In this document: piece after piece, positions 1 through 48,422 of the stretch
Layout of the letters: each line of letters starts with the position of its first letter
How positions within the stretch are numbered: the stretch's first letter is position 1
DNA from: Candidatus Micrarchaeia archaeon
GTDB taxonomy: Archaea; Micrarchaeota; Micrarchaeia; CAILAH01
Assembly (NCBI GenBank): GCA_038740245.1
Contig: JAVYLZ010000003.1
Span: forward strand, 1-48,422
Direction: 5' to 3'
Length of the DNA: 48,422 bases
Translations under genes and position numbers: made by a program
Notes under the pieces: generated by a model
Seen by the model: the letters and a program-made list of their open reading frames with translations, nothing else
Database searches by the model: none
What the model was told of the DNA's origin: nothing

Positions 1-1
1 A

Positions 2-112
2 TTGGCGTTCTTTATGGCTGCATATAAGGAATACCTGTCCCTCTTGAGCGAGGATCTTGCCAAAAAGGAAAAGCAGACGCCACAAAAGAAAAAGCTCTTA
101 AATGAGTTCTAA
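2..112 (+). CDS. C-terminal fragment of an unidentified protein; it runs off the left edge of the window
   Basis: The frame is open from the window edge to TAA at 110-112 (..LAFFMAAYKEYLSLLSEDLAKKEKQTPQKKKLLNEF*). No family was recognised. Confidence 0.3.
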   Translation: MAFFMAAYKEYLSLLSEDLAKKEKQTPQKKKLLNEF

Positions 113-369
113 GTGGCTTCTTTTTTCACCCATTCATATTCGGCCCAAGCCGCAGGGGTTGCGTTGTAGTATTTTAGGGAATCCTGGACGAGCCATAAAT
201 CGGTTTCGTGCATTTTGCTTATGACTTCTGAATAGCTGCGCGGCTGCGGCGCGTAATAATTGGTAAGGGCAACGATAAGCATAAGCAGCATAAGCAATGA
301 TAGCGCCGGCTCCAAGGAAATTATGAACCCGCGGCTGCACTGTTTGGCTTTAATCATATGCATCCTCAT
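109..369 (-). CDS. Small pilin-like protein with a class III (type IV prepilin-like) signal
   Basis: The N-terminus ..KAKQCSRG|FIISLEPALSLLMLLMLIVAL has a basic stretch, then Gly, then a hydrophobic helix with an early Glu. ATG at 369 overlaps the upstream stop (ATGA). It is the last of four co-directional genes with similar N-termini. Confidence 0.5.
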   Translation of the reverse strand: MRMHMIKAKQCSRGFIISLEPALSLLMLLMLIVALTNYYAPQPRSYSEVISKMHETDLWLVQDSLKYYNATPAAWAEYEWVKKEAT

Positions 370-773
370 CCGCACACCTCAAGTATTGCCGGCACACCCA
401 AATCCTTTACATACACTGCTCGAGTAACACACTGTCCGGGATGTGCACCCCCGTACAGGTAGCCCGCTGAGGTGCGCAATGAAACATTTTTTGGTGCAGA
501 TGACATTACTTTTGAGAGGACAATTTCGTTGTCACGCCCTTCCGAGAGCGAAGACACCACCTCATAACTATGTGCTATGCATGATGCCACATCCGCCTGC
601 GCATCCAAGCGGGCTGAAAGTGAATGCGATTCAGTTGCAATTATCTGTGCAGAGATATAGAATATTAGCACCACAAGCAAGAATGCCACTACAAGGTCAA
701 TGCTTATTATGCTGCTAATTGCCACCACCCTTGCGCGTGTATGCGTTTGCCGAGTACGAATTGCCCGAGTCAT
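366..773 (-). CDS. Pilin-like or N-terminally anchored hypothetical protein
   Basis: It has a basic N-terminus followed by the hydrophobic helix VVAISSIISIDLVVAFLLVVLIFYISA. The start is uncertain: ATG 773, or GTG 728/725 just upstream of the preceding stop at 715. Confidence 0.45.
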   Translation of the reverse strand: MTRAIRTRQTHTRARVVAISSIISIDLVVAFLLVVLIFYISAQIIATESHSLSARLDAQADVASCIAHSYEVVSSLSEGRDNEIVLSKVMSSAPKNVSLRTSAGYLYGGAHPGQCVTRAVYVKDLGVPAILEVCG

Positions 774-1014
774 CAGTGCACGTTATGCTGTCCGCGAGCG
801 GGCACGATATCGTTATGTTTGAGGTGCCGTGCGCAACGGCATACCTGTGCAGCGAAACAACAAGCTGCGCGGATGCCGCCCTGTCATGGAGCAGTGAGTG
901 CCTGAGATTGAAAATGGATTTTTCTGATATTTGGTCAAGCGCCGCATACAGAATATAAATTGCCGTAAACAGCATCAGGACGCACACCAATGACTCAATT
1001 GTTATGGCACCCAT
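715..1014 (-). CDS. Type IV pilin-like protein
   Basis: The N-terminus is MG|AITIESLVCVLMLFTAIYILYAAL: Gly, then Glu at +5, then a helix of about 20 hydrophobic residues. This is the classical prepilin signature. Confidence 0.55.
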   Translation of the reverse strand: MGAITIESLVCVLMLFTAIYILYAALDQISEKSIFNLRHSLLHDRAASAQLVVSLHRYAVAHGTSNITISCPLADSITCTDDSGNSYSANAYTRKGGGN

Positions 1015-1016
1015 CT

Positions 1017-1625
1017 TTACACCATGCCGATATAATCCACATCGTATATGCCGTTCGCACGGTCCGCTATTGAAATGCCGAGCACCGGGATAACCGCCAT
1101 GCCATCACTTATATTCATATCTACCGGCAGCTGGCCGCGGCCAACCGATACTTTACCTGCCTCATAATCATACACAAGCACTGATGAGCATGCCCGCATC
1201 TCAATCTCACCGCGCGGCGTAATGATTTTGATTTTGTCACGCGGCTCAAATATGCCCAATGGCTTGGGCTGGGGGGTATCTGCCTGCAAGTTAAGTAGCA
1301 ACCACTCATGCGATGGCACCGAAAGGTAGCCGCACCATATATCAATCATTCCTCCGGAGGCTGCCTCAACCGCAGCCTCATAATTGGCCAGCTTGGCAGC
1401 AGTGCTTTCTATGCAGATATAGGGATTTGTGCTGGTGCACTTCTCGGCAATGATATTCTGGATTGCGCGCTTTGCCTGCATTTTCTTAAAATATAATTCT
1501 TGCAGGTGAAGTGCCTGCTCAACTGCATAATCCGACGAGGCGGCCTGTGCATTGTAAAGCGAGTATGTGGTAAGCAGTGTTTCCGCAAGAAGCATAACAA
1601 GGAGAAATGAGAGAAGGCCCCTCAT
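1017..1625 (-). CDS. Pilin-like secreted protein, first gene of the cluster
   Basis: The internal ATG at 1625 gives MRG|LLSFLLVMLLAETLLTTYSLYN. The tracked ORF continues to 1838, but that extension is R/P-rich and overlaps intergenic hairpins. Confidence 0.5.
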   Translation of the reverse strand: MRGLLSFLLVMLLAETLLTTYSLYNAQAASSDYAVEQALHLQELYFKKMQAKRAIQNIIAEKCTSTNPYICIESTAAKLANYEAAVEAASGGMIDIWCGYLSVPSHEWLLLNLQADTPQPKPLGIFEPRDKIKIITPRGEIEMRACSSVLVYDYEAGKVSVGRGQLPVDMNISDGMAVIPVLGISIADRANGIYDVDYIGMV

Positions 1626-1771
1626 ATATGCTTTTAAACTCTTATCTTTTAAAAGCGTGCATAGCGGGGTAGGGCAGCCTGGAGTGCCCGCCGGGCTCAT
1701 AGAGCTTTTTTTGGGATGCCTAAAAAAGCTCGCAAAAAAGCTTAAGTAACCCGGAGGCCGGTGGTTCAAAC

Positions 1772-1823
1772 GAAGGGTAGGGCTCCGCCCTTCCCTTCGC
1801 AACCCAATCCCAGCATTGGATTG
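1772..1823. other. Two stable hairpins in the divergent intergenic region
   Basis: Hairpin 1 is GAAGGG-T-AGGGC-TCC-GCCCT-T-CCCTTC (1772-1798). Hairpin 2 is CAATCC-CAGCATT-GGATTG (1805-1823). There is no coding signal here. Confidence 0.35.
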
Positions 1824-1879
1824 CAACTGAAAATCCACTCCCCGCTATGCTTCTTTTGCAAATATGCCATGGCGGTTTG

Positions 1880-2497
1880 ATGGTAATGGCAAGCGTTATC
1901 GGCATTGATTTGGCGGGCAGCGAACGGCGCGATACCGGTGTGACTGTAATCAGCAACGGCAAGATTGTGTATACGGGCATTGTGCACAGGAACGGGGAGA
2001 TACTCTCGCTTGTGAAAAAGCATAAGGCAGGGCTTGTTGCCATTGATGCGCCTCTTACATTGCCGAGGGGACGGCTTGGAATCAACGACAGCAACGGCCC
2101 CCATTTCAGGGAATGCGACTTGAAATTGCGCGAGATGAAAATCCGGTTCTTCCCCGTAACACTCGGTCCGATGAGAATGCTTACTTCACGCGGTATTTTG
2201 CTGGCGCAGCTGCTTGCAAATGAATTAAATTGCAGGGCAATTGAGGTATACCCCGGTGCAAGCTATGACCTGTTGGGTGTGCCCCGGCGGGATTATGCCG
2301 GCATTATAAAAGCTGTCCGGGCGCTGGGATATCACATAAAAAACAGGGTGTATACACGCGATGAGATTGACAGCATAATGTGTGCAGTTGTCGGGGATAT
2401 GGAGATTAACGGGGTAGTCAAATCAATAGGTGGTGCAGACGGATGTATATATGTGCCAGGATATTATCACACGCACCCCAACATTGCAATCCCGTGA
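1880..2497 (+). CDS. Predicted RNase H-fold nuclease (DUF429 / COG2410-like)
   Basis: The N-terminal motif M(V)MASVIGIDLAGSERRDTGV..VAIDAPL is typical of this family. The start is ATG 1880 or 1886. Confidence 0.5.
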   Translation: MVMASVIGIDLAGSERRDTGVTVISNGKIVYTGIVHRNGEILSLVKKHKAGLVAIDAPLTLPRGRLGINDSNGPHFRECDLKLREMKIRFFPVTLGPMRMLTSRGILLAQLLANELNCRAIEVYPGASYDLLGVPRRDYAGIIKAVRALGYHIKNRVYTRDEIDSIMCAVVGDMEINGVVKSIGGADGCIYVPGYYHTHPNIAIP

Positions 2498-2548
2498 ACA
2501 GCTGCAGGAGCGCAAATAGTTTATAAGCAAACCACCCCTAATTGTGCC

Positions 2549-3034
2549 ATGAGCAAGCAACAAGTATATACTGTTGATTATGAGGGCCGGCTTGAGGATG
2601 GGACTGTTTTTGATAAGTCGGAAAAGGGCAATCCGCTCACATTCATCAGCGGCATGGGTATGGTTATACCGGGCTTTGAAAAAGGCGTAATAGGCATGAA
2701 AAAGGGCGAGCAGAAAGAGATACGCATTGAGCCGGAAGATGCGTACGGGCCGTACAGGAAGGAGCTGGTGATGGAGCTGCCGCGCTCTGTGCTTGAAGGG
2801 CTGCCTAACATCAAGGAGGGTATGGAGATTGTTGCAACGCTTGAGAGCGGCCAGCAGGTGCCCGTGAAAATTGTGAAGCTGCTCGCGGATAAAGTTGTGC
2901 TGGACTTTAACCATCCGCTCGCTGGCAAAGTGCTTATATTCAGTGTCCATCTGATTAACAAGCGTGATGCAAAGGAGGATGATTTCGGGCCCTGCAGCGG
3001 TGAATGCAGCGGCTGCGGATGCGGTTGCCATTAG
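2549..3034 (+). CDS. slyD: FKBP-type peptidyl-prolyl cis-trans isomerase (SlyD-like) with a Cys/His-rich tail
   Basis: The sequence VDYEGRLEDGTVFDKS...LTFISGMGMVIPGFEKGVIGMKKGEQKEIRIEPEDAYG matches the FKBP core. The C-terminus CSGECSGCGCGCH looks like a metal-binding tail. Confidence 0.85.
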   Translation: MSKQQVYTVDYEGRLEDGTVFDKSEKGNPLTFISGMGMVIPGFEKGVIGMKKGEQKEIRIEPEDAYGPYRKELVMELPRSVLEGLPNIKEGMEIVATLESGQQVPVKIVKLLADKVVLDFNHPLAGKVLIFSVHLINKRDAKEDDFGPCSGECSGCGCGCH

Positions 3035-3050
3035 GCAATGGAGGTCTGCA

Positions 3051-3623
3051 ATGTTGCTGGATGAGATAGCCGCACAAGTGAAGCAGTGCGATAAATGCCC
3101 TTTGCACAAAAGCAGGACCAATGCGGTGCCTGGCGAGGGCAACCCGCACGCAAAAATAATGCTTGTGGGCGAAGCGCCCGGGGAGAATGAAGATTTGCAG
3201 GGCAGACCGTTTGTTGGGCGGGCCGGCCAGCTGCTAAACGAAATGCTCAGTGAGAACGGGCTCACCCGTGATGACGTCTTTATCACGAACATTGTTAAGT
3301 GCAGGCCGCCGGGCAACAGGGATCCTGAGCCGGAAGAAAAAGCTGCATGCTCCCCCTATCTGGACCAGCAAGTTGAGGCATTACAGCCAAGGGTGATTGT
3401 GTGCCTCGGGAGGCACTCTGCGGAATACTTATTCACAAAATACGGGCTTGAGTTCCCGGGCATAACGCAGGCACGCGGCAGGCCCTACAAGGTTGATTCG
3501 CTGTTTGGGCATTTCATATTATTCCCGGTATACCATCCGGCAGCGACGATATACAACCAACAGCTGCGCCCCGTGCTCAAGGATGATTTCAGAAAACTTG
3601 CAGAGATAATAAAACTGAAATAA
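3051..3623 (+). CDS. udg: Uracil-DNA glycosylase, family 4
   Basis: Motifs present: CDKCPLHKSRTNAVPGEGNPHAKIMLVGEAPGENEDLQGRPFVGRAGQLL and FITNIVKCRPPGNRDP. ATG 3051 lies just after the slyD stop at 3034. Confidence 0.85.
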   Translation: MLLDEIAAQVKQCDKCPLHKSRTNAVPGEGNPHAKIMLVGEAPGENEDLQGRPFVGRAGQLLNEMLSENGLTRDDVFITNIVKCRPPGNRDPEPEEKAACSPYLDQQVEALQPRVIVCLGRHSAEYLFTKYGLEFPGITQARGRPYKVDSLFGHFILFPVYHPAATIYNQQLRPVLKDDFRKLAEIIKLK

Positions 3624-3627
3624 ACGG

Positions 3628-3972
3628 CTATTTTGCCGGCGCCTTCTTTTTTGGCTTGAGCTGCGGCTTTGGCGCTACCTGCCCTTCATCGTTGACGCAT
3701 TTTTCAACGCGCTCAGCAATCAGCTTTTGGTATTCCTCGCAAGCCGGCTGGTAGCCCTGCTTGCACCGGTTAATTGCGGACTTTGATTTCAATTCAAGCT
3801 GCTGGCATTCATTCTGAGGGTTGTTTTTGCTGCCTGCATTATCCGAGGGGAAGCCATTTGCAGGCCAGGCAATCATTGCGATTGCTGCGGATGTGAGTAG
3901 AAACTTCGTAAATTTGCTTGTGCGCTTGCTTGCCGACTGCGCCTGTGTATGCGACTTGGTAGATACAGTCAT
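3628..3972 (-). CDS. Small secreted or anchored hypothetical protein with 4 Cys and a Lys/Pro-rich tail
   Basis: The N-terminal hydrophobic segment is FLLTSAAIAMIAWPANG, followed by a helical Cys-containing region and the tail KPQLKPKKKAPAK. No family was recognised. Confidence 0.45.
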   Translation of the reverse strand: MTVSTKSHTQAQSASKRTSKFTKFLLTSAAIAMIAWPANGFPSDNAGSKNNPQNECQQLELKSKSAINRCKQGYQPACEEYQKLIAERVEKCVNDEGQVAPKPQLKPKKKAPAK

Positions 3973-4106
3973 TAAAGCACCGCATTACTTGGTAGAGGAA
4001 GTAATATATATACTTATCATTTCAAGAAAAGTTTATATTGGTGTTGCATTTTACCGGCCAGGTATCAAAAGCACACAGCCAAAATCAGTCGTAAGCACGG
4101 CGAGAG

Positions 4107-4118
4107 TTATATAAAGGT
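4107..4118 (+). promoter_or_regulatory. TATA-box-like element upstream of tRNA-Ile
   Basis: GTTATATAAAGG is centred about 25 nt upstream of the tRNA 5' end (4137). Confidence 0.45.
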
Positions 4119-4136
4119 TATGTAATTTAATAAAGC

Positions 4137-4420
4137 GGGCCAGTAGCTCAGCCTGGTCAGAGCGCCGGTCTTATATGGCCACGCCTGATATAACAATTCA
4201 GGTGCCAAGAGTAGCATCAGGGCTCTGAGAGAGCCGGATGTCGGGAGTTCAAAGCAGGGCCCCAGCGGGCCCCGCACCCCTTGCAACCAAGCAAGTGAGG
4301 CAGGGCCCCAGCGGGCCAGCATGCGCTTTGCGCATGTGGCCTGCAAACATTCTGTTTGCACGGCCCCGCACCCCTTGCAACCAAGCAAGAGATGCACTGT
4401 TGGATGTCTCCCCTGGCCCA
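4137..4420 (+). tRNA. tRNA-Ile (anticodon UAU) with two introns: 4176-4231 at position 37/38 and 4254-4406 at position 59/60 in the T-loop
   Basis: Hand fold: the acceptor stem GGGCCAG/CTGGCCC pairs 7/7. D-arm is GCTC-AGCCTGGTCA-GAGC. Anticodon stem is CCGGT/GCCGG with loop CU-UAU-A..A. T-stem is GGGAG/CTCCC with loop TTCAAA|intron|T. The discriminator is A. Confidence 0.75.
4254..4389 (+). repeat. Direct repeats inside the tRNA-Ile T-loop intron
   Basis: GCAGGGCCCCAGCGGGCC occurs at 4254-4271 and 4300-4317. GGCCCCGCACCCCTTGCAACCAAGCAAG occurs at 4268-4295 and 4362-4389. In the second copy the two halves are separated by a segment holding two perfect hairpins: ATGCGC-TTT-GCGCAT (4321-4335) and TGCAAACA-TTC-TGTTTGCA (4342-4360). 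Confidence 0.9.
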
Positions 4421-4437
4421 CTAAGGGTAATATCCAA

Positions 4438-4773
4438 ATGGCAAAAAAGCGCCTAAGCGCGAAGCGCCGTGAAGCCCGCGGCAGCATCGCCGCCGAGCGC
4501 GTGCATATCCTGCTGGGGATTGCCGCGGACATGCACCGCAGAGGGGACGATAAAACTGCAAGGGAATGCTGCGCACTCGCGCGCAAAATAATGCTGCGAT
4601 ACAGGATCCGTATGGGAAAAGATGCTGGCGTACGGTACTGTAAGCGGTGCTTTATGCCTTGGATAATCGGCGATACTGTCAAGGTCCGGCTTGACAGCAA
4701 CAGGCGGTGCGTTGAGTACACATGCGTGTGCGGCCACCGCAAAAGGTACGGCTATGTGAAGAGAGGTGTATAA
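4438..4773 (+). CDS. rnp4: RNase P protein component 4 (Rpp21/Rpr2 family)
   Basis: The sequence is MAKKRLSAKRREARGSIAAERVHILLGIA...ARKIMLRYRIRM..RYCKRCFMPW..V(R)L...YTCVCGHRKRY, which includes the zinc ribbon. ATG lies 18 nt after the tRNA-Ile 3' end. Confidence 0.85.
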   Translation: MAKKRLSAKRREARGSIAAERVHILLGIAADMHRRGDDKTARECCALARKIMLRYRIRMGKDAGVRYCKRCFMPWIIGDTVKVRLDSNRRCVEYTCVCGHRKRYGYVKRGV

Positions 4774-5190
4774 ATGGCAGATGTTTACGGGATTGAGCCG
4801 AATAAGCTCATAAGCGAAGTTGCAAAAAAACTGGAGGAGCGGGAGGAAATTAAGCCGCCTAAGTTTATGGCATACAGCAAAACCGGCCCACACGTTGAAT
4901 TCGGCCCGGAGAGCAAGAGGTTCTGGTACGTGCGCTGTGCATCCATACTTAGGCAGGCGTATGTGAACGGCGAGGTCAGCGTTGGCGGGCTGCGCGTGCA
5001 CTACGGCGGCAGGAAACGGCACAGGGTTGCATCCGCACACCACGTTGATGCGGGCGGCTCGGCGATACGAAAAGCGATGCAGCAGCTTGAGGCTGCCGGG
5101 CTTCTCAAGAAAGGCCAAAAGCGCGGCAGGGTCCTCACAAGCGAAGGCATAAAGCTGCTCAACTCTATTGCCAAGGGCATAAAGGAGTGA
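4774..5190 (+). CDS. rps19e: 30S ribosomal protein S19e
   Basis: Motifs present: VYGIEPNKLISEVAKKLEE..IKPPKFMAYSKTGPHVE..WYVRCASILRQ and GGSAIRKAMQQLEAAGLL. Confidence 0.9.
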   Translation: MADVYGIEPNKLISEVAKKLEEREEIKPPKFMAYSKTGPHVEFGPESKRFWYVRCASILRQAYVNGEVSVGGLRVHYGGRKRHRVASAHHVDAGGSAIRKAMQQLEAAGLLKKGQKRGRVLTSEGIKLLNSIAKGIKE

Positions 5191-5192
5191 GA

Positions 5193-5495
5193 ATGATGGA
5201 TGAGGAAGAGCTGGACGAAATCCGGAAGCGAAGGATTCAGGAACGGCTCAAGGCAGCCTACCTTGAAGAGCGCAAGAAAGAGCTCTTGGGCAAGTTCCTT
5301 GAGGGCGCTGCGTACGAGCGGATGATGAACGTCCGGCTGTCCAATCCAGAGGTTTATGACAAGGTAGTTGAGGTTATAGTCCAGCTTGCGGCGAGTGGCC
5401 GGCTGAGCAGGAAGCTCAGCGAGCGTGAGGTTCTGGCTATACTGGCCAGGGCGACCCACCGCCACGAGCCGAGCATTGAGATACGGAGGAAATGA
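5193..5495 (+). CDS. DNA-binding protein of the PDCD5/TFAR19 family
   Basis: The sequence [12 protein letters not shown]...[47 protein letters not shown] matches this family. It also sits in the conserved position between S19e and L39e. Confidence 0.8.
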
Positions 5496-5680
5496 TTATG
5501 GCAAATGTTGACATCAGGAGGAAAAAGAAGGTAATCCTTGCAAAAAAGTGCAAGCAGAACCGGCGTGTGCCTGTATTTGTCAGTGTGAGGACAAAGCGCG
5601 ATGTTGGCGACAACCCAAAGCGGAGGTACTGGCGGACCAGGAAGCTTAAGCTCAGCAAGGAGAAAGTAATGAAGATGTGA
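5492..5680 (+). CDS. rpl39e: 50S ribosomal protein L39e
   Basis: The motif [35 protein letters not shown] matches L39e. GGAGGA lies upstream. Confidence 0.85.
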
Positions 5681-5681
5681 G

Positions 5682-6092
5682 GTGCTTGATGTGGAAAGGA
5701 TATACAATGTAAGCCTTAGCAAGGTTTATTCAATCGGCAGGCACAGGGAGCGTGCACGGAAGGCAATCAAGATGGTGCGCGGCTTTGCAGCGAGGCATAT
5801 GAAAACACCCGAGGAAAAAGTTGTCATCGGGATGGACGTTAATGAGCTCATCTGGCAGAACGGCATGCAGCGGCCTCCGCGGAAGCTGCGGCTGAAGATG
5901 CTCAAGGACAAGGACGGCACTGTAATGGTCTCGCTTGAAGCGGCCGCAAAAGCGCCTGTTGTGAAAAAGGAGAAGGATGCAGCGAAGAAGCCGGAAAAGG
6001 CAGATGCGAAGGCGCCCGCTGCCGAGGAAGCAAAAAAGGGCGCTGAAAAGCCGGAAGCTGCAGCGGCAGGCGCTGCCACGCAAAAGGCATAA
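5682..6092 (+). CDS. rpl31e: 50S ribosomal protein L31e with a C-terminal tail of about 50 aa rich in Lys/Ala/Glu/Pro
   Basis: The L31e core is ERIYNVSLSKVY..RRERARKAIKMVRGFAARHMK...VNELIWQNGMQRPPRKLRLKM. It has a GTG start. The tail is AAAKAPVVKKEKDAAKKPEKADAKAPAAEEAKKGAEKPEAAAAGAATQKA. Confidence 0.85.
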   Translation: MLDVERIYNVSLSKVYSIGRHRERARKAIKMVRGFAARHMKTPEEKVVIGMDVNELIWQNGMQRPPRKLRLKMLKDKDGTVMVSLEAAAKAPVVKKEKDAAKKPEKADAKAPAAEEAKKGAEKPEAAAAGAATQKA

Positions 6093-6095
6093 AAA

Positions 6096-6770
6096 ATGAT
6101 AAAGATAAGCTACCACGGCAACCCGTACATCGGGATATACCTGCGTGCCAGCGATAAGGTGGCGCTGGTGCCGGAGGATACCCCGCACAAGCTCAGGTCC
6201 GCAATAGAGTCGCGGCTGGGCGTTGCTGCAGTGAGCACAAGCCTGTGCGGGTCGGGCCTGCTGGGCATATATTCGGCGATGAACAGCAGGGCGGTTATCG
6301 TGCCGCACATTGCATACGCATCTGAGGTCAGGCAGATACGGAATGAATGCGGGCTTGAGGTTTGCCAAATTGAAACAAAAAACACTGCAATAGGGAACCT
6401 TATTGCATGCAATGACTGCGGCGCAATAGTATCCGAGGCAATTGAGCCGACAAATGTGCGCAAGATTGCTGATGCGCTTGATGTTGAGGTTGTAAGGGGG
6501 CGCATCGCTGGCTACCTCACTGTGGGGAGCGCGTGCGCCGCAACAAACAAGGGGTTCATCATACACAACGATGCCTCCGATGAGGACTTTGAGATGGCGG
6601 AGGGCGTGCTAAAGGTGGAGGGCATAAATTCCACCGTAAACTTCGGGTTCCCGTTCCCGAGCTATGGTGTGGTAGCCAACTCAAACGGGTTTATTGCAGG
6701 TGAAAAATGCACGGGCATTGAGCTTATGAGGGCTGAGCAGGGGCTCGGCCTTTCAGGCAGGAGGATTTGA
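6096..6770 (+). CDS. eif6: Translation initiation factor 6 (aIF6)
   Basis: The sequence MIKISYHGNPYIGIYLRASDKVALVP...LCGSGLLGIYSAMNSRAVIVP... shows the repeated aIF6 pentein pattern. The gene sits in its conserved neighbourhood. Confidence 0.9.
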   Translation: MIKISYHGNPYIGIYLRASDKVALVPEDTPHKLRSAIESRLGVAAVSTSLCGSGLLGIYSAMNSRAVIVPHIAYASEVRQIRNECGLEVCQIETKNTAIGNLIACNDCGAIVSEAIEPTNVRKIADALDVEVVRGRIAGYLTVGSACAATNKGFIIHNDASDEDFEMAEGVLKVEGINSTVNFGFPFPSYGVVANSNGFIAGEKCTGIELMRAEQGLGLSGRRI

Positions 6771-6779
6771 GGTGGTTGT

Positions 6780-6953
6780 ATGAAGTATAAGGTAAGCGGC
6801 AATGTGAAGCTTAAGGGCGGGGTGCGCAAGTTCAGCATTGAGATGGATGCGGAAAGCGAGAAGCATTTGCGCGACAAGGTGCTCGCATATTTCGGTAGCA
6901 AGTACAAGGTGAAGAGAAGCGCAGTTGAAATCTCCGAGATGAAGGGTGCCTAA
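6780..6953 (+). CDS. rplX: 50S ribosomal protein LX (L18Ae/L20A family), 57 aa; absent from the ORF track
   Basis: My own translation is MKYKVSGNVKLKGGVRKFSIEMDAESEKHLRDKVLAYFGSKYKVKRSAVEISEMKGA*. It occupies the conserved slot between aIF6 and prefoldin alpha. Confidence 0.7.
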   Translation: MKYKVSGNVKLKGGVRKFSIEMDAESEKHLRDKVLAYFGSKYKVKRSAVEISEMKGA

Positions 6954-6954
6954 G

Positions 6955-7359
6955 ATGGAGATAAACCGTGAGGAAATCCAGAAGATTGCTGTTGAGGCTG
7001 AAAATCTTCAGCGCATGCACAAAATGCTGCGTGACCAAATAGTTGCGCTCAACATGTCTGCACTTGAGGCAAGTGTAACTATAAACTCACTTGAGAAGAT
7101 AAAGGGCGGCGAGCACTCGCTGGTCTCGCTTGGCTCAGGGGTTTTCGCCAGCGCATCAATGAGCAAGTCAAAGTACGTGCTGCTTGATTTGGGGGGCGGC
7201 ATATGCGGCGAAATGTCCTCTGAAAAGGCCATAGAGCTTCTTAAAAAGCGGATAGAAGACTCACGTGAAATCACCAAACGGCTTGAGGAAGACCTTAAGC
7301 GCGTCCAGAACTCGCTTATTGAGCTTGAAGGCAGGGCGCGCAGGTATATCCAGCAATAG
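6955..7359 (+). CDS. pfdA: Prefoldin alpha subunit
   Basis: The architecture is coiled coil, beta hairpins, coiled coil (..LEASVTINSLEKIKGGEHSLVSLGSGVFA...YVLLDLGGGI..EMSSEKAIELLKKRIE..). It lies in the conserved position before ftsY. Confidence 0.8.
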   Translation: MEINREEIQKIAVEAENLQRMHKMLRDQIVALNMSALEASVTINSLEKIKGGEHSLVSLGSGVFASASMSKSKYVLLDLGGGICGEMSSEKAIELLKKRIEDSREITKRLEEDLKRVQNSLIELEGRARRYIQQ

Positions 7360-7367
7360 TGGTGCCG

Positions 7368-8783
7368 ATGTGGGGCCTCCTTAAATCAAAGGTATCGGAA
7401 TTTATCTCAAAAATAACAGGGGAGGCCAAGAAGGAAGAGGGTAGCCAAACCCCTCCTGAAGAGCCAGCTGCAAAGCAGGCCGAAAAAACCGAATTGCAGA
7501 AAGTTGAAACGGCGCCCACGCCCATTGAGGGCCACGCACTGCAAGCCGGCACTGAGGGAAAAATTCAGGAAAAAACGCAAGCGCCGATTGCAAAGGATGA
7601 GAGAAAACCTCCTGAAACAGCACCTGCCCCCAGCCAGCAACAGGCCCCAACAAAAGAGGAGAAAAGGCCAGCTGCAAGCGCTTGCGCCCCCGTCCAGCGG
7701 GAGGTGGTGGAGCAAAAGCCCGCGCAAAAGGAAAAGGAACGGGCGGCTGCTGACGAGGAGGTTAAGGAAAAAGTATTGCCAAAGCCCGTTCCAGAGCAGC
7801 CCCGGCAACAACCTGCTGCTGAAGTTGTGCAGCCACCTCAACCCACTGTTGCGCCTGGCACTGGCACTCAAAAGAAAGAGGAGCAAGTCCGTGTTAAAAT
7901 AGGAATAACCGACCACCTGAAAAAGATGGTGCTGCGAAAAGTCCGGCTCAGCAGGGAACGTGTTGAGGGGATGGCGCTTGACCTTGAGTTTGCGCTCATA
8001 CAGTCGGACGTGCATCCCGATGTGGCAAAGGAGGTTTGCGAGCGCATTGTGCAGCGCATATCCGACCGCGAGTTCACAAGCAGCGAGCTGGAGAACGAGG
8101 TAAAAAATGTGCTGCGCGAGGTCCTGCGCGAGGAAGCATTTGGCGCAAACAAGCCGTTTGACATTGTTGAGCTTGCCAAATCGCACATTAAAAAGCCGTT
8201 CAAGATACTTTTTGTCGGGCCTAACGGCGCCGGAAAAACCACCACAATCGCAAAAGTGGCACACAAGCTTATGGAGGGCGGGCTTACTGTCGTGATATCC
8301 GCTTCTGACACGTTTAGGGCGGCTGCAATTGAGCAGAGCGAGGAGCACGGCAGGCGGCTGGGCGTGCGCGTAATCAGGCATAATTACGGTGCGGACTCAG
8401 CGGCAGTCGCCTTTGATGCGATAAGGCACGCCGAAGCAAACAACATTGATGTTGTGCTTATAGACAGCGCGGGGAGGCAGGACACCAATTCCAACCTGAT
8501 TCGCGAGCTTGAAAAGCTGAACCGCATCGCCGCACCCGACCTTCGCATCTTCGTGGGCGAATCGCTTGCCGGCAATTCACTCTACCAGCAGGTAAAAGTG
8601 TTCAACGATGCAATAAAGCTTGACGGCATAATCCTGACGAAGGCGGACTGCGACTCAAAAGGCGGCACTGCAATCTCAATACTCCGCGAGACCGGCGTCC
8701 CAATTATATATCTCGGGATGGGGCAAAAGTATGACGACCTTGTAAAATTTGATCCTGAGATAATAATTTCAAATATACTTTAG
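7368..8783 (+). CDS. ftsY: Signal recognition particle receptor FtsY with a long low-complexity N-terminal domain
   Basis: The NG domain shows FVGPNGAGKTTTIAKVA, DTFRAAAIEQ, LIDSAGRQ, TKADCDSKGG and PIIYLGMGQKYDDL. The first ~185 aa are rich in P/E/K/A/Q. Confidence 0.9.
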   Translation: MWGLLKSKVSEFISKITGEAKKEEGSQTPPEEPAAKQAEKTELQKVETAPTPIEGHALQAGTEGKIQEKTQAPIAKDERKPPETAPAPSQQQAPTKEEKRPAASACAPVQREVVEQKPAQKEKERAAADEEVKEKVLPKPVPEQPRQQPAAEVVQPPQPTVAPGTGTQKKEEQVRVKIGITDHLKKMVLRKVRLSRERVEGMALDLEFALIQSDVHPDVAKEVCERIVQRISDREFTSSELENEVKNVLREVLREEAFGANKPFDIVELAKSHIKKPFKILFVGPNGAGKTTTIAKVAHKLMEGGLTVVISASDTFRAAAIEQSEEHGRRLGVRVIRHNYGADSAAVAFDAIRHAEANNIDVVLIDSAGRQDTNSNLIRELEKLNRIAAPDLRIFVGESLAGNSLYQQVKVFNDAIKLDGIILTKADCDSKGGTAISILRETGVPIIYLGMGQKYDDLVKFDPEIIISNIL

Positions 8784-8788
8784 AAAAA

Positions 8789-9004
8789 TTAGGATATTGC
8801 ACTTTTAACTTCGCTCTCATTTGAGACGTCCACAATCCTGTCCATCGGCTCCAAATGCGCGATGTTGGCCCTGCGGGCACCCTTGCGCCCTGCCGAAACA
8901 ATCTTGACAAAATTATGGTCAATAACCTCAACGACGACGCATTTTGAGCCAGCGTCGCGCCCCTTCGTCTTTATGCAAACTCTTCCCGGCTCAATCCCTC
9001 TCAT
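8789..9004 (-). CDS. rpl14e: 50S ribosomal protein L14e
   Basis: The KOW-like sequence is MRGIEPGRVCIKTKGRDAGSKCVVVEVIDHNFVKI. The order L34e-cmk-L14e is conserved. Confidence 0.8.
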   Translation of the reverse strand: MRGIEPGRVCIKTKGRDAGSKCVVVEVIDHNFVKIVSAGRKGARRANIAHLEPMDRIVDVSNESEVKSAIS

Positions 9005-9008
9005 AATC

Positions 9009-9533
9009 TCACCTCTTAATCTCCTCAAGGCACCTTGCAATCATTGCAGCAATTTTATCAGGCGGCAGCAGGCCGCTGTTTATGCACAGGTGGAACTTGC
9101 CTGTATCTGCTATGTTTATGCCGTATAGCTTTAAATAGCGTTCCACATTCTGTGCATCCTTTTTGAGCATCATCTTGCGCGCTTCCTCCACAGGCATCCC
9201 GTCCCTGCCGGCCACGCGCCTGGCGCGCACCTCATCATCCGCATACAGCCACACGTTAAGGTCCGCGTCAGCAATCCATGCGCCCAGCCACGTGCTCGTC
9301 ACAAATGACTGGTGCTTCTTCATTTCCTCTTCCTGCCGCTTGTCAAACTCCAGGTCTATCCTGCTGTCACGGGCAGCTATCTCCTGCAGCTCAACTATGC
9401 TTATGCCGCGCGCCTTCGCCTCATCCTTCATGGAGAAGGCAATGTGCGGCACACCCAGCAGCTTTGCCAGGTGCTCTGCGGCGGTTGTCTTGCCGGACCC
9501 AGTAAGGCCTGATATGCAAACCTTAACCGACAT
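9009..9533 (-). CDS. cmk: Cytidylate kinase, archaeal type
   Basis: The P-loop is ISGLTGSGKTTAAEHLAKLLG, and the gene lies in the conserved context between L34e and L14e. Confidence 0.85.
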   Translation of the reverse strand: MSVKVCISGLTGSGKTTAAEHLAKLLGVPHIAFSMKDEAKARGISIVELQEIAARDSRIDLEFDKRQEEEMKKHQSFVTSTWLGAWIADADLNVWLYADDEVRARRVAGRDGMPVEEARKMMLKKDAQNVERYLKLYGINIADTGKFHLCINSGLLPPDKIAAMIARCLEEIKR

Positions 9534-9537
9534 CTAA

Positions 9538-9834
9538 TCACAGGTATTTTTGGAACTTGACAGGGACATCAACAGACCGCATGTCATTGTTCTTTACGCG
9601 TGCCCTGTACACAAAGAGCTTTTGTGTGCACGAGCTGCACAAATGGCCGCCAAAGGGGCGCTCCGGCCTGCGCTCGGTCTTCTTAAGCTTGCGTGAGCTT
9701 GACACTCCCTTAAGAGCTGCGCCGCATATCCGGCAGCTTGATGCACCCTTGCGTGCTGGTGCGGTATGCACCTTAACCTTCCCGCTTGGGGCCCTCCTGA
9801 ATATCCTTTTACTTATTCTTTTGCTTGGCCTCAT
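9538..9834 (-). CDS. rpl34e: 50S ribosomal protein L34e
   Basis: The sequence is MRPSKRISKRIFRRAPSGKVKVHTAPARKGASSCRICGAALKG.....RPFGGHLCSSC. Confidence 0.85.
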   Translation of the reverse strand: MRPSKRISKRIFRRAPSGKVKVHTAPARKGASSCRICGAALKGVSSSRKLKKTERRPERPFGGHLCSSCTQKLFVYRARVKNNDMRSVDVPVKFQKYL

Positions 9835-10321
9835 TTTTCGCACCTCCAATCTTAAACTGCGCAACTAAGCTTGAAACCATAAACGAAATCCAAAACCACC
9901 CGATAGGGCCGAACGTGTCCCTCCAGTTTATGAGATGGTCAAAATTCATCTGCGGCACCGGCAGGTGCACGGGCAGCACCATCACAAAATCCGGGAACAG
10001 CTGCATAAGCGACCCTGAGATAAGGCCCGATACAAGCAGGAGGGGGATTGTGAGTAGCATCGGCTTAACCTGCATTTTCATCAGGTCAAGCGCCATGGTG
10101 TTCATGCGCGCCTCAAGCTCGCGCAGCACCTTGTCATTGCGCGCACGCGCCGCCTCAAGGTATTCCCTGTTGAGCTTGCGCATCTCCTCCTGCATCTTCT
10201 TGTTCATCTCAAGTACCTTGCCCATACCGCCTATCTCATAAATCGTGTACCGCAAAATCAAGGAATACAGCCCGGCTACGGCCGTTATCAGCACTGCCGC
10301 CTGAACAGGGTCAAACATCAT
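9809..10321 (-). CDS. DUF106 / EMC3-TMCO1-like membrane protein (archaeal YidC/Oxa1-like insertase)
   Basis: It has a TM segment, a basic coiled coil (KKMQEEMRKLNREYLEAARARNDK..) and two further TM segments. It lies in the conserved slot after adk in the secY cluster. The ATG overlaps the adk stop. Confidence 0.7.
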   Translation of the reverse strand: MMFDPVQAAVLITAVAGLYSLILRYTIYEIGGMGKVLEMNKKMQEEMRKLNREYLEAARARNDKVLRELEARMNTMALDLMKMQVKPMLLTIPLLLVSGLISGSLMQLFPDFVMVLPVHLPVPQMNFDHLINWRDTFGPIGWFWISFMVSSLVAQFKIGGAKNEAKQKNK

Positions 10322-10869
10322 ATCCTCACGCACCGCTCAAGCTGGCCAACTGCTTCCTCAAGCAGGCCGGTTTTATTATGTATAAACTTAACGGGGGCGT
10401 TCACATACGCTGCATACGCTGACACCATCGCAAGGTTTATGCTCTCGTGCAGGCGCAACTGCTCCGGGGGCTCGGTATCACGCTGGCGTGAGGTATCCTT
10501 CCTCCTTCTCTCAATCACATCCTCGATACCTGCATAGATATATACGAACGCGTCTATAGGCAGCTCTGAAAGGACATACTGCGGAAGCCCGGGGTGATAC
10601 CCGTCCGCGGTATTGACTGACGCGTGCGTGTCTATTATTGTATTGGGCGGCATCTTCGCAATGAGCTGTGCGGCCTTGCGCTGCAGCTCGCGGTACTTTT
10701 CGCGTGGCAGCTTGCGCATATCGTCACGCCCGGCAACCCCGTATTCCTCCTTCGCAATCTCAAACATCACCGTGCCAAAATTAACGACCTTAATCTCCGG
10801 ATGCTTCGCTGCAAGCGCATTAAGCACTGTGCTCTTGCCTGCACCTGGTGTCCCCATAACAATTATCAT
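10318..10869 (-). CDS. adkA: Adenylate kinase, archaeal type
   Basis: The sequence is MIIVMGTPGAGKSTVLNAL....NFGTVMFEIAKE...RDDMRKL...IIDTHASV. Confidence 0.9.
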   Translation of the reverse strand: MIIVMGTPGAGKSTVLNALAAKHPEIKVVNFGTVMFEIAKEEYGVAGRDDMRKLPREKYRELQRKAAQLIAKMPPNTIIDTHASVNTADGYHPGLPQYVLSELPIDAFVYIYAGIEDVIERRRKDTSRQRDTEPPEQLRLHESINLAMVSAYAAYVNAPVKFIHNKTGLLEEAVGQLERCVRI

Positions 10870-10872
10870 AAC

Positions 10873-12354
10873 TCATTCCCCGCCCATTATACTCCTAAGC
10901 TGCGGATACATCTCAAACATCTGCCGCTGCTCCATCTCTTCATACATCCTGTACAGTATGCCCGCAGTGAGCAGGATACCAGTACCCGTGCCGATTGCAC
11001 CCGTAAGGTCGGCGCATGCGGCAAGAAGGCCCACAAAGCCGCTGCCAAGCACCGTGATTACCGGGATGTATTTTGAAAGTATCTTCTCAATCATGCGCTC
11101 ATCGCGCCTGAAGCCCGGCACTGACAAGCCAACGCGCTTTAGCTGGGCCGCGACGTCGCGCGCAGTCATGCCCGAGGTCTCGGTCCAGAGATAGCCGAAC
11201 AGTATTGACAACAGGACAAGGCTGGCTGCATAGATAACCGCGTGCACGTATTCAGGGACAAACACCGCGCCAACGAACGGCACAAGCAGCGTCTGGCCGC
11301 TTGTCATAATGAGGTTCATGTACACTGGCATGCCCCCGGCGATGGCAAGCGGATTGGGGAACGACGGGGTTATAAGATAAAGCAGGCCGCCGTCAAGCTG
11401 CCCTGCCATGTTGTAGTTTGCGAGGAATGCCGCCACATTCACTCCACCGAGTTCAAATGTCATGCCTGCAAGCACCCTGCCAAACAGCTGCACTGAAGAC
11501 AGGAAGGCAAATGCAAGTATCACCGGCATGTTTGAGGTGTAAAGGAACTTGATTGGGTACCTGCCGCCATAGCCGGCCGCCTTGTCAAACGCAAGCGGGA
11601 CCTCCACCTTTATGCCTTCAGCGTATACTGAAACCGCAAACACAATAAGCGTTGCTATTATCGGCGCAAGGACTATTATCGCAGACGGGATTGCGTTTGC
11701 GCCGCCCTGCAGCAGGTGGTATGCGAGCGTGTTTGACTCGGGTATGCCACCATACCCTGTAACTATGCCTATGAAGCCGGACACCACGGCGATAGAGACA
11801 CCGCCCGCGATGAACAGGCCGATGCCGCTGCCTATGCCGTATTTTGAGATTACCTCATCAAAGTAAAGCAGCAGGATTGAGCCCAGTGCAATCTGGACCG
11901 CAACGAGTATCCTGACGCCAAGCTCGCCCATAACAGGGTAAAGCGCGGTGTCAAGCTGCATCATATTTGTGTATATGAACGCCTCAAACAGCGCAAGCAG
12001 TATGGCCAGAAGCTTTTGCGTGCCCTGGAACAATGCCTTGTTGCGGGGCTGCGACAGGTCAATGTTGATTAGCTTGGCGCCCACAAAAAGCTGCAGGAAT
12101 ATTGACGCCAAAACTATCGGGCCGATACCGATTGTTATCAGCGAGCCCATTTTTGACGCAAGCACCAGCTGCAAAAACTCCGTCTTGGTATCCTTGCTTA
12201 TCACCACACCCGTCGGGTATATGTGGTACATCACAAAGAAAAGGACAAGGATGCCAAGGGTATACATCAGCCTCTGGTTAAGGGTCGGCTGCACAACCGG
12301 CATCTTCACTTCCGGCAGCTTGGCAACAACCGGCCTCAGCGGCTCAAGGTCCAT
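10873..12354 (-). CDS. secY: Preprotein translocase subunit SecY
   Basis: This is a 10-TM protein in the conserved position after L15, with typical SecY motifs (..LGILVLFFVMYHIY.., GSLITIGIGPIV, ..GTGILL..). The start is ATG 12354; GTG 12363 is an alternative. Confidence 0.95.
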   Translation of the reverse strand: MDLEPLRPVVAKLPEVKMPVVQPTLNQRLMYTLGILVLFFVMYHIYPTGVVISKDTKTEFLQLVLASKMGSLITIGIGPIVLASIFLQLFVGAKLINIDLSQPRNKALFQGTQKLLAILLALFEAFIYTNMMQLDTALYPVMGELGVRILVAVQIALGSILLLYFDEVISKYGIGSGIGLFIAGGVSIAVVSGFIGIVTGYGGIPESNTLAYHLLQGGANAIPSAIIVLAPIIATLIVFAVSVYAEGIKVEVPLAFDKAAGYGGRYPIKFLYTSNMPVILAFAFLSSVQLFGRVLAGMTFELGGVNVAAFLANYNMAGQLDGGLLYLITPSFPNPLAIAGGMPVYMNLIMTSGQTLLVPFVGAVFVPEYVHAVIYAASLVLLSILFGYLWTETSGMTARDVAAQLKRVGLSVPGFRRDERMIEKILSKYIPVITVLGSGFVGLLAACADLTGAIGTGTGILLTAGILYRMYEEMEQRQMFEMYPQLRSIMGGE

Positions 12355-12365
12355 CTTATACACAC

Positions 12366-12809
12366 CTACTGCTCAGCAGCGCCGGCCGCACCGCTTATGT
12401 TGCGGGCTTCACCGCCCACCTGCTCAATCTTGTCAACTGCTTTCTTTGAGAACGCGCGTGCCTCAACTATAGTTGGATAATACAGCTGGCCGCCGCCAAG
12501 GACCTTGCCGTCAAACCTGAAGTAGTAGACATTGTCCTTCTTGCTCACCTCTCCGGACGCGATCTTGCGCGATATGTGCGTCAGGTTGATTACCTCGGGG
12601 CGGTTGCGCACCTTGTTGACAAAGCCGTGCACACCGTAATAACCCTTCTCATACTTGAGTGTGTAGGTTTTCCTGTGCTTGAGCATGCCGCCGCGGCCGA
12701 CACCGCCGCGCGTGCCCGAGCCGCGGCCCTTCTTCTTGTTGCCGCGGCCGTGATGCCTCTTTCCAAGGAACTTGCTCTTGCTTTTTGGCTTGTGCGTACG
12801 AACCATCAA
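12366..12809 (-). CDS. rpl15: 50S ribosomal protein L15 (uL15)
   Basis: The sequence is KFLGKRHHGRGNKKKGRGSGTRGGVGRGGMLKHR.., and the operon position fits. Confidence 0.9.
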   Translation of the reverse strand: MMVRTHKPKSKSKFLGKRHHGRGNKKKGRGSGTRGGVGRGGMLKHRKTYTLKYEKGYYGVHGFVNKVRNRPEVINLTHISRKIASGEVSKKDNVYYFRFDGKVLGGGQLYYPTIVEARAFSKKAVDKIEQVGGEARNISGAAGAAEQ

Positions 12810-13264
12810 ATCATCCTCCTGAGAAGGGCATTTATCTCCTTGCCCCTATACCCGAGCGCACCTTTTGGGAACGGGCGCTTTATCACCTTGTAGCCGCCTT
12901 TCGGCGGGTTAAGGCGGAACACCTTCTTCAAGCCGGCCTCCTGCAGCGACACCTTGCCCTCAAGCACGGCTGCCGCAAGCCCGCTGAACCCCTTGTGGCC
13001 CTTTGACTGCACGTATTCCTCGGTAATGCGCTTGTTGCCGAGCAGCCTGCCCCGCTTCATTATGAGCTCGCACAGCGTGTCGCTGTCAAGCTCACCCCAC
13101 GTAACATAATCCTTGCAAAGTTGGAGCGTGCCCTTAATAGGGCCGGTTGCCGGCGCAATAACGCAATGGTTAACACGGCTGAGGTTAAGGAACCCCATCG
13201 CCTGGCTTATGTCCGGCTTTATGCCGGTCCTGCCGCGAACACGAACTACTGCATATAATTGCAT
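12806..13264 (-). CDS. rpl30: 50S ribosomal protein L30 (uL30)
   Basis: The sequence is MQLYAVVRVRGRTGIKPDISQAMGFLNLSRVNHCV. The internal ATG 13264 lies just after the S5 stop; the upstream extension in the ORF track is not protein-like. Confidence 0.85.
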   Translation of the reverse strand: MQLYAVVRVRGRTGIKPDISQAMGFLNLSRVNHCVIAPATGPIKGTLQLCKDYVTWGELDSDTLCELIMKRGRLLGNKRITEEYVQSKGHKGFSGLAAAVLEGKVSLQEAGLKKVFRLNPPKGGYKVIKRPFPKGALGYRGKEINALLRRMI

Positions 13265-13268
13265 CCAA

Positions 13269-13940
13269 TCATTCCTCCGTCCAATCCCTCTTGGAATGCA
13301 TATTGTTAAGCTTCCTGAGGGCGTTATACACCGCCATTGCAGTGTTGAACTTCGTAGACGTGCTGCCCCTGCACGAGGACCACACATCGCTAAGGCCGGC
13401 CTTTGCAAGAACCTTCTTTACTATCGCATTGCCAACTACACCGACGCCGCGCGGTGCCGGCCGCAGCGTAACAGTCACACTGCCCGACTTGCCTGAAACC
13501 TCAATCGGCAGGCTGTGCTTTGTGCCGCAGCCGCACTCCCAGGAGCCGCACCCAAACGGCACTGAGATTAAGTTGCGCTTTGCAGCACGGACCGCATTGT
13601 CAATTGCTGGGCGAGCCTCGTCCGACTTGCCCGCGCCGATGCCGATATGGCCGCGGCCGTCGCCAACCACTACTACTGCACGGAACTTTATCTTGCGGCC
13701 GGAGTCGGTCACGCGCTGTGTGGTGCCGAGCTTTATCAGGTCGTCCTGCATATCAGGCACCAGCACATCAACTATCTCCGGCTCAATTATCTTAAGGCCG
13801 TTGTTTAGTATCTCGTCAATGCTGGTTATCTGGCCGCTGGCAACGCGCTTGCCCAGCTCGGTCTTCGGAACCCATACAACTTTGGGCTCATCCCTCTGCC
13901 CCCGGAAATCCCTTTTTTGCCTGTCCCTGTTGAACGCCAT
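13269..13940 (-). CDS. rps5: 30S ribosomal protein S5 (uS5)
   Basis: The sequence is ..FRAVVVVGDGRGHIGIGAGKSDEARPAIDNAVRAAKRNLI...GSVTVTLRPAPRGVGVV... Confidence 0.95.
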   Translation of the reverse strand: MAFNRDRQKRDFRGQRDEPKVVWVPKTELGKRVASGQITSIDEILNNGLKIIEPEIVDVLVPDMQDDLIKLGTTQRVTDSGRKIKFRAVVVVGDGRGHIGIGAGKSDEARPAIDNAVRAAKRNLISVPFGCGSWECGCGTKHSLPIEVSGKSGSVTVTLRPAPRGVGVVGNAIVKKVLAKAGLSDVWSSCRGSTSTKFNTAMAVYNALRKLNNMHSKRDWTEE

Positions 13941-13950
13941 ACATCACACC

Positions 13951-14532
13951 TCAAAGCTTGCTCTTAATTGACTGAACCAGCTGCGGCAGCGATTCAGGGC
14001 TCACGCCTTTTGCAAGGTATGCCGAGAACCTCTTCTTGTACGCCGCCTCATCCGATTCCTTGAGCGATTTAGCATAATCGGCAATGTGCTTGCCGCTGAA
14101 CCTGTCCTCATTGAAAACAGAGGGGTTGTGCGGGACGTCAAGACCCGCATCTAGCGCGCCTTTCAGCACTGCAAACGCAAACGAAGATGCAACCGGCGTC
14201 CTCCTGCCCATGTCAAGTATTGCGCGCTTGACGCCCTTTGACAATGCGCGCTTTGCAAGCGCATACCCGACCAGATACGCTGCAGGAAGGCTCTTGATGG
14301 GCGGGAGCCCGTATTTCTCAAGCTCTGCAGAGCGTGCAGATGCAACAACGTTGTCCCCCTTGGGTGAATACGAGACAACCTGCGCAATTATGCTTGAGGA
14401 GGTCTTGCGTGCCACCAGACGTGCCTCACCGGACTTTATCATTGCAAGCCGCTTTGAGTAGGTGGTCCGCCCTTCCCGGCGCCTCCTGAAAGATACCCTG
14501 TACGTGCTTCTTGTCGCTTTTGCCATAAACAT
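13951..14532 (-). CDS. rpl18: 50S ribosomal protein L18 (uL18)
   Basis: The sequence is YRVSFRRRREGRTTYSKRLAMIKSGEARLVARKTSSSIIAQV.., and the operon position fits. Confidence 0.9.
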   Translation of the reverse strand: MFMAKATRSTYRVSFRRRREGRTTYSKRLAMIKSGEARLVARKTSSSIIAQVVSYSPKGDNVVASARSAELEKYGLPPIKSLPAAYLVGYALAKRALSKGVKRAILDMGRRTPVASSFAFAVLKGALDAGLDVPHNPSVFNEDRFSGKHIADYAKSLKESDEAAYKKRFSAYLAKGVSPESLPQLVQSIKSKL

Positions 14533-14969
14533 CACTTCATCAGGCCATTATCCTTAATGTAATTTGAAAGCTGTGCGCGCGACTTGAACTCGCCGCCCTT
14601 GACCTTCAAATAAAGCTGGCGGTACGCGCCCTCCTTAAGGGCGGCGCGAACCTGCCTCAAGTACGCCCTCTGCGCACGCACGTGCGACATCCACCTTTCC
14701 TTGAGGTCAACACGTGCGCCCAGCGGGCCTTTCTTGCGTCCCGCCCCTTTCCTGCCTTTCCTCCGCAGCTCATCGTTTTTCCGGCCGCGTGCACGCGACA
14801 CGCCGCGCTTGCGGACTGCAGAGATGACACCCTGCATAATGAGCATCTTGACATCATCGCGCGTCAGTGCTGATGATGCGTTTGAAAGGCGGGACGGGTC
14901 AATCCGTATCCTTGACTCGCCACACTTGAGTATGTCTGCAGCCATCCTTCTTACAGTACGTATACCCAT
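14532..14969 (-). CDS. rpl19e: 50S ribosomal protein L19e
   Basis: The sequence is RTVRRMAADILKCGESRIRIDP....VSRARGRKNDELRRKGRKGAGRKKG. Confidence 0.9.
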   Translation of the reverse strand: MGIRTVRRMAADILKCGESRIRIDPSRLSNASSALTRDDVKMLIMQGVISAVRKRGVSRARGRKNDELRRKGRKGAGRKKGPLGARVDLKERWMSHVRAQRAYLRQVRAALKEGAYRQLYLKVKGGEFKSRAQLSNYIKDNGLMK

Positions 14970-14980
14970 ACCAACACCAC

Positions 14981-15343
14981 TCAGTTAAGGAGCTTCAGCC
15001 CCATTTCGCCGGCCATCTTGGCGAGCTGCTCCCTCTTTTTCCTGCCGACAGCAGCAGATATCCTTACGGCAACATCCGCACTGCCCTTAAGTGCCACAAC
15101 GTCTTTCATGGAGCGCACCAGGACCTCGCGCCGGCCGCACGGGTGCAACCCGCGTATTGCGCGCGGGTTCTTGTAGCCGATGCGCGGCAGCGCGCCCATG
15201 TGCGCGCGCTTCAAGGCCTGCTTGTTGTCTATCCCGCGCGGCTTGCGCCACTTGTCCTCAAGGCGCTTGCGCGTATGGCCAACATTCGGCCGCCTGAACC
15301 GCGGGTGGCCCTTTTTCTTGGATTGCAACTTCTTCGGCTTCAT
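14981..15343 (-). CDS. rpl32e: 50S ribosomal protein L32e
   Basis: The sequence is HPRFRRPNVGHTRKRLEDKWRKPRGIDNKQ...PRIGYKNPRAIRGLHPCG. Confidence 0.9.
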   Translation of the reverse strand: MKPKKLQSKKKGHPRFRRPNVGHTRKRLEDKWRKPRGIDNKQALKRAHMGALPRIGYKNPRAIRGLHPCGRREVLVRSMKDVVALKGSADVAVRISAAVGRKKREQLAKMAGEMGLKLLN

Positions 15344-15840
15344 TGTTTCACCACGTAAATCCCGTCCTGGAACACGCGCTCATCCTTGCCCCTGACGCGT
15401 GTCGCCTGCCGCAGGTTGGCGGCGGTCTGGCCCACTGCATACACATCCGGGCCCTCTATCTCTATATCCTGGCCCTTGACCGTAACCTTGGTCGGGCCGA
15501 CTATTTCAGCGTGAAGGTCACGCTTGCCGCCCAGGAAATTCTTTATGGTCATGGTGCTGCCCTTGACCTCCACCTTCATGGGGAAATGCGCAAACACCAT
15601 CCGCATGGTTTTCCTGTGGCCCTCGGTAACACCTTTGAACGCATTGCTGAGGTGGGCGACTGCGGTGCCGACAAGCATCTTGCTCCCGGAAAGCACAACC
15701 TCATTGCCCGAGATGCCCGCTGAAAGCTTCCTAGGGACGCCCACACTGACCTCGCCCTTTGGGCCCTTTACCTTGATAATATCGCCCGCACGGGAAACTG
15801 AAACGCCCGCAGGCACAACTAATTTCTCTTCCATCAGCAT
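15340..15840 (-). CDS. rpl6: 50S ribosomal protein L6 (uL6)
   Basis: The sequence is ..VSRAGDIIKVKGPKGEVSV...GHRKTMRMVFAHFPMKVEVKG.., and the operon position fits. Confidence 0.9.
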   Translation of the reverse strand: MLMEEKLVVPAGVSVSRAGDIIKVKGPKGEVSVGVPRKLSAGISGNEVVLSGSKMLVGTAVAHLSNAFKGVTEGHRKTMRMVFAHFPMKVEVKGSTMTIKNFLGGKRDLHAEIVGPTKVTVKGQDIEIEGPDVYAVGQTAANLRQATRVRGKDERVFQDGIYVVKQ

Positions 15841-15846
15841 CACCAG

Positions 15847-16230
15847 CTAATATATGTATGCGATAAGCCTGCCGCCAAGGTTTCTTTGCCTTGCCTCGTG
15901 ATTGGTCATCAGGCCCTCGGATGTTGATACTATGAGCAGGCCGAAATCCTTGCTGAGCACATACCTCTGCTCCCACTTGACCCACTCGTCAGCGGACACT
16001 GAAAAGCGCGGCTTTATCACACCACACTCATTTATCGGCCCGATACCGTACACTATAAGCTCATCACCACGGCCGTCAACCTTATGCTCAAACGACTTGA
16101 TGTAGCCGTTGTCCTTGAGTATCTGCATCACACCAAGCAGCAGCTTTGATACCGGCTTTATCCGGCAGTTGCGCATGCCAACGCGCTTGTGCGTTTTTAT
16201 GACATTAAGACCCTGAGCTAGAATGTCCAT
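15847..16230 (-). CDS. rps8: 30S ribosomal protein S8 (uS8)
   Basis: The sequence is DILAQGLNVIKTHKRVG...MQILKDNGYIKSFE....GLLIVSTSEGLMTNHEARQRNLGGRLIAYIY. Confidence 0.9.
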   Translation of the reverse strand: MDILAQGLNVIKTHKRVGMRNCRIKPVSKLLLGVMQILKDNGYIKSFEHKVDGRGDELIVYGIGPINECGVIKPRFSVSADEWVKWEQRYVLSKDFGLLIVSTSEGLMTNHEARQRNLGGRLIAYIY

Positions 16231-16240
16231 GTGCACACCC

Positions 16241-16411
16241 CTAATATTTCCTGAACCCTATCTGCTCGCCGTAATCACGAAGGCATCTCCTGCATATGTT
16301 CAAGCGGTACTTGCGGATGAGCCCACGCGCGGTCCCGCAAAACCTGCACTTGCGTGTGCCCTTGCCCTTGAACTTTGATAAGTATTTCCTCTCCTCTTTC
16401 TCGTTCACCAT
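16241..16411 (-). CDS. rps14: 30S ribosomal protein S14 (uS14, zinc type)
   Basis: The sequence is ..KGKGTRKCRFCGTARGLIRKYRLNICRRCLRDYGEQIGFRKY. ATG 16411 lies right after the L5 stop. Confidence 0.85.
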   Translation of the reverse strand: MVNEKEERKYLSKFKGKGTRKCRFCGTARGLIRKYRLNICRRCLRDYGEQIGFRKY

Positions 16412-16412
16412 C

Positions 16413-16934
16413 TCACCCTTCCGCCTCTGATTCACCAAGAACCGTTACGCCCATCTGCGAAACGAACTGCTGCGCCTCCTCCTTGGTTATGAGGTGCTTC
16501 TTGCCTATCTTGGAAAAGCCAATCTTCTTGCGCGCAACCCTGTACCCGGGCCGCACAAGCGATACGCATACATCAAACCCGAGCATGCCGATCTTCGGGT
16601 CATACTTGACGCCCGGGAAGTCAATATACTCCTTCACGCCGAATGAGAAATTGCCGCGCGTGTCAAAAGAGCTCTGGCGTATTTTGTTGCCTACCGCCTC
16701 AAACGCCTTCTTAAGGAAATCGCGCGCCTTCTGGCCGCGAAGCGTGGCCATGGTCCCGATAGGAAGGCCCCTGCGCAGGCCCCATGTGGGGTTCCTGCTC
16801 CTGGACTTTGTCTGTATGGCCTTGGTGCCGGTAAGCCTCTCAAGGAACGCCTGTGCATTCTCAAGCGGCTCGCCCGCCTTGCCAACGCCTATGTTAACCA
16901 CGACTTTATCAATGCGAATATCCCTCATCGGCAT
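16413..16934 (-). CDS. rpl5: 50S ribosomal protein L5 (uL5)
   Basis: The sequence is MRDIRIDKVVVNIGVGKAGE...TKSRSRNPTWGLRRGLPIG..TLRG. Confidence 0.9.
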   Translation of the reverse strand: MPMRDIRIDKVVVNIGVGKAGEPLENAQAFLERLTGTKAIQTKSRSRNPTWGLRRGLPIGTMATLRGQKARDFLKKAFEAVGNKIRQSSFDTRGNFSFGVKEYIDFPGVKYDPKIGMLGFDVCVSLVRPGYRVARKKIGFSKIGKKHLITKEEAQQFVSQMGVTVLGESEAEG

Positions 16935-16936
16935 AG

Positions 16937-17626
16937 CTATTCTCCCCCTTCAACAAATATGTAGTCCTTGTATATGACGAACTTCTGGCCGCTGTCGGTC
17001 TCAATTGAAACCTTGGCACGCGCGTTTGGTGTGCCAGGTATCATTGATGTTATCTTGCCGTGCTCGCCGGCATGCTTGCCTTTAAGCACAACACAGCGTG
17101 AGCCCACCTCCAACGGGTAGTGGGAAATGACCTTGAACTCCGGCAGCGAGAGCTTCAGCGTATCACCAACGGAATACTTGGCATCTGAAAGCAGTGTCCT
17201 GCCGTCAGCAAGCGAAATCTGCTGCTTGCCACCCCTCACCGTCCTTTTCCCTACGATGCGGAGCAGCTTGTGCTTCACGTTCGCCCTCTTGGCGACCAGC
17301 CGCCCCTTCGCATCAAGCTCCATCCTGTAAGTCATATCAACATCAGGGATATGTATGACATCCATAAACCCGATTGGGAAATTCGGGTCCTTTACCACAC
17401 GCCCGTCCACGAGCACCTTGCCGTGCTTTACAAGTATCTTCGCCTCGCGTGCTGTGCCAGCAACCTTGAGCAGGTCCCTCAAAAATGAAAGCAGGGTTAT
17501 GCTCTCGCGTGCGGTATGCGTGCCCGCCCTGGGCTTTGCGAACCACACGTGGTCCTTGCGCGGAAGCGAAATCTTGCTTGTCGCATTCAAGCGCTTAAGG
17601 GTTGTTTCACGACCATGTTTTGCCAT
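16937..17626 (-). CDS. rps4e: 30S ribosomal protein S4e
   Basis: The sequence is KHGRETTLKRLNA...LPRKDHVWFAKPRAGTH....AKILVKHGKVLVDGRVVKDPNFPIGFMDVI. Confidence 0.9.
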   Translation of the reverse strand: MAKHGRETTLKRLNATSKISLPRKDHVWFAKPRAGTHTARESITLLSFLRDLLKVAGTAREAKILVKHGKVLVDGRVVKDPNFPIGFMDVIHIPDVDMTYRMELDAKGRLVAKRANVKHKLLRIVGKRTVRGGKQQISLADGRTLLSDAKYSVGDTLKLSLPEFKVISHYPLEVGSRCVVLKGKHAGEHGKITSMIPGTPNARAKVSIETDSGQKFVIYKDYIFVEGGE

Positions 17627-17640
17627 AAGTACACACCATT

Positions 17641-17991
17641 TTATTGCGATTGTGCCTGCTTTGCCGGCTTCTCAGCCTCAAGCCGGGTAATCATGACATT
17701 TGACGAGTCTATAAAGAGCGGCAGCTCCTTGCCATCCGCCTTCTTCACTGAAAGGCCCTCAATGGAAATCTTTCGCTTCTTAAGGTCAACCGACGTAACC
17801 TTGCCCTCCTTGCCCCTATTCTCGCCGCGGAGCACCTTCACTGAATACCCCTTCCTCACGCGCATAGTGCGCTTGCCAACCACTTTCCTGAGCTCTTTGG
17901 AAAGGTGCGCCGAAACCATATCCTGCCTCCTGTGCAGGGGCGCCCTTGCAAATGCCTTGCGCTGGCTCTTGCGTTTTCCCTTCTTCTTCAT
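17641..17991 (-). CDS. rpl24: 50S ribosomal protein L24 (uL24)
   Basis: The KOW motif is MRVRKGYSVKVLRGENRGKEGKVTSVDLKKRKISIEG. Confidence 0.9.
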   Translation of the reverse strand: MKKKGKRKSQRKAFARAPLHRRQDMVSAHLSKELRKVVGKRTMRVRKGYSVKVLRGENRGKEGKVTSVDLKKRKISIEGLSVKKADGKELPLFIDSSNVMITRLEAEKPAKQAQSQ

Positions 17992-18390
17992 CTAAACCAC
18001 CGCCAGCGCAATCGCCGCAACCTTCGGGAAGCGCTCTGCAACCTCGCGTGCGATTGCCCCCTTAATCTCACTGCCCTTGGGCAGCTTGTTATCGTCAACA
18101 AGCACCGCCGCGTTGTCCTCAAACATTACGCGGACGCCGTTCGCGCGCTTGAACTCCTTTCTCTGGCGGATTATCACCGCCTTCTCTATCTTCTTGCGTA
18201 TCTTGGGCGCGCCTTTCCTGACCGACACTATCATAGTGTCGCATATGCCGCCGCAGGGATACTTGTTCTTGGTGCCGCGGTACCCTGCCATCCCGATTAT
18301 CATAAGCTCCTTTGCGCCGCTGTTGTCATCGCAAAACAGAGTTGCGCCAACCGGCAGCGGCCTTGTTATGCTTGATGTTAATGCTCTCAT
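17992..18390 (-). CDS. rpl14: 50S ribosomal protein L14 (uL14)
   Basis: The sequence is ..LPVGATLFCDDNSGAKELMIIG..GY.G......GGICDTMIVSVRKG. ATG 18390 lies after the S17 stop. Confidence 0.9.
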   Translation of the reverse strand: MRALTSSITRPLPVGATLFCDDNSGAKELMIIGMAGYRGTKNKYPCGGICDTMIVSVRKGAPKIRKKIEKAVIIRQRKEFKRANGVRVMFEDNAAVLVDDNKLPKGSEIKGAIAREVAERFPKVAAIALAVV

Positions 18391-18400
18391 CGCATACCAC

Positions 18401-18685
18401 CTACTGCTTGCCAATCACTACCCAGTGCTTGGTCTTGCTGAGCCTCCTGCACTGCTTCAGCCGCACAACATCGCCAACCTGCACCGAAATGCATTCAGGC
18501 AGGTGCGCATGAAGCTTTGAGCGGTTCTTGGTATACCGCTCGTACTTGTGGCTGTAAAGAAGGTATTCACGCTCAACAACCACCGTTTTCTTGGCTTTGT
18601 TGCTCACAACCGTGCCCGTAACCTCAAGCCCGTGAGTGCTCAGCGTGCCGTGCATCGGGCATTTTGAATCGCTACATTCAGGCAT
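18401..18685 (-). CDS. rps17: 30S ribosomal protein S17 (uS17)
   Basis: The sequence is CSDSKCPMHGTLSTHGLEVTGTVVSNKAKKTVVVEREYLLYSHKYERY..R.SKLHAH. It is the first gene of the cluster present here. Confidence 0.9.
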   Translation of the reverse strand: MPECSDSKCPMHGTLSTHGLEVTGTVVSNKAKKTVVVEREYLLYSHKYERYTKNRSKLHAHLPECISVQVGDVVRLKQCRRLSKTKHWVVIGKQ

Positions 18686-18846
18686 AATTTCACCATCGCA
18701 AGCTCGCCCGGCGGTCTAGCTATAGATTTTGTTAATAGCTTTAGAAGTTAGCCGAGCGGCGTGCTATTTTAAACATAGTTAGTTATATAAACCTGCGCCG
18801 CAATTACGAGGGAGGCGGGCATAAGTATTTAAACCACTGCCCCCAC

Positions 18847-19923
18847 CTACAGCCATCTCCTGCGCCTGAAGTAAAGCACCATCAGCGCTGCAACGAGCAG
18901 CATCAGCAGCAGGACTGCTGGGTAGCCCCACTCGCTCTCAAGCTCGGGCATATACCTGAAATTCATGCCGTACACGCCGGCTATGAACGTAAGGGGTATG
19001 AAAACCGTTGATATGATGGTGAGCACCTTCATTATCTCATTGAGCCTGTTGCTTATGCCGGACAGGTGGACGTCAACCATCTCTGAAAGTATGTCGCGCA
19101 TTGACTCCACCATATCCATAACCTGTATTGTGTGGTCATACGCATCCTTAAGGTATATGCGCGTGCGCTCCTTTATAAGCGGCGATTCGCTGCGCTCAAG
19201 CGCGGAAAGCACCTCACGCAGCGGCCAGACCGACCTCCGCACCAGCAGCACCTCATGCTTGAGCCGGTTTATCTCATGCAGCTCCGCAGGGGACGGGTTG
19301 GCAAGTATCCTCGCCTCAAGCGTATCCACGCGCTCGCCAAGCCGCTCTAGCACGGTGAAATAGTTATCAACGATGGCGTCTATGAGCGAATACGCAAGGT
19401 AATCGGTGCCCATCTTGCGTATCTGGCCGGTGCCGCTGCGTATCCTCTCGCGGACACCGTCAAACACATCGCTCTTGCCCTCGCTTTCCTGAAATGTTAT
19501 CAGGCAGTCGCCGCGCAGTATCATGCTGACCTGCTCCTGCCGGACCTGCGCAGCCACCTCATCGTAGGTGAGCATGTTGAGGACTATGTATATGTATCCG
19601 CCCAAATCCTCATACTTTGGGCGCTGCCCCGTATGCGCAATGTCCTCAAGTATAAGCGGATGTATATCGTAATGCCTCCCTATTTCCTCTATTATGGAGA
19701 TATCATGAACCCCGTCCACGTTGATCCAAGAAGTTGTCGGCGTCCCCTTGAGCGCAAAGCATTCGCTAACTTCCTTTGCGACCTTCTCCGAGAAGGATTT
19801 TTCATCATAATCTATTACGGTAATCCATGTTTTTGCGGACTTCTTGTCACCAACATAAACAATAGTGCCAGGCGGGAGGCCTGCCTTGCCGCTGCGGCGG
19901 CCCACAACCCGTGATACGCCCAT
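18847..19923 (-). CDS. corA: Magnesium/cobalt transporter CorA
   Basis: The C-terminus has two TM segments with the YGMNF signature (FIAGVYGMNFRYMPELE). Confidence 0.9.
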   Translation of the reverse strand: MGVSRVVGRRSGKAGLPPGTIVYVGDKKSAKTWITVIDYDEKSFSEKVAKEVSECFALKGTPTTSWINVDGVHDISIIEEIGRHYDIHPLILEDIAHTGQRPKYEDLGGYIYIVLNMLTYDEVAAQVRQEQVSMILRGDCLITFQESEGKSDVFDGVRERIRSGTGQIRKMGTDYLAYSLIDAIVDNYFTVLERLGERVDTLEARILANPSPAELHEINRLKHEVLLVRRSVWPLREVLSALERSESPLIKERTRIYLKDAYDHTIQVMDMVESMRDILSEMVDVHLSGISNRLNEIMKVLTIISTVFIPLTFIAGVYGMNFRYMPELESEWGYPAVLLLMLLVAALMVLYFRRRRWL

Positions 19924-19938
19924 AATGTAGGATTGCAG

Positions 19939-19953
19939 GCATAATTTTTAAGT
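19939..19953. promoter_or_regulatory. Shared AT-rich TATA-like element between the divergent corA and HAD genes
   Basis: CATAATTTTTAAGTG is the only AT-rich element in the 52-nt gap. It lies about 25-35 nt from the HAD ATG (19976) and about 17-30 nt from the corA ATG (19923). Confidence 0.35.
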
Positions 19954-19975
19954 GTTGGCGCCCAGTGAGGAATGT

Positions 19976-20665
19976 ATGCCCGTCCGCCACATATTCCTTG
20001 ACATTGACAATACGCTGTTTCCGTCGTCAGAATTCACCGTAAAGGCGCGCCGCAAAGCGCTCCGTGCAATGATTTCAAAGGGCCTTGCGTGCACATACGC
20101 GCGCGGCGCTGAAGAGCTCCGCAGGATAATTGCAGAGCGTGGGCCAAATGACTTCAGGCACTTCAATATTCTCGTAAAGCGCATAAACGGCCGCGAGGAC
20201 CTGAAAACTGTCGCCGCAGGCATTATGGCATACCACAACTCAAAGCGCCACATCTCCCCTTACCCGGAAGTTCATAAAGTGCTGCGCTCACTTAAAAGGA
20301 AAGGATACCGGCTGTACATAGCATCTGAAGGTGTTGAGCTGAAGCAGTGGGACAAGCTTCTGCGCCTTGGCATTGACCGGTTTTTTGACGGTGTGCATGT
20401 GGCACGGCGCAAGGATGCCGCATTTTTCAGGCGGATTCTCAAATCGCTGCGGCTTCAACCAAGCGAATGCGTCATGGTAGGGGACAGGCCTGACAAGGAC
20501 ATCGCCCCCGCCATGCGTGCCGGCATGCATGCGGTGCGCATACGCCGGGGCAAATATTACAATATGCCTGGGAAAGCAAATTACAGCATCAGGTCATTGT
20601 CACAGCTTGAGAATGCAATTAAAAAAATAGAGCAAATAAATGCCCGGCCGCAGGCCGCAACCTAA
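19976..20665 (+). CDS. HAD-superfamily hydrolase
   Basis: Motif I is IFLDIDNTL, and the later motif is MVGDRPDKDI. Confidence 0.75.
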   Translation: MPVRHIFLDIDNTLFPSSEFTVKARRKALRAMISKGLACTYARGAEELRRIIAERGPNDFRHFNILVKRINGREDLKTVAAGIMAYHNSKRHISPYPEVHKVLRSLKRKGYRLYIASEGVELKQWDKLLRLGIDRFFDGVHVARRKDAAFFRRILKSLRLQPSECVMVGDRPDKDIAPAMRAGMHAVRIRRGKYYNMPGKANYSIRSLSQLENAIKKIEQINARPQAAT

Positions 20666-20862
20666 AGCCGTGCGAGCTTTATGTCCTCTTCTGTCACAGT
20701 TTTCCTGCCTGCGTGCCTGCCAAGCTTGATTGCCTGTGTTGCAATCTTTATTGCGTATTCTTCAAGGACATCTGCAAGCGCCTCAACCGCCCCGTCGCTG
20801 ACACGCTCCGCACCTGCACGCTTAATGAGCCGCTCAATGGGGGCTCTTGGAAGATCGGCCAT
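20662..20862 (-). CDS. Archaeal histone (HMf family)
   Basis: This 66-aa histone fold reads LPRAPIERLIKRAGAERVSDGAVEALADVLEEYAIKIATQAIKLGRHAGRKTVTEEDIKLA. Confidence 0.9.
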   Translation of the reverse strand: MADLPRAPIERLIKRAGAERVSDGAVEALADVLEEYAIKIATQAIKLGRHAGRKTVTEEDIKLARL

Positions 20863-20907
20863 CCACTATCACCAACCTTATTAAGGTGTGGAACTTATAT
20901 AAGAATA

Positions 20908-22404
20908 ATGGAGCTCAAGCAAGGCATAGAGCCGCGCAAATACCAAACAGAGATTGCTGAGAGCGTATTAAGGCACGGCAACACGCTTGTAGTGCTTCCC
21001 ACAGGCCTTGGGAAGACGTTGATTGCTGTTTTAGTAATGCAAAAGAAGCTTAAGGAGGGCGCAGTGCTTTTTCTGGCACCCACAAAGCCGCTGGTGAGCC
21101 AGCACGTGAAGACCATAAACGCAACGCTGGACGGTGCCGGAGCGGTTGCGGTCACAGGCGCAATGGCGAAGAGCGCACGGAAGAGCGTGTGGGACAATGC
21201 CAAAATCATTGTTGCGACCCCGCAGACCGTGCAAAGCGACCTTGAGCACATTGACCGGCACAGGTTCTCGCTTGTGGTGCTTGATGAGGTGCACCGTGCG
21301 GTGGGCGATTATGCGTACACCGCCGTGTCGCAGGCATTCAGGCCGTATTCAACCATTCTTGGGCTCACTGCATCGCCTGGCAGCAAAAAGTCCAAAATTG
21401 AGGAGATTCGGCTCACACTTGGCGTATCCAACGTTGAGAGCAGGGAGCATACCGACGATGATGTGAAGGATTACGTAAAGGAGATGGATATTGAGTGGGT
21501 AATGGTTGATGAGAAGCCTGAATATGTTGAGGCCAAGCGCAGGATTGAGGAGCTCATCGCGTGGTACCTTAATATGGTGAGGCATTACGGGTTCAGGGTA
21601 TTTTCCAGAAGCAGGAAGTCCATGATACTCGCACAGCAGGCGATTATGAAGAGCGGGCTGAAGACCAAGTACCACGCGCTCAAATACCTGAGTGCGGCCA
21701 TCAACCTTGACTATGCAGCCGAGATGCTTGAGACCCAGAGCATGGGTGCGTTCCTCGCATATGTTGAGAACTTGGGCGCACGGGAAACCAAGGGCGCACA
21801 GCTGCTTTCAAAGGACGGCCGGCTCCACGAGATAATTGAATATGTAAAGGCACACAAAGTGATACACCCAAAAATGGAGCGGCTAGTTGAGATGCTCAGC
21901 GCGGACAGGGATGCCAAGTATATAGTTTTCTCCCAGTATACGGCGCAAATTGAGTATCTTGAGCAGGCGCTTTCAATGTACGGGTTCAGGTGTAGCAGGT
22001 TCACGGGCCAGCGCAAGGGGTTCACGCGCAAGCAGCAGCTTGACATAATTGAGCGGTTCAGGAGCAGCGAGTTCAACATCCTGATTGCAAGCTCAATTGG
22101 TGAGGAGGGGCTTGACATACCGTCAGTGGATTACGTGATATTTTACGAGCCGATACCCAGCGAAATCAGGAGCATACAAAGGAGAGGCAGGGCAGGCCGT
22201 GCGAAAAAGGGGTTTGTGAGGATACTCATAACAAAAAACACGCGCGACGAGATTGCATACCGCTCCTCGCAAATGAAGGAGGGCAGGATGCGCCGCATAA
22301 TACGCAGGATGAGCAAAAAGGGCGAACCAAAGCCGGTGGGCATTGGGGGGCAGGAGGCACCGCTTTTGCGCAGGAAAACCGGCACGCTGCTTGACTTTAT
22401 GTAA
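20908..22404 (+). CDS. Hef/FANCM-like superfamily 2 helicase; helicase domains only, no ERCC4 nuclease domain
   Basis: Motif I is VVLPTGLGKT, motif II VLDEVHRA, motif III GLTASPG and motif VI QRRGRAGR. The N-terminus reads MELKQGIEPRKYQTEIAES. ATG 20908 was chosen because the tracked ORF start at 20713 overlaps the histone gene. Confidence 0.8.
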   Translation: MELKQGIEPRKYQTEIAESVLRHGNTLVVLPTGLGKTLIAVLVMQKKLKEGAVLFLAPTKPLVSQHVKTINATLDGAGAVAVTGAMAKSARKSVWDNAKIIVATPQTVQSDLEHIDRHRFSLVVLDEVHRAVGDYAYTAVSQAFRPYSTILGLTASPGSKKSKIEEIRLTLGVSNVESREHTDDDVKDYVKEMDIEWVMVDEKPEYVEAKRRIEELIAWYLNMVRHYGFRVFSRSRKSMILAQQAIMKSGLKTKYHALKYLSAAINLDYAAEMLETQSMGAFLAYVENLGARETKGAQLLSKDGRLHEIIEYVKAHKVIHPKMERLVEMLSADRDAKYIVFSQYTAQIEYLEQALSMYGFRCSRFTGQRKGFTRKQQLDIIERFRSSEFNILIASSIGEEGLDIPSVDYVIFYEPIPSEIRSIQRRGRAGRAKKGFVRILITKNTRDEIAYRSSQMKEGRMRRIIRRMSKKGEPKPVGIGGQEAPLLRRKTGTLLDFM

Positions 22405-22431
22405 ATGCATTGATGCACACAACTGCATAAC

Positions 22432-22689
22432 CTAAATCAAAAAGTCCTTTGATGCCTTGCCCTTAGGGAAGACGGATACACCTGCTGCACGCAGGGGCAG
22501 GCCAATCTCATCGGCTGCCGCAGAAAGCTCGTTTATTGGTATCTGGCGGTCGGTATCAAGAAGCTTGTATGCGCCCGCAGGCGATTTCTCGGCAAGCATC
22601 CTGAACACTATCCTCTGGTAAATGCCGCCCGCGCGCTTCACACGGAGCTGGATTGTGCCGCCCACCTTAAACTCTATTTTCTCAGCCAT
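22432..22689 (-). CDS. Hypothetical 85-aa protein, co-directional with and 8 nt downstream of the RNase HIII-like gene
   Basis: It is a clean ORF with protein-like composition, but I did not recognise a family. Confidence 0.4.
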   Translation of the reverse strand: MAEKIEFKVGGTIQLRVKRAGGIYQRIVFRMLAEKSPAGAYKLLDTDRQIPINELSAAADEIGLPLRAAGVSVFPKGKASKDFLI

Positions 22690-22697
22690 AATGCCAC

Positions 22698-23513
22698 CTA
22701 TTTGATATACGCAAGCTTGAACAGGCGGGACCGCTCGGGCAACGACATAATCTCCTGCCGCGATAACTCCGAAAAATCAATGCCCAAAGCCTTCTGCTGC
22801 GACTGGAGCCATAACTGGTATTCATGCTTGGCGCATACGCTGGCGCACGCTACCGCCGCATACTTCTCAGCGCGCGGCGTTATTATTACCTCTGCATCAC
22901 GGCATATGCCGCGCACAAATGCCCTGAGCTCATCATCGTGCTTTTTTCCGCCGAATTTGTCTATGTATACGATTGCCTCTGCACCGACTGCCTGCTCAAG
23001 CAGGGGCTCCAGCGAGGACTTGTAAAGCGATACGAGCAGGCCATTTAAGTTGTTGGAAAACTGTGCGTTGAAGTCCTGCGGGGAGAGCACACGGCCCGTA
23101 TGCGCAAGCTTGCGTATGCGGGAATGCACAAGCGAAATCTGCTGCGGGCTCATCTGCTTGCTGTCCATTGCGCCGGCAAACCGTGCGTACGCACGCTCGC
23201 GCCTGTCCTTAAGCAGGAAAGATGAGACCACTATGGGGCCTGCACGCTCACCTTTCCCCGCTTCGTCTGCGCCGATGGTTGGCACGCGCACGGCATCGCC
23301 CAATTCAAGAAACCGAAGCACATCATCGGCAAGCCGGCCTTCAGGGAAATCCGAAAACACAACCTTGCCGCTCGTGTATGCAACTATAAGCACACCGTCG
23401 CGCTTCAGCCGTGCCAGCTCGTACCTGCCGGTAGGCGTTAGCACTTCTGAGCACTTGCCCATCGCCTCCACAAACACGTGCGCCTCACTTGGCTTTAGCG
23501 CGAGAGTATGCAT
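22698..23513 (-). CDS. Type 2 RNase H with an RNase HIII-like N-terminal domain
   Basis: The catalytic motifs are IGADEAGKGERAGPIVVSS, MDSKQM, IVYIDKF and AVACASVCAK. The N-terminal ~85 aa contain LIVAYTSGKVVFSD, which resembles the RNase HIII motif ..ITAY.SGKVLFQG. Confidence 0.6.
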   Translation of the reverse strand: MHTLALKPSEAHVFVEAMGKCSEVLTPTGRYELARLKRDGVLIVAYTSGKVVFSDFPEGRLADDVLRFLELGDAVRVPTIGADEAGKGERAGPIVVSSFLLKDRRERAYARFAGAMDSKQMSPQQISLVHSRIRKLAHTGRVLSPQDFNAQFSNNLNGLLVSLYKSSLEPLLEQAVGAEAIVYIDKFGGKKHDDELRAFVRGICRDAEVIITPRAEKYAAVACASVCAKHEYQLWLQSQQKALGIDFSELSRQEIMSLPERSRLFKLAYIK

Positions 23514-23535
23514 AAAATGGATTTTGTATAAATGA

Positions 23536-24000
23536 ATTTAAGCATTAGGTATGCGCAATACAAAGGGGGGTGCGTTTGAAGCTGGCTTGATGGCATGTTT
23601 TTCATTTAAATCAATTTAATCCCGCTTTTTCTGCTAAATCACATTTAATCAAGCTGTTTTTGACTATTACGATTATTATAGTTTATTAATTCCTCAAAAA
23701 TGCTCCTTTGTTTTATTTTTTGCTAAAAAACGCTTTCTTATGTTTTTTAGCATTTATGCTTTTACCGACGTAATATGCTGTTGCAATATAAAAAAATGCC
23801 AAAATTCGTATGAAAAATCCAAAAAAATTTGAAAAGTGAATTAGGGCTTAACGGTCCTTTTTAGGCAAAAAAGGATTTGGCGTATCCAATTAAAATAAAA
23901 ATGGCAATTAAACCTTCTTTTGAAGTGAATACGAAATTTACTGGTTCTTTTTTCCAATAAACAAATCTATGGGCGTTTTTTGATAAAATCGCTTAAAAGC
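23536..24000. other. AT-rich noncoding island of about 465 bp
   Basis: No ORF of 60 aa or more lies on either strand. The region is visibly far more AT-rich than its flanks. It has many A/T tracts, a G6 run at 23565-23570 and inverted repeats. Confidence 0.6.
23721..23752. repeat. Perfect 11-bp inverted repeat with a 10-nt spacer
   Basis: The sequence is TGCTAAAAAAC-gctttcttat-GTTTTTTAGCA. A second, 8-bp inverted repeat, TCCTTTTT-aggca-AAAAAGGA, lies at about 23855-23875. Confidence 0.9.
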
Positions 24001-24059
24001 TAATGTTTAAATACGTTCAAAGCATTTACTTTGATATGGGAGTGCTTCGCTCAGTAAAA

Positions 24060-24410
24060 ATGGCACAAAAAATGGTTTTGGGTCGGCATATTATCGCTGA
24101 AATCAAGGTCGGCGATGCAGCTATCCTTAATGATGATAAGCGGCTTCTGGAAGCCATGATGCTGGCCGCACAAAAGGGAGGTATGACCGTAATAAGCGGC
24201 AATTCACACAAATTCACCCCGCACGGCACTACTGCGTTTGTTATGCTCGCGGAATCGCACATCTCAATACATACGTGGCCGGAGTACGGCTATGCCGCGC
24301 TTGACATATACACGTGCGGAAAAAACCCAGAAAGCGTGCTTGAAGAGCTTCAAAAGCTCCTCCCAATAAGCGAAATCAAGAAAGTTGTCCTCGACCGAGG
24401 CCCGCATTAG
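24060..24410 (+). CDS. speH: S-adenosylmethionine decarboxylase proenzyme (small SpeH type)
   Basis: The sequence is GRHIIAEI......LAESHISIHTWPEYGYAALDIYTCG. The start is ATG 24060; ATG 24003 is an alternative. Confidence 0.85.
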   Translation: MAQKMVLGRHIIAEIKVGDAAILNDDKRLLEAMMLAAQKGGMTVISGNSHKFTPHGTTAFVMLAESHISIHTWPEYGYAALDIYTCGKNPESVLEELQKLLPISEIKKVVLDRGPH

Positions 24411-24470
24411 TTGCCCATTACAGCCATCACGGCCAAGCGGTTCAGCGCCAGCCCATCCGACGCCCTGGCG

Positions 24471-25988
24471 CTACAGGAATGCTTCCACATCCTCTTTTTT
24501 GCGTGCCTGCTCCAGCTCATACTTCTTGGCAAGTGATTCCAGATCCACGGTATCAATGCTTATGTCCGCATTGCGCTTGCGCACGCGCACGAATATTGGC
24601 TGCACCACCGCCTCGCCGACAATAAGCGCTTCGCCAACCTTGAGCGTGGTTATGCTGTTGAGCATGTAGTTGTCTATGCCCTCACTGCTCTCACCGATGT
24701 GCTTTATGTCGTAGGGGTTTGTTACGCGCATTATAATGTGCGTGTTGCACTGCGACAGCGCGGTGGTGCTCAGGCGGACCGGCCTCTGCGAGATAAGGCA
24801 CAGCGATGCGCCAAACTTGCGCCCCTCACGGGCGATGCGCTCAAGCTCGTGCTTGGAAAGCATATCCTCGCGCTTAACGCTTTCAGCAGCAAAATTGTGG
24901 GCCTCCTCCACAACAAGCACAAATGGCGGTACCTTGCCCTTCTTAACCGCATTGAACAGCCTGCGCGCATAATACGCAACAAGCATCTGCTTCTTTTTCT
25001 CGCCGTCAATATCGCGCATGTTTATAACACTGATATGGCCCGGCTTGACAAGCGATGCTATTGACGGGTCGTCCACCTTCCCAAAAACGCGCATCTTCTG
25101 AAGCGCATCAAGGTGGTCAAGCAGTGCATCACGCGGCTTTGCGGCGCCCTTATCCTCTATTGAAGTGAGGTCCAGCATAATGTCCTTGGGCGTGAAAAAC
25201 CTGTGCTGCGCCTTTGCCTGCTTCTTCAGCTCATAAAAGGTTGATGCAAGCAGCCGCTTTTGGGTGGTGCTAAGTGAATGGTAAAACGGGAACATGTCCG
25301 GCGTTGCGTTTTTTGTGCCTATGCGTATCTTTGAGGCATCATACACTGTAACCTTGCCGGCAAGCGGGCCGGACTTCAGCATCGCATACTCGCCATGCAC
25401 ATCAATCACAACTACCCCTATACGGCCGTGCTCAGGGCTGCGCGCAGCAAGCTCCTCAAGCAGCACGCCCATAAGGTATGACTTGCCCGCACCCGACATT
25501 GCAAGTATTGCAACGTGCTTCTGGAACAGCTTTGAGAGGCCAAGCTTGACGTCAACATCATGGTTGAGCAGCTTGCCTATGTTGAGGCCGTTCTCCCTGA
25601 ACCCCAGATATTTGGCGAGCATCTGCTCATCCACCTGGTGGACATCGCTGCCGGGCGGCGGGGGGAACGAGCACCTGTGCAGCACTTTCCCGTCGTAAAC
25701 GCCCAGTATGCGCGTTTCGGCAATCGTATAGCTCCATTCATCTATGGGAAAATGGGAGGAAAGCGCGCCTGAGCGCTCGTACCCGGCAACGCTCTCAGCA
25801 CGCTCAAAATACCTGTTTGAGCGGAATATGTCGCCTATTGAGGCGATAAGCCTGCCGCCTTCGTGCCCAACCTCAACAAACTGGCCCTTCCTGACCCTGC
25901 CCAGTGCATCATCGTTTATCACGAATGCGAACTTACCTGTATTTGGGCTGTCCATCATTGAAATTATGGTGCCAAGCTTGGTAGCCAT
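24471..25988 (-). CDS. HerA-like (DUF87) ATPase of the FtsK/HerA superfamily
   Basis: It has an N-terminal HAS-barrel-like region, Walker A (HVAILAMSGAGKSY) and Walker B (FVLVVEEAHNF), and continues ..LCLISQRP... No NurA gene is adjacent. Confidence 0.8.
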   Translation of the reverse strand: MATKLGTIISMMDSPNTGKFAFVINDDALGRVRKGQFVEVGHEGGRLIASIGDIFRSNRYFERAESVAGYERSGALSSHFPIDEWSYTIAETRILGVYDGKVLHRCSFPPPPGSDVHQVDEQMLAKYLGFRENGLNIGKLLNHDVDVKLGLSKLFQKHVAILAMSGAGKSYLMGVLLEELAARSPEHGRIGVVVIDVHGEYAMLKSGPLAGKVTVYDASKIRIGTKNATPDMFPFYHSLSTTQKRLLASTFYELKKQAKAQHRFFTPKDIMLDLTSIEDKGAAKPRDALLDHLDALQKMRVFGKVDDPSIASLVKPGHISVINMRDIDGEKKKQMLVAYYARRLFNAVKKGKVPPFVLVVEEAHNFAAESVKREDMLSKHELERIAREGRKFGASLCLISQRPVRLSTTALSQCNTHIIMRVTNPYDIKHIGESSEGIDNYMLNSITTLKVGEALIVGEAVVQPIFVRVRKRNADISIDTVDLESLAKKYELEQARKKEDVEAFL

Positions 25989-26007
25989 TATCCTATCTTT
26001 GAATTGT

Positions 26008-26018
26008 AGAATATAAAA
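26008..26018 (-). promoter_or_regulatory. TATA-box-like element upstream of the HerA-like gene
   Basis: The minus strand reads CTTTTTATATTC about 20-30 nt upstream of ATG 25988. This implies a short or absent leader. Confidence 0.4.
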
Positions 26019-26059
26019 AGCAAATGTGGGGAGGTTTCCGGAATGCGCACTGCACCCCC

Positions 26060-26695
26060 TCAGCCGATAAGTTCGGCAATCTCATTGGCCGTGAGCGGCC
26101 CAACGGCGGCCTTATTGCCATACACGATTGTGGGGTACTCAGACACACCGTACTTCTTGCACAATGAAACGGCAATCGGGCTGTCAATGGTGCAGTCAAA
26201 GGAATAAACCCTGATGCGGGTGGCAAGGATGTCCTTTGCCTTCAAAAGCTCGCGGCCCTGTATGATGCACTTGTCGCCGCACTCCTTGTTGGAGTAAAAG
26301 TAAAGCACATCCTTATGGCTGCTGCCGCACGCATCGCGCATCCTGCTGCTCATCAGGAAGGACGCATACTCAAGCAGGAAATACTTGTCCTTCAATTCAG
26401 GGTCCGAAAAGCCCTTATTCTCCTCAAGGTAGGCAAGCTGGTAGCCGAGCTGCTCAGTGTCAGCATCAATCCTGCCCAGTTCCGAGCTGTAAAAATCGCA
26501 GAACTGGCTGTCATTTTCCATAAGGAAAAAAATCTGCATTGCGAGTGCATTGCTTGAGAGCTGTGATATCCTGCCCTCAATGCTTTCACCAACAATCCCG
26601 TCATATACTGTGCCAAGCATAAAGCCGACCGCAAACACCACTACGGTTATAACGAACGCAAGCACATACAGCGGCACATTCATCCTCCTTTCCAT
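26060..26695 (-). CDS. N-terminally anchored thioredoxin-fold-like protein
   Basis: The TM anchor is VPLYVLAFVITVVVFAVGFMLG. The C-terminal region has YFYSNKECGDKC and a cis-Pro-like EYPTIVYG. The CxxxC spacing is atypical, so this call is tentative. Confidence 0.45.
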   Translation of the reverse strand: MERRMNVPLYVLAFVITVVVFAVGFMLGTVYDGIVGESIEGRISQLSSNALAMQIFFLMENDSQFCDFYSSELGRIDADTEQLGYQLAYLEENKGFSDPELKDKYFLLEYASFLMSSRMRDACGSSHKDVLYFYSNKECGDKCIIQGRELLKAKDILATRIRVYSFDCTIDSPIAVSLCKKYGVSEYPTIVYGNKAAVGPLTANEIAELIG

Positions 26696-26699
26696 ATCA

Positions 26700-27905
26700 T
26701 CACCACGTCATTTTCTCCCTGAATGCCTCCTTGGCAAAGGCTGCCAGCCAAAACAGCGTCACAAGGTACGAATATGAGATTACATAAAGTATTACATCAA
26801 CGCCACTAATCCCCTCCTCCCTGAAATACTGGATGCCCATGTATATCCACCACAGGTTGATGAAGAAAAGGAGCATCCCGACAAAGGAAGTCCAGTTCAG
26901 GTTGAGCATAAGCAAAAACGCACCGGACTTGAGCGCATACGGCGGTGCAAACAGCCAGTACAACCCGACCATTATGAACACGGCAAACAGCAATGTGACC
27001 GCAACAAGCGTGAGCGGCATCACAATCATGCCCATATCACCATATCGCGGTCCGATCATCTCAAGGTATTTCAGCGAGTTGTGCAGGCCGCCCCTGTGCC
27101 ACCGTATCCTTTGCTTCAGCAGCTCGCCGAACGTATACGGGACCTCTGTGTAGACATCCGCGTCCATCGCAGAGCATATCTTCATGTTGTGCTTCTGCAT
27201 CCTCATGGCAAACTCCTGGTCCTCAAGTATATTCTTTTCATCAAAATAGCCTATGCGGTCAAACACTTTCCGCCTGAACAGGCTGAACGGGCCCGGGGTT
27301 ACATTAACAGCATCAATAAATGACAGCATCTTGCGGGAGAAAAGTGTAAATATGTATTCCGTCCGCTGTATTGAAGTTAGAAAATTGCTGCCCCTATGCG
27401 AGTAGGCTTTTACACTGGCTGTTACCGCCATAACCTCAGGGTCAGAAAAATACGGCAGCATGTTCTTGAGAGCACTTGGCGTAACATAAGAGTCGGCATC
27501 AAGCGTTGCTATTATATCCCCTGTTGCACGCTTTATGCCATAGTTCTTGGTGCCCGCAGCATTTCCCCCGTTCGGCTTTGTGAATGCGCGCACGCCCCGC
27601 TTTTCGTACTTTTTTGCAACCTCGTACGTGTTGTCCGTTGAGCCGTCGTCCACAACTATTATCTCAAGCCTGTTTTTTGGGTAATCCAGCGCAAGCAGTG
27701 ATTCTATGCACCGCGGGAGCGTGTCCGCCTCGTTGTATGCGGGCACTACCACAGATACCTTGGGCCTAAACTTGGGGTCCGCACGCGGCTTTTTCAGCAC
27801 CTGGCTCTCGTGCTTGAAATACAGCAACGCGTAAAAGACCGTTATGTACAGTGCAACGAAAAGCACCACCATCTCTATTATGCGTATCTCAGTTGGCAGC
27901 AGCAT
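26700..27905 (-). CDS. Membrane-integrated family 2 glycosyltransferase, processive type with a QxxRW motif
   Basis: Motifs present: VSVVVPAYNEADTL, VVDDGSTDNT, LDADS and QRIRWHRG, flanked by TM segments at both ends. ATG 27905 was chosen. Confidence 0.85.
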   Translation of the reverse strand: MLLPTEIRIIEMVVLFVALYITVFYALLYFKHESQVLKKPRADPKFRPKVSVVVPAYNEADTLPRCIESLLALDYPKNRLEIIVVDDGSTDNTYEVAKKYEKRGVRAFTKPNGGNAAGTKNYGIKRATGDIIATLDADSYVTPSALKNMLPYFSDPEVMAVTASVKAYSHRGSNFLTSIQRTEYIFTLFSRKMLSFIDAVNVTPGPFSLFRRKVFDRIGYFDEKNILEDQEFAMRMQKHNMKICSAMDADVYTEVPYTFGELLKQRIRWHRGGLHNSLKYLEMIGPRYGDMGMIVMPLTLVAVTLLFAVFIMVGLYWLFAPPYALKSGAFLLMLNLNWTSFVGMLLFFINLWWIYMGIQYFREEGISGVDVILYVISYSYLVTLFWLAAFAKEAFREKMTW

Positions 27906-27968
27906 CCGCACTAAATACGCAGGCAAACATTTATAATTGGGGGCGATGAATGGGGCTGCCAAATTGCA

Positions 27969-27983
27969 AATAGTTAAAAGGGG
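27969..27983 (+). promoter_or_regulatory. TATA-box-like element upstream of tRNA-Arg
   Basis: AAATAGTTAAAAGGG is centred about 28 nt upstream of the tRNA 5' end (28005). Confidence 0.4.
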
Positions 27984-28004
27984 GCGTGCACCATAATATC
28001 CTGG

Positions 28005-28185
28005 GGCCCGTGAGGTAGCCTGGATAGCCTACAGGGCTTCGAATGCCCCTCCGCACCGTGCGGAGCACGGGGGTTACCCTGGAGTATGGGTTCAAAGCAG
28101 GGGATCTGCCGCCCCTGCAACCCCAGGCAAGTGCTTGGTGTTGCGATGCGGCTGATTTGCTCATCGGAAATCCCATCGGGCCCGT
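28005..28185 (+). tRNA. tRNA-Arg (anticodon UCG) with two introns: 28044-28076 at position 37/38 and 28098-28171 at position 59/60
   Basis: Hand fold: the acceptor stem GGGCCCG/CGGGCCC pairs 7/7. D-arm is AGGT-AGCCTGGATA-GCCT. Anticodon stem is CAGGG/CCCTG with loop CU-UCG-A..A. T-stem is ATGGG/CCCAT with loop TTCAAA|intron|T. The discriminator is G. Confidence 0.75.
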
Positions 28186-28290
28186 TTCTAATTTTTGCCC
28201 GTAAATTTGTATTTCAATTCCGCGTCAGCGGAATTACCAGGGGGTGCGGGGAATGGAATGCCCCGCATCGGGCCCGTTTCTAATCTTTGT
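28175..28290 (+). repeat. 24-nt direct repeat (1 mismatch) duplicating the tRNA-Arg 3' end plus flank, with copies 92 nt apart
   Basis: CATCGGGCCCGTTTCTAAT(T/C)TTTG occurs at 28175-28198 and 28267-28290. The segment between holds the hairpins AATTCCGC-GTCA-GCGGAATT (28217-28236) and GCGGGG-aatggaatg-CCCCGC. Confidence 0.9.
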
Positions 28291-28332
28291 TACCAATTTT
28301 CGCAATTGAAGCCGTCGGGCATGTGTGATATA

Positions 28333-28342
28333 TTTATATAAT
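28333..28342 (+). promoter_or_regulatory. TATA box upstream of tfe
   Basis: TTTATATAAT lies about 30-38 nt upstream of ATG 28371. Confidence 0.5.
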
Positions 28343-28370
28343 AGCGCTGCCTAAAATAGGCGTGTGCGCT

Positions 28371-28937
28371 ATGGATGATACCAAGAAATTCATAGGGCGC
28401 GAGGGAATACAACTGTTTTTGAAATCGGTTGGAGGGGAACTCGCTCCAAAGCTCGTCGCAAATATGCTTGAGCCGATCAGCGATGAAGACCTTGCAGAAA
28501 AATGCAACATGCGCGCAGCGGATGTGCGCATGGTGTTAAATAAACTTCACAGCAAGGGCATCATTGACTACAACAGGTCCAAGGACAAGGACAGCGGCTG
28601 GTATTACTACGGGTGGTTTTTGCGGCCTGACAAACTGTTTGAGGCGTATGTTGAGCACAAGAAGCGCGACCTTGAGACCATAGAGGAGCGCCTTGAGAAC
28701 AACGAGATGTACAGCGTCTACATATGCAGGAAATGCGAGCAGACCTATGATTTTGACAGAGCTTCTGAACTGCTATACCACTGCCCCCTCTGTGAATCCA
28801 TCCTTGACAGGAGCATCACTGAGGATGACCTTAGGCGAATGTCAAAGATATCTGCGGCCATAAAGAAGGAAATTGAGGAGATAGGCAAATTCTCCTCTCT
28901 GCTTAACAAAAGATACAAGTCAACAAAAGTGCTATGA
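28371..28937 (+). CDS. tfe: Transcription factor E (TFE, TFIIE-alpha homologue)
   Basis: The winged helix reads ..ISDEDLAEKCNMRAADVRMVLNKLHSKGIIDYNRSKDKDSGWYYYGW. The zinc ribbon is CRKCEQ...YHCPLCES. Confidence 0.85.
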   Translation: MDDTKKFIGREGIQLFLKSVGGELAPKLVANMLEPISDEDLAEKCNMRAADVRMVLNKLHSKGIIDYNRSKDKDSGWYYYGWFLRPDKLFEAYVEHKKRDLETIEERLENNEMYSVYICRKCEQTYDFDRASELLYHCPLCESILDRSITEDDLRRMSKISAAIKKEIEEIGKFSSLLNKRYKSTKVL

Positions 28938-28979
28938 TTATAAATTGCACTTCCCTAACTTTCCCTGAAAGGTGTTCTT

Positions 28980-30302
28980 TTGGAACTTGACCTTGGCAGG
29001 CGCATACGCGGGGCCATTGCGGCGTTTACGGGCAAGGCGCTTATTGATGAAAAGGCGGTTAAGGAACTGGTCAGGGAGCTGCAGCGCACGCTCATAAGTG
29101 CTGATGTTGAAGTCCACCTTGTCCTGAAAATAACCAAGGAGATTGAGCGGAAGGCGCTGGAGCTTGAGGCGCACAAGGACCTTGCGATACGCGAACAGGT
29201 TGTAAAAATCGTTTATGATGAGCTTGTAAGCCTGCTTGGGGAAAGCTATGAGCCAACACTTGGCAGGAAAAAAATATTGCTTTTGGGCCTGTACGGCAGC
29301 GGCAAGACCACCACGGCCGGCAAGCTTGGCAAGTTCTACAAGAGCAAGGGCCTGCGCACCGCGGTTATATGCGCAGATACTGACAGGCCGGCCGCATATG
29401 AGCAGCTTGAGCAGGTATGTGCAAAAGCCGGCCTGCCGTTTTACGGCGAGAAAGGGCACAAGGATTCAGTAAGGATAGTGCGGAACGGGCTTGCAAAGTT
29501 TGCAGAGTACGACGTAGTAATTGTGGACTCATCGGGCCGCAGTGCGCTTGATGAATCATTAATCAGGGAGCTGAAAGCGATTGATGAGGAATTGAAGCCT
29601 GACGAGCGGCTGCTCGTGCTCAGCGCTGATATCGGGCAGGTGGCGGGCAAGCAGGCGCAGGCGTTCAATGAGAGCGTGGGGATAACCGGCATCATTGTGA
29701 CAAAGGCGGACGGCAGTGCAAAGGCGGGCGGCGCACTCAGTGCGGCGCATGTTGCCAATGCAAAAGTGATGTTCATCGGCACAGGCGAGCACCTTGACGA
29801 TTTTAGGCCATATGACAGCAAGAAATACGTCGCCAAGCTGCTCGGCTTCCCGGACCTTGAGGCATTGCTCGGCAAGGTCAAGGAAATTGAGAGCGAAATG
29901 AAGCTTGACTCCAAGAAAGTGATGGAGGAAAAGCTCACAATGAAAACGTTCCTTGAGCAGATAAAAGCCGCAAAGAAGATGGGCCCGCTCAAGGATGTGT
30001 TTGCGATGATGGGCGCGCCGGACGTCCCGCAGGAGATACTATCTCAGGGCGAAGACAAGATGAAGAAGTTTGAGTCAATAATAAACTCAATGACGCCTGA
30101 GGAGCGCGAAAACCCGGAATTGCTCAAGAAGGGCAACAGGATTGTGCGCATCGCCAAGGGTTCCGGCACGCAGGTATCTGATGTAAGGGAGCTGCTGAGG
30201 CAGTTTGACATGATAAACAGGATGGTCGGCGGGTTCAAGAGCGACCGGGGCATGCGCAGGAAGCTTGAGCGCATGCTTAAAGGAGGCCAGTTCAAGTTCT
30301 AA
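28980..30302 (+). CDS. srp54: Signal recognition particle protein SRP54
   Basis: The NG domain shows LLGLYGSGKTTTAGKL, DTDRPAAYEQL, VDSSGR and TKADGSAKAGGALS. The M domain reads ..FLEQIKAAKKMGPL... It has an apparent TTG start. Confidence 0.9.
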   Translation: MELDLGRRIRGAIAAFTGKALIDEKAVKELVRELQRTLISADVEVHLVLKITKEIERKALELEAHKDLAIREQVVKIVYDELVSLLGESYEPTLGRKKILLLGLYGSGKTTTAGKLGKFYKSKGLRTAVICADTDRPAAYEQLEQVCAKAGLPFYGEKGHKDSVRIVRNGLAKFAEYDVVIVDSSGRSALDESLIRELKAIDEELKPDERLLVLSADIGQVAGKQAQAFNESVGITGIIVTKADGSAKAGGALSAAHVANAKVMFIGTGEHLDDFRPYDSKKYVAKLLGFPDLEALLGKVKEIESEMKLDSKKVMEEKLTMKTFLEQIKAAKKMGPLKDVFAMMGAPDVPQEILSQGEDKMKKFESIINSMTPEERENPELLKKGNRIVRIAKGSGTQVSDVRELLRQFDMINRMVGGFKSDRGMRRKLERMLKGGQFKF

Positions 30303-30307
30303 AGCGC

Positions 30308-31993
30308 TTACACTTTATAGTCAATTGTGGGGTGCTCGTGGCCCATCCGTTTCCTTGCAAGCAGCTCGCGTATATGCCTCGCCTTCTCTTCTCTGAACCG
30401 CTCCTTGCTTGCACCGTGCAGCTCAATGAGTGATGATGCGTGCCGCCCGCCGAGGAAGTGCGGCATTATGACATAATCGGCACCAGCATCGTAAAGCAGC
30501 ATTGCATCGTCAATCTTGTGCGCTGTGGCTATCAGCACGCAATCCTTTGGTGCACGTGAACGTATAAAATGCAAAAGCATTATTGTGGTGGACACATCAG
30601 GAATTGTTGATACTACCAGCCGTGTTTGTGAGAAGTCAAGCTCCTCCAAAAACTCAACATCGCTCGCATCACCGTAAACAACATTAACGCCGCGCTTCTT
30701 AAGCGATGCAACGATTGCCGGGTCATAATCAACAACAAGATGCTTGCCGGGAAGGCCTTTAAACGACTTGAGCACGTCATACCCTATGCGGTTATACCCG
30801 AACAGCAGCAGCTCGGGGCCTTTGCCCGTGCGCTTTGCCCTTGCAGTGCGCACATGGAACAGCATCTGGTAAATCCCGTCACCATTCGCAATTAGATAAG
30901 ATGAAAGCGTGATTGAGATTAGGCCGACGAGCACCACAAGGACCATCTGCGGGGTGGCAATATAGCCCATCCCCATGCCCACGCCCATAAGTATGAACGA
31001 AAACTCACTTACTTGTGAAAGCGACAGCCCCGTAAGGAATGCAGTGCGCTTGCCATAGCCCATCATGAATATAGGCAATGCTGTTGAGACGAGCTTTATG
31101 AGCATAACAAGAGCGGTGAGCGCAAGTGCGGCTGGCAGCACATTGCTGAGCGACTGCGGTGTGAGCTGGAGCCCGAGCGCAACAAAGAACATTATCAGGA
31201 AGAAGTCCCTGAGCGGCTTAATCCTTGCGGATATCTCGTGCTGGAACTGCGACGTTGAGAGGCTGATGCCCGCAAGCAGCGCGCCTATCTCAATGCCAAT
31301 CCCGAGCAGGCCAAACGCTGCTGAGACCAAAAAGCACCACGCAACCGTGAATATGAATAAAAGCTCCTGCGAGCTTGCCATGCGCGTGATGAGCGGCGGC
31401 AGCACGTAAAGCGAGATTATGCCTAGGGAGGCCAGCACAGCAACCCACTGGAAGAATATGTACAGGTAGTATTCAATGCCCGCCGAGTATGCCGAACTTG
31501 CAATTATAAGCGCAAGCACTGCAACAATGTCCTGCACAAGCAAAATGCCGAGGGATACTTGGCCGTGCAGCTTCTCAGAATCGCCCATATCAGTAAGCAG
31601 CTTCACGACAATTGCAGTGCTGCTGAATGAAAGTGCAACTCCCAGCAGAGTTGATTGCACCAAGCCGATGCCCATGCCAACGCATACCACTGCAACCAGA
31701 AGCGCGGTGAGCAGCATCTGGAGCACCCCGGCAACAACCGATACCTTGCCCAATTTTCCGAGTATTCGCAGGTCTATCTTGACGCCCACGATGAACAGCA
31801 GCAACGCAACACCTATCTCTGAGAATGCGGCAACATGCTCCTGCGGGACCTCAGCAGTGCCCAGCAAAAACGGTATTGATACGCCTGTAAGCAGGTACGC
31901 GATTATTATGGGCTGCTTCAGGATGCGCATAAGCGCTGCAAGCCCTGTCGCAAGCGCCAGGATTATTGCAATATCTATGAACAGTGATTCCAT
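30308..31993 (-). CDS. Kef-type monovalent cation:proton antiporter (CPA2) with a C-terminal RCK/TrkA-N domain
   Basis: It has about 12 TM segments of a Na+/H+ exchanger fold, followed by LLLFGYNRIGYDV....VVDYDP.......G..VVYGDA. Confidence 0.85.
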   Translation of the reverse strand: MESLFIDIAIILALATGLAALMRILKQPIIIAYLLTGVSIPFLLGTAEVPQEHVAAFSEIGVALLLFIVGVKIDLRILGKLGKVSVVAGVLQMLLTALLVAVVCVGMGIGLVQSTLLGVALSFSSTAIVVKLLTDMGDSEKLHGQVSLGILLVQDIVAVLALIIASSAYSAGIEYYLYIFFQWVAVLASLGIISLYVLPPLITRMASSQELLFIFTVAWCFLVSAAFGLLGIGIEIGALLAGISLSTSQFQHEISARIKPLRDFFLIMFFVALGLQLTPQSLSNVLPAALALTALVMLIKLVSTALPIFMMGYGKRTAFLTGLSLSQVSEFSFILMGVGMGMGYIATPQMVLVVLVGLISITLSSYLIANGDGIYQMLFHVRTARAKRTGKGPELLLFGYNRIGYDVLKSFKGLPGKHLVVDYDPAIVASLKKRGVNVVYGDASDVEFLEELDFSQTRLVVSTIPDVSTTIMLLHFIRSRAPKDCVLIATAHKIDDAMLLYDAGADYVIMPHFLGGRHASSLIELHGASKERFREEKARHIRELLARKRMGHEHPTIDYKV

Positions 31994-32017
31994 AGCGGAT
32001 TACATTCATACGGAAAG

Positions 32018-32027
32018 TTTTTATAGA
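32018..32027 (-). promoter_or_regulatory. TATA box upstream of the Kef-type gene
   Basis: The minus strand reads TCTATAAAAA about 25-34 nt upstream of ATG 31993. Confidence 0.5.
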
Positions 32028-32044
32028 TAGGATGCACTAACTCA

Positions 32045-32512
32045 ATAGGCGATGACGACACCACCCCAGATGAGCGCACCCTGTCGCGGCTTGAAGCGCC
32101 GCATATGGGGGTGTTAGCAATGACTGCCGGAGTAACTTCTGAGCCCATGCGAGGATGCTCGCGATAACGCGCTGCGCCGCATTTCCGCTGACGCGGGAAG
32201 CGATGCCTTTGGCTTCGCCAAAAGTGTGCCTCACTGTCCAGCGAATTATTTTTAAAAAATGTTTCTGATAGCTTCGCTTGGTTGTATGGGTTGCGAAGCC
32301 AAGCAAACCAAAAGGTTTGCGGGCAGTGTTGCCGATGGCAACAAGTTGTAGGCATCGCCTACAACCCCTTTCGCGAATGCGAAAGTGTGGGGGCGCTGGA
32401 ACCCACAAAATACGGTTGCTGGGCGTTTTGAAATGACCTTGCAAACTGACGTTTGCTGGCCACACGTGCGGAGCACGTGGTGGACTTCTAGCCCCCTTCG
32501 TTAGGAGTTCTG
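32045..32512 (-). ncRNA. Candidate structured noncoding RNA locus (one or two transcripts); identity and strand are unresolved
   Basis: At least ten short perfect hairpins lie within about 470 nt, and there is no protein-like ORF. A TATA-like ATTATAT (32534-32540) lies just beyond the upstream stop codon. A central T5A6 tract sits at 32248-32259. Confidence 0.35.
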
Positions 32513-32552
32513 AACCAACAAGAATGTTTGCAATTATATGAAATGTACAGGG

Positions 32553-35426
32553 CTAGCCGCAATCATTGCAGGCCATCCCTGCAACATACTTGCAGGCATT
32601 ATTGCAGTGCTCTATCTCATTCCACCCGATTGGCCCCCATACGCACACAATATCGCTGCACGAATCATATAGCGCTGCTGAGCATTCACTGGCGCTTGAC
32701 CCGCTATATGCACCACCCGCAGATGGGCACCACCCAGAAATGCGGTTGTATTCTGTTCCCTCACTTATAATTCCACTTTTTCTCCCAATCTCAAGATAAA
32801 CGTTGCACTGCTGGATAAGGCACTGCGGGCTTATCTGCTTTGGCGGTGCGGCCGCCGCTGGCGGCTCATTGTAAGGGCATCCAGGATCCAGCTCAATCGG
32901 TGAGGAAATAGCAAAAATGGTTTCTTCTGAAGAACCCTTAACGTATCCCTCCCCCATAAGGTATACTGAATCGCCTGCAAGTTGTCTAAGTGCAACATTC
33001 TTGAACGTCTTTGCGTTATTCTCGCACGCCGTGTGCCTCTTGTCGCAGTTTGAATCAAACATGGGCTTTATTTGCATCCAGAATGGATCCTCCACAACAA
33101 ATACTTTTGAAGACAATTCATTGCAAACAACTGACTTGCCTCCTGAACGGCAATTGTAACTTGTGCCTGTGCAGACAGACCCAACATCAAGCGAAAGGCA
33201 TTTTGTTGAGATATTCCCTCCTATCAGATCGCATTTGCTGGAGAGAGCTGCATAACACGAATCTGCATTAGGATACCCAAGAGAAATTGGGTTCAGCCAG
33301 CACGCAATAGTTACGGCTCCAGTGCAGTTATTACGCGTATCCGTTGCGATTGCAATGCACGAGTTGTAGAAGCACTCGTTGAACATCGCTTTTTGCGAGA
33401 ACACTAGCATATTCTCAACATTTGTTGATTCTGAAACAATGACCTTGCCGGTGCACCCTTCCTCGGCGCGCATCTCAAACAGCTTGACGCGCTTATCGCC
33501 TTCACCGAGGTATGAGCACCCTGAATAGTACGTGGACTCTATGGCGGACTTTGAGCCGTATATCAGTGGCTGGCCGCGGTATACCACAAGAGGGGTGTTG
33601 GTGCCTGCAAGTGTGCGCATAATATTTGCAAGATACTTATAGCCAAGCTTCCATCCTTCAGAAGATGAAAGGCCGGCAATGAACGAGTCATATGCTGGGC
33701 GCGTTACATTCCCTTTCAAATATTTCTCAAGCAGAACTTTCTCCTCGGCGCTGAGCTCGGTTTCAGAGTTGATGCATTCGGCCGGGGGCGCAATGCTTAC
33801 CACACGGCACGAGCCGTCTGTGCACACATCCTCCATACATTTGCGGTCCTCCTCATCAACTTTGTTGTCGTCGTTGAAGTCATACCGCTTGTCAAATTGC
33901 TTGAGCGCAAGGAACTGGTCAAACAGCTGCAGGTCATAGCCGTCTATGTAGGTGTCGCCGTTGAGGTCATATGTTGCGCCGTTTGGGTTGCACTGCTTCA
34001 TGCAGTCCAAGCATATCTCAGGAGGGCCCTGCTCAAATATCTGGAGGTCAAGACCGCTTTGCAGGTATTCATTATATTCTTGCGGCACGAAAATGTTCCA
34101 ATTATAACCATCGCTCGTGCACGAATAAAGCAGTTCTCCAAGAGTACATGGTTGCTGCAGCATTATGATTTCATCGCATACGATCTCAATGCATGTGTCA
34201 TCTCCGTTTGAATCCGCAAGATTATCTGACCCAGTACCGCCGCACGTGCCTGAGCCAATTTCCATGCACTTCTCAAGCGGCCCGCACTTTGACGGGTCAG
34301 CCTTGCACTGGGGGGATGCGCACGAGTCATCGCACACGTACCCAGCGGGACACGTGTTGCACATCTGCTTGCAGGAGTATGCGGTCTTTTCTGGGGAAGT
34401 GGGCGTGCACACCGCATCAGGGCAGTTTATCTCAACTGTGCCGTCGCTTATTGTGCAGAGCTGGCCGGCCTGCTCTGCAGTGCATTCCTTATCCACACAG
34501 GATGCGCACGCGCCTGTCTTTGGGTCCTTGCACCCAGTCCCCTCACAGGACTCATCGCATACAAAGCCGGCAGGGCACTTGTTGCATACCTCCTTGCACA
34601 CAAACGCGGACAGTGAAGTGTCTGTGGGAACGCACAGCGTATCAATGCACGGGTAAGAGCCGCCCTTGTCGGATGTTATCTTGCAGTATTCGCCCGCCTG
34701 CCACTGCGCTTTTGTGCACGGCTTGTCCGTGCATACCATACAGCTGCCGTCAGAAAGGCAGCAGCCGTTCGGGCACTGCTCACACACATAAGACCCAGGA
34801 AGACCGCAGGATTGTTTGCAGGTATGCTTTTTCAGTGCAGTGTCATAAACGCACGTTGAGGGTATGAGGCAGCCTACACAGTTGCCGGAAGCATCACATA
34901 CCTCACACGGCTCGCCCGCTTTTTCACAGGGCAGTGACTCGCACGTGAGCGGCTCGCACCTGCCCTTTGAGTTGCATGCATATCCATCACAGCATGAGTT
35001 GACATCGTTGGGGTTGCACAGCATCCCCTTTTCACAGGGCTCGCACTTGGACTCGGCGTTGCAGGAGAACCCGTTACAGCAGGGGCTTGACTCGCTGCAA
35101 GTATCTGGATTTACGCATACGTTCTGCGTGCATTCCGCCGGATTATCTATTTTGCAGCATATCCCTTTTCCCTTGTCAAGGTAATATCCTGCACCACATT
35201 TTAGATAGTCGCAATATTCAACGTAATTCCCCTCTTTGTCCTGCACACAGCAGCCGCACTCGCTTGAGTACCCCGCTGGGCACTGGACCGCCTCAGGCGG
35301 GCAGCCGCTGCCGCCTACACCTTGCAGCATCCATAAAATTGCAAGCGCAATTATCACTAGGAGTATAAGCGCAATCAGGGGCCTGAAATCCGCTGTTCCT
35401 TCCTGGTCGCTTCCCATAAGCATCAA
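32553..35426 (-). CDS. Secreted or anchored hyper-cysteine protein (957 aa) with a dockerin-like Ca-binding repeat pair and a C-terminal globular domain
   Basis: The N-terminal hydrophobic segment is PLIALILLVIIALAILWML. Dense Cys modules run to about aa 545. The sequence DLNGDTYIDGYDLQLF...DFNDDNKVDEEDRKCM resembles a dockerin repeat pair. The start overlaps the upstream stop. Confidence 0.7.
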   Translation of the reverse strand: MMLMGSDQEGTADFRPLIALILLVIIALAILWMLQGVGGSGCPPEAVQCPAGYSSECGCCVQDKEGNYVEYCDYLKCGAGYYLDKGKGICCKIDNPAECTQNVCVNPDTCSESSPCCNGFSCNAESKCEPCEKGMLCNPNDVNSCCDGYACNSKGRCEPLTCESLPCEKAGEPCEVCDASGNCVGCLIPSTCVYDTALKKHTCKQSCGLPGSYVCEQCPNGCCLSDGSCMVCTDKPCTKAQWQAGEYCKITSDKGGSYPCIDTLCVPTDTSLSAFVCKEVCNKCPAGFVCDESCEGTGCKDPKTGACASCVDKECTAEQAGQLCTISDGTVEINCPDAVCTPTSPEKTAYSCKQMCNTCPAGYVCDDSCASPQCKADPSKCGPLEKCMEIGSGTCGGTGSDNLADSNGDDTCIEIVCDEIIMLQQPCTLGELLYSCTSDGYNWNIFVPQEYNEYLQSGLDLQIFEQGPPEICLDCMKQCNPNGATYDLNGDTYIDGYDLQLFDQFLALKQFDKRYDFNDDNKVDEEDRKCMEDVCTDGSCRVVSIAPPAECINSETELSAEEKVLLEKYLKGNVTRPAYDSFIAGLSSSEGWKLGYKYLANIMRTLAGTNTPLVVYRGQPLIYGSKSAIESTYYSGCSYLGEGDKRVKLFEMRAEEGCTGKVIVSESTNVENMLVFSQKAMFNECFYNSCIAIATDTRNNCTGAVTIACWLNPISLGYPNADSCYAALSSKCDLIGGNISTKCLSLDVGSVCTGTSYNCRSGGKSVVCNELSSKVFVVEDPFWMQIKPMFDSNCDKRHTACENNAKTFKNVALRQLAGDSVYLMGEGYVKGSSEETIFAISSPIELDPGCPYNEPPAAAAPPKQISPQCLIQQCNVYLEIGRKSGIISEGTEYNRISGWCPSAGGAYSGSSASECSAALYDSCSDIVCVWGPIGWNEIEHCNNACKYVAGMACNDCG

Positions 35427-37087
35427 CCTACCACTATCTCCTTCGGCGCTGTAAAGCAGTTATTAATCTTATTTAGGAGACAAAACTTTTCCAGCTTAGT
35501 GCAGAAATTCCCCCCTACTTCTTCCTTATAATTTGAGACAATATATTCATACGGAGATATCATTGAGGTATCCACCCCAAAAACCGAGCCGTCCTTCTTA
35601 TAGAAAGTATACTTGTGATTATTCGGCCCGAGCTTTTCATACTGTGCACGCAAGCATACATAAGTCAGTAAAGTAGTTCCCTTAGTGACGTAAGCATAGC
35701 CGGACTTGCATATATCCGGGGGCACTTGGAGAGCACCTGCAGGCAAACCGTCATTAGGCACTATGTAAATGCAGCATTTTGATGGGTCCTTGGTGCACGC
35801 AAACGTCCCCCATTCGCACATAAGGTTCGGCGGTGCATGGCAGAACTCCTTTTTACCGGAGGGCGTGTCAAACACCATGCACGAATCGCCCACCATTGGC
35901 GCACCGGTGCATCCCTGCGGGCACTTGAACGTGTTTGGTGGGCATACGCTTACCGTCTGCGTGCCGTATGTGCAGCACGTGCACCCCTGCACTGTTTTGC
36001 ATGGATGGCCGCCTTCACCGCACGCACACTGCCCTGTGAACGCATCACAGCACCCTGTCGGGCATTCAGCAGTGTCGCAGGCGACCTGCCCCTCCGAGCA
36101 GCCGCCCTTCGGCTTGCACACAAACTCGTTTGCTGACTTGTCCTTTGCCGCGCATACCGTATTGTCGGTGCACTTTGAGCACTTATCGCTCCCAGTAGAG
36201 CAGAGCTCGCACGGCTCACCGGGGTTTGTACAGGGAGCGCCTTCACAGTTGCCAGTATATTCACAGCTACCCATTACACACACGCCGCCCGCACAGCACT
36301 CAGAATCCTTTGAGCATGATTTTTCACAGGACTCACATACCTTCTTCTCAAAATTGCAAGCGTAGCCGTTGCAGCATGGGTTATTTTCATCACAGTACGC
36401 GCCTTCCTTGCAGCCGGCACACTTGCCGTTCACGCACTGGAACCCGTCGCACGCGCACATCTGGCCCTGTAAAGGATTGCACGATGCAACGCAGTTCTTG
36501 CACGAGCCGGAGATGCACGCCCAGCCGTCACAGCAAGCACCGGGCTCACCTGGGTTGCAGGCCTTCTCACATGAAGTGCACTTGCCAAGATAGCATTCAT
36601 ATCCGCTGCAGCAGTCCTTAGCGGCGGTCTCAAGCATGCACGGCTTTGCCTCACACGCAGCGCACTTACCGTTAAAGCAGCTCATCCCGGAGCAGCAAGG
36701 GTTCTGCTCATCGCAATATGCGCCCTGCTCGCACCCCTTGCAGTCGCCGCCCTCGCATTTGCTGCCCGCACAGCAGTCGGAATCAGATTTGCAGGGCTCA
36801 ACTGCCACACATACAGCTGGACCTGATGCACAATCCTGCGGGTTTGACAGCGAGCAGCATTTGCCGTCCATGACCGCATACCCGCTGCACGATTTGCATA
36901 TATCAACGGAGCCGTCCGCGTTCTGGACACAGCAGCCGCACGGGCTGTCCGCACACGCATACGAGCCCTCAGGGCACTGTGCGCTGCTTGATGCACACAA
37001 CGCCTGCACTATCAATAACGCAAGCACGCCCGCACCAAGCAGTGCAAGCAGTTTCAGGCCGTTGTCATCCTCATCGCCAAGAGCCAT
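35423..37087 (-). CDS. Secreted hyper-cysteine protein (554 aa) with tandem knottin-like modules; paralog of the 957-aa protein
   Basis: The signal-like N-terminus is LKLLALLGAGVLALLIVQALCASSSAQ. I hand-counted about 86 Cys. There are at least seven tandem modules of the form C-x5-8-CC-x-G-x2-C-x2-3-G-x-C. Confidence 0.7.
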   Translation of the reverse strand: MALGDEDDNGLKLLALLGAGVLALLIVQALCASSSAQCPEGSYACADSPCGCCVQNADGSVDICKSCSGYAVMDGKCCSLSNPQDCASGPAVCVAVEPCKSDSDCCAGSKCEGGDCKGCEQGAYCDEQNPCCSGMSCFNGKCAACEAKPCMLETAAKDCCSGYECYLGKCTSCEKACNPGEPGACCDGWACISGSCKNCVASCNPLQGQMCACDGFQCVNGKCAGCKEGAYCDENNPCCNGYACNFEKKVCESCEKSCSKDSECCAGGVCVMGSCEYTGNCEGAPCTNPGEPCELCSTGSDKCSKCTDNTVCAAKDKSANEFVCKPKGGCSEGQVACDTAECPTGCCDAFTGQCACGEGGHPCKTVQGCTCCTYGTQTVSVCPPNTFKCPQGCTGAPMVGDSCMVFDTPSGKKEFCHAPPNLMCEWGTFACTKDPSKCCIYIVPNDGLPAGALQVPPDICKSGYAYVTKGTTLLTYVCLRAQYEKLGPNNHKYTFYKKDGSVFGVDTSMISPYEYIVSNYKEEVGGNFCTKLEKFCLLNKINNCFTAPKEIVVG

Positions 37088-37129
37088 ACATATTGCACCT
37101 TACTATTATACATTCCAACTATCATCTTC

Positions 37130-40100
37130 CTACTTGCACTTATATTTCTTGTAAAGCGCCATCATTTTTGAGCCGTCGCACTGCGTGCCCTCCTGCCCCT
37201 CAGGCACCTTCCTGTCGCTGAATGTCAGGAGCGATTGCGGCACACCTCCGTAATAATAGCGGCCGCACTGGTCAAACCACGCGCGCGTGTAGGGATCCTT
37301 GCTGTAAGTATTCGGTGGCAACACTGCGCCCGGATCAACGCTTCCTGCACCAATGCCGCCGCCTATCCCCCCCAAGCCTGGGAGGCTGCCGCTCCCGCCT
37401 AAACCGCCCAAACCGGGTATGTTGCCCGCACCTAATACTATGCTAGAGCCTAAATTATTGCCTCCAAACAGCGAGCTAAGGCCTGACATGCCCGCAAACT
37501 GGAACCCGCCTCCTCCGCTTGTGCCACTAATATCAACCAAATTCCCATATTTAAACAGGAGAGATGCGCCCTTGTCCGAAGAGCTCTGGAATGACCAGGC
37601 GCCAACTTTCTGCGAGCCATCAACCCCACCCTGCCCAAATGGAAGCTTGTAGAAAGAAGAGGTGGTGTAATAGAGGCCATAATCACTGCCGGCAGAATAT
37701 GTTGATACGGGCGTGCACGCACCGTCTATCAGGCAGTATTGACCAATACCAATCACCCCTGAACCGGCAAGCATTATGAAGTCCTCTTCATATAGCTGCT
37801 GCACCTGTTCCATAATCTCATCGTGCGTCCAGCACGATTGCCGCTCGTCCATATTCCGGTTCAGCCCAAACCCAAGTATTATTGACGGGATGTCATAGTA
37901 TTTCATAGCATATTCTGAAACGTTGCGTATCCCGTCCAAGTAGTTTGTAAGCTTGCACTGGCCCCTGTATCCAGGCCCGGGGTCATCTATTACAATAACA
38001 AACCCTATCAGGTCTATTGATTCATTTTCTTCAGATTCCACAGCAAGCTGTATCCGAGTGCGCCTAAACGTCTCATTTATCGTCTCTTTCATTGCATTTA
38101 TTTCACGGTTCGTGAGCTTTGTCCCATTAACATGTATGTAGAACGGCAATGTGGATATGCAGCGCTGCATGCGCACGGTGTTATTGCCGGGGCAGTAATA
38201 GCTGTATTCGCATTTGGCGTTTGCATTGCTGCACTGTATTGCCCCCCCATCCTTCTTGCACTGGTCCTTTGGTATTGTGCTGTCGCACATCTTTGTTGCG
38301 CCTTCCCAGTAACAGCAGCATCCTTCTTGGTTGTAATCCTTATAGCTTATGTTCTGCTCAATGTTCTCGCTCTTCGCACCATCAGTACCATCCTTAGGAA
38401 CTTCACACAGCGAATTATCACTATACCCTGTTGCCTGCCTGCAAGTTATCTCTATAGTAGCAATTTGGCTCGCCAGGCCTTCAAACACTAATGTCTTGCT
38501 CACACCGCTTCCGGATGGATATTTTATGTGCGAATTTGGCTTGGTTGTGCTGTCTGCACCCGTACCGCCGCTCCATATGGGGGGAACTTTAACTTCAATT
38601 TCGGTAGGTGCAGAAGATTCAAATTCATTGCCAGGATATGATTCGCCCGCACCGAGCTCAACAAGGCCGTCTACACTCACAAGCTCCGCGGTTATTATTG
38701 CAGGTGTTGCCGGCGCGCGCGGATTCAATTGCAGGTTCTCATATGCGGGATTGTCATAGCCGGGCTTAGGCTCGCTGATGGCCTTGGTTATGTTGGCAAG
38801 CATATTTACTGATTCTGTGCCGCCAACACTTTCCTCGGTGGGCACAAGCCACTGTGAAGTAAGCCCATCCTTAAAGCCGGCTTTGGCATTCTCCACAGGG
38901 ATGCACTTGCGCTCGCCTTTGCTTAGCGTAATCGTTTCAGGGGATGTTCCACCTGTAACCACCTCGCGTGAGTCGCGGCTGTAATCCATATTGGTTATGC
39001 ATACGCCCGTTGTTGCACCTTGCGTTATGCTAATGCTTGAAGGGTCAAACGTGTTCATGTTAAGCGAGACCTGCGTTACAAGGCGCTCAACAAGCACGTA
39101 AATCCTCCTGCCGCTGTGCGGGTTGTAAAGCATATACTTTGCCGCCCTCTCATTAGGATTCAGCGATAGTTTCAACAAGTGGGTGTCGCCACTTGAAATT
39201 GAAGCGCGTGAATAACCATAAGAAGACATGCGTGCAGGTGAATTGAGGTAAGTGTCAATGTCCCTCGGGCTTATTGAGTAATCGTTGTAGTTATTTATGC
39301 AATTAGCATAGTTTGTGGTGCCATCAGCGTTTTTCTCACCAAAGCACGCTGCATTCATCCTGTCAGAAACCAGTTTCTGGAGGTCGTTTGATTGGCCGCA
39401 GGGGTCAACCTTGCCTAAGTACCATACTGCAGTGTCAGGCCCGATATTTCTAAGGGTAAACGACGAACCGTCTGGCACTACTATCTCATCGCCGACCACA
39501 TTCACTGTCATATTGTAAAGGTAAATTTTGACAATATCTTTTGAGATATCCGCAGAATAATTTCTGTATCTCCGTCCACCATCCGGGAATGTTGGGATTG
39601 AATAGCTTACAGAGCCAAGCTTTGTGTCTTCCAGCTTCTTCACGAAAGGCGATATGTGCGAAAACACACTGGTAGCAACTTTCATCTCTATTGTGCCGGC
39701 AGGATCTATCGGAACCTCATTATAACTGCCCACCAGCCCCGCATAATATGCCGGCTCATAAACCGCAAACGTGCCCATCACTTCAGGTGCATACTGCTTC
39801 TGGCCCAGCGGCGGTATTATGTCCTGTATGCCGTTGTATGTATCCTTGCCGTAGCACATCACTTTTATGCCTTTTTTGCTCTTTACCGTAAAGGTCTGTG
39901 TGAGCACATAACCCTTCCCCTGCTCAAGAATCTTTGCGCCTAAATACTCCGATTCGGCAAATTTGTCGGTTGCACTCTCAATGTCATTTATGAGGTAGAG
40001 ACGGCCGCCAGTGAACGCAGTTACAGGTATGCTGCCATACCTCGGCACTGCATAATTGTTTGGGTGCACGTATGTTTCTGTGCATTCGCACTTACCATTA

Positions 40101-43100
40101 TTATTGCTAGATCCAAGCTTGCACATTGAGCACGTGCTCGTAATGGTGCCGCTTACTGGGTCAAACCCGGGCAGCACATACTCATAATATGCGGGCTTAC
40201 CTGCCGGCTGGTCTACAAAATCATATATCTTGTCCTTGTTGTAGTGGGGCTCGTTTGCGTATGGTGTTGCCACAATTTTTGCGAGATCATATTCTGACAA
40301 ATCGGTTCTCGGAACTTTAACCCATACGCCATAATCATCAGACTTGTGGCCGAAAGGCGCAGGGTTTGAGCGGCACCACCACACATCATATGAGTTGCTG
40401 CAGTCTTTATGGTTCATGCAGCCATTAAAGCACTCCGCCTCACCGCTGCAAGAATCTTTGCAAAATTCCTCAAGCGTGCCGCACAAAGTTCCAAACTGGC
40501 TGTAAAATACCGAGCTACCATCTATAATATCACAGTCCTCCCCGCATTCATTGAAATCAATCTCAAGCTCGCAATAATCGTTACCACTGCCTGTATTATC
40601 ACATAGTCTATTCCCTGCTGTATCATACCCACAGAAATAGTTATCATTATTATAATCACTCATTAAGCCACCGCTACCTGGCAGGGGCTCCCATACTCCC
40701 TTATCATTAATCCATCTCTCAATCTTTGGCCCGTTATTCTTTTCGGAATCCTCGCTATAATTAAGCTGGCCCGGAGTAAACGTGAGCCCGCCTTCTGTTA
40801 TCAGCTCACCGTTTGATACACGAATCCGCCTCCAGTCTGGATTGTCCGGGTACTGGAATGTTAAGTACTGGCCGCTCTTATATACGCTAATGTCCCCAAC
40901 AATCTGCGGCAGGATTGGATATGACGGCGCACCGTTTTCTGAGGATGAATGGATGTAATCAATTTCATTAGAGTAATCAAGAGGCATTACAAGTTGGCCA
41001 CCTGAAGTTCGTGCGACTATAATTGGCCAGGCGTATGAAAAGTCCTTGGTTTTCTTTATTGTGCCGGACATATTGAATGGCACATACATGCTCTTCTTTA
41101 CAGCAGCAGTTTGATAGTCCTCCTTAGTAGCATAGTTCCACCATATCTGTGGATACACCGACCTGCTCTTGTTAATTACTATTGAGCCACGCCACACATC
41201 ATAATACTCCAGGTTAAAGAGCTCATCGTTTATGCTCCACGTTGGGTTGGGGGATGGCGGCAGCCGCCTTAACAGGACACTATAGTCCCCAACATTATTT
41301 ACCCCAAAAAGAAGATAGGGCGCGCCATCTTTGGATTTAACTTGTTGATTGCTGAACAGCCGTACCGTATACGCTGATTTTGTGTAGTTCAGGTTGCTTA
41401 TAAAGCCTGGCGCAAGCTGCAATGAACTGCCGTACACTTTTGCGTAAGTACTTTCTAAAGGAGTTCCGGAAATGAAAGGTACAAGCGCAGTAACTTCATT
41501 TTGGCCCACAAATGGCCTATTCAAGTATGCGTTTATGTTAGTGTACCCCATATTGGGCAAAAGCTCAATGTCTGCAAGCTTTTTTGCCGTGCCTACATAT
41601 TTGTCATGGTTCTCCAAAGCATCCAGTATTGCAACAGGAACTGAATAAAGCTCCATATTGTAAGCCGTGTAATAATCATTCGCACCTGCGATATTAAACT
41701 CGTTTTCAGCGTCTTGGCGGATCATTGTGCAGTATTTGGATGGATCATCAGGCCTAAGCATAATCGCACGCGGCTCAAAAGCAAGGTTTTGCACGCTGAG
41801 CGCATAATTATTACGTGATTCGGGTGGGCTAACACTATACTCATCATAAGAGAAGTTGAGCTCCTGCACGGGCTTGACTGGTTTTAAGATTATTTTCTTG
41901 GTTGCCGAACCCTTGGTTAGAGTGAACACAACTTCCTTGTCTGGCATGTCAAACTCCCAGCGCACGCATTTCGGAAACAGGAAATCTCCAACCTTAACCA
42001 TTCTTGATTCGCTGCAAGGTATCTCAGGAGACGACGACACAACTGCATTCACATCATCAAGCGTTACGTTGACAAGTGAGCCGACCACCGCACTGTAATT
42101 CTCCTCCTCAGTCGGGTTCTTCAGCACAACTTCGGCATCGCCTATCCGTGAATACAGGAACACCGGCAAGCTTTGGTGGTAGGCGAGCATTTCGCGTGCC
42201 TTCATAAGCGTATCCTCATCAGGCACACCTGATATCACCTGCACTCCGAAATCAAGCGGGCTTTCACCAACACCCTGCCGATACTCAAGCGCGCTTTTAT
42301 CAGACGGCTTTATAATCAAGAGCCCTAACTGCATAAACTGCGTTTTCTCTGTAAGCTTGATGCCAGAACCGCCGCCAATAAGCGGCCTCCCTGAAACATC
42401 ATATCCCACCGGTACGTTGCCATAATACCCTGCAACAGCTGATGTGACATTGCCTTGCAATGATTTTGTTTTCCCGCTCTCAAAGACAACCTGTGTTCTT
42501 GAAAACATTGAGCTAAAATCAACATAAGTGCTGTTTTGGTCAAAAGTGTTTTTGTTTGGGTTATTTCTACCAAGCGTAAGACGGTTGCCATCCTCCTTCA
42601 AACAAAGAGTTTTATTTTCATAAGGCAAAATATAACTCTGAGAAACAAAGCCAGATATGTAAAGTGTAACTGTCTCATTGATGTTGTTTTTAACTATGAT
42701 GCACGGGGATAACGGCTGCATATAGTTCGTTGCAAACCCGCTGTCGTAAATGTTAAGCTCGTTGTAAACAGTGTAATCATAGTCATCAACGTTCGTGACC
42801 GTAATGCTGCCATGCGAAGATGCACCGGTTATCTCTTTTGGCGGCGGGATATCAATCTCCAAATAGGATGGAATCATCTTACCGTTTACAATATACCCTG
42901 CATTGGGCGGGCCAACCGCCACAAGCACGTTGACGCCGCTTTCATTGTGCCGCATTAAGTAAAGGCCTTCTTGATCCATGGTAAAACAGGACATATCATA
43001 TGCCTTTACGGATAAGACCCTTGCACCCGTTTTTAGAAGTTCTGCCGATGTGCTTGCGAGCACTGACGACTTTGTAACTTTTATTGGCCCGATTATTGTG

Positions 43101-46100
43101 GCATCACTGTCAACTGCGTTAATGCACACATATCCTCCCGTGCCTACCCTCCCAGAAACCGGCAATGCTGCTGTGGCATATACATCCACTCTGAATACAT
43201 CACTTGTATTAACATAAAGCGTGAACTTGCCACCGGTATCAGTATCAACAAAATTGTATGTGCCATCCTCCCTCGTGAAGTTGTAGGTGCAGAACCTTCC
43301 AAGCGGGGGCACCTTAAACTCGCCAGAAACGCCGGCCGTGGAATCATAGGTTAGCGTGCGGTTTATGTTCACTGGGTTCTCAATGCACACCAAATCATCA
43401 ATCTTTGAAAGTGCTGTTGGTGGCGTGTATGCATAATCCCCTATGCGGATTGTTGAGATAAGCGAGGCAGGGTATACCACAGCATACCCGTAATTGCCCG
43501 GTATCTGGTAATCAGAGATGCGGTAAATGCCTGCACCGGGCAGGTCAAAACAGCACTCCAGCCCGTAATATGATGATTTCGCCTCAATAGGTACGTATGC
43601 ACCTGTGTAATTGAGCTTCTTCTCAAGCAGTATTGTCTTCTGCGCATTCGGGACTTCGTTGCGCACGCACAGCTTTGAGCCCTCGGCAACCTGTATCGCG
43701 CCGGGCAGGAACCACGGGCTTGCTGCAGAGCCAACCATGCGCAACACAGTGCCGTCCGCATATGCAACATATGTGAATGGATGGTCATCAACATAATCTA
43801 TGTATTCAGCAGGGGTATTGACAAGCGCTATGCGGTCGCCGCCCTTCTCCTCTATTTTCAGTACCGGATACAACTGCGCACCTTCTATTTTAATTGGGCC
43901 GCTGGGCCACACCGGCCCAGGTACGTAAAGCGTGCCCTGCGGTGTAATGCCGATTTGCACGCCGCCTAAAGAAGACTGGCCTCCTGGTGTAAGTGAGATC
44001 CCACCGATTGTTATCCCGCCTAAAAGAATTGGGGGCAACAGCGGGATGCTCTGCTCTGGGATCTGCGGGGTTACTTCAGGGGGGATATAGCCCTCCATAT
44101 ACCCTGATGCGAACACCGGATCCATCTCAATATAGCCATCGTAAAGGAATAGCGGCTTGCCATTGTATAATTTCACGATATTCCTCCCGCCAACGTTGGC
44201 TGTTGCTTTTTCAAGCACTATTTGTGCGCGTGCGTATTCGTTTTCATCCAGCCACAAAACTGAATATGTCTTGTTAATTTTCGTGTTGGGCCCGACAGGC
44301 AGGCAAACACTTTCACCTGGAGGCACCGTCACAAGCTCGCGCTTAACCGATGGCATAAGCGGCATCTCTATATCTGAAGAGGCTATCTTTATGGTGTGGT
44401 TTGAAACGCCCATATTGTTGAAGCACAGGCGTGAGCCCTCACGCACAGTTATGGCGTTTGGGTCAAACGGCAGGCCGCCGGCAGTTATCTTTACAGCTGC
44501 AGGGTCTGATGGCTGGCACAGGCTGCGTGCTATCAAGTAGTCATCAAAAGTCGGCCCCTGCCCAATCATAAACATTGGTATTTTAGTATCCCTGCTTTCA
44601 AGCAGTGCTTTGAACACACCGCCCGTGAAATTGTGCACCTCATACAGATAGCCGCCCTGTGAAGACGTGTCTGCTATGCGCTCACACTGTGTATAGTAAT
44701 ACTTGGTCGGGTTGCCGGGCCGTGTGCACTCATACGTTGCATATATCGGCTTGGCGCACGCGCACTGGCACACAAAATACCTGATATTTGCATCGTTCAA
44801 ACTTCCTTTATCGCAAACCTTAACCGTTTTTGAGCTCACGCATTTGCACTTATCTTCGTTCTCCTCACAATATTTGCACTTGGCTGGCTCTGAACTGCAT
44901 GAGAACAATTGGCTTGGGTTTGTCACATTGCGGTATACCAAACATTCCTCCTTGGTCATAAGCTTCCCGCTAATTGCACGGTCAATCTCAACACAGGGGG
45001 TGAGTCCCGTGCAGCAGGGTGCTTTGGTTTCAGTTGAAGTTGAGGTGTCATCACTTTCGCAGGCATTATCAGGGTTCAACTCCGCTTGCGTGTAGCCACG
45101 CTCACTAACTTCACTCGCTTCACTGCCCATCGTTGTCTTCTTCTTTGCAGCTTCCTTTTGTGTGCACTCGTTGCAGGCATCAACGCTTGACTTGACGCCT
45201 TCCTCCGCAAGGCTCTCAAGCGACTGCTGCTCCTGCTGGCACACATCTTCACACCCCTTAATAATGCCGCTTTCTTTTTGTGCATTCTTCTCATAGCTAC
45301 TCGCTGGCTCTGTAAGCTTCTTGTAATCCAAAGAGAGGTCCCGTATCACAACTGAGGGATTAGTGTCGGCATTAACAACTGGATTGTACTTGAAATTCAT
45401 TGCATTGTAGGGGTATTCAATGGGCATTGCGGCCTTGCACTGTTCTGGGAGGCCTGCAATAAGTATCCCCCCGTCCGCACACGTCCTGCACCCGTTTTCA
45501 ACATCGCAGTTATCAAGCGAGTATGTGCCGCTGCGTTGCATGCTTGAGATTGCATTGCATATGAACTGACCAGAGCTCGTCTCAGTATTGCCTGAATCCA
45601 GCTTGACCTTGCCCATTGAGCCGATGCCATCGTAATACTGGCCGGTTATTGCGTTCTCGGCTGGATAGAATGTGAGGTACGCATACAAATTACCTTCAAA
45701 TGGGCAAGCCGCATCGCCAGTGTAGTATAGCGCGGAATCCCCGCTGCAGTCATATTCAAGGCATAGGGTATCAGGGTATTCAAGCTCTCTGCACTCATCA
45801 CCATAGAGGGAATAGTACTTGTTGCCCTGCGGGTCATCATTTGCGCCTTTGAATGCAGGCGAGCATTCCCAGCGCACGTTGCTCTGATACTGCTGCTGTG
45901 CAATCGCCATACACGTGGCTGCCTTGCACTCCACGTCCGGCGCCTCCACACACTTATGAGTAAGCTGGTCGCACATCATGTTGGGGCTGCAGCCCTCAAT
46001 GTTTTGGCATTGCGCATCCGTAAGGCAGCCGATATCACACTTGGCTTTTTCTTTCTCAACGGTAATGCTTTTCGGGAGCTCGCTTCGCCCATAGTATTTC

Positions 46101-46159
46101 AGGCAGCCAGCGAGCACAAGCAGGCCCACAATGAAACATACGAACAATGCCCTGCGCAT
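37130..46159 (-). CDS. Giant (3009 aa) putative surface lipoprotein or adhesin
   Basis: The frame is uninterrupted for 9 kb. The N-terminus MRRALFVCFIVGLLVLAGC is a signal peptide with a lipobox. A Cys-rich head is followed by many beta-rich modules with paired Cys. A Gly-rich tract lies near the C-terminus. Confidence 0.8.
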   Translation of the reverse strand: MRRALFVCFIVGLLVLAGCLKYYGRSELPKSITVEKEKAKCDIGCLTDAQCQNIEGCSPNMMCDQLTHKCVEAPDVECKAATCMAIAQQQYQSNVRWECSPAFKGANDDPQGNKYYSLYGDECRELEYPDTLCLEYDCSGDSALYYTGDAACPFEGNLYAYLTFYPAENAITGQYYDGIGSMGKVKLDSGNTETSSGQFICNAISSMQRSGTYSLDNCDVENGCRTCADGGILIAGLPEQCKAAMPIEYPYNAMNFKYNPVVNADTNPSVVIRDLSLDYKKLTEPASSYEKNAQKESGIIKGCEDVCQQEQQSLESLAEEGVKSSVDACNECTQKEAAKKKTTMGSEASEVSERGYTQAELNPDNACESDDTSTSTETKAPCCTGLTPCVEIDRAISGKLMTKEECLVYRNVTNPSQLFSCSSEPAKCKYCEENEDKCKCVSSKTVKVCDKGSLNDANIRYFVCQCACAKPIYATYECTRPGNPTKYYYTQCERIADTSSQGGYLYEVHNFTGGVFKALLESRDTKIPMFMIGQGPTFDDYLIARSLCQPSDPAAVKITAGGLPFDPNAITVREGSRLCFNNMGVSNHTIKIASSDIEMPLMPSVKRELVTVPPGESVCLPVGPNTKINKTYSVLWLDENEYARAQIVLEKATANVGGRNIVKLYNGKPLFLYDGYIEMDPVFASGYMEGYIPPEVTPQIPEQSIPLLPPILLGGITIGGISLTPGGQSSLGGVQIGITPQGTLYVPGPVWPSGPIKIEGAQLYPVLKIEEKGGDRIALVNTPAEYIDYVDDHPFTYVAYADGTVLRMVGSAASPWFLPGAIQVAEGSKLCVRNEVPNAQKTILLEKKLNYTGAYVPIEAKSSYYGLECCFDLPGAGIYRISDYQIPGNYGYAVVYPASLISTIRIGDYAYTPPTALSKIDDLVCIENPVNINRTLTYDSTAGVSGEFKVPPLGRFCTYNFTREDGTYNFVDTDTGGKFTLYVNTSDVFRVDVYATAALPVSGRVGTGGYVCINAVDSDATIIGPIKVTKSSVLASTSAELLKTGARVLSVKAYDMSCFTMDQEGLYLMRHNESGVNVLVAVGPPNAGYIVNGKMIPSYLEIDIPPPKEITGASSHGSITVTNVDDYDYTVYNELNIYDSGFATNYMQPLSPCIIVKNNINETVTLYISGFVSQSYILPYENKTLCLKEDGNRLTLGRNNPNKNTFDQNSTYVDFSSMFSRTQVVFESGKTKSLQGNVTSAVAGYYGNVPVGYDVSGRPLIGGGSGIKLTEKTQFMQLGLLIIKPSDKSALEYRQGVGESPLDFGVQVISGVPDEDTLMKAREMLAYHQSLPVFLYSRIGDAEVVLKNPTEEENYSAVVGSLVNVTLDDVNAVVSSSPEIPCSESRMVKVGDFLFPKCVRWEFDMPDKEVVFTLTKGSATKKIILKPVKPVQELNFSYDEYSVSPPESRNNYALSVQNLAFEPRAIMLRPDDPSKYCTMIRQDAENEFNIAGANDYYTAYNMELYSVPVAILDALENHDKYVGTAKKLADIELLPNMGYTNINAYLNRPFVGQNEVTALVPFISGTPLESTYAKVYGSSLQLAPGFISNLNYTKSAYTVRLFSNQQVKSKDGAPYLLFGVNNVGDYSVLLRRLPPSPNPTWSINDELFNLEYYDVWRGSIVINKSRSVYPQIWWNYATKEDYQTAAVKKSMYVPFNMSGTIKKTKDFSYAWPIIVARTSGGQLVMPLDYSNEIDYIHSSSENGAPSYPILPQIVGDISVYKSGQYLTFQYPDNPDWRRIRVSNGELITEGGLTFTPGQLNYSEDSEKNNGPKIERWINDKGVWEPLPGSGGLMSDYNNDNYFCGYDTAGNRLCDNTGSGNDYCELEIDFNECGEDCDIIDGSSVFYSQFGTLCGTLEEFCKDSCSGEAECFNGCMNHKDCSNSYDVWWCRSNPAPFGHKSDDYGVWVKVPRTDLSEYDLAKIVATPYANEPHYNKDKIYDFVDQPAGKPAYYEYVLPGFDPVSGTITSTCSMCKLGSSNNNGKCECTETYVHPNNYAVPRYGSIPVTAFTGGRLYLINDIESATDKFAESEYLGAKILEQGKGYVLTQTFTVKSKKGIKVMCYGKDTYNGIQDIIPPLGQKQYAPEVMGTFAVYEPAYYAGLVGSYNEVPIDPAGTIEMKVATSVFSHISPFVKKLEDTKLGSVSYSIPTFPDGGRRYRNYSADISKDIVKIYLYNMTVNVVGDEIVVPDGSSFTLRNIGPDTAVWYLGKVDPCGQSNDLQKLVSDRMNAACFGEKNADGTTNYANCINNYNDYSISPRDIDTYLNSPARMSSYGYSRASISSGDTHLLKLSLNPNERAAKYMLYNPHSGRRIYVLVERLVTQVSLNMNTFDPSSISITQGATTGVCITNMDYSRDSREVVTGGTSPETITLSKGERKCIPVENAKAGFKDGLTSQWLVPTEESVGGTESVNMLANITKAISEPKPGYDNPAYENLQLNPRAPATPAIITAELVSVDGLVELGAGESYPGNEFESSAPTEIEVKVPPIWSGGTGADSTTKPNSHIKYPSGSGVSKTLVFEGLASQIATIEITCRQATGYSDNSLCEVPKDGTDGAKSENIEQNISYKDYNQEGCCCYWEGATKMCDSTIPKDQCKKDGGAIQCSNANAKCEYSYYCPGNNTVRMQRCISTLPFYIHVNGTKLTNREINAMKETINETFRRTRIQLAVESEENESIDLIGFVIVIDDPGPGYRGQCKLTNYLDGIRNVSEYAMKYYDIPSIILGFGLNRNMDERQSCWTHDEIMEQVQQLYEEDFIMLAGSGVIGIGQYCLIDGACTPVSTYSAGSDYGLYYTTSSFYKLPFGQGGVDGSQKVGAWSFQSSSDKGASLLFKYGNLVDISGTSGGGGFQFAGMSGLSSLFGGNNLGSSIVLGAGNIPGLGGLGGSGSLPGLGGIGGGIGAGSVDPGAVLPPNTYSKDPYTRAWFDQCGRYYYGGVPQSLLTFSDRKVPEGQEGTQCDGSKMMALYKKYKCK
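37343..37516 (-). repeat. Gly-rich low-complexity tract within the giant protein
   Basis: The tract reads GGGGFQFAGMSGLSSLFGGNNLGSSIVLGAGNIPGLGGLGGSGSLPGLGGIGGGIGAG and lies about 70 aa before the C-terminus. Confidence 0.8.
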
Positions 46160-47005
46160 TTACACATTCCCCACACTAACTAATTCCATGCTAATGCTTT
46201 TATTCGTGCCGTCATCGGCAGTTCCACTGGCATCCATGCGGAAAAGAATGGGTATATCGCTGCCAACCCATGCCTCCATCGTGCCGCTCCTGTATACCTT
46301 CACCGCATACTTCTTGCCGCCAAGAGCCACAGCATCATCACGGACAAACGCGCTTTCGCTTGCGAGCTCGCTGCACACAAACCATATGGGATAGGAATTG
46401 CATTGTGCGCGCTTAGTGTCGCCATAGGGAAAAGAATACTCAACCTGCACGCATTTTCCGTCAAGGCCATACGTATACCTCGCATTTGTGGATATCTTCT
46501 CACCGTTATATATAGCCCGCGTGCTCACTGAATGCACTGCCGTTGTGCCGTAATACCCCTGAAACGTGCTCTGCGTGTAAATGGGTGTGCCGTCATAGAT
46601 TATCCTGTAGGTAGTGTCAAGGGACAGCAAGCGCACCGGATCGCCGAGAGGGGTGCACGAATAGTTGTATGAAGGGGGGCCCTGCTCTGTTTGGTTGCCC
46701 TGCAAAAAGCCTCCTCCCAGGCCGACAATCTGGGGAAGCGTGCCGTTTGGCTGGTATGCCGGGAGATTGCTTAACTTATCAGTGGCGGCAGTTGCAGCTG
46801 TCTCAATAAAATCAATTTTTGGGGATGGCTGCGGGAGAATGTAGTTAAGGGCGATAACCACAATGAATAGGATTGCAATCGCCAGGGCGAGATTTTTGGC
46901 CTGCGGTGCAGAACTTTGCGGGGCACTGGTGTGGCCGGCAATTGCACGCGCGACCCAATATGCATCACGTGCCTTTCCAATGTGTCCCTTGCCAATATCC
47001 TTCAT
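46160..47005 (-). CDS. Bitopic membrane protein with an N-terminal TM anchor and a beta-rich extracellular domain
   Basis: The TM segment is LALAIAILFIVVIALNYIL. The stop abuts the start of the giant gene with 0-nt spacing. The start is ATG 47005; TTG 47017 is an alternative. Confidence 0.55.
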   Translation of the reverse strand: MKDIGKGHIGKARDAYWVARAIAGHTSAPQSSAPQAKNLALAIAILFIVVIALNYILPQPSPKIDFIETAATAATDKLSNLPAYQPNGTLPQIVGLGGGFLQGNQTEQGPPSYNYSCTPLGDPVRLLSLDTTYRIIYDGTPIYTQSTFQGYYGTTAVHSVSTRAIYNGEKISTNARYTYGLDGKCVQVEYSFPYGDTKRAQCNSYPIWFVCSELASESAFVRDDAVALGGKKYAVKVYRSGTMEAWVGSDIPILFRMDASGTADDGTNKSISMELVSVGNV

Positions 47006-47020
47006 CAAAGCCACCAACCG

Positions 47021-48133
47021 CTATATTACGCGCACCATCCCGCGGCCTATGTCCGCAATGTTGCCCCCAAGTATCTGCGTTAGCGAGCGCGCAAACAGGA
47101 ACGTGCCAACCATCGCAACAAACGGGTAGAAATATGCATACAGCCGTATACGGCCGGCAGTATCCTGTGAGAACCCGCCAACATCGCTGGAGATGAGCTT
47201 GCCGTAGCCGCTTGAGCCTGCTGGCTTATTGCCCTGCGACTCCTCAATCAAGGATTCAATTGCCGTGGGGTCCGCAGGGCACATCTTCTTGCCCTCTTTA
47301 ACTGTTTCCTCCTCTTCCTCAACAATTTCAACGGCAACCGAGCACTTGTCCGGAAGCGGGGGAGCATTCACGAACAGCACTGTAAGCAGGAACGGGTATA
47401 CAAAATAAAGCGAGATCGCAATGCCCATAATCGCTGCACCGCCCCCGCGCGTGTACGGGAATGCGCGGAGCAGAATTCCAAGTGGTAGATATACGGTAAC
47501 CATTGACGCCTCAATCCACTGCAGGAAATTAATCTGGAAATAGGCGGCAAGCGAAAGCCACAGTATTTCTTCTGCATCCATTATGGCAACCATAAGCTTT
47601 CCCCAAGCGTCGGTTGCAAGATCAAGTATTACGGGGATTGGCAACGGTACTAATGCACCCATCACATTGAGACTTACGCCCATACGCGGTATCATCTCAT
47701 AAGCCTGCAGCTTAAGCAGCCGGTTATATTCGGACTTGAGGCATTTCAGCGAGCTCAGCAGGTAAACGTATGAGACATCAAATATGTTTACTTGGTAACC
47801 GGTCTTGCCAAGTATCTGCTCTGCTGCTGCACCGCCTATCATATCCCTGAAATCCTTGTTGCCTGCGATTATGAAAGATTCTGTTGTTGCAAAGGCCATA
47901 AGAAATGTTATGAGAAGCACCGTGGCCGCCAGCTGGAAGAACTCGCGTCTTACAGCCATCTCAAGAGTGCGCGAGCTGAATATCTTTGATGCCATATAGA
48001 GTATTATGAGCATGAAGGCGATTATCATTACCACTGACATTGCTATACCATACCACTCAAGTGGCATGTTCTGGGCCAATACCTGTGCAGAAGTTTCCCA
48101 TGGCGAAAGTGCAACATCTATGCTCGTCATCAT
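47021..48133 (-). CDS. Polytopic integral membrane protein of 370 aa with about 7 or more TM segments
   Basis: It has multiple long hydrophobic segments and an acidic loop (EIVEEEEETVKEGKK). Its start overlaps the upstream stop (ATGA). No family was recognised from sequence alone. Confidence 0.6.
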   Translation of the reverse strand: MMTSIDVALSPWETSAQVLAQNMPLEWYGIAMSVVMIIAFMLIILYMASKIFSSRTLEMAVRREFFQLAATVLLITFLMAFATTESFIIAGNKDFRDMIGGAAAEQILGKTGYQVNIFDVSYVYLLSSLKCLKSEYNRLLKLQAYEMIPRMGVSLNVMGALVPLPIPVILDLATDAWGKLMVAIMDAEEILWLSLAAYFQINFLQWIEASMVTVYLPLGILLRAFPYTRGGGAAIMGIAISLYFVYPFLLTVLFVNAPPLPDKCSVAVEIVEEEEETVKEGKKMCPADPTAIESLIEESQGNKPAGSSGYGKLISSDVGGFSQDTAGRIRLYAYFYPFVAMVGTFLFARSLTQILGGNIADIGRGMVRVI

Positions 48134-48422
48134 ATCGCCCTCATTATGCCGGAGATGTCAATCTCAGAGCCAAGCGTGCCGGCCAGACTGCGCACCAGCG
48201 CCGCGGTTATAAGCACCTGCAGTGCGGGTATGAAGAACACAAGCAGCATCACCGAGCCGTAGGCATTGTAAACATCAATGAAATACTCATTAATGCTTGC
48301 AGTATCCATGCCTGAGGACAGCCCTAGTGCTGTGAGCCCTAATAAACCACTAACACCTGATACTATAAGACCTGTAACACTTGCCATTCCGGCTAGGGCG
48401 CCTGCAAACATCACTGCAAGCA
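48130..48422 (-). CDS. Small two-TM hairpin membrane protein; possibly truncated by the window edge
   Basis: The first hydrophobic helix is GALAGMASVTGLIVSGVSGLLGLTALGL, followed by a polar loop and the second helix SVMLLVFFIPALQVLITAALV. The frame stays open upstream to the window end. Confidence 0.5.
   Translation of the reverse strand, partial: LAVMFAGALAGMASVTGLIVSGVSGLLGLTALGLSSGMDTASINEYFIDVYNAYGSVMLLVFFIPALQVLITAALVRSLAGTLGSEIDISGIMRAI

Follow-up and report, generated by a model that had tools for sequence, protein, structure and literature searches.

The window analysed here is the stretch of 48,422 nucleotides at the start of contig JAVYLZ010000003.1 (C3) of a Candidatus Micrarchaeia archaeon assembly (GCA_038740245.1). 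Positions 46160-48422 carry three co-directional open reading frames (ORFs) on the minus strand, as described in a first-pass annotation, and their topologies are roughly those given there: a piece with two hydrophobic helices, a polytopic protein and a membrane-anchored, beta-rich protein (Table 1). The last of these, here called protein A, is followed by the gene for a giant protein and by genes for two Cys-rich proteins. The first two genes, p5 and p6, are members five (cut by a scaffold gap) and six of an array of six tandem paralogs with shared motifs, and not a pilin/VirB6 pair. The other four paralogs lie upstream of p5/p6 on the same contig, up to position 54059, and the three genes had therefore been placed wrongly at the head of the giant-protein operon; they look like a trio because the window happens to end there.

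Table 1. Positions of the genes and other features discussed in the text.
Feature	Contig	Position	Strand	Remarks
HerA-like ATPase gene	C3	24471-25988		ATPase gene nearest to the operon
Two Cys-rich proteins (554 aa and 957 aa)	C3	32553-37087	minus	complete the operon
Giant protein (3009 aa)	C3	37130-46159	minus	directly after the protein A gene
Protein A (285 aa from TTG, or 281 aa from ATG at 47005)	C3	46160-47017	minus	
p6 (370 aa)	C3	47021-48133	minus	final gene of the six-paralog array; ORF call, family motifs
p5, C-terminal 96 codons	C3	48130-48422	minus	open at window end; "94-aa pilin" of the first-pass annotation
Scaffold gap (10 N)	C3	48423-48432		directly beyond the window end
p5, N-terminal piece (270 aa)	C3	48433 to about 49244		reading frame resumes past the gap
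VirB2-like pilin gene	C8	15347-15757		T4SS_pilin/TrbC profile matches of the gene and 9 homologs
VirB4-like ATPase gene	C8	17337-18911		Pfam and tblastn

The p5 gene across the scaffold gap and the p6 protein

On the uninterrupted contig of a close relative (L047), one single gene spans both pieces of p5. Residues 83-270 of the p5 N-terminal piece share 83% identity with residues 1-188 of the L047 gene, and the 96-aa piece shares 84% identity with its residues 190-285; from the L047 residue numbering across both pieces, about 1-2 p5 codons are hidden in the gap. The p5 ortholog of G030 (380 aa) has an identical C-terminus (...DISGIMRAI). Judged from these alignments, the 96-aa ORF is the C-terminal quarter of a predicted protein of ~370 aa, a paralog of the adjoining 370-aa gene. 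The two hydrophobic helices are present in the 96-aa piece, which had been taken for a VirB2/TrbC/CedA1-type pilin; the uninterrupted L047 and G030 orthologs show it to be a piece of a longer gene, and the 96-aa ORF gave no match to TrbC (PF04956) or T4SS_pilin (PF18895), or to any Pfam family at E ≤ 1. A practical point for annotation is that an ORF cut off by the edge of a window or scaffold can pass for a small pilin-type protein.

Read literally, the first-pass annotation makes the window a set of three distinct parts of a type IV secretion system (T4SS) or Ced system, namely a VirB2-like pilin, a VirB6-like channel and a VirB8-like protein. The topologies of the two-helix piece, the polytopic protein and the anchored beta-rich protein are what speaks for this reading, which is almost certainly wrong: the 96-aa piece belongs to a paralog of p6, Pfam gives no match to a pilin, VirB6 or VirB8 family, the predicted fold of protein A is LolA-like and not NTF2-like, and the genuine pilin gene sits on contig C8.

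The p6 protein is polytopic, with about five TM/hydrophobic helices and a region of 60-140 aa that separates TM2 and TM3; it thus has the polytopic build and the large extracytoplasmic loop of VirB6/TrbL proteins. A near-invariant motif (P-x-G-x-x-x-R-x-x-P-x-T-R-x-x-G) and the C-terminus G-G-(N/D)-x-x-D-x-G-R-G-x-x-(R/K)-x-I characterise the sequence, and the ATG overlaps the p5 stop codon (ATGA). Conserved charged or polar residues (E64, R223, T228, R229) lie in or beside hydrophobic helices of the family.

Homology to known proteins was searched for in several ways. A Pfam scan of the 370-aa protein and 44 family members gave nothing relevant, and a family profile found zero matches at E ≤ 10 among PDB sequences. 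The family was aligned with R388 TrwI/VirB6 by hhalign at 0.7% probability (the TrwI alignment holds 24 sequences and is narrow, at ≥50% identity, so that very remote homology could escape). When an AF2 model of the 370-aa protein was compared with the PDB by using Foldseek, the best match had E = 1.8 and no VirB6 chain was among the 50 matches listed; the model is of moderate quality (pLDDT 67, pTM 0.61), and elongated helical membrane proteins are a weak spot of Foldseek. A resemblance of the pilin to the N-terminal TM hairpin of the family, like that of CedA1 to the N-terminus of CedA, was also looked for: hhalign places the pilin hairpin on family residues 33-83 with only 5% probability, which is taken as a lead and not as evidence.

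No ATPase belonging to the extended locus, of the kind that the first-pass annotation proposed to look for, lies on the C3 contig. The HerA-like ATPase gene nearest to the operon was considered as the motor of the system and rejected, because housekeeping genes intervene (GT2 glycosyltransferase, TFIIE, SRP54 and Na/H antiporter). By the terms that the first-pass annotation had set for itself, its hypothesis would fall with these two results, the lack of VirB6/TrbL similarity and of an ATPase in the extended locus. Its description of the 370-aa protein as VirB6/CedA-like survives in part: homology was found neither with Pfam and the PDB profile nor with hhalign and Foldseek, and a VirB6/CedA-like role of the six-paralog family is supported by the gene context in relatives that is described below.

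Number, distribution and gene context of the six-paralog family

Family members in this genome are confined to the array, and the family is a Micrarchaeota-specific one of polytopic membrane proteins; no paper that describes the system was found in the literature. All of the arrays examined (8/8) consist of exactly six genes. In a maximum-likelihood tree the genes group by array position and not by genome, with the p5 genes in a single clade (96/97 support). The position labels require 10 changes on this tree, compared with a mean of 31.8 after shuffling, and a value as low was obtained in 0/200 shuffles. The six paralogs are therefore anciently diverged and are positional orthologs across genomes.

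The family occurs in 111 of the 121 sampled genomes of the phylum, with 1-17 matches each (mostly 5-17), and strong matches to the VirB4-like ATPase (53-88% identity) were obtained in exactly the same 111 genomes, a coincidence that could stem from one or a few ancestral events, related genomes not being independent. In the ten genomes that lack the family, the ATPase match is absent or weak (1e-14 to 1e-16).

In relatives the two are also linked on the chromosome. In both G103 and G006, a single operon runs from two pilin genes through the six paralogs and a pair of 2-TM proteins to the VirB4-like ATPase. The order is unchanged in G090, where several pilin genes precede an array of six; in G047 the six paralogs are followed by genes for a 705-aa protein and a pair of 2-TM proteins, and then by the ATPase gene. 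Minimal versions occur in G059 and G087, each with a single paralog, a single 2-TM protein and a paralog of the ATPase; in G059 a pilin-like gene lies directly upstream. As with VirB6, the family is thus encoded together with a VirB4-family ATPase and a VirB2-like pilin in these relatives; the partners in the genome studied here are on C8, a contig separate from that of the array. The 2-TM proteins ahead of the ATPase gave no significant match to PDB, Pfam, R388 VirB4 or VirB8; to judge from their position, they may carry the functions of VirB3 and of the VirB4 N-domain.

The C8 cluster supplies the two further components expected of a Ced/Ted-type system, a VirB4/HerA-clade ATPase and, together with its homologs, a VirB2-like two-helix pilin. 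The ATPase matched AAA_10 (1.5e-15), DUF87 (1.3e-12) and P-loop_TraG (2.6e-12) in Pfam. By using tblastn, matches were obtained in 2324 plasmid records, 2101 of them typed as conjugative, and the best-listed matches are nearly all TraC (F-type VirB4). The pilin carries a signal peptide. Among the pilin and its homologs, 7/10 match T4SS_pilin (PF18895; best 1.3e-6) and 5/10 match TrbC/VirB2 (best 3.1e-5), individual profile scores lying mostly under the Pfam curated cut-offs; the best PDB match is the R388 pilin TrwL at a non-significant E = 0.06.

The same observations bear on the idea that the paralogs are an ordinary family of solute transporters or permeases that adjoins the ATPase by chance in some genomes. 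Polytopic proteins with conserved charged or polar residues in or beside their hydrophobic helices would suit a permease, as would the lack of recognisable T4SS homology. This idea is nevertheless very unlikely, since neither Pfam nor the PDB gave a transporter-family match, permeases do not resemble such a fixed set of six distinct paralogs, and the position between pilin and VirB4-like ATPase is found repeatedly, both in three families of the phylum and in the single-copy minimal systems.

Comparison with known systems

The closest parallels in archaea are the DNA-import systems Ced of Sulfolobales and Ted of Thermoproteales, which consist of CedA/CedE/TedA, CedA1/TedC and CedB/CedD/TedB (PMC9905601, PMC11868833). 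Like these, the present system is a chromosomal, stripped-down archaeal T4SS-like set (VirB2-like pilin, polytopic protein and VirB4/HerA-like ATPase) that lacks outer-membrane parts. Its pilin resembles TedC in having a signal peptide; the polytopic component occurs as paralogs, and CedA and CedE have been proposed to form a hetero-oligomer (PMC9905601, PMC11868833); and the N-terminal functions of the motor would be split over more than one gene, there CedB and CedD. The likeness of the six-paralog family to CedA/TedA is one of position and gene set. There are also differences: the paralogs are fixed at six, where Ced and Ted have one or two; the ATPase is preceded by a pair of 2-TM proteins; the array studied here is detached from pilin and ATPase and joined to a giant-lipoprotein operon; and its carrier, an obligate episymbiont, has a genome of about 0.7-1 Mb.

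With VirB6/TrbL (PF04610; R388 TrwI) the family shares the character of a polytopic inner-membrane protein of similar length (342 aa in TrwI, 370 aa here) and, in relatives, its place in an operon that holds VirB2-like pilin and VirB4-like ATPase genes, whereas similarity was detected neither by Pfam and hhalign nor by PDB sequence and Foldseek comparison. A multiplied component in the VirB6 position is known from the rvh T4SS of Rickettsiales, in which 4-5 tandem VirB6 paralogs occur, some with giant extensions (PMC2653234, PMC7648143). Tandem multiplication, a reduced host-dependent genome and very large extracytoplasmic polypeptides are common to both; the rickettsial paralogs, however, are recognisable VirB6/TrbL proteins with the giant parts fused to VirB6, whereas the micrarchaeal family is unrecognisable by sequence and comes in a fixed number of six, with a separate gene for the giant protein. 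The T4SS of Patescibacteria/CPR (PMC12102498) is likewise chromosomal, VirB4-centred, equipped with VirB2-like pilins and near-universal in a phylum of ultra-small episymbionts; it lacks a relaxase and is presumably co-opted for host interaction. It differs in being bacterial, of the MPF-FATA class and made of recognisable components, and the six-paralog array is absent there.

Protein A, the giant lipoprotein and a proposed function

A TM anchor at the N-terminus of protein A is joined by a disordered linker to an all-beta ectodomain (aa 116-281), which contains Cys and was modelled by AF2 with a pLDDT of mostly 70-90. Foldseek matched the model to VioE (9.5e-5), ependymin-related protein (9.2e-4) and MucB (3.9e-3), with a probability of 1.0; identity to the LolA-like matches is 7-11%, and TM-scores over the whole query are 0.24-0.34, low because 40% of the model is disordered. 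On this model the ectodomain has a LolA-like fold. The open all-beta half-barrel of about 165 aa predicted for protein A is that of LolA-like proteins (VioE, ependymin-related protein and the N-domain of MucB/RseB), from which it differs in being membrane-anchored and archaeal. Of the VirB8-like protein originally proposed, the anchor and the beta-rich ectodomain are confirmed; the VirB8 identity is given up in favour of the LolA-like fold, and protein A has no match to VirB8 in Pfam.

The giant protein begins with a signal peptide and a lipobox-like LAGC; a Pfam scan of it gave nothing relevant. Its gene is the conserved downstream partner of this array type. The combination of array, protein A, giant protein and Cys-rich proteins is seen again in relatives; in L042, for example, conserved Cys-rich genes again come after the giant one. 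The recognisable homologs found for protein A all lie between an array of six and a giant-lipoprotein gene, and none was recognised in the pilin-to-ATPase operons of the relatives examined.

These features would also fit a surface-protein module that has become autonomous, in which this array copy, protein A, the giant lipoprotein and the Cys-rich proteins export, anchor or display giant proteins and no longer act with a VirB4-like ATPase or a pilin. Array, protein A and giant gene are conserved as a unit in its own right, and recognisable protein A homologs accompany giant-protein arrays only; neither in this genome nor in its family is the array linked to the ATPase, and genomes of this family have a second array with no surface genes beside it (in G030, a member of the same family, the ATPase is about 46 kb from the second array). 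The operon, on the other hand, encodes no energy source that could be found, its array genes are positional orthologs of genes inside pilin/ATPase operons, and 0 sampled genomes have the family without a strong ATPase match. Such autonomy is accordingly regarded as rather unlikely.

The explanation preferred here, and considered probable, is that the region is the end of a T4SS-like array of six paralogs that stand in the place of VirB6/CedA/TedA, followed by protein A and the giant lipoprotein. Taken whole, this explanation makes the six-paralog family the likely polytopic membrane partner of the VirB2-like pilin and the VirB4-like ATPase. The six distinct subunits would assemble into one heteromeric membrane platform or channel, which the VirB4-like ATPase would energise in trans; because the genes lie on different contigs here, the joint function of array, pilin and ATPase in this genome is extrapolated from other lineages. 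In the array copy studied, the platform may be tied to how the giant lipoprotein and the Cys-rich proteins are displayed or anchored where cells touch, and protein A may act on the lipid anchor or on some other hydrophobic group.

Between Micrarchaeota ARM-1 and its host, cryo-ET has revealed a protein nanotube (6.7 nm outer diameter, 4.4 nm lumen) and a 21-nm envelope "barrel" (bioRxiv 10.1101/2024.05.20.594898). It is conceivable, if distinctly unlikely, that the six paralogs make a ring of pseudo-six-fold symmetry to suit the hexamer of a VirB4-like motor and, with the pilin and the giant Cys-rich lipoproteins, make up the micrarchaeon side of the host connection, that is, the nanotube and/or the 21-nm barrel; the system would then be a cell-to-cell conduit, derived from a T4SS, through which the obligate archaeal symbiont is fed.

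Physical contact with a host is essential to Micrarchaeota, as to other DPANN archaea, and the proteins that make and use this contact are, to our knowledge, not known. The six-paralog system is chromosomal, T4SS-related and conserved in most of the phylum, with its membrane part multiplied to a fixed six, and in this genome one array is linked to giant Cys-rich surface lipoproteins. The system is on these grounds a specific candidate, open to test, for the contact apparatus. In Ced and Ted, conjugation machinery was adopted for chromosomal functions of archaea; the present system would add to that story a third lineage, and a very different one.

The array at the window end

The first-pass annotation described a trio of ORFs with VirB2-, VirB6- and VirB8-like topologies at the head of a giant-protein operon. 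All three ORFs are present within the interval it gave, and the stop of the 96-codon ORF overlaps the start of the 370-aa ORF (ATGA); the first of them, read as a 94-aa pilin, is a fragment and no separate small protein. The assembly of the source genome, G000 (688 kb, 41 contigs, 81% complete), carries a run of ten N exactly at the window end. The ORFs past this gap on the same strand of contig C3 (55,362 nt) are all paralogous to the 370-aa protein, so that the operon begins upstream of the trio, with p1, the first of the six tandem genes p1 to p6.

Feature coordinates on contigs C3 (window and beyond) and C8 of G000
Feature	Location	Strand	Description
p1	C3 beyond window	-	434 aa, includes second N run
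p2	C3 beyond window	-	314 aa
p3	C3 beyond window	-	487 aa
p4	C3 beyond window	-	352 aa
p5	spans window end	-	270-aa N-terminal piece, gap, 96-aa piece
p5 C-terminal piece	48130-48422	-	96 codons, open at window end
p6	47021-48133	-	370 aa
Protein A	46160-47017	-	285 aa from TTG, or 281 aa from ATG at 47005
Giant protein	37130-46159	-	3009-aa ORF, downstream of protein A
HerA-like ATPase	24471-25988	-	stand-alone
First N run	C3 48423-48432		10 N
Second N run	C3 53588-53597		10-N scaffold gap, outside window
Divergent ORF	C3 54076-55362	+	>429 aa, outside window, runs off contig end
T4SS-like core cluster	C8 ~15380-19278	+	outside window
VirB2-like pilin	C8 cluster	+	113 aa, signal peptide, two hydrophobic helices
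Two paralogous 2-TM proteins	C8 cluster	+	2-TM hairpin and ~200-aa soluble domain each
VirB4-like ATPase	C8 cluster	+	522 aa
Zn-ribbon membrane protein	C8 cluster	+	part of the cluster

The joining of the two p5 pieces was judged against independent orthologues in the related genome G030 and on L047, a contig of a closer relative. The uninterrupted 380-aa gene at the same position in G030 matches the N-terminal piece (44% identity, E = 1e-63) and the last 47 residues of the 96-aa fragment (49% identity, E = 6e-15), and has the same C-terminus as the fragment, DISGIMRAI. On L047, residues 1-188 of one continuous gene align with the N-terminal piece (83% identity) and residues 190-285 with the entire fragment (84% identity). 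Since both orthologues span the two pieces, the gap conceals one or two codons, and a separate small two-helix pilin at 48130-48422 was ruled out. A Pfam scan of the fragment gave no TrbC or T4SS_pilin match, and its assignment as a VirB2/TrbC/CedA1-type pilin was abandoned. The second scaffold gap lies within p1, the sequence of which is thus likewise incomplete in this assembly. The product of the divergent ORF directly upstream of p1 has a signal or TM segment and an N-terminal part that looks Ig-like, then another TM segment, and its long low-complexity tail is rich in Lys, Glu and Thr.

Six-paralogue family and its proposed T4SS-like partners

Common to p1-p6 are an N-terminal TM hairpin with the signature I-x-Y-M-x-x-K-x-F...E, a central helix P-x-G-x-L-L-R-A-F-P-x-T-R-x-x-G-G and the C-terminus G-x-(D/E)-x-D...R-x-I. 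An exhaustive profile search with the family yielded 2221 cluster representatives at E <= 1e-3; those named were all Micrarchaeota hypothetical proteins, and public homologues were labelled 'Candidatus Micrarchaeota archaeon'. The family was present in 111 of 121 genomes sampled across the phylum (1-17 matches each, mostly 5-17), the ten others being spread over five families. Each of the eight arrays examined holds exactly six genes. A maximum-likelihood tree built from 48 proteins grouped them by array position and not by genome: p5 formed a single clade (support 96/97), p2 and p6 formed one clade each, save one long-branch genome, and position labels needed 10 changes versus a shuffled mean of 31.8 (0/200 shuffles as low). 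This grouping indicates an old six-fold duplication, after which arrays were copied in their entirety.

The T4SS-like core of G000 lies in a compact cluster on contig C8. Its ATPase matched the Pfam families AAA_10 (1.5e-15), DUF87 (1.3e-12) and P-loop_TraG (2.6e-12); by tblastn it matched 2324 plasmid records, 2101 of them typed conjugative, and the best matches listed were nearly all TraC, the F-type VirB4. Among the pilin and nine homologues, PF18895 T4SS_pilin was matched by 7/10 (best 1.3e-6) and TrbC/VirB2 by 5/10 (best 3.1e-5); against the PDB, the profile of this set scored best with the R388 pilin TrwL, a non-significant match (E = 0.06). Downstream of the cluster follow a 253-aa coiled-coil/wHTH-like protein and an anchored protein of >680 aa, and genes for large surface proteins of 1219 and 930 aa lie upstream on the opposite strand.

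An ATPase had been sought upstream of position 48422; none belonging to the extended array locus was found on C3, and in G000 both ATPase and pilin are those on C8. The HerA-like ATPase of the window (DUF87, 1.5e-30), ~6.5 kb from the operon end, was rejected as part of the array locus because housekeeping genes separate it from the operon; no NurA-like gene was recognised next to it, the adjoining ORFs being an AdoMet decarboxylase (135 aa) and a 211-aa ORF without Pfam match. The main rival reading, that the array copy in G000 has become independent of the VirB4-like ATPase, draws on the location of the two on different contigs and has to be weighed against the distribution of the two in the phylum. 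Strong matches to the C8-type ATPase (53-88% identity) occurred in exactly the 111 genomes holding the family; the ten family-less genomes gave no match, or matches of 1e-14 to 1e-16 only. More tellingly than this co-distribution, the parts are joined in one operon in families of the phylum other than that of G000. The order in G103 and G006 is two pilin genes, six paralogues, two 2-TM proteins and ATPase; it recurs in G090, where there are several pilin genes and the array again has six members, and G047 has six paralogues, a 705-aa protein, two 2-TM proteins and ATPase.

Some Micrarchaeota carry a minimal version as a second system, among housekeeping genes. In G087 (L038, G087:C1, locus 6499-9671) it consists of an ATPase paralogue with a single family member and a single 2-TM protein; G059 (L037, G059:C20:7051-11279) has the same set with a pilin-like gene directly upstream. 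Such systems may be similar to what preceded the six-fold duplication. In G006 (L039, G006:C2, locus 6488-9637) the ATPase-bearing ORF has 1050 aa, ~2x the usual length, which suggests a fusion of the ATPase with another domain.

The 370-aa protein had been called VirB6-like. Pfam matches were found neither for it nor for 44 diverse family members, no PDB sequence matched the family profile at E <= 10, and a Foldseek search of its AF2 model (24-sequence alignment; pLDDT 67, pTM 0.61) against the PDB returned nothing relevant (best E = 1.8). By hhalign, the family scored 0.7% probability against the R388 TrwI/VirB6 alignment, the narrowness of which (24 sequences, all >= 50% identity) leaves room for very remote VirB6 homology. 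The pilin profile aligned to the N-terminal hairpin of the family at 5% probability only, an alignment reminiscent of the similarity reported between CedA1 and the N-terminus of CedA. The family, the sole polytopic component in a system whose pilin is VirB2-like and whose ATPase is VirB4-like, takes the same place as VirB6, CedA and TedA (PMC9905601, PMC11868833). The call is thus retained for the role, by gene context in relatives, and not for descent: the family works in place of VirB6/CedA and is not termed a VirB6, homology being unproven.

Protein A

Protein A, encoded between p6 and the giant protein, has few detectable homologues; those recognisable all have a six-gene array on one side and a giant-protein gene on the other, and none was found in the examined pilin-to-ATPase operons of relatives. 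Its AF2 model comprises a TM anchor, a disordered linker and a well-modelled all-beta domain (aa 116-281; block pLDDT mostly 70-90). The best Foldseek matches all have a LolA-like fold (VioE, 9.5e-5; ependymin-related protein, 9.2e-4; MucB, 3.9e-3). The VirB8 fold is NTF2-like, and the VirB8 reading of protein A therefore fails. The adjoining giant protein carries a lipobox-like LAGC, from which it is a reasonable guess that protein A might handle a lipid anchor, or else some other hydrophobic moiety.

Arrangement in related genomes and proposed function

G030 and G043, from the same family of genomes as G000, carry two arrays, and their pilin/2-TM/ATPase cluster stands apart from these. Their first array has the layout of the window: six paralogues, protein A, giant protein and two Cys-rich proteins. 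No surface-protein genes adjoin the second (L040, G030:C3:34000-54000; L043, G043:C30), which is followed by two FtsZ genes; in G030 an aminoacyl-tRNA synthetase-like ORF flanks its other end. A family profile search of the G000 contigs recovered one array only, the first; the second is absent from the 81%-complete assembly.

A literature search found no published account of a six-paralogue T4SS-like system. Golyshina et al. (2017) only speculated on DNA exchange via pili and membrane proteins, and a cryo-ET preprint on Micrarchaeota ARM-1 described protein nanotubes of unidentified nature between cells, as well as a 21-nm barrel in the envelope (bioRxiv 10.1101/2024.05.20.594898). The underlying system is apparently an unpublished variant of archaeal T4SS-like machinery. 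Most likely, the six paralogues would form a membrane platform of six subunits, to which the VirB4-like ATPase would supply energy in trans, and the copy in G000 would be linked to giant surface lipoproteins and their display.
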